Source: Blasia pusilla
Taxonomy: Eukaryota
Assembly (NCBI GenBank): GCA_050084515.1
Contig: CM114271.1
Location: 19,034,001 to 19,098,000, forward strand
DNA length: 64,000 bases
Direction of reading: 5' to 3'
Below the pieces are notes generated by a model. The model made no database searches and had not been told where the DNA came from. It saw only the letters and a list, made by a program, of their open reading frames with translations. Shown here piece after piece: positions 1-64,000 of this stretch; positions within the stretch are counted from its first letter, which is position 1, and each line of letters opens with the position of its first letter. Both the position numbers and the translations under genes were made by a program.

Positions 1-1360
1 CGAGTGTCTCTGAAGGTTTCAGCTCCATCCGCGATACCTCATATCGATAGTAGTAATTATCTGCCCGATAAATAATCGTGCGTGTATGACGAGCGTCATG
101 ATCGCATCCTCTCATCTCCTGGGAACCCAGGAGAAGCGGCCTCTTATTCAAATCTGCACTCTTGATCGTCGTCCAAAGCTGCGGAAGGCCTCGTCTCTTG
201 CACCTCCATCGGCTAATTACGATCAACTGAACTCATGGTTTTTATTCTTACAATTCTGACGGGAATCGGACCTGCCTTCTTCAAAAATGGTGATTAGTTT
301 CATGCAATTTGCAGTGGTATATCTTCGAGAGCAGCGTTAGCAGATGGCTGGCTATATCTATATGTATGTGTAAATAGTTATGGCGCTGCATCGCTATTAG
401 CTCTCATGAAGATGAACTGCGGTCCTAACTAGTTCGTATAGAGCTGACGGCGGTCGATGGGAATCATACATACCTTCTTGAAAAAGGAAGGTAAGTTAAA
501 CATGCAGTTCTGATGTTTGAGGGCTGCGGGTGGCTATGAATCTCGCACCTCCGTCAGCTGGCCTGGATCAGCAGCAGCTGCGTTTGGAAGTCGTCCTCGA
601 AGTCGCCGGAAAGTCCTAAGGCTCGGGTCCCCGCCAAAAGCGGAACTACCTACCTCCTGCACAAGCATCTCGAAACCGGGCGCAGTATGGATCTTTCAAA
701 GTGATGGGTGGCTGCATCGCAAGCTCGCACCTCGATCAGCTATTCGTGATCACCTGCGCTATACCTACCTGCCTACAAGAAACATTATACTTTCGTGTAC
801 CGCACGCACAGATGGTGGAATTCTAGAAAATGGGGCGCAGACTCTGACAGAGTATACACACATGTACACGCCTCCTATGGTCTAGTTTTCTGAAACCGCA
901 TCAATTTGGTCAAGTAGTACTACTTACGGGCGGGGTCCGAGCAAAGCTCGCAACCGTGGGCCCTAATATTACGTTTGATGGACCGACAGAATTCTCGTGG
1001 GGCAGCGGGTGGCTATTGCGTGCACCTCGGCCGCTCCTATGTCCGGTCTCCTACAACTATACGTATTTTAATGACTAAGAATTCATCCTCACTAGGGCTC
1101 CGAATCCGAGGTTTGAAGGAGGAGCGCACAGCGAGCTTGCAATCGGGAAGCTGGTGGGCGCCGAGTTCACATGTATGGCACACGCCTCAACCTCTTCTTC
1201 CGGGGACTGCAAAATGCAACCTTGCGAGTGCTTCGGTTCAGACTTACTCCAGACGATTCTGTACAAAAAGGAGCTGCTCGATCGACGTGAAGATCGTTGT
1301 AACCGACCCCGCGCAGGTGTTCGATCGGCGAATGGAATCGAGGGCTCGTGGCGATCCGTC

Positions 1361-2778
1361 TCACCAGAAATTCGAGTCCGATTCATAAGTCTGTCCGAAG
1401 TACCAGTCCGGTGGAGTCAAGTTGTTGACGACTTTAACGTACCCGTTGCTCAAAGTGACTATGAATGACAGCTTCTGGTTGGTGAGTTTCACAGGGCACT
1501 CCCAGAACTGCCCCCAGTTCCGCCTCATCGTGTACCAAACGGTTTTGTCTCCCCTCATTTTCATGCCTTTCACGTCTCCGGCTCCCCCCACGTTGAAAAT
1601 CAGCACGAGGTTGAACCAAGGGTTTCCACTCAGAAAGAATTTGATCCCTCCTACCCTCTCGCACGGTACCCTGTTCAAAACACATGCGTCGAGACACAGA
1701 TTTAGATCACACACAATCCTCTCAGTCAGTTCGAGCGAGCGCTAACGATCCAGGACCTCGCCGTGCTTTCATGCCAGAAGCTGCTCTCCTCGCATTCGTG
1801 ACCTTGGGTCTACGCTCTAAATCGAAACTCGACACGGACTGGCGTGATTCCTTCCAGATAGGACACTGACGGTTCTACCAGGTACATTCAATGCAATCGT
1901 GTGGGACTGACACTGGCGAGATTCGAGTACCTCCGGTAGTTGACGGGGATGATCCCGGCGACAGACTGGGCCATCTTCGCGAACATGACGAGCGGCAAAT
2001 CGAAATGAGTTCTGGGCGGGTTGCACCAGCCACCGTCGTTCGTCGGCCGGTACCAGTTGGGAGGGCAGCGGTTGGTTGCCGTGACTCTAATGACAGGGGC
2101 ATTCCGATGACACCACCTTGTGCTGTAACCGCCGGACGCAATGTTGCACCTCAGCTGAAAGCAAGCGCCGCAGGTGAGGCCGTTGTTTAATAGAGTGTCG
2201 CTCAGTGCAGCCGTCTCCAGCCCATAGCCGCGCATCCAAAGATTTCCGTATCCGCATGCACCACCTGCATGTGGGCGATGTCGAAACTCACGATTAGTTC
2301 CACTTCACTGCACATGGACTGCGGCATTTTCATTTGGGCATGAAAATCCCAAACGCGTGACATGAGCACGACATTTATAGACGTGTCGGACGGGACTGCA
2401 GCGCATGCACCGATCGATAGATCGATTCAGCTCTATTTCACTGCAGCTCGTCGCGGTTGTCATTGCATCCATGCGTTGCACCGGAGTCACAATCTCCACC
2501 AGTTTCGTGCACGAGAGGATCTAACAATCGCAAGTTCTAGAGAGCGCTATCGACGGATCCGGAATCGCTGCAAAAATGAAGATCGGCCGCGAATTTGCGA
2601 GCTACGTACCCATTGTTGCTCCGCCACCGTAGTCTCCATAAAAAGTCGCGTGGGAGTCGGTCCACGTCGTAACCTGCCATGGTTCCACTGCATCGACAAG
2701 GCTCAACCGATTGCATAGTAGCTGCACGATCGTGATAGCCACTGCTTGGAGCACGCCCGACTTCTTCATTAGCACCAT
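1361..2778 (-). CDS. EXPA: Alpha-expansin, 3 exons (2778-2610, 2264-1931, 1670-1361), 270 aa
   Basis: Spliced translation gives a hydrophobic N-terminus, [59 protein letters not shown] and WYFGQTYE. Both introns are GT..AG at the canonical EXPA positions (after ATM-G and within RR|V). Exons 169+334+310 nt stay in frame. Confidence 0.96.
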
Positions 2779-5119
2779 ATCGCTGCAGTACCAAAACGTC
2801 CAGATGAACTCCAAGACGTTAGAATTCCAGACGGAAAAATCACCGACATGCCAATATTAAACGAGAGCTCACAAATATAGGAGCATCCTACGTACAAGGG
2901 CTCGCAGACCCCCTAGAAAAAGCGAAAGGATTCTTATCAGATCGACGGGAGACTTTTTGGAATTGTAGACAGAGTCCTGGAGGAGGTGGGAAGACAACTT
3001 ACGAGTGGTCCCGAAGATCTACAGCCTACTGCCTGCAAGACTATCTAAGAACGGAAGAAAGAGAGGCGAACCAACTTCTCTTGGGAAGTAAGTGTGGAGC
3101 TACGGGGCAGCTGAATGGCAGTTAAATAGAGTTGTAGCATCCGGTTCTTTGAATTTTTCTCGACACGCACGAATTCCGCCTCTCATGTGTTGATGGATTG
3201 ATCTGATGTGAGCTCAATAGTGAATTGACCCGTTGCCAAAACTGTCCAAATAGTGAACTCCATTACATATCTCTGCGCCTGTTCTCCACGTAATAGCCTT
3301 CGTGCCCGCGTCCCGTGCTGCGCTCGGGGACCTCCCTCCGCAGGCGCAGGTGTATACTTCTGCGCTCCGACTTTCTCTACAGCATGCACATGTACTTACT
3401 TCATTTCGTTCCCTGGCCCACTCACGCAGCCCGATTCGCCGGTCATCGACTTTCTCCCGCACTTGAAACACTCGTCCCACACCCCATAACCATATATTCA
3501 CCCCCAATTTCTTCGCCTGCTTGGGCTCGACTTCGATCATGAGTGAGCGATGGAACTCACTCGCTCTCTTATCCGAAGATATTGGGTCATTTTGGAAGGA
3601 GAACTGGGCGGCACTGCTTGGCAAAGTAGGCGTTAAGTCGTGGCCGTGCACTTGTAGACAGCAGCAGTGAACTAGTTTAGGAACGTTGGAGAAGACCAAT
3701 GTCAGCGAGATATTAGTGCGAGAGGTCCATTTCCTCTTGCAATTCCATGTGCTTAGGCCATCCAGCAAACGCGGACGTGCACAATTGATGGTGTGTTGTA
3801 GGAATTTCATGGTTCTTTCTAAAAATGTGGTTGTGAGCACTCTCTTGGGCCTTTGGGAGTAATCCCTAGTCCATGGGTTTGAGTGACTTCAGGTAGGGAT
3901 CTTGTTAGCAATTGTGCTAGCACTTTTAATTAGAGCCCAAACCATCAAATATTGCGAGACTTGCGTCCTGCCTTATTGACATGTTAGGAAATCCTAAGTT
4001 AAATAAAAAAATCATTTTCATGTATAGATTCTAATGTGGGGGAGTACAAGTAAGGAAGTACTTAGGGTGGGCGGGCAAGTTATTCCATTTATGACTACTA
4101 ATATATGGGATAGTTATTCATGATTATTAAAGTATGGGAAAGAAGAAAATCCAGCAAGGCAATTACATAAGGCAGAAATTAGAGCAAAAGAGTTAGGTTG
4201 CATGGGAAGGGACACTTAAACCCTAAGCCTAGATAGTGCATCAAACATCACAAGTAAATTTTTTTTATTTAAATTGTATATTAATTCCAAAAGGCATTAG
4301 ATAGAAAATCAAAGAAAAAAAAGAAAAGAAGTGAATAACAATGTCGAGTACGGGAGTTCCAAATGTAAATGTACAAGTTTAATGTCATCATGCGCATGCA
4401 CACCAATACATAACATACATCATTGCCATTAATAAAACTAACAAAATACTACTCTCACACATTTATTCGACCATGCATGAAGTCCAAACATGGCGATGAG
4501 TGGCTATTAAAATATCTCGAATAAAATAGATTTTTTTTTCCCCAAACACAAATTTGTCTTTCTCATATCAAACCAAATCCACAATGAGAAGTTACGGTTA
4601 TTCACAAGACAAGGAGCATCATAACTCGGTCGCTTTATACAAGGCGGTTCAAATGAATGAGCTCCAAAACTTTCTCTCATTGAAGTATTCCTTCCACTAG
4701 AAGAAAATTGGCATTTTATGGTTCTAATATATGACTTGTTACCAATGGAGTTGTACAAACCAAGCCATTTCTCGAATACAAATTAGAAATTGCTCATGAA
4801 CAAAATGGTATATGACTGGAGTTGTGTTTGATGAGTCATATATCTATAACTTATGTTAACGCTATGAGATATAACACGTAGGAATTTGACACCGCATGAT
4901 CTTATCATATGGAATGATATGTTTAGATTATGACATAGTTATATTGACCTTTCTCATATCATCATATGATATGGCATGCGGACTAGATTGCTTATCCAAA
5001 ATGATAGAGCTCAATATGGTTTAACAACACATGTCACATGCTTACTTAATGATTGAGTCATATGGTGATGTGGAATATGATAATGATTCTATAAACCAAT
5101 GGACAAAATCCACATCAAC

Positions 5120-6132
5120 TATCGTGCACCTACTCCTCTTGGAAGTCAATCTCAGATGTTGTGGAAGCGTACGTTAAGTAGGTCACGTTGACTCTATCGA
5201 TCTGCATCCAAACACACTCTCATTAGTATTTGTTTGAGTCAACCATCCTTCCAACTCCCCGAGTTCTCAACTCGTGCCATTCATCAAGATCAACAGATCC
5301 AACTACTCACGTCCCAACACGGGAAAGTCTTCCTAAACTTGGGATAGACTTTTTGGATAGTCCAGACATCTAAACTAGCAATCACAAGTGTCCAATGGAC
5401 CTTGCATGAATCCCTAATCGCCCAAGAATTGAGTCACGGAGTGGAATCTAAGGGTGATGTCCAAAATTTACTCCCTTGGACTTGGCTTGGGTTCATATCC
5501 TAACGCCAACCTCTCGATCCATTCCGTGCCTTTGTTTCGCCCCGTGGCTCCCCAGAGTGGAGTTCAAGTCCCAAGCACCCTTGGAGACCCACCCCCTTAT
5601 ATATACTTCTGAGTTTCTCCGACCTCCCCCTACCTTTGGGAAAGTCCTCTTGGACCGCTCCTTTTGGCCCTTAATCCAACTTTCTTTGCGATAGTTTTTA
5701 GGCAGTTTTTCGGTCTCTACTCATGCCTTTATCAAGATATTTAGTGCGTTGGAAGATGATTTTCCTAAGCTTTCCAATGCCATCTTACTTGTCCCAAACG
5801 CATGTTGGGTTTGGCCGTTATGATCTAAAATAATGGGCAGCAAAGAACCTCTTGGCATGAGGCGGCGGAGCTATGGTCTTGCTTGCCTTGTGTGTGTAAC
5901 CCAAGCCTCTCATTAAGAGAGTGGGTTTGTTTTGATATTGAGAGAGACATGCGAGAGTGCACACATGTGAGAACTATGGTGTGAGATGGTGTAGAGAGAT
6001 TGGATCTTACTTTATTTTGGTACTTCTTGTCTCGTTGTTTGAATGCCATGAGTTAGCATGGGATCGTGCGTATTTGTGTGTGTGTTTGGTGATAGCAATG
6101 TATGTTGTGTAGCGATGTGTATGCGCACGATA
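5120..6132 (+). mobile_element. Degenerate solo LTR, same family as 41435-42473
   Basis: Ends TATCGTGCAC...GCGCACGATA are decayed TGTCGTGCGC/GCGCACGACA. It aligns by eye with 41435-42473 (GGAAGCGT.CGTT.AGTAGGTCACG, GATCTGCATCCAAACAC, GTGCGTTGGAAG..CTTACTTGTCCC). No clean TSD. Confidence 0.7.
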
Positions 6133-6259
6133 ACTATTTTAGTCATTGTTTGTGTTGCGTCCGAGTCATATATAGTGATATATATCATGATTAGATAAGT
6201 CATCTACATTACCATGCTAGTCATTGCATAGCCCTATTAGCCCACCTTGGCCAATTATA

Positions 6260-8300
6260 TTACCATATTGTGGGACTCATAAACTGTCCATGAATCCATG
6301 CATGCAAAATAATGGGCAGCAAAGAACAATATTTATATGTAAGATTGAATGAATGGTGAATAATTTGAAGTTGAAAATCTCTTAATTTGTCAACAAATGA
6401 TTGTTGAATTTCTTCCTTATATGAGATCATTTTTTGTTGAGTCTTTGAAAAAAATTCAACACTCAAACACAATGTGTAAGAAAGCAATGCACAAATTTAA
6501 CTCTTCATATGAAGAAAACCAACACTCAGTTTGTCCTTACTATTATCAATCTACCATGGGCTCCTTATAAGCATTACTTACATTACCTAGGGAATGAACC
6601 TCTTTAAGTTTAGTTCATGCCAAATGATAGAGGATCCAATTGCATCTCCAAGTGTAGGTTGGAGAAGATCATCATTTCACTGGCTTCCCATAATAAAAAT
6701 CCTATTGGATGGTATTCTTCAGGTCCACTTTCACCATGCCAAGAGCTATCTCCTTCTTGTGAAACTTGTCCCTTCTACTCAAGCCTCATACAACTCAAGT
6801 TACTAAAATATTTTGACTAAGATTTGGTTGAGTAAGATGAACCCCATCCCCCATCTATAATTGTAAAGAAGTCAAATGCCAATAGTCAGAAAGGGGCTAA
6901 ATGCCGTAAAATCACTAATCTTTTGGAAATCATATTCTTCCATTAATTACCTCAATGAGGGTCCACCTCCTTATTGGCAAGTTTCTAAAAAATTTCACAA
7001 GTCCCACCTAGTTGGGTTTCCAACATAAGAATTGGCTTGCATAAGGAGAGATTTTCCATTGATATACTCCTATAATGTAGAAAGAAATTGTAATCTAGCA
7101 CAAAAATGTCTATATGAAAAAAAGTATCTGAACGTTTTCCCTTTGCTTTTTGTTGTTGCAATTGGACCCTCTCAATTATCCTTTGCTCATACTCCCAACA
7201 CTCCCTATGCAATTAGTAGTAGGCTTGGACTTCTTCTTATTTCAAGGTGAGGACTCAATGTCTTACTCCGCATGGCATGCATCAAATAAAAACAAATCAA
7301 AACTAATGGGGAAATGTATAATAGCTTGAAGGTGATAGAATTACATCAAGGGTTATTATGCAAACCTTGAGTAGCTACGTTAGCTAATTGCTCCTATTTA
7401 GGGTCCAAATGAAAATCATGATGCAAAGTATTCAAATTTTCAACACATACAAATCAAAAGAGATTGCAAATAATTCACAATTTGGTGTCTACATAGGCTA
7501 CATATTTATTCCATAAGGCTTCAAAGGTAAAGCACTAATAATCTACTAAGACATGCAAAAAGAGAAGGTACCAAACAATACTCCATTTTTTCCACCAACT
7601 AGAAGCATATTTAAGTGGTTCTAACCTTTTGAAATTGATTTGATGGGCCTTTATTCTTGTCCACAACATATGGACATGGACTATGTGTCTTTTCTTGACC
7701 CACAAGATAAAAAATGATTTCATCATATACACTTCTAGCCAAAGTGGGAAGAAGAAGCCATACAAAGCATATCAACAAGCTCTTTAAGTTTTGAACTTGA
7801 CCCATCCTGAACAATTGTAGAAAAATCTCCTCCAATATTGATTGGAGTGTTACCTCTAGCTCTTTGGTGACTTACTTATATCTCATACCAATAATGCTTC
7901 ATCCATAGAAATAGATTCTTCTTCACATTGCCCTAGGAGCAAATGGATTGGAACGCATCAATAAGAAGGGCAAGCATTTGAATGGATTGAACTTACTCCA
8001 TTAAAAGGAAAACATAGATGGTAGAGAATAAAAGAACCTCACTCTTTAGAGTTCTGGATTTGGGACCAAGTTCACCATTACTTGTCAAACATGGTGGAGG
8101 GTCCCCATCTCTTTTGGAAAACTTTGCCACCATGCCCATAAGCTCATTCAACTTCTCTTCCAAGTGTTGTTGGATTCTTTGGAGCTCATGGAAGTTGTTA
8201 TCTTGTGCCCTTTCACCTTTTCCAGTTTAGACCTTCATAGTGCACATCCCTTCATCCATACAATTTTCCATCTCATTGAGCTCACTGGTGAGCTCTGATT
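6260..8300 (-). mobile_element. Highly degraded retroelement coding relic, probably Gypsy pol
   Basis: Broken minus-strand frames with weak resemblance to an RNase H C-terminus (FVDKLRDFQLQIIH) and an integrase tail (EQRIIERVQLQQQKAK). No intact catalytic motif. Confidence 0.3.
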
Positions 8301-9300
8301 CATTTCCCCAATAAAAAAATAGGCCACTCAAAGTGAAGATGTAAGGAACAAGGGTGGAATCTCATCAAAGATAAAAGTAGCAAAAATAGTTCAGATGTTT
8401 ATTTAGTTTTTGTAGTGCTCAACCTTGAAGCCCCATTGAATTCTATGCCTATAGGATTTGGCATAGGCATCTCCTCTTTTGAGAGCCTATATAAAGACAC
8501 TCCTTTCCCCTTCGAGATAATGTCATCATATGCCATTAGCAGGTGGATTGGAAATACATTGCTAATTACAACATGGACGTGAGATATTGAAATAAAGACA
8601 ACCACATTTAATATATATGAATTTACTCCTAATAGTGTATGAATTGAAGTATCGGATTTAGGAATTACAAAAAACCCCTCTAAACCTCCATGTTTGGTGT
8701 AGTTTAAATTCACAACGTGTGATCGAACGTTGATCTTGATCGGCCTTAAGCTTCATGGATTGAGACATCAAATAATCTATCGTCCTTTCCCAATCAAGAC
8801 TCTTGGCCTCAGAGTGAGGAGGGAATTCTTGATGTGCTCCTCCCTTCATCCTTTGTGCCTTCATTGAAGACCTTTTTGGTCTTCAAGAGTTGACTTATCT
8901 TCCTACTTAAGAATTCAGAATCCAATATTGGTGTACCAACATATATTTAGGATTCGTTCATGTAGTTAGTCACCATGGCCATATTCATTGGGTCTTGTCT
9001 ACTAACTTTGACACGTGACAAGTTCAAATAACAAAGTGCTCACACTTTCAGATCATTGAGCTATGGCTCATAACCATGCACCATTATTTCTGGATACCCA
9101 TTTGGCATTAATTCACAATAAGGTTTCAAGTTCTGGTCCTTGCGTTGATTGACCTCGTGCGCCCAAGAATCTCACTTTGATTATGAAGGTCTCCCTCCTA
9201 CAAAATAGCAATTTTAAGGTCATTATGTACCAATAAGGTACAAATTTGGGTCCAAAGAAAACAACAAAGGAATACCAAAAGATTACTAACACCATCGTTG

Positions 9301-9436
<136 letters not shown>

Positions 9437-9626
9437 TGCTGTAGCGGGAAAAATGGTATCAAAAGAACCATTTTGGCCGATACAGCAAATTCTCTCATCC
9501 CAAATCCTTTCCTTGATGACATGTGCATGCAAGTTTCCTCCTTGATCCTAAAATTGTAATAGTGGGTCAGGGTTACTTTCTAAACATATAAAGTCAACTC
9601 TCTCAAAATAAAGAATGTACCCTTAT

Positions 9627-9938
9627 CAAGGTTGCATGTGGACAAAGTCCGTGTCCATGGACTTATATTTGTCCTATGGAAGGACTTGTCCATATGGGCC
9701 CCACCTTTCCCTTCTTTCTCATTCCCCTTACTTGTCTTCGTGTTCCATACTCCCGCATTTCTTCCTCACTCCACCTCCATTCCCTCCTTCCTCATTGCTT
9801 CTCTCATCCTTGCCTTGCCCTCCATCATGGACTAAAAGTATGGGTCCCACCTCTTGGAACCCATGTTCGTGGACATGTCCAGACTTGTCCGTCCATGTCT
9901 GTCCTAAGGAAGGACTTGTCCATTTTTGTGCAACCATA
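9627..9938 (+). mobile_element. hAT-type MITE (subfamily 1)
   Basis: TIRs CAAGGTTGCA.../...GTGCAACCATA; perfect 8-bp TSD ACCCTTAT (9619-9626, 9939-9946). Confidence 0.92.
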
Positions 9939-11379
9939 ACCCTTATTAGTAAGTTCCTCAAATAGGATCTTAATAAGCTTTAACCAAGGAGAAACATATA
10001 CTTGTAGGATATCCTTCTCCTCAAAAAGTCGTCCTTAATCTACAGAGCTCGACTTTTAGTTTCCTTCAAAGTGTTGTGTAGATACTCTCTATTTTGCAAT
10101 AAGAGGTATGATAAAAACTCTTGTGCATTCATATTTCCACATAAAATACATTTGTCATGAATAGCTAAGTCTATGGCGTCCATGCTAGCGGGACCTAGGA
10201 AGCAAGTCATGATCGCAGATCAAAGGAAGAGAGATCTTGGTATGATCGACCCACCAAAAGTTGAAACCTAGACTAGCTGGTTATAAGACTAGAAAGGCTA
10301 GTAAAACTTGCCATATGACTTGGTTAAGTAAGTAACGATAATTAAGATAGGCTTGCTCCTTGAGATTAATCTTAGGAGAAAAGGGGTCTAGCCACTCTTG
10401 GGGATGAGGGCAAGGCAAGAAAGGTATAAGACCTTTGAGTTGAGTTAAGGACCAATAGCAAGGAAGATGGGAGTAGTCAAAAGGGGTGAGAGGCCATGAG
10501 ACTAGTTGCGAAACATGAAGTATAATAAGACAACCATGAGATGCCAAATGGTGGTAGCTAAGACAAGCACAAGCCAAGAGATGATGAGACGCTAAAAAAT
10601 CCGGGTGAGGTTCCAAGAGAAGTTTAGGAACTTTAGGAAAGTCACGATCGGAAAAAATTTCCATGCAAGGTTTAGCACTTACCAGAATTTCAAGATTTTT
10701 GGGCACCAAACTCTTAAGCATCATCGCCCATTTATTTTTGGCATCGTCCACTTGACGCCCTTGTTTGTCACCACATTATTGCCTTTTGATGGCCACTTCC
10801 CTCTCACATATGGATGCCACAAACTAACTCTCCGTGGCCCCACTTTTCTCTCCTTTATATTGGGAAAAAGACTTTCTTTCCTCATTTCTTTGAATTTATC
10901 TCATTCCTCGAAGTTAATGTGGGGAGAATTCATTGATTTTAGTCGCTTCGGAAGTACTTTAGATGGGATGAGATAAACAAAGAGAGTAATAGATATTCTT
11001 GTATGCTTATGTATCCACTTGTGTCATAGGGTGTGTGGGTTTGTGGTGTGGATATGAAATATCTACAATTGCTACATGTTGTGTGGCCACTATTGGAGAA
11101 ATTTTCTTGTGTTTGATAATGACGATTCTTGTTATTTTTAAACAAGTGATCTATTTTTTCTTGAGTTTTTTGATGTCATTAAATACTATTTTCTCTTAAT
11201 ATTTGTAAATAAAATATAAAAAATGGTTATACACACTCATAAAAAAATTAATTGTCATGAGATTTGGTATTTTAATGAGGTAGCATGGGAGAATTATAAG
11301 ACGAGGAAGGTAAAATCCGTGAAGTGGTAACTCAACCCTTCATCAACATAAGGAAGAGTTAGAATAAGAGATTGAGGAT

Positions 11380-11691
11380 CATGGTAGCACAAAAACGGAC
11401 AAGTCCTTCCTTAGGATGGACATGGACGGACAAGTCTGGATATGTTCATGGACATGGGTTCCAAGAGGTGGGACCCACACTTTTAGTCCATGATGGAAAG
11501 CAAGGCAAGGATGAAAGGAACAATGAGGGAGGAGGGAGTGGAGGTGGAGGGAGGAAGAAATGGGGGAGTATGAAACACGAAGGCATGTAAGGGGAATGAG
11601 AAAGAAGGGAAAGGTGGGGTCCATACGGACAAGTCCTTCCATAGGCTGGACATAAGTCCACGGACATGGACTTTGTCCACATGAAACCTTT
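11380..11691 (-). mobile_element. hAT-type MITE (subfamily 1), inverted relative to the 9627 copy
   Basis: Reverse-complement homologue of 9627-9938; TSD TTGAGGAT/TAGAGGAT (7/8). Confidence 0.9.
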
Positions 11692-12349
11692 TAGAGGATT
11701 GCAAGGAATGAGACGAAGGATATTGGGCAACATACTGCCCAAATCAAACATGAGTTTGTGAGTTAGTGGGTGATACCATATTTCCATAAGACTTTTTTTC
11801 TTAGATAGATACTGCTTGAAGTCTGACTCTTGAGGTTGGCACTCAACCCCCCCTTTTCCTCCTCCTACATAAGTACTAGACCCACTAGTTATTTCTCTCA
11901 TTCTTCTCTATCACATTCCTAGAAGTGGGAGCAGGGAGAGTTTGTTGTTTTTAGAGGCTCCCTAGGTACTTTAGGTGGAACATGATATTTTTACTATTGG
12001 TGGATGTTTATACGTTTGCGTACTGACTGTGCGATTTTCTTGTGGTGTAGATATTTCTTATCCATATTTTTGACGTGCTAGCATAAGCATTTCTTATGAT
12101 TTTTATTTTTATAACAAAGATCCCTATTAGTTTGAAACGTGGGATCCATATGCATCACATTTTTTGGTTGATATTTGAAGGTACTTAATCTAGTTATTTT
12201 ACTATGATTATTTTGGGATTCATAAAATATAATTGCATCAATCCATTAAATAAAAGAAGCTAACTTAAGATGTGATATACCATGACAGAATCTTCAACAA
12301 GGAAGATGAAATCTAGGAAGTCAAAACTCATATGGAGGATTGGTAGAAA

Positions 12350-14500
12350 TGAGAAGAAGGGCATTAGGCGGCGACGCAATGGAAAAATTTGATATGAGTG
12401 TATGTGTTGGTGGCGAATATTAGATTTTCACAAGACTTTGGTCTTAGATAGATATTGCACCTATGGAACCCAATATGAGTTTGAGAATTTTGTGAGGAAG
12501 TTGGTGGAGATAGTCAAGATTGTTGACAAATCCTTCCAAGATGGGGAGAAGAATCGTTGGCACATGGCGAAATAGGATGCTTTAGCTTGAAGGAGCATAT
12601 TTTTGTTGTGGATAGAAATAGATAATTGTACAAAATGGATTGAATCCAACTATGAGGATAGATTGGTGACTTCATCGATTCCTCTACCCGATAACAAGAA
12701 AATTGTTTGTTAATCGGGTTGGGGAGTGGAAACATTGATTTACACCCAAAAGATGAAAGATTTGATTCAACCAAGTTGATTGGCCAAATATAACTTGGAG
12801 AAAATGAGGGAGAATACTATCCATTTCTTGGAGTGCATAGACGAATTGGAAGGAGTGAATAGGAGGACACATTTCATTGTTGAGGGGGTTAGAGGTGTTC
12901 TATTTAAACACAAGTCCTTGAGGTTAAAGCTTATATAGACAATGGGAGATTCATTCTCATATGTTGCAAAGGAGTGTAAAAATTGGACACGTCAAACTAG
13001 AGATGTAGTATCTAGATCCGAGTTAAGTGAGTTGAAGAGAATGATGGTTGCATAGCATAGGAAGCGTGCTAGAATTATTCATCCTATTGCCTTCCTTCCT
13101 ATTTTGAGCTTTTCACTCTTCTATTCCCTCTTTGGAATGGTGGAGATCTCTAGAAGATATTAGAGAGGATGGAGTTGATGATGATGACTGGAGTTGGTTG
13201 AGAATGATGATGACCACCATGTAATTTGTGTTCTGTCTGAGTTATGAGTCCATTGATAAGTATAATCCCAAAAAGAAATAAATACTTTGTCGAATAAAAC
13301 TTTTATGGTATTCAATGGTTTGAATCGAGGTTCATTATCGATCATGCATTTGATAGCTTGGTTTTGCATTATTTGCAAGAATCAAACAATATTCCTTCAC
13401 ACTCCTCATGCATGGATTGAAGCAGTGTTCCCATGAGAGATGAAGAAGATTTTATAGTGGTTTTTTTGGATTCTCAAGTAGAGACGATGGGTAACCTTAT
13501 ACCTTAGCCATTAATTATTGTTGATTAGTCACCATCTGAAGCATAGGCTGATGGTCTAGCATTGGATGCTATCATGGAAGTTCTTGTGGATTTAGGCTCA
13601 CCTACCATAAGCAAGTGAGACCACTTCACAAGTAGCAAATGACAAGACCCGGATCATTAGTGCATTTGGACTACTACCGTCGTTCCAATGCTAGGCCCTT
13701 TGCTCACGTTTGCGGAGTTTAAAAAATACCATGAAACATGGTGGAGACTTGGAACTGTTTTTCCACAATTCAGTGGGATAGAGGGCATGAGATGGCGGAC
13801 AGTTTAACATCCCCTTGCGTTCATGAGACCCATGGATAAAATGTGTTTGGGAGGAAAGGAGACCTTGCTGCATAAATATTGAAAGGGAGTAAGGGAGTAA
13901 GGTTGAAGTCGTCCAATATTCATGTAGATTTTGTTTGAATAACAAGGGATGAATATGGATTGGAGTTCAGTATCATTGGGATTGGCAACCCATGCTACTA
14001 CATTGAGGGCTCTAGATGAGATTCCAAGATCAAGGATACATAGAAAATCGCCGACATCTCCATCACCTATTGAGAGGATGCCTAATCCACGTCTTGGAAG
14101 CACGTTTCTATTGTTTCAGGAGAAATCATCCTTGAATCTACTCGGCCATCAAGTTCATCCATCCCTATAAGCCAAGTTTAGGTAATTAGACAAGCGCTTG
14201 AAGCGTCATCAACTTTGCGTTGAAACATCGACAAAGGTGAACCTCCACCATGGCAATCTCATTTTACAGTATCAACAATGCTAGTGGCCCTAGCAGGTTC
14301 TTCATCCCAATCTGCACCGAGCCATGTAAGTCCAATTCATCATAGAGAAGAGTTCTCCACGCTAAAATTTCCATCTTGGGCAAATTGTGGTCTCATTTCG
14401 AGGAATTTACGCTATCCAAAGGGAAACAACCGATGGATTGATTTGAGGTAGAGATCATGGAGCAAATTTTTGAGTGGAAGTCAAAAAGAAGTGATGTGTA
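12350..14500 (-). mobile_element. Degraded LINE (L1-like) ORF2 relic
   Basis: Fragmented minus-strand frames with weak resemblance to the post-RT region of plant L1 ORF2 around 13680-13950. Boundaries approximate. Confidence 0.3.
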
Positions 14501-15982
14501 TCCCATGCAAGCTTGAGGCAGGCTACAAAGTTGCCAATCCAATGCGAGTGCTCTATATATATATATATATATATAGCAGTGTGTGCAAAAAGCCACAAGA
14601 TAAAACTAGCATGTAGTTGTCAATTTATTTCTAAAGAGTGAACATGTTCTTGGAATTGTTACACTCCTTTTAGGGAAAAAGGAAAAATCATATAGAGAGG
14701 AAGAAACCTTTTTCTAAATCTGAAAATGACTAGGGAAAAAAATAAGAAAATTATTTAAGTAGTTTCCAAACTCATAGTTACTTGGATATTTTCCCAACAA
14801 GTTTTGGAGTGGAACAAGTATCTTGAAGCCAAGTTTGTCAAGGCTACATTGAAGGTGAAAGTCAAATCTAACTATGAGCAGATGGTTAATAACTTGAAGG
14901 ATTGGAGAAGACGGGCCCTAGATAGGTGGCGAGAGGCGGAAGCAAAAGGAGATGATGATGGGGAATTTGATGAATGTTCACGGAAATATTGATGGATACC
15001 TTGACGTCGTGAAATTTAAGAGGAAATGTATTTTGATTGTGGATCGGGTGGACACAATGACCTATTCGGGATCCAATTAGAAGACAAAACCTATGTTTTC
15101 TTGCAACTTGTTGGAGTCGAGGTGGAAGACATGCATTAAATTTCTCGAGTTGATTGGACTAGTTCCATATGCTAGTCCTAGCATATGTTCTTGTGTCTTT
15201 CATCTTCATTACTTGTGGGAATATGCATCTTGATCGTTGAAGTGCGACTTCCAAATTCCATTCCCGGATAATTTTTACGGATACTTCGGGAGATAGAGGA
15301 AGATCCAAAGTGTAGGTATTTAAGGGAATGTGGTGGAAACGAATTCACTAGAGTATGTACAACACAAGCTTCCACTTACAGATCAACTATCGGAGGCTCA
15401 AAGACTTCAAGTGGAGGCGGACAAGAAACTTCATATTCTTTGCCTCATTGACAAATGGAAGAAACTTGGAGATCCAACTCCAAGATGGTGGAAAGGTCTT
15501 TCCATATCTATTCTACGTTTAGCACATCTATTTGATAAGATGACGATAGTGCCACATAATAGCTTGATCAAGACTCGTTCTTCAATGTAGCTACGAGAGA
15601 AATCGGCAAGAGTTTTCGCAATGCAGAGGATTTGTAGTTTGATCTTATATTTTTGAGAAGATTAATTAACTCATTTTTGTGTGAAGATTGTTTTATGTTT
15701 TTTGCATTGTATTAAAAAATAGAAGGGTGGGAGAAGACTATTTTTGGATTATTTCCTTAAAGGATGAGAGTGTTTGTATTTCTAAACATTTTTTCGACCT
15801 TCATAGTGATGGACATGGTAATGTTATTTTTCCATTGGAGAAAAAAACTGAGAATTATTCAAGTTTTCTTTGAATTATCAAATTAGTCTAATGATTGAGA
15901 TTTTGTTTTAATTATCTTTGTAAGACTAGAACGTAATAATTTTAAGGTGTCATCATATGAGGTGTTACCACGAACAAATCAC

Positions 15983-18246
15983 TCCTACACTACTACTACA
16001 GAAAAATTATTCTATTATTCTATTAGAAGAGTGGAAGAAAAATTATTCTTCTAAAGGATAAAAGAGACTTTCGTTTCTAATTTTTAAAAAAATTTCAACC
16101 TTGGTTGGGACTTGTTGGAGGGAAATTGGAACTATATTTTGGAAAACAAAAAATTTGGATGAAAATACTGGTTTTCCTTTCTAGCTTAGGAGATCATAAG
16201 GGTTGGAAAAATGAACTTATTAGTGAGCTTGAAATTATTTATTTTGAGATTATTAAGGGTAGACCTTTCATTTTCTAAGAAGGAAGTAAGGGTTTCATTA
16301 CTATTAGTATATTTGTATTTATTAAGTGGATATTTCAATCTGGATGGAAATCCTTTTAAGTCTCCCTCATGATAAGTATAGTTATTTATTTAAATAAAAT
16401 TTATTTTTTTAGAACTTTTTTTATGGAAATGATTGATATCTTTCAAGAAATTAAAATTAAAAACTTAAATTTAGTGAAAAAAATGTTCCAATTTGAATTT
16501 TGGTCTCTAGGGAAAATTACTGAATTTTTGGAAAAATGAGGAAGGATAATGATAATAGAGAAAAAATTATTATCCTTCCTCATTTTTTCTAAAAATTCTG
16601 TAATTTCTGAATTTTATTCAAAATGGGTAATTATTTTTTCTTGGGAAATCACAATGGTTGGAAAAGAAAACAGATTAATAAGTTGGAACTTAGTTCTCTT
16701 TAAACTAATAAGGAAAAGGAATTTATTTTTTAAATTAATTAAGGTTATGAATATGTTAATATTTGTTAAGAGGAAAATTATCAAAACTGCTTATCCCTCA
16801 ACTTTGGATGGTAAATTCAACATATCATACTCTTATTGATGCTTGCTCATCTTGAGGAACTCTCCATGAGTGCCACATGTGAAGCCTCTTAATTAATGTT
16901 TGGTTTTAGCTTATATTTGAAGAAAATTGAATAGGAAGAGATTTCCGTAATATTTTTTTAATTAAAAATTTTATTTCTAACATTTTATTAGTTTTTCCTC
17001 AAATTTGGTGTACAAGTAATTTTTGGCCAGTGGAAATAAGGGGAAATCCCCTCATATGTTTTCTATCAAGATATATAATGTGAAGTTCTACATTTTAACA
17101 TTCAAGAAGATGAAAATATAAGAATACAGATCTTATTTCAATTTTATTTTAAATCTCAAATTTTCTATTTTGAATAATAATTCTTGTCCAAATGCAGGCG
17201 TTCTATTTTAAAAAAATATGAATTACATTTCTCTCCTAACTTAATCATATATTTTAAAATTTTTTCTGGTATAAACTTTTAAAGAATAATTTTATATTTT
17301 CAATTAATAAAAGATAATAAACATGAGGAAGAATTTGGAATTTAGGAAGATTTAGTTGGGAAATTTTTTATTTTTTATTAATGAAAATTTTTACAATATT
17401 TTTTAATGAAATTATCTAATTATTTAAACCTTCCCTTCCTTCTACTTTTGAGTTTTTTATAGTGTAAGTCTCACAAGTTTTGCTCTTGGATTGGTCCTCA
17501 AAATGAATCTCCTTAAATGGTTAGATTTTTCAATTTAAAAGTTACATAATTTTAATAATTGCGGAAAAATAAGTAAAATTTCTAATTTCTAATTTAATTG
17601 GGAGGAGAATTCTTTTGGAAAAATGATGAAAGGATACTCATAGACGAGTGAAACAAGAAATATTCTTCAAAAGGATGAAAGTGATTGTAATTTTTCTTTT
17701 TTGCAAGCTTGGATGGGAGGGAAATTTGAACTATATTTTGAAAAATCTTTGGATCAAAATGAGTAATTTCCCTCCCTTAATTGAGAGATCATGAAGGACA
17801 GAAAAATATGTGGTAAATTAATTTCATCTCAAATTAATGAGGAAATCTACTCTTAAGAATTAAATTAGGAATTTTCTTATGATTATTTTCATTTCTACAA
17901 ATCTTATTGAGTGCCCCGCACGGGAAACAAATTACTAGTGTCTAATAAGTTCAAATTATATTCTCCTTTGTAGGATCTTTTCATTTCCATCCATCTTACC
18001 AATGGTGTCGCGAGGGCAACAAATAACTATTGTGTGTATTTTCCACATCATGAGGGTTACAAAATAAGTTATAACTAGTTTTTTCAGTAAATGAGGGAGA
18101 TGAGGTTTTTATCTATCAATTTTCTTGATGTTACACTTTATACATTCAACACATGTGGAAAAATTCACTTTATACTCTACATTTGTGGGGTTTCTTTGTT
18201 TCCACCCCTATAATTTACTGCAGCGTATGGGCAACAAATTACTTGT
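15983..18246 (+). mobile_element. Putative non-autonomous Helitron with three stacked 3' termini
   Basis: AT-rich body starting TCCTACACTACTACTA, with an internal ~170-bp direct repeat (~16040-16215 / ~17657-17810). Three GC-rich patches are followed by GGG(C/A)AACAAAT(T/A)A and CTAG-T (17935), CTAT-T (18027) or CTTG-T (18242). Confidence 0.5.
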
Positions 18247-18259
18247 AGAGAAAAAAAAA

Positions 18260-19220
18260 TTGCACCAAGAAAATTTGCAATAAACTAATAGGGAAATACT
18301 CTTATAAATTTTACACAAATTTTGGAAACACTCCTATAAAAAGGTTGAACAAACTTCAAGGTAAGATCACATAGAAGGAAAAAAATAAAAATACACAAGT
18401 TATTTTTTCTTTCCCGATCTAATCACCAAGGTCTAAAATGACCTTTTCACTTTTTGACTCTTGTTTCAACATCCCTTTGCCATGAAATTTTGCAAGGTTG
18501 TTTGAAAGACTCTTATAAAAAAATGACAAAGCTTAAGGCAAGAGCATATACTTGGAAGAAATGAAAAATGCACAAGTTTGTGTTTCTTTCCCCATCTACT
18601 TATCAAGGTCTAGAATAATCTTTGTAGTTTTTGACTTCGGGTGTAACATTCATTTACCATAAAATTCTGCAAGGTTTTGCTAAACATTCATTTACAAAAT
18701 TTGAAATTTTTTTTAGGGAAAGATAAGATACAAGAAAAATAATGAAAAATACACAAGTCCTTTTTTCTTCCCCCATGTAATCATCAAGGTATGGAATAAC
18801 CTTTGCATTTTTTTAACTCTTTGTTCAAAATTCCTTTGCCATGAATTTTTTAAGGATTTTTTGAAACACTCTTATAAAGAAGTTGATAAAGTTTCAAGGT
18901 AAGAGCACATACTTGGAAGAGATGAAAAATAAAAAAGTCCTTTTTCCTTTTTCATCTAATCACAAGGTCTAAAATCACCTTTGCATTTTTGGACTTTTAG
19001 TTAAACATCTATTTGGAATTAAATTTTGCAAGGTTTTTAGAAACACACCTATAAAAAAGTTGGAAAAACTTTTAGGGCAAGATCATAAACAATAAAAAAG
19101 TTGAAAAGTACACAAGTTCTTTTCAATAATCACTACGGTCTAGAATGACCTTTGCATTTTTGGAATTTGGGTTTAACATCCATTTTCCATAAAATCCTGG
19201 AAATTTCTTGAAAACACTCA
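18260..19220 (+). repeat. Diverged tandem array, ~180-bp unit, ~5 copies
   Basis: AAAATACACAAGT...ATCACCAAGGTCTA(A/G)AAT.ACCTTTGCA recurs near 18385, 18565, 18745, 18925 and 19105. Confidence 0.88.
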
Positions 19221-19613
19221 TATACACACACTAATATCTCAACTAAGATAAACTAATATCTGAATATTTTTTTGGATGACAATCCAAAATCACTCATCTT
19301 TCACACTCAATAATATCTAGTGTATTGACCCTTTGGGAGTATCTATTGAGCCCTTGGTAAAATTTTTATGTTTTCATTTTATAAAGTGGATATTTTTTCC
19401 TTTTTCAAAATTTATATGTTATCATTCTGAATTCTCATCTTTTTTTTTGCATAATCATGTATGCTCAAGGCACAAAATTTTTATTTATATAAGGATAGAA
19501 ACTATGTTGTTCTTAAACAAATAGAAAAGTAGGAATCATACTAGAAAATAATAAAACATAAACAAGATCCTATAAGTAATCGCCTTATCGAAAATAAAGT
19601 AAATAGGGTACTA

Positions 19614-19614
19614 A

Positions 19615-19668
<54 letters not shown>
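19614..19668 (+). repeat. (AG)n microsatellite with one interruption
   Basis: Read directly from the sequence. Confidence 0.95.
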
Positions 19669-19672
<4 letters not shown>

Positions 19673-20090
19673 AGGAAGGGGGTTCATCTAGATCAAGGTG
19701 TTAGGGATGATGGTTCCTCAAGCTTGAGGTCTTACAAACTCTCGTTGCGTGAGTGCCATGCATTGTCTGGTATGAGTTGGCTCGACATTGCATAGTACTC
19801 AATCTAAGGAATATGCAGTTGGCGTGTTTAATGGTAAAACTGGGTTCCATTTTAGCAAGACAACATGTATAAACTCATCCTCCATGAAGGTTTCATACCT
19901 CAAAAGATGGATGATGCCTCTCTAATTAGAATCTTGTAAGGGGATGAACAATCACTTTTGGGAAAAAAAAATTCCTCTTTTCTTTGTTTTTGAGTCACCT
20001 TACAAGTTTTAACTTGAATGAAAGAAGTTTTACGAGATAAAATTTTGAATGAAATTTGATACAATATATTTGACCTTAGGGCCTTGGGTC

Positions 20091-20499
20091 CAAGGTTGCA
20101 CACGGAAAAAGTGCGTGTTTGAAAACATATCCATGTGCGCAAACTTATGTTCGTCCTATGGGCGGAAATGTCCGTTTAGGTCTGCAGATTTGGCCTGCAG
20201 ATTAGGTCTGCAGATTTGGCATGCGGACCAAATTCTACAGGTTAGGAGCCCGCGTATGTCCACTCCAAGCCGCCCTCATCCCTCGCCTGCCCGTCTTGAG
20301 CCCGCCCCGAGCCTAGCCCGCCCTAGCCCACCACGATCCCGCTCGTGCCATCCGCGCCCTCCCCTAGCCCGCCATGTGGGCCACGCAACGGGTGCGGGCT
20401 CTATCAGCCGAGGTCTAGGTGGGGGGCTCTAGGGCAGGCTGGCATGTATGAGGGCATGTCCGTCCCATGGATGGACTTGTCCGTTTTTGTGCAACCTTA
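20091..20499. mobile_element. hAT-type MITE with GC-rich interior
   Basis: TIRs CAAGGTTGCAC / GTGCAACCTTA; TSD CTTGGGTC/ATTAGGTC (6/8). Confidence 0.82.
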
Positions 20500-21335
20500 A
20501 TTAGGTCTTTTGACTTTTGATAGAAAAAAATTGGTTCATTCCTCAAGTAGGTTTTCTATTGTGGTTTATCTTCATTTTTTTTGTGGTTTATATTATGGAA
20601 GTTATGGGAGTCCTAGAGAATTAGTTTGGTGTCTTAGAGTGGTAATTTTAGTGCGCCTAGTAAGATTATTCTTTCATTGAGTAATGTTTTGGGCACGTTT
20701 GCAAAATTTTGCATAAATCAAATAATTTAAAATTGAAGAAAATTATCTAATTTTAAATCTTGAATTTTGTCTTGGATATCCCATCCTTGACTTGGCACCT
20801 ATTTTTTTACATATTTGGAAACTGAAAACCTGAATATTAATTTTAAAAATAAATAAAATTGATCTCGAATATTCACTCTTGGATATTGTGTTGAGCGTTC
20901 CATGTTTGTGATATTTTTTCTATGGCAAGCACCCAAAACATTTCAGCCAAAATAGATCTAATATAAAAAAATGGAAAAGATAGAATACTGTAATTTTAGA
21001 ACTGTGTTTAATCCTTTCTAAATAAAAGTGAGAGCATTTAATTTCTTATCTCATAAAAGTATGATTATTTAAGCTCAAGTTTGTAGAGAATATTTCTCAA
21101 TTTATTTTAAATTAAAATGGAAGAAAGTTTAGAACAAGAAAAAATAGATGGCATTTTCAAAGGTATTCACTAAGAACCAAAAATACAACACTTTTATTTT
21201 CATTTTATGACTTGTACTCTTTCTCTTTTGAATTCAAAAATTTGGGGAAGGTTATAATATGATTCTTATCCATTTTTGTAATTCTCAACGGTTAATAACT
21301 TAAACTGCTACTCAAGTTCTCACTTCTTCCAAAAG

Positions 21336-21665
21336 CAAGGTTGCACGGAAAGGGGGAAGTCTAGACCTGCTCGGCCCGCACCTGATCTTGCATCCAAGCT
21401 CCCCATGGGGGCCTACCACGGGCAATGCAACGGGTGTGGGCTCTATCAATCGGTGTCTACGTAGCGGGCTCGGGTGCACGCCGTAGGTACATGAAGCCGC
21501 ACGAACATGTCGGTCCATAGGATTGACATAAGTCCGTGGACACAGACTTTCTTCGTGTGCAACCTTGCTGCCGCGGGCCGCATAATGGCAGCGGGCTCCT
21601 TCAGGCCAGGTCTACAAGTGCGAGCTCGGGTGCAGGCCGGGCATGTCCGTTTCTGTGCAACCTTG
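21336..21665. mobile_element. hAT-type MITE with an extra internal terminus
   Basis: TIRs CAAGGTTGCAC / GTGCAACCTTG; perfect TSD TCCAAAAG; additional GTGCAACCTTG ending at 21567. Confidence 0.9.
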
Positions 21666-21839
21666 TCCAAAAGGAATAATCTTGAATGTCAATTTGTTTT
21701 GAAGGGTGAAAATTGTGTGGGTGCCATTTTGGAAGATATGTATAACGTACCCTTTTAACAAAACATTGGATTTTTGGATGCCTTGAGAACTTTTGCATTC
21801 AAGTCAAGCTTTGAGAATATATTTGAAGAGGCCTAAGAG

Positions 21840-22098
21840 TAAGGTTGCACAAAAATTAACAAGTCCAACCATGTCCACGTACATGCCCAGCCCGCACGGT
21901 CGCACTTGAGCCCGCCGTGCAAACTTGGGTTGAGGGAGCTCGGGTATGCTTGGAAGCGAACAAGTCCGTCCCATGGACTGAATCTTTTGGACATGTCCAT
22001 CAACTCCATCCCATGAGCTTTGGGCGAGCTCCGGAACAGGCTCACGTGCGGGCCGCGGGTACATGGGCCCGTACGGACTTTGTCTATGTGCAACCCTA
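21840..22098. mobile_element. hAT-type MITE
   Basis: TIRs TAAGGTTGCAC / GTGCAACCCTA; TSD CCTAAGAG/TCTAAGAG (7/8). Confidence 0.88.
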
Positions 22099-22109
22099 TC
22101 TAAGAGGCT

Positions 22110-22588
22110 TGTCACATCTGAGTATCCGATAAGCCGAGATCTATTGTGGATAGGGCGTAGGAGCCAGCGGACTATCTTGAATGTAACTTTTTCCCACAGT
22201 ATCGGATGAGGTTGAGGATAGGTATATTGTGTCAGGAACGTCGTTTTTGCTAACGTTCATGTTGAGGTCTTTCACAGTCGGGTGACTTGTTGACCAGGTC
22301 ACCCGCCCCTGGTAACCTGTGCGCGCAGGTTACCAAGGGGATAGCTATTTTTAAGGGAAGAGCCTTTTGGCTCTTCCCAACCCTATATAAGAGAGGAAGA
22401 TGACTTTCCTAAGCCATCTTTCTCATGTTGGGCCGTCGGAGCACTTCTCTTGTATGTGTGTGAGATAGGACTAGGATGCTAGCGTCCGGATTCCTTGATA
22501 GCACAGGGTGGACGAGGCTCGATATGCTGATGTAAATTGAGGAGTGGAGTTTTAGGGTGTGCCATTTTTACTACTCTTTATTTTTACA
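22110..22588 (+). repeat. 5' LTR (segment B) of the Gypsy element
   Basis: TGTCACA...TTTTTACA; TATATAA at 22384-22390; homologous to 29639-30118 and 33335-33814. Confidence 0.88.
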
Positions 22589-22599
22589 TGAGAAAGATG
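22586..22599 (+). promoter_or_regulatory. Putative self-priming primer-binding site
   Basis: ACATGAGAAAGATG is the exact reverse complement of CATCTTTCTCATGT at 22415-22428, which begins ~31 nt after the start of the LTR TATA box. Confidence 0.6.
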
Positions 22600-24395
22600 T
22601 CAGGGGGCTGGTGGGAATTTATTGTTTGCGGGTAGGCTAGTGAGTTGCCTTGTTCGGGAGCCTAGGAGATGCGTGTGTTAGCCATTTTTCTGTTCGGAAG
22701 GGCGTGGGCGGAAGCGCTGTCCGTTTTTCTCAGATTTTTCTGGTGCAGATTGTCGAAGGAGAGCAGCAGGGTGTAAAAGGAAGTAAGCTTCCTTGGGAAT
22801 CTGTAGGAATGTTGGGAAATAGAGAGAAACTAGTTTTTAGGGCTTGCAGCCGCCGGGGGGCTGTTAAGTAAGGCGGTTAGGTCATAGCTGCCTAGTTGAT
22901 ACGTACGTACACGGCCAAGGTAGAGTGCGGGCGATTTTGGGTAGATCACGGGGGAGAATTGGGTGCAGCCGCACATAGTCAAGTCGCACAAAGGGAGGGA
23001 TGGGCCCCGCATAGGGCCGCGTGCCCCTACAGGGTCACGGCTCCATAGGGAGCCGTGCACATGTAGCTAAAGGAACAAGGCCGCGTCAGGCAGTAGGCGT
23101 GTAGGGGTCCGGAAGGAGTGAAGTGGGGAGGACACAGAGGCTCATAGGGAGCCGCGCACCCTGAAAGAAGGAAGGAAGGAGGTACGAGAGGAGCCATTAT
23201 GGCTCCTAGATAAGGGGGGGGTAGGGGCCATTATGGGCCCAAAATAGCTGGAATGCAGTTAGGGGAGGGCTGACAGCGTGAGGAGCCAAGCAGCAGTATA
23301 GCGCAACGTGCCCAAAGGAGAGTCGAACGGGGAGAGAACAAGGCCGGCCTCATAGGGCCGCGGGACTTCAACGGGAGTGAAGGGAGGGAGAGCTCTCCAT
23401 AGGGACTAGTGTGCAAGAGGTGAAGGAAACGGCACGAGGCGAGGACGCTCGGCTAGCAAAGAACGGGGTTGGAATTCATGAAGATAAGACGTCCACGCCC
23501 CCCTTATCTAGGAGCGGCTACCCCGTGGTTAACGGGGTAGCCGCATACACGTGGAGACTAGGTGGCTTGGCTACGTGGTAAGATGCTGACGTGGTGAGAG
23601 GGACATTTGGTTGCTGGGCTTACCACGTAGAGACCAGACGTGGAGTTAGGAGAAAAGAACTTGGTGGGGCAGGAGTTACATGGTTGGGCGGATGTGGTAG
23701 GTGGTTACCCAGGTCAGAGAATGGATGTTGCACTCATGTCGTTATGACTACAATCGAGATGGTTGTTTATACAAACAGTTTTCGGGGGAGAGTTGACGAT
23801 TGAGTGTTCGTGCGCATGATGCTGACGGGTTGTTCGCATCTATTGACGGGAGGATCGACGTGTTGGTCGAGGAGAATGTTGTGTTGGGGAGGTTGTCATA
23901 CCACATGGAGGAGTGAGTGCTGATGATACGTAGGTTGGAGGGCGTGATCAGATTACCCATTCTAGTCCCTTTTCCCGCACTTGTCGTGTATGATTGAGAG
24001 TGCTGGGTATCGGGTAGTAGCTGGTGCTAGGTGGGTGCAGTGATGGTGACGAGTGTAGATTATTTTCATGTGTAGCATGTTGGTGGATATACGGCAGTTT
24101 CCGCGTAGGGGCCGCATGTATGACCCGAGAGTATCGCTAGGTTAGGTAAGTCAGTTGGGAGGCTCATGGTGAGCCCGAGTGTTGAGTGTGCGTGAGGCCA
24201 GGTGTGTCATCACGGGATTGACATTAGCATAGGTGAGCTAGTGAGGCATGTGGGAGACTCTCGGTGAGTCTGAGTGCTTGAGCCGGTGAGACAAGGTTTG
24301 TCATCACGGCGTTCTTCCAAGGTTCGGAAGAACGGGGTAGTGCGAGCAGTGGTAGTGGTGTGACATGGAGTGGAGTGAGATACCGAGGGGTTACC

Positions 24396-25870
24396 AATGA
24401 GGAGCTCCCTCGACATCCATCCGTGACTGGATCGTCATCATTGGACACTGGGTCTGGTGACGAGATCACCGACAGAGACAGTAGTACTTGGCAGGAGATG
24501 GACGACATGGGCCATCGGGGCATGCGTTGATGTGGTGCAGTGGGCACCATCGACTTAGATGATTTCATCCAGGAGTTCGACATATGGTGCGACTTCCACG
24601 AGATACGGACCCCGACACGGTTCAACCCTTTCATGGCATGGAAGGGGTTGTTCCAGCACTTGGAGGGTCCTATGATGGATGACTACATGCAGTTTCGATC
24701 ACTATATTTAGTAGAGATCGATGCTTGGAAGATGTATTAGGCTCCAGGGTATGTGTCCACTAGTGGTCGTGAGGCATATGATGGGATCATGAGAGGAGAG
24801 AGACCCACACCATCAGCCGGGAGACTAGATGGAGAGGAGGGTAGTGAGACAGACGATGTGGCAAAGACCTCTGGTGGTAGAGGGCCACCCAGCTTCAGCC
24901 CCACGAGTGGAGTTCTTCTGACAGTTGGGGAAGAGCTACCATGGTGTACGCACCGATAAGTTGAAGAGTCTACAGGATTTTCAGCGACGATCGGGTGAGA
25001 CTTTGAGAGAGGCATTCACGCGCACGAGGAGGCTGATCATTGCTACGTATGGAGTGACTGAGGCGCAATCAATCTAGTATTGGTATGGGGTTCTGGACCA
25101 AGAACTACGGAGGAGAGTCCGAGATGTGGTGCTGATTCACACAGCGAAGCCCACATTGAAGGTGGTCTTTGAGTTGTTTGAGCGTATTGAGCTCAACATG
25201 AGTGAGGAGCAGGTAGTGACCGTTGGATTTTCTCGAGAGTCGACGGGTCCACGAGCGACGCTGACCCCACAGGTGCCACAACAAGCACTAGTACCACAGG
25301 AGCGGGCTGGTGTGCCCAGAGAGCAGGTCGTGTATTGTGAGCCTATGAGGCAATGACCCGTACCTACAGATGTTGCCCAACATGGACCGATGTGGTCTTG
25401 TTGGACGTGTGGAGGGGCCCATGGGCAGAGAGACTGCCCACATCATGGGAGAGGACCACGAGTGCCTCCGATTGCTCAGGAGCCACAAAGGATGGCTCCA
25501 CCACACCATCAGTGTGACCATTGCCACAGATATGGTCACACTAGGGATAGATATTTTGACCTTCGCCGAGGGGCACTTCTAGAGATAGGCCGAGGGCCTG
25601 GGGTCGGTCGTCTTGGAGGAGGTCGGGGAGTTCTTCCTGGACTTGGTGGTAGAGGACCACCATCAGCCAGAGGAGATGGAGCAGGAGTACCAAAGCCGGC
25701 ACTTCTCTCACGCATTGATCAGTTGGAGCAGAGGATTGCTGCCATGATGATGATGCAACTTAGGGAAGGCACGGAGCTGCGAGCACCTAGTGTGACTCTT
25801 GCTTCTACCTCTTACCCTGACCCGGGTGAGGATCTTGCTAGTATGGGGTTTATGTGTAGTGCAGCCTAGG
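24396..25870 (+). pseudogene. gag: Gypsy gag with frameshifts and stops
   Basis: DLDDFIQEFDIWCD..LFQHLEG capsid-like segment; knuckles CWTCGGAHGQRDC and CDHCHRYGHTRDRY (degenerate). Start approximate. Confidence 0.8.
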
Positions 25871-26357
25871 TTGAGGTAGCTGCAGTGGTGACTCGGGGTG
25901 CTGCGAGAGGCACCGAGCCATCGAGAGGTGGAGTTGAGATTGACCCACCAGAGGGGACCGATGGGCGGCAGGCCAGGGTTCCACAGTTGTTCACATTGTC
26001 GGAGGCACTACACACACCATCATTGGTGCCTCGACGACTAGCGGTGCCTACAGTTCAGGCACCTACGTCAACATCACGAAAAGTTGGAGTGATAGCTCCT
26101 ATGCCGGCTCGAGTGGAGTCAGAGTCGACCATAGCGTTGGAGGTGGCCACCAGAGTGAGTCAGACTCCGCTATTTTCCGCCATAGAGTTGGAGACGTTGG
26201 GAGTTGGACCAGCTGAGGTGTTCCGGTTGGCCGCCACATTGTGTAAGCGTGGAGAGATGACAGCTTCTTGTTCGGAGGTAGTTGAGGAGGTGGTGGACTT
26301 GCCCTCAGAGCCGGTGCTTGGTTCCCCACAGAGTCATGGCATGCGGAGGCGGCGAAG

Positions 26358-26860
26358 TTGGTAGATATGCCAGCTCGACCGGCCATAGAGCGAGCAGTGG
26401 TGACACCTGGAGTAGTGTTACTAGATAACCAAGCTGGAGTATTTCGCTTGGTTAGTCCGACAGGGACGGTATACCACCCGCAACCCGTCCTACTTGATTC
26501 GGGAGCGCAACCCTTGATGTTAGGGAAGGCGGCGTGTTTAGCGTTGGGGTTACAGAAGGCCGACATTGAGCCTTGTCCCTTCCAGATACAGACCTTGATT
26601 GGGGACGTATCACCCACTCAGTATATGACTCAACAGGAGATTGTTGTCAGAGTCCAGCCAGAGCATGCGACGGATAGTGCTATGGTGCGCACACGTGCAA
26701 TTACGACACCAATTGAGTCGTACGATGTGTTGGTGGGGAGTACAGTGTTATATCCCCTAGGATTCATCCTTGACTTATGGGAGGAGACCGTTGCTTATCG
26801 GCCAAGATGGCGGTCAGGTGACGGCCGGATGAGTCAGTTACCCGTGCAGTTTGCGGGACG
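26358..26860 (+). pseudogene. Retroviral-type aspartic protease domain
   Basis: VLLDSGAQPLML (Asp codon 26496) and downstream YDVLVG motif. Confidence 0.85.
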
Positions 26861-27092
26861 AGGTGGTCGATCACGAGGCGAGTCTGTGACCACGTTGGCG
26901 GCTTTCACAAGTAGTGTTAGCTGGCCAGGAGAGTTGTTGGAGGGGAACGCACATACGGAGGATGTCCCAGTAGCGGATAGTCCCACGGAGATACAGGCCA
27001 TGGCGGGTGTCTCTTCCCATGTTGGCGAGGCCTCTTCACCATTGTGGGGTACGACTTGTACCCCATTGTGGCTAACATTGTGGGGTATGAAT

Positions 27093-27685
27093 ATTTTGGG
27101 GGATAGATCGGTTCGGAGAGATTGCTTGTATCAGTAGCGGTTCTTACCATTTGGGTTGAAGAACGCGCCTGTAGAGTTTCAGAGAGTGATGGATAGGATT
27201 CTGGCTGGCTTGGATTTTGTACGATGTTACATAAATGATATTCTTATCTTCAGTTCCACGGTTGAGGAGCATGAGCGACACTTGGAGGAGGTATTTCGGC
27301 GATTTTAGTTACATGGATTGAAGTTACATCCAGGCAAGTGCAGATTCTTTCACGAGCTGATTGAGTACTTGGGACACACCATATACCCGAGTGGGTTAGG
27401 CGTTCAGCAGACGAAGGTAGAGGCTATTGTGCAGATTCCACGCCCTACAGATGTGAGTCGAGTCCGATCATTTCTTGGACTGGCGAACTTCTATCAACGG
27501 TATGTCAAGGGTTTTAGTTGGATCGCAAAGTCTTTGACCTTGTTGACGAGACTTGATCAGGTTTGGTTGTGGGGAGATGATCAGGAGCGAGCATTTCAGG
27601 AGCTCAAGGACAGATTGACGTCCTCACCCATTTTACAGATACCCGTTAGGGGTCGCCCATTCCAGTTACATACGGATTGGAGCAT
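27093..27685 (+). pseudogene. pol: Reverse transcriptase C-terminal half and RNase H start (copy 1)
   Basis: FWGID..DCLYQ*RFLPFGLKNAPVEFQRVMD...CYINDILIFS (YIDD decayed), KLHPGKC, EYLGH, FLGLANFY, FQLHTDWS. Confidence 0.92.
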
Positions 27686-27711
27686 TTAGGGTTTAGGGTT
27701 TAGGGTTTAGG
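27685..27711 (+). repeat. Telomeric repeat insertion (TTTAGGG)3+TTTAGG at a rearrangement junction
   Basis: Perfect plant telomere repeats interrupt RNase H right after ...GATTGGAGCA. Confidence 0.92.
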
Positions 27712-27737
27712 CTGCCCTCAACTCCCCCACCCTAAAG

Positions 27738-29423
27738 CCACATCTCACAATGGATGCTTATTTGGGCTCAGGGAGTCGATCTCAGGTGGTGACACGGGAT
27801 GATACACCACCATTGGCCATGGCCAATAGGGTGGGGGAGTTGAGGGCAGCCTTACCTACGTTGGTGAGATGACACTTGGAGGAGGTATTTCGGCGATTGC
27901 AGTTACATGGACTGAAGTTACATCCAGGCAAGTGCAGATTCTTTCACGAGCTGATTGAGTACTTGGGACACACCATATACCCGAGTGGGTTAGGAGTTTA
28001 GCAAACAAAGGTAGAGGCTATTGTGCAGATTCCACGCCCTACAGATGTGAGTCAAGTCCGAGCGTTTATTGGCCTAGCGAACTTCTATCGACGGTATGTC
28101 AAGGGTTCTAGTTGGATCGCAAAGTCTTTGACCTTGTTGACGAGACTTGATCAGGTTTGGTTGTGGGGAGATGATCAGGAGCGAGCATTTCACGAGCTCA
28201 AGGACAGTTGACGCGTCCTCACCCATTTTCTGAGATACCGTTAGGGGTCGCCCATTCCAGTTACATACGGATTGGAGCATGTTGGGTCTAGGAGCAGTGC
28301 TTACTCAGAGGGATGACGAGGAGAGGGAGTTCGTTGTGGCTTACGTGAGCCGATCGAAAAACATTGCAGAGGGGAAGTACAGCTCCTACGAGGGAGAGTG
28401 CTTGGCTGCAATGTGGGCCGTGGCACATTTTAGGTGCTATTTATTCGGCAACCCTTTCACACTTATCATTGATCATCAGCCGTTAAGGTGGTTGATGGAG
28501 TCCGACAAGCTTACGGGAAAGCTTGCTAGGTGGGCTCTATTACTACAAGAGTATGAGTTTGAGATGGTTCATAGGCCAGGTCGGCTGAACCAGGATGCGG
28601 ATGGGTTGAGTCGTAACCCATGTCCGAGTTAGAGAGATGACACAGGAGCTCGATGGCACGGAGAGAGTGATGAGGAGATGGTGCCCGGGTGGCATGCATC
28701 TGGCTATCTTTGTTGGTTGACTATGGTAGGTCAGCCACAGGTGAAGACTCCAGTGGTGGGATTGGATGATGAGTCTTTGGATCTGGAGGTTAGTGAGGAG
28801 GCGACAGGTGGTCGTGATATCCATGACGACGTGGAGGTTGTGGAGTTCTTGCGCACTGGCGTCATTGCGAGTACAGTGAGTGCTAGGGAGTGGGATCGGA
28901 TCCTACAGAGAGCCAAGAGGGTATGGGGAGATGGTAGGATACGAGTGGTACCTCATCCTTCCCAGCGAGCACGTGTAGTGCGACATGCCCATGAGGAGTT
29001 GGGACATTTTGGAGTAAAGCGTACTTACAGCTTACTCCAGGTTCAGTATTGGTGGCGCGGCATGCATATTGGGGTACAACAGTTTGTGGCCAGATGTATG
29101 GTATGTGACAGAGTGCGAGCATCCTACGTGTGCGCGAGGTATTACCGACCGGAGTCCTCATGTTGGAGGGACGGGATGGTATGGTTTGGAAGGATCATGT
29201 GCGCAATTGTGCGCCATGTCATCTTCTGAACGTAGATGGGACGGTGGATCCGAGCTTGGTAGTGGTACCTGCAGGCTTGAGGTGTATGTTGTGCGGATCT
29301 GCGAGGGGTGCAGCCATCATGTTGGTATGTGATGGTTGTTCTCGAGGGTGGCATATGTCATGTCTGACCCCCCCTCTTGATGTTGTTCCCACGGGACGAT
29401 GGATGTGTCCGAGATGTGTATAG
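27738..29423 (+). pseudogene. pol: pol copy 2: DNMT tail, RT end, RNase H, integrase Zn finger and PHD; integrase core deleted
   Basis: Near-identical to 30601-33120 but lacks the rve core (junction ~29124) and has a further short deletion at ~28920. PHD CMLC...CDGC...WH..C...WMCPRC is intact at 29283-29423. Confidence 0.9.
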
Positions 29424-29500
29424 GGTAGTAGGTCATGTCAGAGAGATGTGATATTTTCTATCTGGAGTTAGGGGGATCCAACTGCCAGCTAGGGGGCGGT

Positions 29501-30260
29501 TGTGTGATCTCTATGTATATGTATGAGTTGATTTTTGTACATGTGTGGATCGACCCGTGTGTGGGGAAGATCGGTGTTTTGTGGTGTAGATGTGACGAGC
29601 GATGTATGTTGTGTAGCGATATGTATGCGCACGATAGCTGTCACATCTAAGTAGCCGATAGGCCGAGATCTATCGTGGATAGGGCGTAGGAGCCAGCGGA
29701 CTATCTTGAGTGTAACTTTGTCCCACGATGTGGGATGAGGTTGAGATAGGTCCATTGTGTCAGGAATTTTGTTTCTGACAACTTTCATGTTGAGGTCTTT
29801 CATAGCCGGGTGACTTGTTGACCAGGTCACGCGCCCCTAGTAACTTGTGCGCGTCAGGTTACCAAGGGAAGGGCTATTTTTAGGGGAAGAGCCTTTTGGC
29901 TCCTCCCAACCCTATATAAGAGAGGAAGATGGCTTTCCTAAGCCATCTTTCTCATGTTGGGCCGTTGGAGCACCTCCCTTGTATGTGTGCGAGCTAGGAC
30001 TAGGGTGCTAGCGTCCGGATTCCTTGATAGCACAAGGTGGACGAGGCTCGATATGCCGATGTAGAATGAGGAGTGGAGTTTTAGGCCGGGTCTGCCGTTT
30101 TTACTACTCTTTATTTTTGTGAGTTGTGTGATCTCCATATATATGTATGAGTTGATTTTTGTACATGTTTTGATCGATCCGTGTGTGGGGAAGATCGGTG
30201 TTGTGTGGTGTAGATGTGACGAGCGATGTATGTTGTGTAGCGATATGTATGCGCACGACA
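29501..30260 (+). repeat. Internal LTR region, A-B-A layout (A 29501-29636, B 29639-30118, A 30125-30260)
   Basis: Direct comparison of the repeated segments; follows PPT-like AGGGGGCGGT. Confidence 0.9.
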
Positions 30261-30261
30261 G

Positions 30262-30735
30262 ATTGCTGGAGGGCCATGTTAGGGTCATTCGTCAGCTGGC
30301 CGAGGACTTGGATTGCAGGATCCGAGGTCAGGGATGTTTTGGGAGATGTTGAAAGTAGTACGACACTTGCAGGAGAGTCGGACATGTTCTCCACCATACA
30401 TTTTAGAGAATGTTCCGTGGTTGGGAGACACTCGTGCAAGTGTGATGCCAAGTGTGCATCAGGTGAGGTCTTGGTTGGGACCTGCTATGTTGTTAGATGC
30501 AGCGAGAGTTGGGTCACGTGCCCATCGTCTACGATTATGGTGGACGAATCTGATACCATCAGAGGTATTGAGTCGAGCATACGATGGAGTCGAGAGAGTA
30601 CCACATCTCACAATGGATGCTATTTTGGGCTCAGGGAGTCGATCTCAGGTGGTGACACGGGATGATATACCACCATTGGCCATGGCCAATAGGGTGGGGG
30701 AGTTGAGGGCAGCCTTACCTACGTTGGTGAGATGA
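30262..30735 (+). pseudogene. DNMT3-like cytosine-5 DNA methyltransferase fragment (motifs IV-VIII) inside the retrotransposon
   Basis: One frame reads IAGGPC*GHSSAGRGLGLQDPRSGMFWE (motifs IV/V; stop at 30280-30282 is CAG>TAG), YILENV (motif VI), and PAMLLDAARVGSRAHRLRLWWTNLIP (motifs VII/VIII). Confidence 0.88.
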
Positions 30736-33120
30736 CACTTGGAGGAGGTATTTCGGTGATTGCAGTTACATGGACTGAAGTTACATCCAGGCAAGTGCAG
30801 ATTCTTTCACGAGCTGATTGAGTACTTGGGACACACCATATACCCGAGTGGGTTAGGAGTTTAGCAAACAAAGGTAGAGGCTATTGCGTAGATTCCACGC
30901 CCTACAGATGTGAGTCAAGTCCGAGCGTTTATTGGCCTAGCGAACTTCTATCGACGGTATGTCAAGGTTTTTAGTTGGATCGCAAAGTCTTTGACCTTGT
31001 TGACAAGACTTGATCAGGTTTGGTTGTGGGGAGATGATCAAGAGCGAGCATTTCAGGAGCTCAAGGACATGTTGACGTCCTCACCCATTTTACAGATACC
31101 CGTTAGGGGTCGCCCATTCCAGTTACATACGGATTGGAGCATGTTGGGTCTAGGAGCAGTGCTTACTCAAAGGGATGACGAGGAGAGGGAGTTCGTTGTG
31201 GCTTACGTGAGCCGATCGAACAACATTGCAGAGGGGAAGTACAGCTCCTACGAGGGAGAGTGCTTGGCTGCAATGTGGGCCGTGGCACATTTTAGGTGCT
31301 ATTTATTCGGCAACCCTTTCACACTTATCATTGATCATCAGCCGTTAAGGTGGTTGATGGAGTCCGACAAGCTTACGGGAAAGCTTGCTAGGTGGGCTCT
31401 ATTACTATAGGAGTATGAGTTTGAGGTGGTTCATAGGCCAGGTCGGCTGAACCAAGATGCGGATGGGTTGAGTCGTAACCCATGTCCGAGTTAGAGAGAC
31501 GACACAGGAGCTCGATGGCACGGAGAGAGTGATGAGGAGATGGTGCCCGGGTGGCATGCATCTGGCTATCTTTGTTGGTTGACTATGGTAGGTCAGACAC
31601 AGGTGATGACTCCAGTGTTGGGGTTGGATGATGAGTCTTTGGATCCCGAGGTCAGTGAGGAGGCGACAAGTGGTCGTGATATCCATGAAGACGTGGAGGT
31701 TGTGGAGTTCTTGCGCACTTGCGTCATAGCGAGCACAATGAGTGTTACGGAGCGGGATCGGATCCTACAGCAAGCCAGGAGGTTCAGGTGGGAGGGGACT
31801 CATATTTTGCGGGTATGGGGAGATGGTAGGATACGAGTGGTACCTCATCCTTCCTAGCAAGCACGTGTAGTGCGACATGCCCATGAGGAGTTGGGATATT
31901 TTGGAGTAAAGCGTACTCACAGGCTTACTCTAGGTTCAGTATTGGTGGCGCGGCATGCATATTGGGGTACAACAATTTGTGGCCAGATGTATGGTATGTG
32001 ATAGAGTGCGAGCATCTTTCAATGTTCCCACTCCACAGTTACATCCTTTTCCGATTATGGGTTTAGGTTATTGGTGGAGTTTAGACTTTGCGGGACCTTT
32101 GCCATTGACGGGGAGTCATCATAGGTACGTGTTGATCATGGTGGAGCATTTCTCCAAGTGGATAGAGTTGGTGGCACTATCGGATAAGGCGAGCGAGGGA
32201 ACAACTTATGGGTTTCTAGGTCGTGTGCTTAGTCACTTTGGTGCACCGGTGGAGTTTTGACTGACTAGGGTACCGAGTTCAAGGGAGAGTTTCAGACCTT
32301 GTGTGATCAGGCGTTGATAGATCACCGTACCACGTCCAGAGATCATTCTGAGGCGGATGGGTTGGCGGAGAGAGTGGTACAAACGATGAAGAGAGGGTTG
32401 CGCAGGTATGGCTTGCAATGGGGACTGTTGAGGGAGTGGGACCTACAGTTGCCATGGTTGGCTATGGGTTATCGCTTTAGAAGGCAGGCATCTTTGGCAT
32501 CATTTTCACCTTACTTTTTGCTCTTTGGGAGAGAACCAGATTTACCTGCAGCCATTCAACGCAACATGGCGGAGGTGTTAGATCTTGATGATCCAGATGT
32601 GTGGGTACAAGCATGTTCTCAGAGGGCGGAGGTTTTTCGTAGAGTTATGCCTATGGCCTTCAAGAACTTAGCTATTGCTCACCATAGAGATACATTGAGG
32701 TATGCAACCATTCGTGGAGGAGGTTATCCTCCACGGATTAGGAGGTTTCATCTTAAAGATTACGTGTATTTAGAGCAGGCGGCACCCATGACGCTAGATG
32801 TCAGTGCAGGACGCACGATCCTACATGTGTGCGAGGTATTACCGACCGAAGTCCTCATGTTGGAGGAACGGGATGGTATGGTTTGGAAGGATCATGTGCG
32901 CAATTGTGCGCCATGTCATCTGCCAAACGTAGATGGGACAGTGGATCTGAGCTTGGAAGTGGTACCTGCAGGTTTGAAGTGTATATTGTGCGGATCTGCG
33001 AGGGATGCAACCACCATGTTGGTATGTGATGGTTGTTCTCGAGGGTGGCATATGTCATGTTTGACCCCCCCTCTTGATGTTGTTCCCACGGGATGATGGA
33101 TGTATCCGAGATGTGTATAG
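30736..33120 (+). pseudogene. pol: pol copy 3: RT end, RNase H, integrase (HHCC and rve DDE core) and C-terminal PHD finger, with multiple stops
   Basis: HEELG..G...WWRGM...C..CDR; WSLDFAGPLP, VEHFSKW, LTD*GTEF, ADGLAERVVQTMK; PHD from 32980 with a TGA stop at 33094. Confidence 0.93.
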
Positions 33121-33198
33121 GGTAGTAGGTCATGTCAGAGAGATGTAATATTTTCTATGTGGGGTTGGGGGAATCCAACCGGCAGCTAGGGGGGCGGT

Positions 33199-33952
33199 TG
33201 TGTGATCCACGTATATGTATGAGTTTATTTTTGTACATGTGTGGGTCGACCCGTGTGTGGGGAAGATCAATGTTGTGTGGTGTAGATATGACCAGCGATG
33301 TATGTTGTATAGCGATATGTATGTGCACGACAACTGTCATATCTGAGTAGCCGATAGGCCGAGATCTATCATGGATAGGGCTTAGGAGCGAGAGGACTAT
33401 CTTGAGTGTAACTTTCTCCCACAGTATCGGATAGGTTGAGGATAGGTCCATTGTGTCAAGAACGTCATTTCTGACAACTTTCATGTTGAGGTCTTTCACA
33501 GCCGGGTGACTTGTTGACTAGGTCACCCGCCCCCTTGGTAACCTGTGCGCGCAGGTTACCAAGGGGATAGCTAATTTTAAGGGAAGAGCCTTTTGGCTCT
33601 TCCCAACCCTATATAAGAGAAGAAGATGGCTTCTTAAGCCATCTTTCTCATGTTAGGCCATTGGAGCACCTCTCTTGTATGTGTGTGAGATAGGACTAGG
33701 GTGCTAGCGTCCGGATTCTTTGATAGCACAGGGTGGACGAGGCTCGATATGGTGATGTAGATTGAGGAGTGGAGTTTTAGGCCGGGTGTGCTATTTTTAC
33801 TACTCTCTATTTTTGTTGTGTGATCTTCATGTATATGTATGAATTGATTTTTGTACATGTGTGGATCAACCCGTGTGTGGGGAAGATCGGTGTTGTGTGG
33901 TGTAGATGTGACCAGCGATGTATGTTGTGTAGCGATATGTTTGCACACGACA
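33199..33952 (+). repeat. 3' LTR region, A-B-A layout (A 33199-33332, B 33335-33814, A 33817-33952)
   Basis: Same organisation as 29501-30260; ends ...GCACACGACA. Confidence 0.9.
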
Positions 33953-36227
33953 GTCTTGTGACAACATTATGATTCTTCATAGATCTTAACCATCATGAGC
34001 ATTTTACACCTTTGGTAATGAGTTGTTATGAGATGAGAAATTTTGGATGCCATTTTGCAATATGCTGTTGGTGCGGTGAGCCAAAATTTATGTGTTTCTT
34101 TTGTATTTCATCTCAATTGATCCCACTTAACTTGACTTAAGTTGAAGTGTTTTGGACTTGACTATAATATGACCCTAACCGTTAAGAAATATTGAAGCCC
34201 TTGCAAAATATTTTGGAAGAGTGAAGATTAACGACATGCAATAAATGATGTATAGTAAGATTATTTTGTAGGTCATCATGCTAATTTTCCAATTTAATTC
34301 AAGTTTTTGAAAATTTGCATTGAGGCCTTTTAAACTAGGCTAAATATTTTTTGAGAGCTTTATGAAGAAATTCATCATGAAATTATTCCAAAACTCTTAA
34401 GCACGTGTGACCCATACAATCCAAAATAATATATTATGAAACATCATGGAGATCCTCGTAGATAGTGTATTTGTCTTTTTTTAGAAGATGAACATAAGGA
34501 AGGATTAAAAGATTTAATGTAAAAGTGGGTTTATGTAATATTATTCAGCTCATTAACCTAGTATTAGCTTGGAATTATATAAAAAATCACATTCAAGTGC
34601 CCTCTATAGTAAAAGAAGTACCCTCATACTTTACGAATTCTCTACTGAAAATAATAAAATTCATTTCCCACGGACCCTGTAGTAGTCTCTAATAACAACT
34701 CCAAATCCATTGATGAAACTAAATTTCTTTGGACTTAGAGGAAACATAAGTAATTAGGAGAAAAGTAGTTGAATGTGTTATTATTTTGTTTGTACCATAT
34801 TATATAATCGACATTGCAAAACTACTAGGGAGAGTGAGAAATAATTGAATAGTGAAAAAATATTACCGGGTGAAAACTGATTAGGTGTTCAAAGGAATCC
34901 ATCTTTATTAGTTTATTATACAAATAAAAGAGTTAGTGATATTTGTGTCAGAATCTCAATTACTTTACTATCCCTACATTTTATTATCATTTCTCCTTTT
35001 GACACGTCTTTTTTAAGCCTATAAAATCATTTTTTTAAAGTTAATAGGATCATTCAAATTCAATTGAATAAGTAAAAAATATTTAATGGAATATCATAAT
35101 ATTTTGGCATCTAATTATTTTTCCAAAAGTGTAAAAATTAAACTATAAATACCATACGAAACAATTTAACTAATGTAATGACATATTTATAAGATCCAGA
35201 ACCACATGTAATTGAATCGTTTCATTCTTAAAACGTAAGAAAAAAGTTGGGAGTGGAGGTGGATACCTCGAATGCCAGATTTCCTTTAATTTCGTGTCAT
35301 CGTTCGAATGCACATATTATTATTACATCAGAATAAAATAAAAACGAAATCACCGTTTGTTCTCCACGTGAATTCTTCCCCTAATATAGTCCGTGTTCAG
35401 CGTCTATTCGGGCTCTAAAACCCCAGATTCTGCCTAGCTTATTTTTGGGGTTTTAGACCCCGCCAAAAGGTGGGGTGGAGGACTAGGTAGAGGAACTGAC
35501 GCAAAAGCCCTCGCGAGGCGAGGGCAGGTTCACGAAAGTCGCTGGTGATGTTGACTCGCGTCAACGCGCTAGATATGGCCAGTTGATGATGACGGAAAAC
35601 TGCAGATTTTATCGAGCAAGGGCGTTGGCTCTACGGGTACTTTGTGCATGGAAGAATGGATGAAAGGGAGAAGTTCACGGAGCGGAGGGCGTCGCACGTC
35701 GGCAGTTAATTATGCCGTGCATTTTGCAGAGCACGAGTTTCAGCACGTGCATGCTCGAGTCTCCACTGACGAATTCCCAGTTTCCCGCAGCTCCTTGACC
35801 AAAAACACGCCTCTTTCTGGACAATCAAAAGTCCGCTTCGCATGATTAGCTTTCGGGATGAACGAGTACCCGTCGAGCGCGCAGTCGATCTACAAGAGTC
35901 ACGAGACGGAGAGCAACTGGACTGTCACCATCCGCGTACTGTGCGCACGACCTGTTCGGATTCGAATCATCGCTCCGGACTCCGGATCGGCGGGTCAACC
36001 GTCACATGGAAGCATTCCATTGCCTCATGTAGAGTTCGGGCGTCTCAAGATCCTCGCCGGACCGTAACGTTCGTGTTTCCGGAGCCGAGTCGATCGCGAT
36101 CGAGTTCAGTGTACGCTGTGGGATCCAGTTCAGAACGATGCAACGGAGACGGGATCTGAACTCGTCGTCTTTGGTCGGGCCCTGGCCCTTGTGGGAATGA
36201 GAGGATGACTGACGCCTCGCGTGAGTG

Positions 36228-36572
36228 CGTCCAGGTGTTTAGGGTGTGTGCGCGTCACTCTGAATGGAAAGCCCGCTGCAAGAGAATCCCTCGGACCCTC
36301 ACGATAGCCGTAGAACTGGCCAGTAGACGTGGAGAACTGGCTGACAAATCCACTCCCTCCTCTTTTATGGCTGCTTGGATGCGTCCAGGTGTGTGCGCGT
36401 TGCTCTGAATGGAAAGCCCGCTGCAAGAGAATCCCTCGGACCCTCACGATAGCCGTAGAACTGGACAGTAGACGTGGAGAACTGGCTGACAAATCCACTC
36501 CATCCTCTTCCATGGCTGCTTGGATGCCGATGACTGACAAACCACTCCCTCCTCTTCCATGGCTGCTTGGAT
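36228..36572 (+). repeat. Recent local tandem duplication (~150-bp unit x2 plus a partial ~40-bp third copy)
   Basis: CTCTGAATGGAAAGCCCGCTGCAAGAGAATCCCTCGGACC...ATGGCTGCTTGGATGC is repeated almost exactly. Confidence 0.9.
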
Positions 36573-37865
36573 TCCAATGAAGAGTCTGCTGACGGGGACT
36601 GAAATGCGTACAGTTTCTTGATGTGCAAGCATTGACACTCGAAAGTGGCAACATGCTACTGGTCCGGTGCATACACGTTAAGTGTCACACACGTTTCGTC
36701 TAATTTCATACATACACTACAATTTAAGAGGATGTAGTTTGATTTCCCAATTTCTACATTTGTTGCGACATGTGCAGAGCGGGCTCATTTTAGGATTGTA
36801 ATGATGATAGTTTTCAAGAATTATGTATGAATTTGTTGAGCATCAAAATTTTGTAATAATGGTAGTTTTAAAGAATCATGTCGAAATTTGTTGAATGTTG
36901 TATAAAGTTTCCGCATTGAAATCATTTACTAGAATGTCTTCTAAGTTTCCAATTTGAAAATGGTATCTTTTCTCCGAGTTTCAAGGTTAAGAGGAATATT
37001 TGGTGGAAATTTTGGAGATATTTTCGAACATAGAGTTACGGAATACTCGATTTACCAATTGTCACATAAAAATTCTACATCAAAGATTTGAAAGTTTTCT
37101 TTTAATAGTAGGTTTACTTAAAATCTTCCTCACTTGGATTGATTCCTCCTATGAAATACAAAGCCAAAGAAAAAGGTCTTTGTGAGGTTCTCCTTGGGGA
37201 AATGTTCGTTATGGGGTGTCTAGCTTCATACGAGAAAAAGTGGACCACCATGTTATAGATCCCTTCTTCAACGGAAATGAAGAATATGAGTGGGAACTGA
37301 ATCGAATTTCCAGCCCCATTCTTGCTTTTCAATGATTTAAAGGAATCTATCCCATCATCTTTATTTGTTGGAGGCAACATTTCCCATGATATTTGACATG
37401 CTTAATACTTACAAGGTAATATAATGCTCGTGCATAGCAATGCACAAACATTTTTTATGATATATATATATACTTATGTTAATTCTAAATATTCAAATTT
37501 GTTCCATCTAATAAGTGATTGTGAATGGCAAATCGAGACACCGAATTCTCTTCCTAGCAAGGACCAAGTAAAAAATCAAGAAACTATTAAAAAACGAAGT
37601 CCACCAACTCCATATGAACTGCTCTTAGGAAGGAAACAAGAAAGAAATAATCTCAGAAAGATAGAGTCAAGAATCTGTAGCGTAAATGGGGTACCATAAC
37701 TCTCGTCTACATATCTGCATGTGCAAAAAGATCGTACGTGCGCACGATCAATCGTGTAGTCATCGACTTTACTATGCGGTTAACTAACCGGAAACCGGCT
37801 GGGCTGGGCTCATTTGTAAACGCCGTCCTAAAGAGCGAAAGCTTAGGAAGTTTCCCTGCCGAAAA

Positions 37866-38260
37866 AGTGGTTTCGTTACGTTAAGAACTGAACGGCATAC
37901 GTCTGGGACTCCCAATACTCAGCCGCCAACGGCGGCCAACGTGTGAAAGGAGAAATCCTTTTTAGCCTTGCCGCTGCCGCACATACGAGTGAGAATTCGC
38001 AAACGAACTCAGTTGGGAGTATATTTATATATACCCGCTAAATAAAGGAAGCATTTCCTTACGCTCGACTATCTACACTAGAGCATTTCTCTACGCCCGA
38101 CTCGTGATAGTCCCACTGAATGTAGAAAATTTCCGTGCTGATAAGCCTGTAAAGTGGTTCCCTTCGTTATAGTTAGAAGTAAACGGCGTACTTGTGAGAT
38201 CCCGATACTCAGCCGCCAAAGGCGGCCGACGTGTAAGAAATAATTCCTCTCTCTAGTCTG
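37866..38260 (+). repeat. Diverged direct repeat (~285-bp period) with a GCCGCC-AA(C/A)-GGCGGC hairpin
   Basis: ATACTCAGCCGCCAACGGCGGCCAACGTGT (~37915) vs ATACTCAGCCGCCAAAGGCGGCCGACGTGT (~38205). Confidence 0.75.
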
Positions 38261-38329
38261 GCGGCAGCCCCTCCCCTCAAACTGGTTAGAATTCCTAATT
38301 TTTTATTTTTTTAAAATAAATTTAAATTC

Positions 38330-41300
38330 TCTCTATCTATATATATTTTGGACTGATTTTATTATTTTTGTCATGCTTTCTCAAAATCACGTATCATGTG
38401 ACTTCCCTTGTCTTTGATGACTTGCTTACTTTTGTCTCTAAGGTATCAGAGAGAGACGGAGTTGGATATTCTATCTACTTGCACCTCTCGTTTTGCAGGC
38501 CTTCCTAACCTTTCTCCCTAGTACCCCTCCTTATCATAGATCTGGCCATTTTCCTCCCTACGCTAATTCACCCATTACACTCGTTGCATTTCTTACACAC
38601 TCTCCTCGTCTCCCCTCTTCGTCTCGTCCTATTGAGCCTAATCTTGATCCATTATTATCGAATCCTACTGTTTTGCCATCCTCACATATCTCATATGTGC
38701 CCTCGCTTCCAACTCCCATCTATTCTACCCTATTCTCTCCTCTTCCTCCTCCTCCTTCCCCAACCTATTACCCCCTCATCGTCATCCATGATCACCTCGT
38801 GCACCTCCCACCTCCTCTTCATGTAATCCTTCTATTTCTGCATTTGTGCCAAAGGTTTGTTGCATTCCTTATAATAAGGAGTTTGCTCCTAATTGGATCA
38901 AAAGACATCTGCGGTATTGTTGATCCATGCATGGGCCTTTAATCCCTATACCCGATACCACCTCCTACTGCACTGCCCACATCAAATGCTTGGACTTGGT
39001 TAAGCCAAATTGATCTCCTTCGCTCTTTCCATCCAGGTCTTCCTCATCCTAAACTCTACACCCGCATTCTTATTTCTTTTCGCCCTATAACCCAACAAGC
39101 TTTATTTTTCCTTTTAGAAAGGTTAGCATATAATCCCATAAATATCATTGCTTGGGATCTCCTATTACTCTTCCCACAATGGGTTTTAGTCCTTCCTCTA
39201 AGGGGTGGTGCGATGGATCATCGTGAAATCCCTCCGCGTATTCAGATCTTTATGTCTGGAGATTGAAAGAATCTTCATAATGAGCATGTACTTCGAGCAG
39301 AGGCATTAGTTGCGGCTCATCCTGCTCAACATGATAATCATGGGAGGCCTTCTATACAACAATGTCTTTTGACCAAGTCTACTTTTGGGGCAAGTTGATG
39401 AGTTTCTACATCGGAGTCTAGATTCTCTTGGTATCGATTAGCATATTTTCCAATTAGGGGTGAAAGTCCCTCTCTCATATCATGCTTTATATTTCCAAGA
39501 CTTCCACTTGCAAAGTGAAAACAATAGTCTCAATATATGAAGCTCTTCACAGTCCTTCTAGTTGTTATGCATCACCTTTTGTGGAAGGCTATACAATGGA
39601 TCTTGACTTGGAGGTTCTTAGAAGGACTATTCTTCATACTCCTCGCTTATTAGGAAGCACGCTATCAAGGATGGTTTTTGAGCATCTCCACGATTGCTTT
39701 ATCCCTGATGATTGAGCAAATGGCTTGGTCTCTTTGTATAAGGTGTGTGCACATATTGCGGTATGTCGTCTCCCATTCTCTATCTATAGGCTCTTAGGGG
39801 CTTGTGGATTGTTGGCTATGGATAAGCCTCCTTTAGGTGTCCGCCCTTTGGCTATTCGAGAGGTTTTATACCACTTGGTTAATCGATCCATGTGCTTGCG
39901 ATTTCGTCCTCACTTTAGTTCCCACTTATTTCCTCATCAATTTGGAGTGGCATCCCCTAGTAGTTGCGAGGCTCTCATGCATGGGATTTGCTCTACTCTT
40001 GATATTCATCCAAAGTGGGTAGCAATTCAATTCGATGTGGCTAACGCATTCAAAATCGGTTTCCCGTGCGGCCATTTTTGAAGAGTTATGCTATGTAGGA
40101 GGACAACTTGCGAGTCTCATTCCATTTTTTCGCTCCGTCGTCTATGCCTATGATACACCCATTATCTATTCTTGTCATGGTACTTCCAGTGAATTTAGTA
40201 TTCTCCAATGAGCTTGTGGCACGCGTCAAGGTGATCTCATGCGTGCCCCGCTCTTTGCCATTGCCTATGTTTGTGCCCTTTGAGCATCAACCAAAGTATT
40301 TCCATCTTGTCTTTTCCCTTCTATTTATGATGATACTCACATTATAGGTCCTCCTTTTGAAGTGGTTTCTGCTTACATCCATCTTGTGGAGCAACTCTCT
40401 TTCTTAAACCTTAAAGTCCAACCTAGTAAATATCAGGTACGATCCCTTCATGACTTCCCTCAACATTCATCTCATATACTCTTGATTTTCCCATCTGCAT
40501 TGAATGGGTTAGGGTTCTTGGGATCCTAATTGGCTTTATCGACCATGTCTTGAAGTTCTTGGATGAGGCCCTTTTGAAAGATGTGGAATGACTTCATTTG
40601 TTACTTCATCTAGGGGATCCCCAAGTGGCTTATGGGATTCTCACCCAAGATTTTCTATAATATTCTTCTTACCTTCTTTGCTCTTGTCCTCCCACTTCAA
40701 GGTTCTTACATCGGTTGGCCTTTTTTGACGCTTCTATCTTGACAACTTTTGTCAACTTCTTGGTCCAAATACATTTGAGGGAGAGGATGGTGTCTTGACT
40801 TCACGACAAGCTATCTTGCCTATTTCTTTTGGAGGGGTGGGGCTTTTCTCCACAGTTGCATCTGCTCCAGCAGCTTATTTGGGGAGTTGGGCATTGGTGA
40901 TACTCATTATGACTTCAAGGTTTCTTAAAGGAGATACACCTATCTTGATGGATCATGTTGCCCATGTAGAGAAGGGGGACCTATTATTTCAACAACAACA
41001 GAGGTGTGCCCGAGCTCTTCTTCTTCTTGCTACACAAGAAATTCTACCCCTTTTAGTCAATAGATTATGGAAGAGCATATCTCGGGGAATTTGCACAAAA
41101 TCAAATTTTCTAGCATTCTCTCTTAGGCATCCTCTGACGTTGATCGAGCTCATCTACGTTCTTGTGCAGGAACAAGAGCAAGGGCGTGGCTTATTGCAAA
41201 TACACTTATTTTTCCATTTCCTCTTCCTTGAAGTTAATTCTCGACAGCTTTGCGGTTACGCCTTAGACTTCCCCATCCTTCTCTATTAGATGTGTCAAAT

Positions 41301-43020
41301 TGTGTATGTGGAGATCCCATTGATGCAAAGGGTATCCATATTCTCCGATGTGCATATCGTGGAGAACAAACGGCCATACATGATATCATTAGAGAGATGG
41401 TAGCATCGGCGCTCGTATTGCAGGGTACACTCATTGTCGTGCGCCTACTCTCCTTGAACGTTAATCTTGTTTGTTGCGGAAGCGTGCGTTCAGTAGGTCA
41501 CGCTCTCAACGCTGATCTGCATCCAAACACGCACTTCGGTTAGTCGGGTCTTGGATCAATCAGCGGGATTACTTTCCTAGTTCTCGTCTCGGACTCTCTT
41601 CAAGCTCAACTTTCCTAGTTTCGCGGTTTCCAACACGAGCAAGTCTCGAAAGACTTGGGACAGACTTTCTGGTCGGTTCAGGAACCTGAAACGGCGTTTC
41701 GCGCCTAGCGGTTCCAACTGTCCGATGAACATCCAATGAGTTCCTCACCAAGACTCGCACGAAGTGAATCTCGGGTTGGAATCCAAGTGTGGCGTACAAA
41801 GTCCACTCCCTTGGATTAGGTTTGGGTTTCGGGTTTCGGGTTTCCGCCCCAAACTCCCGTTCCATCCCGTGCCTCTGAAACGCCGTTTGGCGCCCAAAGT
41901 GGGGTTTCGTTTCCCGAGACATCTCAGAGAAGGTACTCCCCTTACTAGTACTTCTGGGGATCTCCGGGGGCCCCCTACATTTAGGGAAAGACACCCGGGC
42001 CTCTCCAATTGGCCCTCAACCCGATTGCCCTCTCAATCGTTTTCGGCCAATATCTCATCCTGTACTTATGTGTTTGCTGAGATCTTTGGTGCGTTGGAAG
42101 CGTCTCAAGATCATCTTTCCAACGCGCCCTTACTTGTCCCGAACGCATCTTGGAGCTCAACGTTGTGGTCCTAAACACAGTCAGATTCTCCCAAATGCTA
42201 GTCGTGTTCCAAACTGGTTCTCACCTCTTTGGCAACCAACCTCCCAAGGCTCAACTCATCTCAAGTCTCGGCTCGCTTTTGGTCTAGGTTTCCTGGTCGC
42301 GACCACTAACGCATGAAACGCACAACTCTGTTCCGCGTTTCGTCTCTTAGACTTTTCCAAGAGACTCTTCCAAACGCCTCTCCAAAGCGCAAACCTCGCG
42401 GCGTGAGTTCCTTTGAGTTCTGATGTTTCGCTTGGCGCGTATTTGGTGTTTTTTGGTTATGAGGGTCGCGACACTCATGGGCAAGAGCAACACCATGTAC
42501 TACCTTTAACCACACAAGCTACATGTCGTTGGAGAGTTGATCTTGGTATGTCTCGAAGTTGATTTCGGACACTAGGTGATGTGGTGGACTCAGTGTGCTA
42601 TGTTGCACACACCAAAGATTCGGCGATCGAAGTAGCAACAAGAATCAAGGAGTTGAGTTATGCTGTGAGGCATGAGACTAATGGATTTATTTTTTTTGCA
42701 ATGGAAATATTCAGTCATTTACATGTCTTTTGATACTTTCATGAAAATATGTATTCACCACTCCTATGAGAATCCTCACCTTACCCCTTCCTATAAGTCC
42801 TTTTCACTCTCAAGTTACTACTTATTTTCGACAATGGATTTTAATGGCCTTACAAAATGTATAAGCCTTGACATTGATACGTGTTGTGAAGATGGTGGGA
42901 TTGCTCCAAGTTCAAACCACTTATATTCTTGTAATTAGTTTAGTTTGTGTTCACTAGTTATCATTTTCTTTTTGCATTTCATCATAATTTTTTACTACTC
43001 TTTGTTATTATTTTCTTTTT
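38330..43020 (+). mobile_element. Degenerate non-LTR retrotransposon with C-terminal CCHC and restriction-like endonuclease (CRE-like), interrupted by a solo LTR
   Basis: GVRPLAI.E, HQFGV, FDVANAF, GTRQGD (~40218), YDDTH (~40327), LPISFGGVGL, CVCG..D..G.H...C....E....HD (41300-41385). The frame continues after the inserted LTR (..EQHHVLP..RVDL..). Boundaries approximate. Confidence 0.8.
41435..42473 (+). mobile_element. Solo LTR (1039 bp) inserted in the non-LTR element
   Basis: TGTCGTG...CGCGACA termini; perfect 5-bp TSD CTCAT (41430-41434, 42474-42478). Confidence 0.92.
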
Positions 43021-44649
43021 GAAATTAGATATAATTAAGTCGATTCGGAGCATATTTGTCTATACCCTATAAATGAACTAATAGGCCGTTCACTGCCCGA
43101 GTTGGGAGGCTCCTCAACGGGTACCTACACACGAGTCCCGTTTTCTGGGAAGGGCAATTTTTTAGGGACGCCTAGTTTTTCTTCTTTCGGAAGAATATTA
43201 TTATTATTATTTAGTAATTCCACTCGTGTGGACTACACGGAATTTCCTCCGTCCCCGTATTTGTTCTCCGTCGGGAGGAAATGAGTGGCCCTAATCATTT
43301 CCTTACGCCGCTCGACTCGCGATAGTCCCGCCTGATGTGAACTAATCGTGAAGAGCTCCGACGTCACATTTCACATCACGTACATTAATCCGCTTAATCG
43401 CCTGCGCTTTGTTAGCGAGCCAGGAGAATTCCGTACGTCAGGTCAACGTTTTTAATATATCGACTTCTGCGACGCCCTGTGCAGTTTGGGAGAATCCCGT
43501 TGGAAAGGCACCTTGACCTGCATATCCTCCGTCCGACATGGGTGGACCGGAGTTTCCGTGTACGCTTCCGCGCCCCCCCCCCCTCCCCCCACTCTCCTTG
43601 TCTGCATACAGTTTGATGAAGCACTGTGGTCACCAACAATGTTCACGGCCACTTTCCTGCTTGTTTCTCCGTATTGCGAGGACTGCGCCCACGAAGTCTC
43701 TTGCTTCCGCCACCAGAAAGTCCGTGTCGACGTCCGAAGACCCGGATTCGGAGATCAGGTAAAAGATTCACGTGGTCAATATGTTCAGAACAATTTCACT
43801 TATGAGATCGACTTCAGAGGCTCTCATGATCGAAGATGACTCTAAGAAGGCGAAGACGATTTTTACTGGAGATGTTCATAGACACACATGAGAGTCTTGA
43901 GATCAATTTCAGTCAAGATTTGAGAGTTCGATCGAGTCCGGGACAAAGTGATGAAAACCTGCACGTCGCGCTGGGCGATCTGGGCCGGGAACCGCACGAC
44001 GTACATATTCATACTCCGTTCTCAGAGATCGATGCCGAGAAAAGATCGGGTGGCGGCGCCGTGAATCCCCAGGCGGCTGCTGCGGCGGATGGCAGTCCCG
44101 AACTGCATGGACTCACTCGATGCGGGCACGAAGCATGCTACGTGGAGAGCTGCAGGGCCTCGCACACAAGCCCACCTTTTGGACATTTGATTGTGTCCAA
44201 TCGAAGTCAGGTTTGAGCTCGGACTCGGATCTTTGGTCTGGAATTAATTGAAAGCCATGAAAAAATAAAATAATGAAAGAACTTAGAACTTATGTAACTG
44301 TTTTTTTGTTGTCTGGTGGGCGAACTACTTCCGAAGAGAGGCCGATTCCAATCTCTTGTGATCTTCGCTCGTCAACCTTGGAGCTCAAGAAATTCAAGCT
44401 CCGGGGCGGGGGGGGAAGGGGGGAAGTGTAAGTTGCCTGGCCACTTGCTACAAACGTCCGTCCGGAATGGGAAATGTATCCAATAATTACAAAAAGGTCA
44501 ATGATAGATCTTTATCGGGATTCTACACTGGTAAGAACCCACTGAACACGTGCGCCGAAACATGACCACGTAAAGCTGTGGAAGCGTTCGTTATTTTCCA
44601 GTCGGAAACCCCAACATTTCGGAGTTCATCCGCATTTTACTGCATAGAC

Positions 44650-46119
44650 ATGTCTACCATGAAGAAACGGGGTCTGCTCCAGGCTGTGGGGATTATCATC
44701 GTCCAGCTTATTTGCGATCGGTTGAGTCTTACCGACGCCGCGTCAGCGTGGGAGGTTGAGACATGGACAAACTCTCATGCCACTTTTTATGGTGACTACG
44801 GTGGTGGAGCAACCATGGGTACGTAGATCGCGAATTTCGCATAAGATCGTCATTGACGCTTTATCCATCGATAATAGTCTAGGGCCTTGAACTTTCAGAT
44901 GCTGTGACAATCATGATTAACACCGTCAATCTCGTGTGACTGACTCGACTCGACGAGTTGCTGTACAGATTCAATCTATGGAGCAACTCGTCGAGACAGC
45001 CGTGGCGAACTAGAGAGCATGATCGATGAAGAAGTTCCCGTCTCATCCAGCCTATCCAGACTGTGGAGTTATAATCCATGTGTTGTGTTAGGGCGAAACT
45101 GAATGCTTAGGGCCTTGTGCACTGGAAGGATCGGGGGACGCGTTTTTCTGACAGCTTGAAAGTTTGTGCTTTCTAAGCAGGTGGTGCATGCGGATATGGA
45201 AATCTTTGGACGCGTGGGTATGGGCTGGAGACGGCTGCCTTGAGCGACACTCTTTTCAATAAGGGGCTCGCTTGCGGCGCTTGCTTTCAGCTGAGATGTG
45301 ACCTTGCTTCTGGAAGCTACAGCACAAGGTGGTGCAATAAGGATACTCCTGTCATTCAAGTCACGGCGACCAACAACTGCCCTGCCAACTGGAACCGACC
45401 GACCAACGACGGTGGCTGGTGTAATCCGCCCAGAACTCATTTTGATTTGCCGCTGGCCATGTTTTCCAAGATGGCGCAACCTGTCGCCGGCATCATCCCT
45501 GTCAACTACCGCAGGTATTGTCCCAATCAATTTCTCGGCAGTTCCAGGCCTCCAGACGATCGAATTGAAAGTTGTTGATGGTACGGCATTCAGATTCGTC
45601 CTCAGTTCATGAGTAATATGTTACCTGGAACCATGCATGCCGGTGTTGAATTTCAACTCGGTGCGTGAACCCTCCCAAATCCGACTTCTTCTTCTTGTCA
45701 CACGATGGCCGAGGCCCACACTTACACTAGACTGCGATAGCGTCGAACGCACTAACCTGAGTTTTGATACATGCCTGATCTGGATCTCGGTACATGCGTT
45801 TTTGCTCAGGGTTCCATGCCAGAAGGAAGGAGGGATCAAATTCTTTCTTGGTGGAAATCCTTGGTTCAACCTTGTGCTGGTTTTCAACGTCGCGGGAGCT
45901 GGGGATGTGACGGGCATGAGAATGAGGGGAGATAAAACCGCATGGTGCACTATGAAGCATAACTGGGGCCAATTTTGGCAGTGCCCAATCAAATTAACTG
46001 ACCAGAAACTGTCATTCCAGGTCACTTTGAGCAATGGCTCCGTTCGAGTCATTAAAGATTTAACTCCAAGAAACTGGTCCTTTCAACAAACTTACGAGGC
46101 GTCGACGAATTTCTTGTGA
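44650..46119 (+). CDS. EXPA: Alpha-expansin paralogue, 3 exons (44650-44818, 45181-45514, 45810-46119), 270 aa
   Basis: Same motifs ([32 protein letters not shown]), GT..AG introns at the same positions, and the same exon lengths (169/334/310) as the gene at 1361-2778. Confidence 0.96.
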
Positions 46120-49023
46120 CATGGTTCACGACGAGTCCTCGACCTCCGACCCGGCAACTGTCGCGGGTCAGTCACAACAATCTTGAAGTTGATCGACCAG
46201 CTCCCATTTGTACAGAATGGAGTCCGCAGTAAGTCTGAATCAAATCACTTACACCGTTAGGTTTTGTATGTCTCATGATCACAAGCAGAGGCGTGTGGAT
46301 ATGTGAATATCTACGTTCCACCCTCTCGAAGTTAACCACTCAAATTTTCCAAACAAGCTCGCTGCGCGCTCCTCCTTCAGAGCTTGGATTTGGAGGAGCC
46401 TCGGCGAGAATACAAGTCTTGTACTCATATAATTCTATAGCCTCTAGGTCCATCATACTGGATATGGTCCAAGTAGCTGAGGTGCATGCGATTAAGCCAC
46501 CCGCTACCAATACCCTACAAGAATAGCTTTTTGTTGAACGTGAAGTTGGGGCTCAGGGTTCCAAAGGAGAATTTGATCCTACCCTGCCATGCCGATATTA
46601 TTTCAGAGAACTGTTGTAAACCATAGGAGGTGTGTATATGATATTACACTCTGCCCGAGTGTGCGCCCCATGGTCTAGAATTCGAACATCCAATATAGAA
46701 ACTTAGAAAGGTTTCTTGTAAACATGTAGCTTTACGGAAGGTACTCAAGATTGGCTGATCGAGGTGCAAGCTAGCGATGCAGCTAGCCACCCATCACTTT
46801 TCAAGAGATATCCACACTGCTGCCGGTACGGTTCTCAAACTGATACGTTGTGCACGATCAAGTTCCACTTTTGACCGGGACCAACAGATGTTCGCGCGAC
46901 GAGGAAGACGACTTAGAAACACAACTGCAGTTTCTCTGAGCGGATGGAGGTGCGAGCGCCATAGCCACCCACTGCTCTCAAAGATCAACACTGCATGTTT
47001 TATTTTAATTATGAACTCGATTATGTACGTCATCTCATCGAAGTGAGAAAAACTACTTAGCAAGGCGGTAAATTTTCATCCGAGCAGATAGTGGTGCAGC
47101 TTCATAGCCACCCGCTGCAGCGTCTCATTGTGATCAAAGTTTCACCGTAGAGAATTCCTTAGAGCTTCCGAGAATCTACACAGTCCGAATCCCATTCACG
47201 TCAAGACACGTAAACTATTACCTCAGATCTTGGGTGATAGGGTGGCTAGGGAAAAAGCGTTCCACTGATTTCATGCATCAAGATCGGGTGCAGATGGCTA
47301 CAATAAGTGGGCTCCTTCAGTTTCCTGGTTTTCTGGGAAATGCTTGAGTAAACCTAAACTAGGCGGCCCTCGTAAATGTAAGAGTATCAAGCAGTTAATG
47401 TCAATCGTAGGTATCGCCAGGTGACATATGTATCGATGACAGATACCCAACTATCCACTGCCTTGAAATATTACTACTTCAGGTCGTAACCAGTGCGAGG
47501 GTTCAGGTCCCAACGGAGCCTTGCATGGAAATAAACTTGACATTGACGTCCCTATCGCATGTAAGCTACTCAGTTCTTGTGTAGGAGTTAGTAGCTACTG
47601 CAGATGGAGGTGATCACTCCAATGCAAATTAAGTTTAATCACTTGCCTCGGTTGGGCAGGAAATTTATATCTAGCTATATAGAGACGGATTTTATATTCA
47701 ATAAATCGTTGAAGTCCTGGAGTTGCAATGGTATACGCAAGCATACTCGTTGCATTGAAAGTTTATGTGTAGGAAGGAAATTCTAGTTCTAGTCTAGGAA
47801 GGAATTAAGGTAAGAATTCTCGAAATTGGGAGTGTGAAAATTCGGAAGCGCTCTTGTCATGAAACAAACAAGAATCATGTTGGAAAAAAAGGACTCCAAA
47901 CTAAACTCCAAACTAGGTTTTCCAACTAACTTCCATTCGGTTCCAAGACTATTCGATATTTTGAAAACTTCTCCAAAACGGTGAAGTCTCGTGTGCTCAA
48001 GAAGTGAGTCTTTCCTGTATTCTTATTGAATGCAGGAAAGACTCACTGTTGTCCACCTCCGATTCGGTTGAAAGATATGTCAATACATGTGTACGTATTC
48101 GCCTTCGACCGGTGAATTTGCTCTGGTCTTGTGAACTTGATATGATCTTGCAAGAAGATATGAAACATCTAGCCAGATCCGGAGCATGGTCGATAAAGCT
48201 ACAACTCAGCTCAACGGAATAGCAGCCACATCTATTGTGGGTTCGAAAACTCATGTGTCCAGTACATCACGTGTAGTAAAGTCTGGGGGACGAACACTGA
48301 ATGTTACCGAATCGTGGGGATTTTGCATTCTTGGGACCAAATCGTTCAGATGGAAGGTATCATAACAGCCATTGAAAATTCGGGTGCCCCTGATTCCGAT
48401 ACTGTGGAAGGGGTTGTAGCTGGAGTCCTGAGAGCACATGGTCCGCCAGCACAATTCTCGCCGTTGTGCATGTGTCTCCCAACGTGCACCATCACCTTCA
48501 TTTTCTTGTGCTCGAGTCATGTGATCCATATAGTGACCCCGCTAGATTTAAGTTTCATGAAGCTCTCCCATTCATCGATCCACCGCTACAGGTCTCCGAC
48601 CTTGAGGGCCGGACTAAGCACTAGCGCTTGCCTCACCAACTTCCTGATCCAAACCAAGCACACGAGCTCCTTGAATTCGGCATTGAAGAATGTGGACACA
48701 AGTCATCCGATCCTTTCTCTGCGGTGCCGCTGTCCACCGTTATTGCTCACGGATTGCTCGCCCACCATCTCTCGCGCGGGTCACTGTACTCCTCCGATGA
48801 AAGTCTTCTCCCGTTCCTCCGTAATCACCGCAAGAAGTAATTCCAATCAGTGAAGTCAAGAAACCTAAACTCTGAAATACGCTAAAGCCTTAGAATGTGT
48901 ATGCAAACTCATGAAGTAAATAATCGAAACCCTGGAAGCCACTGAGCCTGAGAAAGCGTATGCGTACGCATACAAGAGAATACCTACTCATGAAGTAAGC
49001 AAAGAACATACACCTTGGAAGCT

Positions 49024-49263
49024 TCTTAGAATATGTGCATACATACTCGTGAAATCAATATCCTAAACACCGGAATATCTATCCATACTCATGGAACAAA
49101 TATCCCAAACACTGGATTCCACCAAGTCTCAGAATATGTGCGCACATATTCTGAGACTTGGTGGAATCCAGTGTTCTATGACTATGGATAGATATCCTAA
49201 GGATTAATGGATTCCGGTGTTTAGGATATTGATTTCACGAGTATGTATGCACATATTCTAAGA
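49024..49263. repeat. Long foldback with a 68-bp spacerless perfect palindrome at its centre
   Basis: 49108-49141 pairs with 49142-49175; outer arms 49024-49076 and 49211-49263 are perfect 53-bp reverse complements. Confidence 0.95.
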
Positions 49264-50524
49264 CATTCTCGCATTCCAGCAGGCGTATGTGAACCGCAAG
49301 AGAACGAGACGCGCAACGGACCGATCCGTTGCGTCTCCCGAACGCCTTTACGCACATCTATCTCCTCTTTCACAAAGTCCTGCTGCAAACGTCGTGGGCC
49401 TAGAACCGCACGCCGTTCTGTCGTATACGAACTATTCAGGAGCACATGAGTGCATCCCGTTACCGTAACTCCTGATGATGTCTCTCAGTCGTCGATCCCA
49501 GCGATCCCACGGAACAGTACAGGAGTATGATACGGCAATGCTAATGATAGTATTCCCGGTTTCCGGCCTCGCATTTGGCCCTGGTCGGTGCTAACACTGC
49601 TAATGAAAGGATCTTACATCTATTCTTTTCTTGGGGGTGAAACTATAAGTATGCATTACCGATGGTAACCCGTGACACAGCGTTTTGGGGAGCAAACGTT
49701 GCTCCGGCCGTCGTTCATAATCGTGTACGAAAGCGGCATCGTGATGGTGCTTTTAGTTTTTCTACTGGACTTTTTTATGAACGAGTATGCGGCCGGCACT
49801 GCTGTAAATAGGTAGGGACGTTATTAAATGGAATGTGGGGTATTTTGGTAGAATAGTAATGAGTGTTTATGTGGAACGGTGGAGTCCACGGTCGAGTTCG
49901 AGTGGATTGTGAAGCATTGTAGTCGGAATTTCGGAAATGCACGTAAGGAAAAATGGTGATGCATTTCAGATTAGAGTAACATATTATTATTATACAAAGT
50001 TACATGATAGATTTTTGAGTACCAAAACCTGTAATATGGTGGGCAAGGAACGAAAAGGAGAATAGAGAATACCATTATATCATATACACAGGATGATTTC
50101 CTTAAGGCCCAAAAATCGACGGGCATTGGGATGAGATTTTATAGATGCTCGCACTGGTAAGAAAACTTAAACCCGCTCAGGACCATGCAGGGAGAAGGCA
50201 AAATGTGGCCCGGCGGTAATGTAAAGCAACAGATAAAAATGTCTACAATTTGAGGCGCCATTGCATTGACAAGTAGTGCATACGATGATCTGACTGAGAG
50301 GATACACTACAAGTCTCAAGAAAAGTGAGAAAGGTTGTCTTTGATCGTGTGGGCTCCAACCACGGGAATCGATGTGGGCTTGAATGAAGGGTGCGAGCCA
50401 GGATGCGGGCCATAGTCGCGACGCGGGCTGCAAGCGGGCACGACTCAGGCCTGACGTACGGGCCTCGCGCGGGTTGGTTGGAGCTCGCATGCGGGCTAGG
50501 GCGGGCTAGGGCCAGGCAGGCCTG

Positions 50525-51303
50525 GTGAAGGCCAAGGGGTTGTGGGCAATGTGTTTCTATGAATATGGAATACCATTCAACGTAGTACGACAAGATGCTT
50601 TCAAACAAGCAATGTTGGCAATAACAAAGATGAAGGGTTACTCAGATCCTAGTTACAATTTGTTACGCACCACCCTACTTGAGAAACATATGGGGAAGGT
50701 GAAGGAAAAGGTGGATGGCATATTGAACAATTTGCGTTTGGGGGCCTCGATCATAACGGATTCTTGTACCAGTGTGAGGCGGGAGTCTTTAGTGAACATC
50801 ATGGTCTCATGTCCACAAGGTGAGGTCATGATTGAGTCGATAAACACCAAAGGGGAATCCCAAATGGCGGAATGGTTGGGAGGTCACATAGAGAGGACTA
50901 TCATGTGCATCGGTCTAGAGAATGTGTTGCAACTTATGATAGACAATGCTAGCAATGAGCGCGAACAGCAAGGAAACTTATCGAAGCAAAGTTTCCTCAT
51001 AATCTTTGGGGTGGATGCGTATCACATTCTCTTGATCTAGTTTGCGAAGAAAGGGATAAATGGCCTTAGATGGGTAGGACTTTTGCACAAGCTCGTGAGA
51101 TGGTGGTATTTGTGAAGAATAGAACTTGGATGATGGCCAAATTCATGGAAACAAGTCTAGTGAAGAGACGATTGTTGCTTCCTGCAAACACACGTTTTGC
51201 CACTTATTTTATTATGTTGGGACGCATCTTAGAATTGAGGGAGGCGTTCTATGCCATGGTTTCCACCAATGCTTTTAGGGAGTATTTCAATGGCAGGGAC
51301 ACA
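50525..51303 (+). pseudogene. hAT transposase N-terminal half (DUF659-type)
   Basis: CFYEYGIPFNVV, PSYNLLRTTLL, SIITDS, IDNASN, C.SH.LDL (frameshifted), PANTRFAT. Confidence 0.88.
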
Positions 51304-51799
51304 ATTTGACCTTCAATGAAAAAATCATTGCTTTATTAGTCAGAAGGTTATAAAAAGGAATGTCATAAAAATGACATTCTTACAATAGTCAACACAAAAC
51401 AAGTTTGCTACAACTATTTACTAATCCGTCGCACTAAATCCACTAATTACTCTTCTAGTCTAGGTCTATGGTTGGGACCGTGGATTAAGATGTAAGCGGT
51501 AATTTTGCGGCTCAATAGTTTGAAGTCGGGTGGATCGATGACGAGTTCCTACTGTAGTTGTTTCATCATCGGAGGAAATGTATGAACTATCCATGCCATG
51601 ATTGATGGGTTGAGAGTTTGGAACTATGGGTATCAGAACATCATTATCATTAGGCTCATCAAGTGAGTCCATCGTTTCAATGCTAAAAGATTATGGAGGA
51701 GTATCCCGTATAGGTTCACTAAACTCAGTGGAATAATTTTGAACTCCTACTAGTGCAACAATTTGAGGGTCGTAGGTTGTGTTAGGAGAAGTGCTAGGC

Positions 51800-52920
51800 A
51801 AACTCCCTTCTCTTGAAGTCCTCCGTTATTACTCTTCCTCGTGCTCTTGAATCCAATGTTCCATTTCAGCATCATTTTCGTCTCTTCCAAGCCCCTTGGA
51901 GTCAAATTTTTCAGTGTTACCGATATGAGTATCCTCCCTCCCTTCGATGCCATAAATGATTCCACATAATGCATCCACCTCCTCTAGGTCCTCATCTTGC
52001 AAGTCGAGGTTATCTTCATGATTACCATCACGGTTTCTTGCATGCAAACTAGATTCACTGTCATCTTCTACTACCCTACTAGCTTGTTCTTGTCCATCCC
52101 TTTCAAAAAATTATTGCTCGTACAAGAGCGTTTGTCTTGAAACACAAGAATATCCTTGTCTCCAAACCGTGAGTTTGTGTAGATGTACACCAAATCCCTG
52201 GCACGCTCATTGGTCAATTTATTCCTATGCTTGTTGTGGATGAAATCGTAACTACTTGATCCAATTTCTCTCCGCTGAAGAAGATGAAACCACTTGTCCT
52301 AATATGGACTTAGCTTTAGAGCGCAATGTTGGTGCACCTTGACCATGCATGCTCCACCAATCCGAGGGGCCAAGTGAATCAACAACTTCCCTACCAAACT
52401 CATCCACAAATAGTTCCTCGTGGTTCACAAGGTTGCCCAACTTTCGCAAGCAAGTAGCCACATAAGAATTAGCCTGGATGAGATTGAGGCCATGCACCCC
52501 CTTTGCATAACGTTTCAGATATTGTTTGAAATCTCTCATGTACTCAACATTTGAAGTGACCTCTTGAACACTATCAAGAAGACTGTAATGTAGCCTATTG
52601 CATGTAATTTGTTGTGGATAAGTGCCCATTTCCTGGAAATAACATCGACCATTTTCGTCGCTCTAGATATTATGACAAAATAACTGCAACGCCTTCCACC
52701 CACACCAAGCCATGGAGTTACAAGAAAAGCACGGGTCTCTTCCATTATCTCAAAAATATGGTGATAAATATGCCCCGTCATTGCTTTATGACCATCACAC
52801 TCTCTCAAGAGAATAATAGTTGGTTGAGTCGCCGCAAAAAACTCCTCACCTTCGATCCAAAAATCATGATTGGCCACAATAGTCTCAATCTCTTGTGCCT
52901 TCTCCCTTTGCGTAAGTGTG
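51800..52920 (-). pseudogene. hAT transposase C-terminal half with dimerisation domain, inverted
   Basis: NHDFW...PTIILLRECDG, DWWSMHG..APTL...A..ILGQVVSSSSAERNW, FIHNKHRNKL...RARDLVYIYTN. Confidence 0.88.
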
Positions 52921-52934
52921 AGTTTCGAGCTTAT

Positions 52935-53365
52935 GGTCACAACTCCATTTTGCTTGAAACTTTGCAAGAGTGCTACAAAGAAAACTTGGGAAAGTTGGAC
53001 ATGATGAAAAATGAAAAAAAACCTTCTTTTCATTGAAGGTTTAATGGTTTGGGGCCAAAACGTACTTACCAAATTTTCAGGTTTTTTTTACAACTCCATT
53101 TTGGGTGAAACTTTTCAAGAGTGATATATCCACCTTGGGGACCATGTGTGCTAAATTTCAGCTCAAGATGGAAAAGTTGCACAAGATGAAAAATTTAAAG
53201 ACCTTCTTTTGATTGAAGGCTTGATGGTTCGGGTCCACAAAGGACTTAGCAAATTTTGAGGTTTCTCTCACAACTCCACTATGGATGAAACTTTAGAAGA
53301 GTGGAACATGCACCTTGGGGACCATGTGCAACAAATTTCAACTCAAGATGGGAAACTTGGACAAA
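52935..53365 (+). repeat. Diverged 150-180-bp tandem repeats, probably subterminal repeats of the hAT element
   Basis: ACAACTCCA(T/C)T.TG..TGAAACTTT..AAGAGTG recurs near 52939, 53090 and 53269. Confidence 0.8.
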
Positions 53366-53592
53366 AACACCCAAAATTGTTTCCTAAGGAGAAAGAGATC
53401 AATCTATATCTTATCCATTAATTAGAACTGAAGTTCTTATAGCGCGCTACATTTCTTACATTTCTTGCCTAATGGAACTTGAGAATGCATGTGTTATTTG
53501 ACGCAAATACTCTATTTGGAGAAACGATACCTTCTTTAGGTACTTGAATATTAAGTTGAGATAACTTTTACTCACTCTTTTTCTTATTGCAG

Positions 53593-54927
53593 GAATCTTG
53601 AGTCATGGGCATGGACCGTGTGCAATTGCTCAATTTGACATAGGAGTCTACAAGCAGGGATCCAATTGGACGATTGGATGATTGGCAAAGGCATCATCTT
53701 GAAAGATGCATACATCTTCCAAGATGATACATCAAGATGGATGATTGGCAAAGGCATCATCTTGAAAGATGCATACATCTTGAAAGATCTTGCAACACAA
53801 TTTTTTAACTCCACCTCACCAAATCCAGCACCACAAGTGGTTCAAAAAATTCCTGACTTCAAGGAATATTTGAAAGTTTTCATCGGGCCTTAGAAAAAAA
53901 ATTAGTGGTATGGACTGCAGAAGCCAGGTTGATTCCGATTTACTAGATCTTCGGATGGTATGCCCATCATGCATTACAAGATGTATGGTTTTGATAAAGA
54001 ATGGTTGCCAAATGAACGTGGATATGACGTATTTTTACGTCATGAAATTAGTAGACATCCTCTTATCCCTTCTGGGATAAGAGGTTACTACCCACACCCT
54101 TGAAGGCATTTTCTGATGTGAAGAAAGGTGTATCTCAATATATTGAGTACTTTGTTAAGATGGGAAGTAAGTCTTTCGGAGGCACAAAGGTGGAGTTTCA
54201 ACAACTAGCACGGCAATGGAGGAAGACAATCGAGGAACTGGACCGATTATTTCCTCATGGAAACCTTGAGGAAAAGGCTCAAAACCTGCGATTAAATCAC
54301 AAGACAACAACAAATGAAGATTCTTCTACCAATAATAAGACCTGTTTGATAGCCCATGACATTGCTTTATCGTTCTTTGAGACATTGGAAGATTGTTGGC
54401 CTCTAACCAAACAGAACACTCAAGTTTCTATTGTTTTTGGAAGTGGAATTCCTCCAAATCAAGATCACTTTTGTGGGCCCACTAGATTCAGGTCTAGAGT
54501 TGATATGTTATCAATGGAGGAAACAGAAGTTGCATTGGTAGATTTTAATGTTGGAGACTGTGTCATAATTAGACCAAGACAAGAAAGAAAAAAATATCCC
54601 ATATGGATGGGACAAGTTCTACTTGGAGTTGGGGTGAAGATACAAATTTCAGAATTCAGTATTAATGGCCATTGAATACATTTGGAAGAGGAAACATAGT
54701 CCCAAGTAGGAGATATCAAAATTGGGATGTTAAAAAAATGGGAGAAGAATAGTAGTGAAAAATCAATGTTGTGTCTACATGACTCGGTTATAGCATCTTT
54801 CGCTAATTCAACATATGCAATAGAGGGTGGACTAGTGAGTATCCCCATTGACGTGACTAATTTTGTCAAGTCTAGAATAACTTTTGGCACTAACCTAGTA
54901 CTAGAAGATAGAGATGTCATTGACTAG
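53593..54927 (+). pseudogene. Degenerate transposase-like coding relic resembling DUF7869-type proteins
   Basis: After an acceptor-like TTTTCTTATTGCAG the frames read GILSHGHG..A.....Y..GSNWTIG, IPDFKEYL and FRF.RSSDGMPIMHYK....KEWLP, with many stops and frameshifts. Family assignment is from memory only. Confidence 0.45.
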
Positions 54928-55269
54928 TGACAACAACACAATTACTGTAAGCCTTTATTACAATTTAATGTAATGTTATTAAGAGTCATCACTTGATTTT
55001 ATAAAGATTCTTTATATTTTTACATATGGTATGAGATTATTGAATAAAATCGTTTAGTAGAAGCTTTCACAATTGGAATCGGATTCCACATTCTTCTTGT
55101 TTTAGATTTTCTTGTTTAGTATGGTGCTCCAACTTGCACCATGTAGTTTAATTCATCCATTTGCAATGGACTTTAGATGAAAACCGGGTTTCCCTAAGTA
55201 AGACTACACTCTATATCATGGTAAGCTCCAAAACCTATTGGTTTACAACCTTCAACGAATCATTTATCT

Positions 55270-55403
55270 TAAACCCTAAACCCTTCAAACCGTAAGCCAT
55301 AAGGGATTAATAAGCCTAAAGCCTACACCCTAAACACTAAGCCCTAGCCAAAAACTTATACAACCCTTTCTTGAAGCCTAGACCGTAAACAATAAACCCT
55401 AAA
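55270..55403 (-). repeat. Degenerate telomere-like (CCCTAAA) tract
   Basis: Several AAACCCTAAA / AAGCCCTA variants. Confidence 0.7.
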
Positions 55404-57634
55404 GTGGAGTAGTGTTTCTACATTGATCATCCATGTGCATGCAAGTATGTAATAATACACATCCCTAGGAATAGACAAGATTGGAAAAAAGTGGATAGTG
55501 CGTGATTTAGAGTGATAGGATATAACATATTGTGTGAAAATTATGTATTTTCATTGTGTCCAATGGATAATTAATATCTACAACTCACTATGTCCTTCAC
55601 CTATCTTACATTCATATGCGGCTGATTTTTTTATACCATTTGATAATTTTGCATAATTTCCTCCTTTAGTGTACTTCCTTGAAGATAACTAAGTCTATCA
55701 TCAACTCTATGAGGCGTGTTGCACATAGCTCAATATGATATTCCTCAAAGGTTTGAGAAGTAGAGTGCATCATGCCTCATATGCATTAGGCACATAGTAC
55801 TCACTCCTGTTTAACTTTTTTGTGAGCTCATGGGTTCAAAGTCTTCCCACCGTGTGCTCCCTATCAAACATGGTATACTATTTGTAGCTTGAGTTACTTA
55901 TCCTTCAATGTTTTAGGAGTTACTATGGCTAACATTTAGACCCATTTTCTGCATACACGGGCGAGTACACACGTTTTACTAAAGGACCAAATGAAAATAG
56001 AACCTCTAGCACTTCATTAATTGAACTCCCAACCAGCCACATCACCATCAAATGTAACTATGCTCCCCTCTTGACTCTTCAAGGTACTCCCCATCTCCCT
56101 TATGACCAAGCACAATCACAAGCATAAAATAAGGATTCCATCCCTCTTAGATTTCTTTTTATAAGGATTAGAAGATGAATTCCTAATTATTGCTCCAAGC
56201 AATTTGATTGTGAGTTTCTTATGAGATTCCATAGTTACAAAGTGTAAGCCTTAGTAGCGGCTATTTGTAATAAATTTGCAAATTGGACTTCCAATCATGT
56301 TTGTAAGTACATTTTGAACTCAATGTAAGTCGTAGGAGTCATAAATGAAAAATGATTTTCTAGAATCACAAACCAATGTCAACTTGCAAAGTTGCGTCAA
56401 GTTGCAATGGAATGGCACAAAGTAGACTCTTAAACTAGCAGTCGTGATGGACTCACAAAGTAGCCCCTCTTGGAAAAAATGGACTCACAATGAAGCTCTG
56501 TATACACCTCTATCCCTATTAGCGGAGGAGTCTAATTGAGCATTTGGTGGTTCTCCATGTTTGAGGTTATGGGCAACTAGATCCAAGATGAGTTTATGAT
56601 GAAGAAACTCTTATGATGAGCCAATTCCCACCCAATAAAGATCTGGAAAAATATGGAAGAAAAATTCCTAAACCATTCCTTCAACTATTGAAATGATAGT
56701 CTGGATAGAGTGACGTAAGTAACAAGACATTAGAGATACTTTTGGAAAAAAGAGAGGCCAAATTTTTTTTATATATTTAAGGGGGAGGGTCTTCGAGGGA
56801 GTTTGGAGGCTAAATTCACATTGGGAATGAATGGATTTTGAGGTTGGAATTGGGGTTCTTACACCCATCCAAGTATGGTCAAACAAGTTTTGGATCCAAA
56901 TCATAGACCTTGAACCTAGAGCATATATGTTGAGTCTCAAATAAAGACTCTTTTGACATCCATTGGGTAGTTGGCACAACCAAGCCAAATCCAAGAATAG
57001 GAAATACTTGCTAGTCTTGATGACTAGAGCAATCTAAAAAGGAAAAGGGGACTTTATGTAGAAATCTGAGATAAAAAAAGTGTGTTATCCTCATGATTAC
57101 GATTATCTCAAGTTGAGTTGTTCTTTCCTTGCCTTGCAAAATCTTTTATTTTCTTCAATATATCTTCATGAGAAAACTTTAAGATCTTCACAAGATCTAA
57201 TTCTCTTGAATAACTTCATGTCTCTCTATTGTTTCTTAGCTCACAAGAAAATGGACTATGAATGTTCCTTAAAGTACTCTCTATGTTGCAAAGATCCAAC
57301 AAAAAACCCTTTGAGTTACAACATATTCTTGTTATGGTAAGATTAGATGGATATGGACTCTAGAGGAACAAGCCTAATAAAGCCTTAAATAGGGTTAAGT
57401 TGTCTAATAATTTTTGATGAAAGTATTTGCCTCAACAATCTAAAAATATGTCTATGCTTTCATAAAATTTAATGCACCCATCACTAAAGCCCAAATTGAA
57501 TCATTCACATTCTTTTCTGAGCCAAAAATTATACTTTTTTTTTTATCAAAGCTTCAATTGCATTAATGCATTTTCTCCTTGAAAAAAATATTACTAGAGG
57601 ATGTTTATTAATTTCACCAACTTGTATTGTGTTG

Positions 57635-57841
57635 TCTTGGCCGCAGACCCTATGTGGGCCATAAGCCCACCCTACGGGCCTCGTGCGGGCCTGCCATGTG
57701 CTTAGGGCGGGCCGATTCTTGCCTGTCTCCCTATATCTAAGCCTGCACCCGTTCTACATCTTGAGCCCATACGGACCACTATGATGCCGAAAAAACCCAG
57801 GCCAAGGACCCGTTGGGCATGTCCGTTTCCGTGCAACCTTG
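57635..57841. mobile_element. Truncated hAT-type MITE
   Basis: Right end GGGCATGTCCGTTTCCGTGCAACCTTG matches the 21640-21665 terminus; GC-rich interior; left TIR not found. Confidence 0.7.
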
Positions 57842-58375
57842 ATATCACTCGATCATACATGCTTTTGGGCCAAAAAATTATATAGGAAAAGACATGTTGT
57901 TGGACATGGCTTGAGACAGTAGTGATAGTTCAATCTGACTATGAGGGAATCGGGATCACTTCTTTGACCAAAATCTAAGCTAAGGGACGAGAGGCATTAC
58001 ATCAACTGACCATCTTTCAGCTGAGAAGATGTGTAAGTTGTCAAGAAGAAAGAAAATTAGTGTTATCTAATAGGAAAAGAGGTTATTTGGTCTTCCCACT
58101 ATGCAAAACTGAGCACATATCCAAAAAAGGGCTCAAAATATGGGAGTCCTACTATTCTACACCATTTAGCCTTTAATTTCTTAGATTCAATTTTAGCACT
58201 TTCTAAGTCTTCTCAAATTTATGAGAATTTACTCCTTAGAATTATTAAATATTACTTTTTGAAATGTTATATTAACCTTATCCAACTATTATTAACCTTA
58301 CAATCACAATTAGCTTTAACATATTATTTCATGAAAAAAATATTGGAATCATTGCTTAATATTTCATGACATATT

Positions 58376-58997
58376 CATGGTTGCACAAAGCGTACAAGTC
58401 TGTGTCTAAGACGGGCATGAACATACAAGTTTGGAAATGTTCACAAACATAGACTACAAAAGGTAGGTCCTAAATTTAAAGTTGATGGTGGAAGGCAGGG
58501 CACCAACCGGCGGGGTAATAAGGAAGAAGGGAGTGAAGGTGGAAGGAGGAAGAAACAAGAGAGTATGGATCACAAAGGAAAGTGGGGGATTAGAAAGAAG
58601 GGGGAGATACAAGATTGCACACAGTCAAAGTCTATGTTTGTAAAGACTTATATATGTCCTAGGGACGGGCATGTCCGTTCAGGCTCGGGTAATTGTGGCC
58701 CGCATCTAAGCCTACCCTGAACCCATAGAACCCGTCACGTAGACTTGGGTGGGCCAAACCCGTCAAGCCCGCCCTAGCTACAAGCCATAGAACGGATGTG
58801 GGCTTGACTCGCACGGATCTACGCGATGGGCTCGGATGCGAGCCGTAGGTACCCAAGCGACATATCTGTGGACTGGTCTGTTTTTGTGCAGCCTTGGGGA
58901 GATGGGGCCCATATGGACAAGTCCTTATATAAGACGGATGTGAGTCCATCAACATGTCCATGTCCATGGACACTGACTTTATCCATATATAACCTTG
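58376..58997 (-). mobile_element. Old subfamily-1 hAT MITE containing a nested MITE
   Basis: Ends CATGGTTGCAC / ATATAACCTTG; TSD GACATATT/GACACATA (6/8); homologous to 11380-11691. Confidence 0.8.
58610..58896. mobile_element. Nested hAT-type MITE
   Basis: TIRs CAAGATTGCAC / GTGCAGCCTTG; TSD GGGAGATA/GGGAGATG (7/8). Confidence 0.85.
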
Positions 58998-60389
58998 GAC
59001 ACATAGATAGTTTAAAAAAAAATGAAACTTAAATTTGAATCACTTCATAATGTGATATTTTTCAAAATGGATATATTGAGAAAGAAATTCTTATCCTTTT
59101 CTAAAATTTCATTCTCAAATATATGGAGTCAAGAAATAAAAATAAAATTTAATCGATAATTTCTAGCAATTTTTTTTTCCAAATTTTTTTCCTCTTCAAG
59201 TCAAATAAGGTGGAGGATGAATTCACTCAAGACAAAAAGAGCTCTTCAATTTCAATGACTCCTTTTTCCTTCTTTAAGTCAAGAACCTCATTTTCCCTTT
59301 TAAGGTAAATTCCTTTTCCCTTCTTTAAGTTGAAGAGGGAAAATAATGGGTCAATTCAATTCCTCAAACCGAAGAAAATTAACTTGAATCTTCCCTTTCA
59401 ATTTTCAGGAATTTTTTAATTAATGAAAGATTATTTTTTCAATTATATGAGGGAAAAATGATTTCCCCAAAGGGGATTTTCTTTTAGTTCTTCAATGAAA
59501 ATAAATGAATGATAAAAATAATCGGATTTCGCGGGTAAAAATTTGCGTAAAGAAGATTGATTAAATTATTATTTTCCAAAATGATATTTTAAATGAGTGA
59601 TTTGATCCCATGAGACATATAGGTTTTTTCTCATATCTTGAGATTGATTAGTTAGCTCACTTCTCTATGGAAAGATATGAATTGAATGATTAATTTTTTT
59701 GTTCCATCTACAAATTGATAAGTTGACTCAATCTTCATTGAAGAGATTCAGCTATAGTCCATCAAGAAATTTTCACTTGCAAAAGTCTCCTCCTCCCTCA
59801 AGAATTTGGCTAGCCCAAATGTGGGTTTAATCATCGTGTTGTTAAATTAATATTTTTCTTAGAATGAAGTCTTTGGGGCATGTTGTATAAATTTTCCCAC
59901 TTTTTGGAGAAAATACTCATATTACATTGCACCTGAGGTTGCATGGAAACAGACAAGTCCGTCCATGGGATGGACAAGTCCGGACATGCTTGGCCCGCCC
60001 AAGAACCAGCCACGTCAACCTGAATTGACATAGCTCGCATCCTTGACATCTATCTCCAAAGACACAAAAATATGCTTGAGGAAAAACAAAAGGTTGGACT
60101 CATCTTTGGGGGTAAGAAAATTTAATTTGTTACAAAAAAAATTTGATCTCAAAATTCGACACAAATAAACATTATCATTTTTGTTAATCTCTAGAAAAGT
60201 CCTAGAAAAATCTCTTATAATTAAGTCTTGAAATAGAAAATGAAAATGAAAACTTTCAAGTATAATACCAATTTCGACAAATGTGGTGTTTTAGAAAATC
60301 CGGTTTTTTTCTAATATGATTATTACCACACTAGGACATAGTGTAATGGGAGTTCAACTTAGGTTTTACTCTCTATGTCAACTATGTTT

Positions 60390-60640
60390 ATGGCCTAGGG
60401 TTTAGGGTTTATAGTTTAGGGTTTAGGGTTTGTGGCTTACGTTGTAGGGTTCATGGTTTTCGGCTTAGGGTTTCGAGTTTATGGCTTAGGGTTTAGGGTG
60501 TTTGGCCTAGGGTTTAGGGTTTATTGCTTAGGTTCTAGGGTTTAGGATGTTTGGCTTAGGGTTTAGGATTTTTTGCTTAGGGTTAGGGTTTTTGGCTTAG
60601 GGGTTAGGGTATAGGGTTTTTGGCCTAGGGTTTAGAGTTT
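60390..60640 (+). repeat. Interstitial degenerate telomeric array (TTTAGGG and variants)
   Basis: Many TTTAGGG units interleaved with TGGCTTAGGG / TGGCCTAGGG variants. Confidence 0.92.
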
Positions 60641-61602
60641 ATCGCTTAATTTCTCTCTTTATTGTCTTATTGGTGGAATAAATGTGTGTCCACTCTAAAT
60701 ACACCATAATCATCCATGATAATAGAGGGAAAGAGGCCCTTAAGGAGTTTGTGATGTTGTCCGCACCACAAGGAAAGCAATTGGAAGGTGCATAAGTCCA
60801 ACTCAAATACTTGCTAGGACACTCCAAATTATGGAAGGTCCCCTCTAAAAATGTTTGTTTCATGTCTAGATGTTGGTGTCTCTTGCTCAAAAGTGCAACT
60901 TAGAATGCAACATACTCTTATTAGTGCACGTTACGCATCCAATGCCTTCATCCAAAAATATGGACCATCCCCTTGTAATTGTGTGAATGATTGATCTTTG
61001 ATAAGAGGGATGATAACTCCCTACAATGTCATGTTCCAATGGAGGATAATCTACCATATCCTCTCTAACATGATGTCGTTGAAGAATATGAGTCATGTGG
61101 ATTTTAAATCGAAGAAATCTTGCTCATAATGCTACATGTAGTGGGGTATGCAACCTTCTCTCGATCATACCTACCTAACCACCCCATCATGCTTAATTTG
61201 TTCATAAAAAAAATTTGTATGCTTAGGAGCAGCATTTTTTAATCAAATGTACCCTTCTATAAGCCCCATGTACTCTATTTTCCTTGTCATAGTCATCATT
61301 CTCATTATCCATCCTCCTAGATAATTGTGCCATTATTGTGACAATATGAAGGCAATCCAACAAGTTAGATGTGTAAAACATGGCCATGGCCTCGCTAATA
61401 TGAGGTCCTCTGCCATCTTATTGTTCACTTGGTTTTAGTTTTTTTATCAAGCCCTTCAATCAATACATGTTACACTCAACAAAATATATCTATCTACAAT
61501 GCACAAGTGTAACAATGCCAACCTCTTTAGCAAAATGGATCTACCAATTACTCTACCAAATCTTGAATGAGAGTGGAAATATTTGGAGGTGGACCATACT
61601 CG

Positions 61603-61932
61603 CAAGGTTGCATGTGGACAAAGTCCGTGTCCGGGACATGTCCATGTTCGTGGACATATGTCTGTCCTATGGAAGGACTTGTCCAAATGGGCCCCACCTT
61701 TTCCCTTCTTTCTCCTTCCTCTTACTTGCCTTTGTGTTCCATAATCTCCCGTTTCTTCCTCCCTCCACCTCCACTCCCTCCTCCCGCATTGCTTCACTCA
61801 TCCTTGCCTTGCCTTCCATCATGGACTATAAGTGTGGGTCCCACCTCTTAGAACCTATGTCTGTGGACATGTCCAGACTTGTCTGTCCATGTCTGTCCTA
61901 AGGAAGGACTTGTCCATTTTTGTACAACCATG
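61603..61932 (+). mobile_element. hAT-type MITE (subfamily 1)
   Basis: Homologue of 9627-9938; perfect TSD CATACTCG (61595-61602, 61933-61940). Confidence 0.92.
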
Positions 61933-62203
61933 CATACTCGTCTCCACTTCCAAACAACCGTTATCTTAAAGAAGGATTTCCTTGCTACACACCCAGCTAC
62001 CCATGGATATTCAACTTGGAGTAAGGTTAGAGGAGCAGATTAGTTTTGTATGATTGCATGCACATTTAAGGATCTGATTTCTTGGGTGCACTAATAGAGC
62101 TAAGCGTTATTTCAAGAAAGATGATAGCATGTATATGGCCTTCCTATTACCATCTATATCAATGCTTAGGTTGTCATCGCCAATCCATGCATTGATATAG
62201 ATA

Positions 62204-64000
62204 TGTGATACCCAAAATTTTGTACTTTTGAAGATTTACATCTTTTTATTCAAAGAAGATTTGTATATACACTGTGATTTTGATATTATGGTTGCGTAGT
62301 AGAAGAATAAGTGAGATTAGAGTGAATCACGAAGCTCCAAGGACAAGGCAGAGAGATAGAAAATCAAGGATTTGCCTGAGAGGAGAGGAGAATACAATAA
62401 CGAAGTCTAAAGACCCATCGTGAAGCTTGAAAAAGACAACGAAGCTCTATTAAGAAGTTGTGTATGAAGTGCTTCGGTCCTAAACGAAGCATGAAGAAGA
62501 AGAAGAGAAAGAAGTACTTTGCTCTTGAACGAAGCACGAAGTACCAATGAAGAATGGAGCGCTTTGTCCTCAAAGGAAGAGCTTCGGAGATTCAGACTTC
62601 AGAGCGGAGTGAAGCTAAGACTGCCAGTGATTTCAAGCCACACATAGTTAGAACAGTTAGAATAGGAAAAGACACAACTCTTTTTATCAGATGGATAGTT
62701 ATGACAGTTTTGTTTCGCAGATTCATAGGGATCTTAGGAAAAGATAAGAGCACCATAGATCTAGGTAGTTACAAATATTTAAGAGACACCAACTTCATCA
62801 AGACCACTTCGAATCTTTGGAACACTCCTACTTCAGAGAGTATTTAAGAAACATGAAAGTAGCTATCATCATCATTCTTTCACGAAGTCCTTATGCTGTA
62901 GGAATGGTCCGAGCAAGGGAGTAGTACCCACTCAAGCTTGAATAACACTTTGAAGCTTTCTCATTCTTGATGGAGTAGTAAAGCACTCATTCCTTCATTT
63001 TGATGTGCGATGCGTATGTCTGAATATTCTTTTTGGGTCTGTAGAGTGAAGAGTGAATCAGGTGAACATTTCTCATCAATGGAATAATCAACATGGAGTT
63101 GTAGGAAATCTGTTTGACGGAGAGTAGCCTGCCGAGACGGATTGAATTCCGAAAGTAGGAGAAGCCAACTTTTGTGTTGAGGTCTCTGTGAGGTTTCTTG
63201 ATGTTGAGAGGAAATCTACCTGAGCGTGATGTCGGCTCCACTAGAGAGAATTGAGGAAAGGAATCTTGGTACTAAGAGAGATCCAACGACGTTGATAAGT
63301 CATTTAATCTAAATCATATACACTTAAATACAATTATTGCAAGAGAATTGTAATTTTGAACTCTCTTTCCACCAAAAAATGATCCTTTTGGGGATCGAAC
63401 TCATTAAATTACTGTAAAAAGATCAATCTGTTACTCATTGTACATTACATATAAGTGATAAAACTTTTTGGGTGCAGCGGCCTTCACGTCAAAAAGTTCA
63501 AAATTACAATTCTCTTGCAATAATTGTATTGAAGTGTATATGATTTAGATTAAAGGACTTATCAACGTCATCGGATCTCTCTTGTTGAGCAGCTTCTGTT
63601 CTGCCTCCAAGACTGCGATCCTACCCGTAGCCTCCGACCACTGTGCCACTAAGTCTTTGTTTGTTTCTTGATGTTCTTGAAGCAACTTCAAAGAATAAGC
63701 ATGTTGTGTGGCCAATTTCTTGAACTCGTGGCTGATACGATGCACTTGGTGTCGGCATTTTTGAATCAATTGCAAAGCTTCCTTGACCTGCGAAGCTAAC
63801 TGATGAGCCCCACACTCCATGTTAATCGCCAAGCTCTCCCATTGGTGTGCTTTCCGTGCTTTGTACTGACTCTGGACCAAGTCGCTTTGAACTTTGCGAA
63901 GCGTCGTCTTAGTGTCTTCGAGTTCTTGATCCTGTAGCTGAAGGTTTGTTTCCGCCACTTTGCGCTGTGCTTCGTTCTCTGACGAAGCTTGGGCCCTACT
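62204..64000. mobile_element. Possible LTR retrotransposon end running off the window, with a minus-strand coiled-coil ORF (63545-63958)
   Basis: Abrupt TGTGATACCC start, LTR-like composition, and an uninterrupted heptad-rich ORF. No second LTR or diagnostic domain is visible. Confidence 0.35.

Follow-up and report, generated by a model that had tools for sequence, protein, structure and literature searches.

What does a zinc finger resembling a histone reader do at the end of a retrotransposon integrase, and does it work with the DNA methyltransferase (DNMT) that the same element encodes? The question arises at 29283..29423 of the window (the whole 64,000-nucleotide stretch analysed here; all features described below lie on its plus strand). 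The window, part of a liverwort-like nuclear genome, holds two adjacent, heavily rearranged dead copies of a single element of Ty3/Gypsy type.

Two decayed Gypsy copies and their PHD fingers

The domain at 29283..29423 of copy 1 is confirmed as the complete, canonical C4HC3 PHD finger that the initial annotation had claimed. All eight zinc ligands are present with the spacing C-x2-C-x11-C-x2-C-x4-H-x2-C-x14-C-x2-C (29283-29420) and the residues CMLC...CDGC-SRGW-H-MS-C...CPRC, followed by one Val codon and a TAG stop (29421-29423). The Pfam search that the annotation had proposed was positive for both fingers of the window; that of copy 1 matches PF00628 over profile positions 1-47 of 47 (E 2.7e-11) at 43.7 bits against a curated cut-off of 24 bits, which is far beyond chance. 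The second finger, in copy 2 (32980..33120), differs from the first by 7 transitions in 141 bases. As previously noted it contains a stop (CGA>TGA, 33094-33096), and it is also broken by a TGT>TAT change that replaces the seventh zinc ligand with Tyr; its truncated part still scores 33 bits by Pfam. Pfam scans of the window frames and 16 relatives detected no chromo family at the C-terminus and only a single plain PHD, so that chromodomain and ADD readings of this region were both rejected.

The claim that the finger ends the pol frame holds for the family, in which 1-15 residues follow the last Cys in 31 close relatives, and not for copy 1. A deletion in that copy has taken out the integrase core and most of the C-terminal domain (about residues 1148-1415 of the relative P0018), and the H2C2 zinc domain (ORF 28633-29229) lies in a different frame, so that finger and integrase do not share a reading frame. 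Family members carry the finger after a GPY/F-like motif and a barrel, at the protein's end; it is a real, terminal domain of the integrase, in the place where chromoviruses carry a chromodomain.

Pfam detected PHD, RNase H, H2C2, rve, RVT and DNA_methylase domains in the window, in Gypsy order, and the window is colinear with the related locus L021 (tblastn/tblastx). The domains follow the Ty3/Gypsy order PR-RT-RNaseH-INT and include H2C2 and a DDE core; the core itself is deleted in copy 1, reaches rve scores of 22-26 bits in copy 2, under the Pfam cut-off in broken frames, and is clear in relatives. Copy 1 begins with a 5′ terminal repeat, B1 (22110..22590), which starts with TGTCAC and is 90-91% identical to 29639-30118 and 33335-33814. 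It continues with a gag-like N-terminal region in broken frames (24573..25239; tblastn with the first ORF of L021, 50-56% identity), the C-terminal part of gag with a zinc knuckle and an aspartic protease (25723..26735; LLDSGA at 26490-26507; tblastn with the second ORF of L021), and a linker from the protease to the DNMT ORF (26735..27017; tblastx to L021 9524-9802). Past 27017 a deletion of ~1.9 kb spans the entire catalytic domain of the DNMT, the in-frame stop codon and the N-terminus of RT, and the match picks up at residue 182 of the L021 RT ORF. The RT C-terminal part and the start of RNase H follow (27075..27698), with the active-site motif reading YIND (27228-27239), and then a remnant of the end of the DNMT fragment (27738..27866), after which the RT C-terminus occurs a second time (27873-28202; tblastn); positions 27738-28920 are 96% identical to 30601-31782. 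The block at 28177..29127 (tblastn) comprises RNase H (Pfam in ORF 28234-28632; PF17917, 118 bits) and the integrase H2C2 zinc domain (28984-29106; PF17921, 60.6 bits), and directly past it the integrase core is gone. The C-terminal barrel of the integrase survives as its last three strands (29109..29282; alignment and AF2 model, strands at model residues 7-11, 16-20 and 26-30), which include a P-C-H motif (CAPCH, 29208-29222) that lies 21 residues upstream of the finger and is invariant in the family alignment. Beyond the finger, a purine-rich tract ending at 29498 precedes the 3′ split direct repeat of copy 1 (29499..30261; A1 29499-29638, B2 29639-30122, A2 30123-30261).

Copy 2 has a DNMT3-like fragment (30262..30729; PF00145, 24.3 bits) that shares 62% identity with residues 139-293 of the L021 DNMT ORF; it retains motif IV (GGPC) with an immediate stop codon, motif VI (ILENV) and RLRLWWTN, and lacks motifs I, IX and X. 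The RT C-terminus, RNase H, H2C2, integrase core and GPY/F-like motif (30736..32979; FSPY at 32503-32514) carry stops and frameshifts, and the 3′ split direct repeat (33197..33953; A 33197-33332, B 33335-33814, A 33815-33953) lies beyond the finger. Two identical long terminal repeats are not found; in both copies the repeats are split into a single 5′ B and a 3′ A-B-A block, and the same arrangement occurs in six related locus sets (L006, L019/L030, L028, L035/L036, L043 and L046). No target-site duplication was recognized at the repeat boundaries of the window copies. With the integrase core and entire methyltransferase missing from copy 1 and a DNMT fragment alone retained in copy 2, neither copy has an intact DNMT, and neither PHD nor DNMT is functional any more at this locus.

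Conservation of the finger and its methyltransferase partner

Among the matches listed, PF00628 was detected in 116 of 120 relatives of the integrase C-terminus and the complete C4HC3 pattern in 111 of 120. The eight zinc ligands are invariant in all 16 intact sequences aligned, at a pairwise identity of only 36-51%, and the PHD-bearing rows of the tree form one branch (99% SH-aLRT) against three PHD-less Gypsy rows. Values of dN/dS over the finger were 0.13-0.34 in three close pairs, weak evidence given 46 codons, and were saturated for distant pairs. The element family is still transcribed at a low level. Each of three RNA runs, chosen by species label, yielded ~130-150 reads on the element, including over the finger; most are 95-99% alike to the window element and so come from other copies, and most map to one strand, if a standard stranded library is presumed. 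Reads that extend past 30260 or ahead of 29639 continue in dissimilar sequence.

Relatives show that the intact element comprises gag, protease, a DNMT3-like methyltransferase, an in-frame stop, RT, RNase H, integrase and PHD, with the split direct repeats B...A-B-A at its ends. The position of the DNMT differs by clade, being PR-DNMT-RT on the liverwort side and RNaseH-DNMT-INT on the green-algal side. Precomputed Pfam lists under-call this domain, in 9 of 120 proteins as against 46 of 120 by family-specific phmmer. The DNMT is present in 28 of 29 proteins that span a possible DNMT site (25/26 with a large gap from RNase H to integrase; 3/3 reaching far enough upstream of RT) and in 36 of 38 testable loci, a biased set. 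Conversely, PF00628 is present in 21 of the 24 DNMT-found proteins with an integrase, and both domains occur in single ORFs in P0018, P0053 and the ORFs of L024, L038, L040, L044 and L048. Full-length relatives therefore do carry PHD and DNMT together, the co-occurrence that the initial annotation had put forward as a check. The L021 enzyme is a complete 449-residue ORF whose best PDB match, DNMT3A (E 5e-11), covers residues 51-355, that is, the whole catalytic domain, and alignment shows the catalytic motifs retained in the liverwort-side clade. The in-frame TAG-CAA stop between DNMT and RT is conserved in 9 of 9 close loci of the window's clade.

Exceptions to the pairing are few in number. 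Intact elements at L033 and L060 have PHD-bearing ORFs and no DNMT, a point for the independence of the finger from the enzyme. L002 and L004 were rejected as DNMT-less loci, as the DNMT ORF persists in them as its terminal 22-58 residues. The DNMT-less rows L033 and P0097 fall inside a 100%-supported algal clade of 28 rows, as do P0103 and P0104, which have a short RNaseH-integrase gap and were counted as untestable. A tree grouping the 24 DNMT-bearing rows was not rejected by the AU test (p 0.37), for a group named after the tree was seen, so that the DNMT-less rows may have lost the enzyme or may never have had it. The near-universal DNMT partner could itself mean a functional tie between the two domains, which pure tethering of the integrase would not need.

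Predicted ligand and role of the finger

The nearest solved PHD fingers by sequence (E 7e-16 to 1e-8) are readers of the unmodified H3 tail, the best 60 solved matches being led by CHD4, PHF12, DPF2/3, KDM5A/B, PHF21A, ATXR5, KAT6A, BAZ2A/B, AIRE and UHRF1. The AF2 model (pLDDT 75.3 overall, 83-92 in the finger, below 50 in the barrel-to-finger linker, residues 36-50) places the finger within 0.4-1.0 Å of DPF2/3, BAZ2A, ATXR5 and BHC80, and within 0.4-1.4 Å of the best Foldseek fold matches at 35-46% identity; the titles of the matched entries name unmodified H3 or H3K4 peptides. Readers that hold methyl-lysine in an aromatic cage typically have a Trp two residues before the zinc-binding His. 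At this position 102 of 111 family members have Gly and none has Trp, and no cage-type reader occurs among the best 60 sequence matches or among the Foldseek rows listed (26 with E ≤ 0.001). By these neighbours and the missing cage, the sequence of the finger fits the subclass of unmodified-H3-tail (K4me0) readers, which agrees with the likeness to H3K4me0 readers proposed in the initial annotation. The loop between ligands 2 and 3 holds a mean of 2.5 acidic residues in the algal clade and 1.1 acidic and 1.8 basic residues in the window's clade. Since the latter lacks an acid-rich loop, its K4 pocket may differ, and it could bind the tail in some other state or a different protein altogether.

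The finger is the integrase C-terminal PHD of a Ty3/Gypsy element, and we consider it probable that, in active elements, it acts as a tether to the H3 tail that biases insertion. By binding the H3 N-terminal tail, most probably in its K4-unmethylated state, it would hold the integrase-cDNA complex on nucleosomes. Insertion would thereby be biased away from active promoters marked by H3K4me3, much as the chromodomain of chromoviruses biases insertion towards H3K9me chromatin. The methyltransferase would be a separate module of the same element that may methylate the element's own new DNA, a role suggested by de Mendoza 2018 (PMC5890265).

The main competing explanation makes PHD and DNMT3-like enzyme one reader-writer unit, in which the finger would find H3K4me0 nucleosomes and direct or activate the DNMT, as the ADD does in animal DNMT3. 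The strong, reciprocal co-occurrence of the two domains and its persistence across the change of DNMT position between the clades speak for such a unit, as do the resemblance to DNMT3 over the whole catalytic domain and the intact catalytic motifs on the liverwort side; in the algal clade, where the DNMT directly precedes the integrase, a DNMT-INT-PHD protein is conceivable. Animal DNMT3 couples its methyltransferase to an ADD domain consisting of a GATA-like finger and a PHD, whereas the element has a single canonical PHD without this architecture. In the window's clade the conserved stop, RT, RNase H and integrase also stand between the two domains, so an intramolecular reader-writer of the DNMT3 type, as had been proposed, is not indicated. 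Processing by the protease would probably part the domains further, and L033 and L060 carry the finger without the enzyme. Overall, we regard a reader-writer unit as a possible but rather doubtful explanation.

Two further explanations concern the ligand rather than the partner. Some PHD fingers read methylated marks such as H3K4me3, and a finger of this kind would steer insertion to active promoters. One Foldseek row, the UHRF1 PHD crystallized with an H3K4me3 peptide, is in keeping with this, but the Gly at the cage Trp position and the lack of cage-type readers among the matches considered make it very improbable. Alternatively, the finger may read no histone at all; its partner may be a protein of the host or a nucleic acid, or it may do no more than stabilize the integrase C-terminus. 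The acidic loop of the nearest solved relatives is absent from the window's clade, and the invariant P-C-H motif hints at an extended zinc module. Against this stand 44-46% identity to, and sub-ångström superposition on, the second finger of DPF2/3, which binds H3, together with the motifs CD-x-C...CL-x-PPL...P-x-G-x-W-x-CP-x-C that alignments show to be common to H3-tail binders, and a non-histone role is accordingly thought unlikely.

Beyond tethering by the integrase finger, a broader scenario can be drawn for the whole green-lineage retrotransposon clade, from chlorophyte algae to liverworts and a moss. This clade may have kept an epigenetic kit of an H3K4me0-type PHD on the integrase and a DNMT3-like enzyme throughout its history despite relocation of the DNMT, with both parts cooperating in the integration complex: the finger would lead to promoter-free chromatin and the enzyme would methylate the new copy or its surroundings, so that the element writes its own silent state by the logic of host DNMT3 in trans. 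This scenario is speculative and rather improbable.

Relation to known systems

Gypsy-DNMT3 elements and PHD-bearing transposons are already published, and the family is only partly new, in that the text searched yielded no mention of its conserved pairing. Like KnitGypsy-Dnmt3 of Klebsormidium nitens, a 'Gypsy-DNMT3' of streptophytes, as described in PMC5890265 and 10.64898/2026.05.21.726589, the element has a Gypsy-type pol with an intronless DNMT3-related methyltransferase inside the polyprotein, present as a fragment in the window and complete in close loci such as L021. KnitGypsy-Dnmt3 combines DIRS-like terminal repeats with Gypsy-like domains (Fig. 4 legend, PMC5890265), as does the window element with its B...A-B-A repeats. 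The host of KnitGypsy-Dnmt3 is a charophyte alga and that of the window a liverwort-like land plant; the two elements are likened by their description, and no Klebsormidium sequence appeared by name among the relatives listed or the DNMT reverse-search matches. The word PHD does not occur in the searched main text and three supplementary files of PMC5890265 (nor KnitGypsy or integrase in those supplements), a search of written text.

Chromoviruses such as MAGGY (10.1101/2021.11.30.470311 and PMC6673714) likewise have a small histone-reader domain with a presumed tethering role after the GPY/F region at the integrase end. Theirs is a chromodomain for H3K9me, whereas the window element has in its place a zinc-binding PHD whose ligand is likely the unmodified H3 tail. 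With the PHDs that bind the unmodified H3 N-terminus (DPF2/DPF3 second finger, BAZ2A/B, ATXR5, KDM5A/B PHD1, PHF21A/BHC80, CHD4 and UHRF1) the finger shares CD-x-C, CL-x-PPL, P-x-G-x-W and the missing cage Trp; those are cellular chromatin proteins, several with an acid-rich loop, as in the algal clade and unlike the window's clade. The element resembles the ADD-methyltransferase of animal DNMT3 in that its DNMT3-like catalytic domain is accompanied by a finger of the K4me0 type, but lacks the ADD, and its two domains are at least 900 residues apart with an in-frame stop between them in the window's clade and no autoinhibitory contact indicated.

The suspicion that the PHD domain alone might not be new was justified, PHD being a common and recurrent accessory domain of retrotransposons according to PMC6673714, PMC8557442 and 10.1101/2021.11.30.470311. 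Examples include CR1 LINEs, REM1 and other Chlamydomonas elements, Chlamys Penelope-like elements and cnidarian PYGO-like fusions, which belong to different classes with different finger positions; the integrase of REM1 is described in PMC2774666 as truncated and reversed and as bearing a chromodomain. On a PHD-tailed Gypsy integrase or a PHD and DNMT pairing, the literature searched gave general statements only.

The window locus is a relic, and its relevance is to annotation: gene models of this kind are transposon debris, and many proteins of Marchantia polymorpha labelled 'hypothetical' are fragments of the same PHD/DNMT element family, which is abundant in liverwort genomes. Retrotransposons with chromatin tools of their own bear on how mobile DNA negotiates with host silencing, and this one encodes both a histone reader and a DNA methyltransferase, has DIRS-like ends and contains a stop that is probably read through. 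Should reader and writer act together, the family would offer a compact natural model of DNMT3-style targeting and would also supply small chromatin-targeting modules.

A dead Gypsy-DNMT3 element in two adjoining copies

The G+C-rich block at ~22.1-34.0 kb, which has a strong G-over-C skew, consists of two adjoining defective copies of one Ty3/Gypsy-type element. Copy 1 (22110-30261) encodes a gag-like region followed by a protease (PR) with LLDSGA, and is colinear with the related locus L021 as far as the linker preceding the DNMT3-like methyltransferase (DNMT). There, ~1.9 kb is gone, comprising the entire DNMT domain and the N terminus of reverse transcriptase (RT); past this deletion lie the RT C terminus, a DNMT tail remnant with a duplicated RT C terminus, RNase H and an H2C2 zinc domain, and a second deletion between H2C2 and a PHD finger has removed the integrase (INT) core. 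Copy 2 (30262-33953) begins within the methyltransferase at motif IV (GGPC then a stop, next ILENV and RLRLWWTN) and skips from there to the RT C terminus, after which come RNase H, H2C2 and the core, then an FSPY (GPY/F-like) motif and a broken finger. The RT active site is YIND in copy 1 (27228-27239) and L021, and YIDD in the alignment consensus of relatives. Strand asymmetry across 22000-34000 includes a GC skew of +0.18 to +0.29 and an excess of T over A.

Plain LTR ends were ruled out by split direct repeats (22110-22590, 29499-30261 and 33197-33953), in which unit B (480 bp) comes at the 5' end and the 3' end of each copy reads A(140 bp)-B-A. B begins with TG, A finishes with CA-G, and a purine-rich tract lies directly upstream of the first A. 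Cutting a two-LTR circle at its A|B junction would give this same layout. The element has a DDE integrase, and B ... A-B-A repeats also occur in related loci L006, L019/L030, L028, L035/L036, L043 and L046. They match the DIRS-like repeats of KnitGypsy-Dnmt3, which carries DNMT3 within Gypsy pol according to the text of De Mendoza et al. 2018 (PMC5890265); a 2026 preprint names a 'Gypsy-DNMT3' of streptophytes (10.64898/2026.05.21.726589). The window element is a dead member of this known kind, Gypsy-DNMT3.

Two expansin genes (DPBB_1 plus Expansin_C; 1227-2790, - strand, and 44638-46249, + strand), inverted, ~42 kb apart and with exons 76-85% identical, flank the central part of the window, which is rich in transposons. 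Among named sequences, one exon is matched best by those of Marchantia polymorpha and M. paleacea, at 72% identity, and of Riccia fluitans, at 57%, which places the host in or near the liverworts; at 72% it is neither of those two Marchantia species. Tandem repeats comprise five copies of a ~177-181 bp unit in A+T-rich sequence that immediately precedes the element (18306-19230), a 145-bp pair (36243-36527) and a short-period array (60384-60648). Further mobile-element debris comprises an RT fragment and hAT-like pieces (DUF659, hAT dimerisation domain; 39716-40078, 50510-51037 and 52255-52662) and a 300-bp repeat in three copies that are 87-90% identical, one of them inverted (9628-9943, 11375-11690 and 61634-61939).

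Three RNA-seq runs labelled as the same species as the best-matching DNA run (10.1, 12.0 and 11.1 million records) placed 129, 127 and 154 reads of at least 95% likeness on 22000-34000, of which 125, 116 and 144 fell in the 95-99% band and so originate elsewhere, in other copies. The first mate mapped mostly to the minus strand, with a depth of ~4-8 over 28.4-30.0 kb, finger included. These counts indicate low-level transcription of the family. In DNA data, contigs of run X1 stack heavily on the element, as expected of a high-copy repeat.

A conserved PHD finger

The C4HC3 PHD finger that the initial annotation placed at 29283..29423 is borne out by translation of copy 1 (29283-29420, + strand), with the full pattern C-x2-C-x11-C-x2-C-x4-H-x2-C-x14-C-x2-C, and by an end-to-end match to PF00628 (43.7 bits against a Pfam cut-off of 24, E 2.7e-11, profile positions 1-47 of 47). 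It is indeed terminal, with Val and then TAG directly after the last Cys, but the proposed fusion to an integrase does not hold in this copy, where deletion has taken the catalytic core and most of the C-terminal domain and left the finger out of frame with any integrase. A second, interrupted finger was also correctly called: in that of copy 2 (32980-33120), transitions account for all 7 differences from the first over 141 bases, among them CGA>TGA, which creates a stop at 33094-33096, and TGT>TAT, which removes the seventh zinc ligand. Cys>Tyr and Trp>stop changes are found in many decayed relatives.

A search with the integrase C terminus of copy 2 gave 170 matches, and among the 120 listed, PF00628 was present in 116 (precomputed Pfam list) and the complete ligand pattern in 111. 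Where the source is named, it is Marchantia polymorpha (73% identity), Calypogeia fissa, Haematococcus lacustris, Pleodorina starrii or Tetrabaena socialis. The finger forms the protein end (tail of at most 15 residues) in 31 of the listed proteins, and 80 others extend beyond it by 24 to 473 residues with no Pfam match. Across the last 104 residues of the window element and 15 intact translations, drawn from 57 tblastn rows in 55 loci (the others were set aside for stops, missing ligands or running off the contig), none of the 8 zinc ligands varies, with overall identity at 36-51%. Three close pairs, a small sample, give a dN/dS of 0.13-0.34 for the finger. Within CAPCH (29208-29222 and 32905-32919), 21 residues upstream of the finger, a P-C-H is invariant in all 16 intact sequences (window plus 15 translations) and may be an extra metal site, in a part of the AlphaFold model that has low confidence. 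Many Marchantia polymorpha 'hypothetical proteins' (related proteins P0004 and P0123-P0136; for example, Mp_7g09570, Mp_8g17980 and Mp_4g09160) are pieces of this retrotransposon family.

A suggested likeness to H3K4me0 readers lacking an aromatic cage was upheld. The best 60 of 93 solved matches (E <= 0.01) are led by CHD4, PHF12, DPF2/3, KDM5A/B, MLL3, PHF21A, ATXR5 and KAT6A/B, then BAZ2A/B, AIRE, UHRF1/2 and ORC1b. With an AlphaFold model whose mean pLDDT is 75.3 (83-92 in the finger blocks, <50 in the linker), Foldseek returned 26 matches at E <= 0.001, several with titles naming unmodified H3 or H3K4 peptides; the modelled finger superposes to within 0.4-0.7 A on finger two of DPF2/3, with which it shares 44-46% identity, and further fits BAZ2A/B, ATXR5, KDM5B, BHC80 and UHRF1. 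Two residues before the zinc-binding His, which we take to be the cage Trp site of K4me3 readers, Gly is found in 102 of 111 members and Trp in none. The acid-rich loop of the algal clade (2.5 acidic residues) is absent from the window's clade (1.1), so the exact ligand is uncertain.

Pairing with a DNMT3-like methyltransferase

Among solved structures, the element enzyme is closest to DNMT3A (E 5e-11, aligned residues 51-355), DNMT3B and DNMT3C, with M.HhaI far behind (1e-3), and by sequence it classes as DNMT3-like. Precomputed Pfam places PF00145 in only 9 of the 120 listed relatives, and phmmer with DNMT domains taken from the family itself raises this to 46. The domain occupies either of two positions. 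In type A, including P0018, P0022, P0060 and 44 of 77 metagenome loci, it lies upstream of RT and retains Pro-Cys at motif IV and ENV at motif VI. In type B (RT-RNaseH-DNMT-integrase-PHD; green-algal clade, P0045-P0122 plus L024, L038, L040, L044 and L048), motif IV is mostly Glu-Cys instead. Type B was found in six loci, those five having single open frames of 2006-2182 residues, and full-length green-algal-clade ORFs carry a tail of ~300-470 residues past the finger with no Pfam match.

Of the 26 proteins in which 541-799 residues separate RNaseH from H2C2, 25 hold DNMT (exception P0097). The gap is short (107-354 residues) in 34 proteins, most of which begin ~120 residues before RT, so type A is not assessable in them; all three that extend at least 340 residues upstream of RT have DNMT. 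Given room for both domains, DNMT occurs in 36 of 38 PHD-bearing loci (exceptions L033 and L060) and the finger in 37 of 39 DNMT-bearing loci (exceptions L034 and L066), a set biased by its ranking, which followed similarity to a query that carries DNMT. L002 and L004 were rejected as truly DNMT-less; the final 22-58 residues of the DNMT ORF survive in them, which makes them deletion derivatives. A reverse search with the DNMT ORF of L021, unbiased for the finger, returned 60 proteins, 24 with an integrase domain, of which 21 have PF00628; the matches include many Marchantia polymorpha gene models and one Sphagnum fallax model. That model has 68% identity to the element DNMT.

The window element is type A. 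Its nearest loci by integrase tail (L059, L008, L021 and L015, 62-74%) and by DNMT fragment (the same four plus L001, 62-65%) read gag-PR-DNMT-RT-RNaseH-INT-PHD. In a quick-search tree of RT-RNaseH plus integrase (56 rows), PHD-bearing rows split from three PHD-less Gypsy rows with 99% support, type B together with a few DNMT-less members makes up a clade of 28 rows (100%), and the window's nearest proteins group with P0018 on the type A side (sub-clade 98%). A tree uniting all 24 DNMT-bearing type B rows was not rejected (AU test, p 0.37), so the DNMT-less members may either have lost the enzyme or never have had it.

As the initial annotation anticipated, a PHD on a transposon is not new: PMC6673714, PMC8557442 and 10.1101/2021.11.30.470311 describe it as a frequent accessory domain. 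In the searched literature text we found no description of PHD-DNMT3 pairing or of a PHD-tailed integrase in liverworts, and De Mendoza et al. 2018 (PMC5890265) do not use the word PHD in their main text or in three supplements.

Tether or reader-writer

The finger was also proposed to form a DNMT3-like reader-writer with the methyltransferase. The pairing itself stands at the family level (36/38 loci in the biased set, 21/24 in the reverse search), and this striking co-occurrence outlasts the change of DNMT position. However, the finger is not an ADD domain, and in the window's clade 9 of 9 loci have one in-frame stop between the gag-PR-DNMT and RT-RNaseH-INT-PHD frames (TAG in seven and TAA in two of L001, L002, L003, L004, L008, L015, L021, L059 and L072). 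The context is KVFA-stop-QPMA (for example, L021:11198-11200), and the junction is deleted in both window copies. In L021 the stop is followed by CAA CCC, similar to plant read-through contexts. A single functional reader-writer is thus unlikely: the pairing is real, and functional coupling of the two domains is unproven.

Chromoviruses carry a chromodomain at the site where this family carries the PHD finger. The finger is ancestral to the clade, chromodomain-placed and constrained, and it occurs in the DNMT-less open frames of L033 and L060, which favours tethering. We therefore consider that the finger probably serves as a tether for integration, in which case it would act for this family in a place analogous to that of the chromovirus chromodomain.

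Follow-up and report, generated by a model that had tools for sequence, protein, structure and literature searches.

DNA methylation usually has transposons as its targets, and a transposon with a de novo methyltransferase of its own reverses this relation. In the literature as far as it was available, a Gypsy element with a DNMT3-type domain in its pol has been described only in Klebsormidium so far, in the form of KnitGypsy-Dnmt3 of K. nitens, with repeats in the A-coding-B-A-B arrangement that is described for DIRS elements as well (de Mendoza et al. 2018, PMC5890265). According to the same paper, the domains of SymbioDIRS-Dnmt3 from Symbiodinium methylated CG de novo in yeast, the Gypsy-borne domain of K. 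nitens gave no methylation there, from which the authors drew no conclusion, human DNMT3B was negative there too, and RNA methylation was raised by the authors for a LINE-borne DNMT (PMC5890265). LTR-type retrotransposons with DNA methyltransferase and chromatin-reader modules, named EpiLTRs and DAM-bearing retrotransposons, are presented in a preprint in which the 'streptophyte Gypsy-DNMT3' figures as a separate, earlier case (bioRxiv 10.64898/2026.05.21.726589).

The window analyzed here, a stretch of 64 kb, holds at 30262-30735 a sequence which is, with high confidence, a decayed piece of a DNMT3-type domain that forms a standing pol module of a Ty3/Gypsy-type family, with dead copies in the window and about a thousand copies in the genome. 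An earlier, sequence-only reading of the window had referred to the DNMT-carrying retrotransposons of de Mendoza et al. 2018, in agreement with that paper (PMC5890265). The family and KnitGypsy-Dnmt3, as the latter is described there, have in common the Gypsy domain set, an intronless and unrearranged DNMT3-type domain in the pol ORF, A-coding-B-A-B repeats that are otherwise typical for DIRS, and streptophyte hosts. However, the hosts, as judged by the nearest named relatives, are liverworts and Sphagnum mosses instead of a charophyte alga, and the two are likened here by their descriptions. The family also has a C-terminal PHD finger, and no mention of PHD is made in the main text on KnitGypsy-Dnmt3 (PMC5890265). 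With SymbioDIRS-Dnmt3 it shares the DNMT3-type domain in pol, the A-coding-B-A-B repeats and the coexistence of two domain orders, seen here in the wider family, but SymbioDIRS-Dnmt3 encodes its tyrosine recombinase in an ORF apart from pol, whereas a DDE integrase with an H2C2 zinc domain is present here (PMC5890265). The DNMT of EpiLTRs, as presented in the preprint, clusters with DNMT4, its partners being an adenine methyltransferase and a chromodomain, in contrast to the DNMT3-type domain and PHD finger of this family (bioRxiv 10.64898/2026.05.21.726589). No description of a liverwort or moss Gypsy-DNMT3 was found in the accessible parts of the literature, including PMC12344493, PMC11982613, PMC6453930 and bioRxiv 10.64898/2026.05.21.726589, although Supplementary Figs 13-14 of PMC5890265 and Supplementary Fig. 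S3 of PMC12344493 may list such sequences.

A literature search on PHD-finger integrases likewise brought up nothing relevant. In chromoviruses, a group of Gypsy elements, the integrase ends in a C-terminal chromodomain, and the family resembles them in carrying a chromatin-reader module at that place. Unlike in chromoviruses, the reader is a PHD finger, and it is accompanied by a DNA methyltransferase.

The methyltransferase domain

Frame 1 of 30262-30735 on the forward strand translates as IAGGPC*GHSSAGRGLGLQDPRSGMFWE...YILENV...AHRLRLWWTNLIP...ALPTLVR*, which reproduces what had been read from the letters. The 157 codons cover motifs IV to VIII and the target-recognition stretch before motif IX, up to ALPTLV. 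GPC (motif IV), ENV (motif VI) and RLRLWW (motif VIII, with RLR) are readable in the fragment and align with the motifs of DNMT3A and M.HaeIII. Two stops interrupt the frame in all, one of them a TAG (30280-30282) immediately 3' of the Pro-Cys codons; in the alignment, the corresponding residue is Q in six of the seven close relatives covering the site and K in the seventh, which is consistent with the CAG>TAG change suggested by the sequence-only reading. Translated with the TAG set to X, the fragment reaches 28.1 bits with PF00145 (DNA_methylase), for which the curated gathering cut-off is 22 bits (E=1.7e-6; residues 1-58 aligned to positions 66-118 of the 324 in the profile), and the family relatives score 25-46 bits with the same profile; the C5-MTase motifs recognized in the sequence-only reading are thereby borne out.

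A phmmer search of 1,835,955,588 representative proteins returned 708 matches at E<=1e-3, of which 249 reached E<=1e-10 and the best 1.1e-51. As these alignments mostly span the entire query (residues 1-156), the resemblance is far above chance. The nearest clusters in the ESM Atlas, to be taken only as a lead, were DNA_methylase clusters of Streptophyta and Chlorophyta. A single-sequence search of PDB with the 157-aa fragment gave weak matches, the best being M.HaeIII (E=0.013). With a profile of 16 family domains, DNMT3A (5e-21), DNMT3C (2e-19) and DNMT3B (3e-18) ranked first among the PDB structures, followed by DRM (4e-11), M.HhaI (2e-8) and DNMT2 (about 1), while no match to DNMT1 was obtained at E<=1. 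The profile built from the window's own clade gave an identical ranking, and both profiles aligned the AHRLRLWWTNL block to its counterpart in DNMT3A. These matches to structures support the assignment of the domain to the DNMT3 type, ahead of DRM and bacterial enzymes, in line with the DNMT3-like character claimed before.

Conservation across 73 full-length family domains comprises motifs I (FGG), IV (CQ), VI (EN), VIII (AHRxR), IX (ERE) and X, which follow one another without rearrangement (I-IV-VI-VIII-IX-X), and of this series the window shows IV-VI-VIII only; plant DRM, in contrast, is circularly permuted. Throughout the family alignments, the catalytic Cys is kept together with ENV, the RxR block and the FGG that binds SAM. 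Motif IV has the form ECQ in many members, with the canonical PCQ retained by the window's clade, and motif X deviates from its usual form. The family domain is like host DNMT3A/3B/3C in its catalytic motifs, their order and the AHRxRxxWxNL block, but it lies between protease and RT, it is longer than DNMT3A between motifs VIII and IX, as judged from alignment gaps, and neither PWWP nor ADD was matched by Pfam in the family polyproteins.

In the 64-kb window, tblastn with five family polyproteins revealed neither motifs I-III and IX-X nor any DNMT piece beyond those described here. With motifs I (FxGxG) and IX-X missing, the window DNMT is a fragment and not a complete enzyme, and since a stop additionally follows the catalytic Cys, no window copy is able to make the enzyme, as had been concluded from the sequence alone.

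Two dead copies in the window

Two dead mosaic copies, 22110-30261 and 30262-33952, are arranged head to tail on the forward strand. Copy 1 begins with the terminal repeat L ('A1', 22110-22585), which starts with TGTCA and shares 90% identity with 29639-30118 and 91% with 33335-33814; repeat comparison found no S repeat on either side of it. The gag-like region with CCHC-type knuckles (24300-26292) is interrupted by stops and frame changes, and was delimited by tblastn with Marchantia P0169 (residues 13-569 at 24525-26292, 42-55%) and P0173 (residues 26-201 at 24300-24902). Cys-His knuckles are visible by eye in its ORF 25357-25869, on which Pfam gave no match. The aspartic protease (26334-27119; P0168 residues 93-351 and P0169 residues 584-861) has its LLDSGAQ motif within ORF 26286-27137, also without a Pfam match, and relatives P0192 and P0225 have Asp_protease families at the corresponding place. 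Up to this point, copy 1 is collinear with the Marchantia gag-PR.

Directly behind the protease lies a piece extending from the RT palm to the thumb and the RNase H start (27120-27698; P0168 residues 832-1011, 69%; RT_RNaseH_2 match), with YIND as its YxDD box and three in-frame stops, so that neither the DNMT nor the RT fingers are present at that place. A DNMT tail piece from before motif IX (27714-27870; P0168 residues 575-625), 96-98% identical to 30601-30733, is fused to an RT thumb with RNase H (27871-28935; P0168 residues 885-1185; Pfam RT_RNaseH 118 bits on 28234-28632). The integrase zinc-binding part and the PHD finger follow (28816-29423; P0013 residues 1058-1171 and 1435-1534; Pfam PHD 43.7 bits on 29109-29423), while the integrase core, about 800 nt, has been lost by deletion, as indicated by the repeat gap relative to copy 2. 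The 3' end (B1-A2-B2, 29499-30261) consists of S1 (29499-29637), L (29639-30118) and S2 (30123-30261), with a purine run directly before S1 and with S terminating in CGACA. Behind 30260, 1691 genomic reads depart into dissimilar sequence (agreement 0.34), which identifies the region of 30261 as a true element end.

Copy 2 is truncated at its 5' side inside the DNMT domain, and the truncation coincides exactly with the 3' end of copy 1. Its DNMT fragment (30262-30735) continues in the same frame, broken by stops, into the RT thumb and RNase H (30736-31812; P0168 residues 885-1190, 59%; Pfam RT_RNaseH_2 113 bits on 30892-31410). The integrase, with zinc-binding part and DDE core (31925-32715; P0015 residues 1920-2181, 46-49%), gave 26.1 bits for rve and 22.3 bits for Integrase_H2C2 on 31934-32260, both under cut-off because the piece is short. 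The C-terminal PHD finger (32818-33117; Pfam PHD 33 bits, residues 238-270 of ORF 32269-33096) is 94% identical to 29121-29420 of copy 1, and the 3' end (33197-33952) is again composed of S1 (33197-33332), L (33335-33814) and S2 (33815-33952), just past which read depth falls from ~470 to ~1. No Rfam family reached the gathering score anywhere in the 64 kb.

The sequence-only reading had noticed that the tail of the DNMT segment recurs in the window, and the recurrence indeed covers 27738-28920 versus 30601-31782 at 96%. Its further observation, that both copies are joined to the RT, stands in so far as the joint between DNMT tail and RT thumb is identical in both; however, this joint is a deletion common to both copies and not the native DNMT-RT boundary, P0168 residues 626-884 being absent from both (tblastn). 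In the preferred reading, the two copies come from a variant that had lost DNMT motifs IX-X, the RT fingers and the RT palm by a single deletion, so that its DNMT ran in frame into the RT thumb, with copy 1 having been rearranged further. Nesting of copy 1 inside copy 2 was considered and rejected, as copy 2 would then have its missing 5' half ahead of 22110, where tblastn gives no match.

With regard to the terminal repeats, element ends of the form L...S-L-S are present in copy 1 and in metagenome loci L062, L064 and L055, and the 3' end of copy 2 likewise reads S-L-S. The elements are accordingly not bounded by two identical LTRs, and a plain LTR composed of L+S or S+L was rejected because the 5' end is L alone in all four elements with both ends examined. 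The L and S repeats follow the A-coding-B-A-B arrangement given in the published KnitGypsy-Dnmt3 legends (PMC5890265). Inspection by eye revealed no recognisable primer-binding site after the 5' L.

The family and its genomic copies

The DNMT has a regular place in a Ty3/Gypsy-type polyprotein with the order gag-PR-DNMT-RT-RNaseH-INT-PHD. Relative P0225, 43% identical to the window fragment, holds it in a single ORF of 2358 aa, where Pfam places PR at 663-711, DNMT at 953-1137, RVT at 1443-1596, RNaseH at 1660-1789, INT at 1925-2090 and PHD at 2300-2344. In Marchantia P0168, DNMT (460-529) is followed by RVT (833-919) and then RNaseH. Scanning metagenomes with the family alignment A4 yielded 80 loci, and in nine of the 16 long ones collinearity extends over about 7 kb, beginning with gag and ending with PHD; in an earlier scan with Marchantia P0168, none of the 91 pattern matches had been confirmed. 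The intact order PR-DNMT-RT-RH-INT-PHD, which the sequence-only reading had pieced together from broken copies, is thus found in one open frame in P0225 and recurs in the Marchantia models and the metagenome loci. Gypsy traits seen in the relatives and the window are the PR-RT-RNaseH-INT order, the DDE integrase, the H2C2 zinc domain and the gag CCHC knuckle; Pfam reported rve and Integrase_H2C2 in the polyproteins, and no phage-integrase family (tyrosine recombinase).

Among the matches listed, the nearest named relatives are those of liverworts and Sphagnum mosses: Calypogeia fissa (69%), at least 10 Marchantia polymorpha models (54-73%), M. paleacea, Riccia sorocarpa and three Sphagnum species. 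The fragment is 65-69% identical to Marchantia and Calypogeia gene models. The matches listed also include the chlorophytes Scenedesmus and Chlamydomonas eustigma, which points to an old lineage. None of the matches listed (33, 10 and 120, most of them without a name) is from Klebsormidium, and this is not evidence of absence. In the wider family, the DNMT precedes RT in 37 of the retrieved proteins and lies between RNaseH and INT in 93, and in an unrooted, family-only tree of 141 DNMT domains one change suffices to account for the two positions.

Copy number was estimated from read depth in WGS run X16 of the source organism, using reads at least 85% alike. The two DNMT bins had a depth of 990-1060, the RT-RNaseH bins one of 1278-1590 and the integrase bins one of 1125-1379 (904 for 32689-32905), compared with about 1.0 on seven flank bins, and the family copies in the source genome are on the order of a thousand. 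Behind 30731, 856 genomic reads leave the window sequence with one common continuation (agreement 0.93), which in frame is the next conserved block of the family (SFPxSHAFR). Most genomic copies therefore run past the deletion point of the window into the remaining DNMT domain.

Comparison of the window fragment with 13 metagenome copies gave dN of 0.25-0.30 and dS of 1.6-2.4, and the sequences indicate long-term constraint on the DNMT domain, as shown here by a low ratio that rests on saturated dS. Among 15 close copies, median dN/dS was 0.63 (range 0.39-1.10; 102 of 105 pairs, three near-identical pairs being left out), suggesting that recent divergence is mostly neutral decay. None of the 39 metagenome copies spanning the whole DNMT domain is stop-free, and only three ORFs of at least 600 aa are found on the element strand of the 80 metagenome loci. 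RNA reads of the same organism covered the DNMT bins at 1.3-5.5, versus 12-46 for the bins of RT-INT from 30736 to 32688. The majority of these short reads are less than 90% alike and overlap the stretch only in part, and they give no sign of transcription of DNMT-bearing copies like the window copy.

Alternative readings and implications

It might be argued that the fragment consists of short motifs met by accident in a non-coding frame, as its two stops and the weak single-sequence matches to structures (best E=0.013) could suggest, but 249 matches at E<=1e-10 over all 156 residues, the best at 1.1e-51, and a Pfam score of 28.1 bits against a cut-off of 22 make such an accident practically negligible. 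Hardly more credible is the capture of a host DNMT3 fragment by a single Gypsy copy, with a local duplication giving the second piece. This scenario draws on the presence of just two DNMT pieces in the window, with one joint common to both, and the sequence-only reading had itself named a single-copy, captured host fragment as a finding that would speak against its own claim. The capture scenario is contradicted by the approximately 1000-fold WGS depth on the DNMT segment, by the 708 relatives, by polyproteins of Marchantia, Calypogeia, Sphagnum and many other assemblies in which the domain occupies the same place, and by the nearest matches, which are all retroelement proteins and not PWWP/ADD-bearing host enzymes.

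Two other alternatives concern the family as a whole, and both are improbable, yet deserve more weight. The bryophyte family and KnitGypsy-Dnmt3 may have gained DNMT3 separately and be alike by convergence, considering that DNMT capture is recurrent in unrelated retroelements (PMC5890265; bioRxiv 10.64898/2026.05.21.726589) and that the domain occupies two positions in pol (37 proteins before RT versus 93 between RNaseH and INT). On the other hand, three unusual traits coincide, namely the Gypsy domain set, the DNMT3-type domain in pol and the A-coding-B-A-B repeats as published; the 141-domain tree, needing one position change, speaks for few events, and the relatives in Scenedesmus and Chlamydomonas eustigma for an old lineage. 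Equally improbable is a family-wide module that does not methylate DNA, acting instead on RNA or as an idle, DNMT3L-like scaffold that recruits or blocks the host machinery. The failure of the KnitGypsy-Dnmt3 domain in yeast and the RNA methylation raised for the LINE-borne DNMT (PMC5890265) would fit it, as would the atypical motif X and the ECQ form of motif IV in many members. Nevertheless, the catalytic Cys, ENV, RxR and FGG are conserved family-wide and the window clade has PCQ, SymbioDIRS-Dnmt3 methylated CG de novo in yeast, and human DNMT3B was as negative in that system as the K. nitens domain (PMC5890265).

The reading preferred here remains that of a standing pol module in a Ty3/Gypsy-type family. 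As to its function, we tentatively propose, with less than even confidence, that in intact copies the enzyme would be made as part of Pol and would methylate the new DNA of the element, either as cDNA or after a fresh integration. The PHD finger at the integrase C-terminus would at the same time read histone tails and so choose the target. Somewhat more doubtful is the broader picture of Gypsy-DNMT3 as an old DDE-integrase lineage extending from green algae to bryophytes, which would combine a DNMT3-type writer with a PHD reader, have expanded in a land plant to about a thousand copies and integrate through a circle-junction-like site. The inner joint of the integrated L-internal-S-L-S form reads like both outer ends fused, and this form would mean entry into the genome via such a site, unlike in any canonical LTR element.

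The window copies are dead and matter only as a pointer to the family. After Klebsormidium, the only host of a Gypsy-DNMT3 in the literature as far as it was available, a bryophyte-like genome is seen here to contain about a thousand copies of an element of the same kind. It is carried as well by publicly available gene models of Marchantia, Calypogeia, Riccia and Sphagnum, so that land plants become a setting for the question. In Marchantia, knock-outs, methylomes and transposition assays belong to standard practice, and if its intact copies are active, what a DNA methyltransferase does for the transposon that bears it can be tested in this genetic model plant. In regard to annotation, dozens of bryophyte models labeled 'DNA (cytosine-5)-methyltransferase' or 'hypothetical' are pieces of retroelements, and can inflate the counts of host DNMTs.

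A DNMT3-type domain in the fragment at 30262-30735

The segment at 30262-30735 of the plus strand, read in frame 1, opens with IAGGPC, is interrupted by a TAG stop and continues through GHSSAG..., YILENV and AHRLRLWWTNLIP to ALPTLVR, where it meets a further stop, exactly as the sequence-only reading had it. Translated with the first stop as X (protein P0001), it matches the Pfam profile DNA_methylase over residues 1-58 (profile positions 66-118 of 324) with 28.1 bits, above the curated cut-off of 22, and thus passes the profile check suggested along with that reading. A HMMER search of 1.84 billion representative proteins returned 708 relatives at E<=1e-3, of which 249 reached E<=1e-10 and the best 1.1e-51. 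Since most matches align to the whole query (residues 1-156), the tail following motif VIII belongs to the conserved domain. At the position of the first stop, the closest relatives covering it hold Q in six of seven cases and K in one, in agreement with the proposed CAG>TAG change.

The affinity to DNMT3, also suggested previously, is supported by profile searches among solved enzymes. When all PDB chains were compared with a profile built from 16 family domains, DNMT3A (E 5e-21), DNMT3C (E 2e-19) and DNMT3B (E 3e-18) ranked best, followed by DRM (E 4e-11), M.HhaI (E 2e-8) and DNMT2 (E about 1), and DNMT1 gave no match at E<=1. The profile built from the window's own clade produced the identical ranking (3.6e-9, 1.6e-6, 7.6e-5). 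In the profile alignment, the family block DAAxVGSxAHRxRxWWTNL aligns to DNMT3A, and the C-terminal ERExxG...LG block aligns to its motifs IX-X. The conservation line of 73 full-length domains presents motifs I, IV, VI, VIII, IX and X in unrearranged order, and Pfam reported no PWWP or ADD domain in any polyprotein examined.

Two decayed elements and their polyprotein family

Self-comparison of the window revealed a long repeat L (22110-22585, 29639-30118 and 33335-33814; 476-480 nt, about 90% alike) and a short repeat S (29499-29637, 30123-30261, 33197-33332 and 33815-33952; 136-139 nt), a pattern which indicates two elements arranged head to tail. Copy 1 (22110-30261) consists of L, an internal region and S-L-S, while copy 2 is devoid of its 5' end, begins in the DNMT fragment at 30262, with no base between it and copy 1, and finishes in S-L-S at 33952. 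According to tblastn with database polyproteins, complemented by Pfam on open stretches, copy 1 holds gag (24300-26292), protease (26334-27119), an RT piece from the palm to the RNase H start (27120-27698), a DNMT tail piece (27714-27870), RT thumb and RNase H (27871-28935), an integrase N-terminus 3' of the RNase H, with its core deleted, and a PHD finger (29109-29423; Pfam 43.7 bits). In copy 2, the DNMT fragment is followed by RT thumb and RNase H (30736-31812), integrase (31925-32715) and a PHD finger (32818-33117). The same search found no further DNMT pieces in the 64-kb window. Both copies are dead, as had been concluded from the sequence; in copy 1, decay is also evident from the RT catalytic box (27228-27239), which reads YIND in place of YxDD. 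Along 22000-34000, GC skew is steadily positive on the coding strand of both copies (0.18-0.29), and G+C is about 50%, compared with 35-42% in most neighbouring windows.

When aligned by tblastn to P0168, a Marchantia gene model, both copies skip from residue 625 to 885, and they have the same nucleotides at the joint. A single ancestral deletion thus took out the RT fingers and palm along with DNMT motifs IX-X. DNMT fragment and RT thumb share a reading frame across this joint (30735/30736). The contact between DNMT and RT noted earlier therefore exists, but it is a deletion joint and not the native boundary.

The native arrangement can be seen in the long database matches, where Pfam places the DNMT domain inside Gypsy polyproteins. 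The order PR-DNMT-RT-RH-INT-PHD, predicted for the intact polyprotein, is found exactly in the single 2358-aa ORF of the database entry P0225 (PR 663-711, DNMT 953-1137, RVT 1443-1596, RNaseH 1660-1789, integrase 1925-2090, PHD 2300-2344), which shares 43% identity with the window fragment. In the Marchantia model P0168, DNMT precedes RVT and RNaseH, and in another relative, P0192, PR precedes DNMT. Scanning metagenomes with the close clade brought 107 relatives, with 80 loci kept; nine of the 16 long loci that were mapped are collinear over about 7 kb, from the first gag-model residues to the PHD finger, and the remaining ones are rearranged or cut by contig ends.

Relatives are present in the liverworts Calypogeia fissa (69%), Marchantia polymorpha (at least 10 gene models, 54-73%), M. 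paleacea and Riccia sorocarpa, in the mosses Sphagnum troendelagicum, S. tenellum and S. fallax and, more distantly, in the chlorophytes Scenedesmus and Chlamydomonas eustigma. Among 234 collected proteins, 230 matched at least one of six domain queries: DNMT lies upstream of RT, as in the window, in 37, between RNase H and integrase in 93 and alone in 96, while four had no DNMT match. In an unrooted tree of 141 DNMT domains built by the quick FastTree method (27 with DNMT upstream of RT, the window among them, 70 with the other position and 44 unassigned), a single change separates the two position types, and the window falls with Marchantia, Calypogeia and metagenome rows in a set of 18 with support 100. 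Among the bryophytes, several gene models from Sphagnum, Marchantia, Calypogeia and Riccia that are labelled 'DNA (cytosine-5-)-methyltransferase' or 'hypothetical protein' represent fragments of these retroelements, and host DNMT gene counts in these genomes may be inflated by them.

Terminal repeats, copy number and transcripts

In copy 1 of the window and in three metagenome loci (L062, L064 and L055), the 5' end is formed by L alone and the 3' end by S-L-S, with no S-like sequence beside the 5' L in any of the four. L starts with TGTCA and S finishes with CGACA, with 4-nt target duplications at the L start and S2 end being AAGG in L064 and TCTC in L055, ambiguous in L062, and GGCT/GTCT (three of four bases) in the window composite. 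The inner S1|L2 joint, CGACA-NN-TGTCA, corresponds to the two outer ends brought together across a 2-nt spacer; immediately 5' of S1 is a purine run. Opening a two-LTR circle of an S+L LTR at the S|L boundary would give just the form found in the genome. With L and S as A and B, de Mendoza et al. 2018 (PMC5890265) describe A-coding-B-A-B as the DIRS arrangement and ascribe 'the same' repeat structure, together with a Gypsy domain set, to KnitGypsy-Dnmt3 of Klebsormidium nitens, making these repeats a third trait in common with the window family. A 72-nt match to the S repeat at 29569-29636 (83%), located at 6062-6132, is possibly a stray fragment of another copy.

Whole-genome reads of the source organism (X16, about 1 in 100 of the run) were placed on 29000-35500 at no less than 85% likeness. 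Summed depth was 990-1060 on the two DNMT bins, 1278-1590 on the RT-RNaseH bins, 1125-1379 on the integrase bins (904 at 32689-32905) and about 1.0 on average on seven flank bins beyond 33990. Relative to the flank, the DNMT segment is present in about a thousand copies, an order of magnitude only, as the flank depth comes from few reads; its depth is roughly 70-80% of that of RT. Behind 30731, 856 reads diverge from the window into one common continuation (agreement 0.93), which in frame is the next conserved block of the family, SFPxSHAFR, so the deletion seen in the window is absent from most genomic copies. Not all reads diverge at this point, where 856 come loose and depth is about 1000, and the deleted variant may itself be multi-copy. 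Behind 30260, 1691 reads diverge into many unlike sequences (agreement 0.34), which places the genuine 3' terminus of the element at the end of S2.

In the RNA runs X18-X20, the first mate lies mostly on the minus strand, which for stranded libraries of the common kind would mean sense transcripts. RNA depth is 12-46 on the RT-INT bins (30736-32688) and 1.3-5.5 on the DNMT bins (30302-30735), about tenfold lower, whereas DNA depth differs only by about a quarter. Most RNA reads are less than 90% alike and match only in part (1040 of 1332 in X18), with just one to three reads per run at 99% likeness or above. These reads derive from relatives and do not show transcription of DNMT-bearing copies like the one at 30262-30735; those relatives that are transcribed may be without the DNMT segment or have a more divergent one.

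Decay, constraint and a possible role

Only three ORFs of at least 600 aa were found on the element strand across all 80 metagenome loci, and none of the 39 loci spanning the whole domain has a stop-free DNMT, each carrying 1 to 12 stops in a frame that is mostly kept. In 15 gap-free copies, 38 of 53 stops are single C>T or G>A transitions of four types (CGA>TGA 14, CAG>TAG 11, CAA>TAA 9, TGG>TAG 4), as expected from the decay of methylated DNA. The median dN/dS of 15 close metagenome copies is 0.63 (range 0.39-1.10; 102 of 105 pairs, three near-identical ones being dropped), as is usual for copies in decay. Comparing the window fragment with 13 of those copies yields a dN of 0.25-0.30 and a dS of 1.6-2.4, hence a dN/dS near 0.15 on saturated dS. 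This low ratio and the conservation of catalytic residues from chlorophytes to bryophytes show that the domain was under long-term selection during the active life of the lineage.

These comparisons show a domain that intact relatives encode in the pol reading frame, that keeps its catalytic residues and that has been under selection. Such an enzyme would travel with RT and integrase and would methylate the element's own new DNA, while the integrase PHD finger would steer insertion by reading histone tails. We propose self-methylation tentatively, and a non-DNA or non-catalytic role of the domain seems unlikely; on the activity of related domains, de Mendoza et al. 2018 (PMC5890265) present de novo CG methylation in yeast by DIRS-borne DNMT3 domains and no methylation in yeast with the K. 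nitens Gypsy domain, a negative that they did not regard as decisive.

The Gypsy-DNMT3 kind of element is already known from the same article, and its main text contains no 'Marchantia', 'Physcomitrella', 'Sphagnum' or 'moss'. No description of liverwort or moss members was found in the accessible full-text literature, apart from supplements, which may list such sequences. What makes the family of fair interest is that it is abundant in a land-plant-type genome, occurs in the model Marchantia and has odd ends.

Elsewhere in the window, a 176-aa ORF at 50510-51040 of the plus strand matches Pfam DUF659 (67.6 bits), a domain of hAT-type transposases, and is probably another transposon relic. At 36243-36527, a 140-nt unit is present in two tandem copies that are 96% alike.
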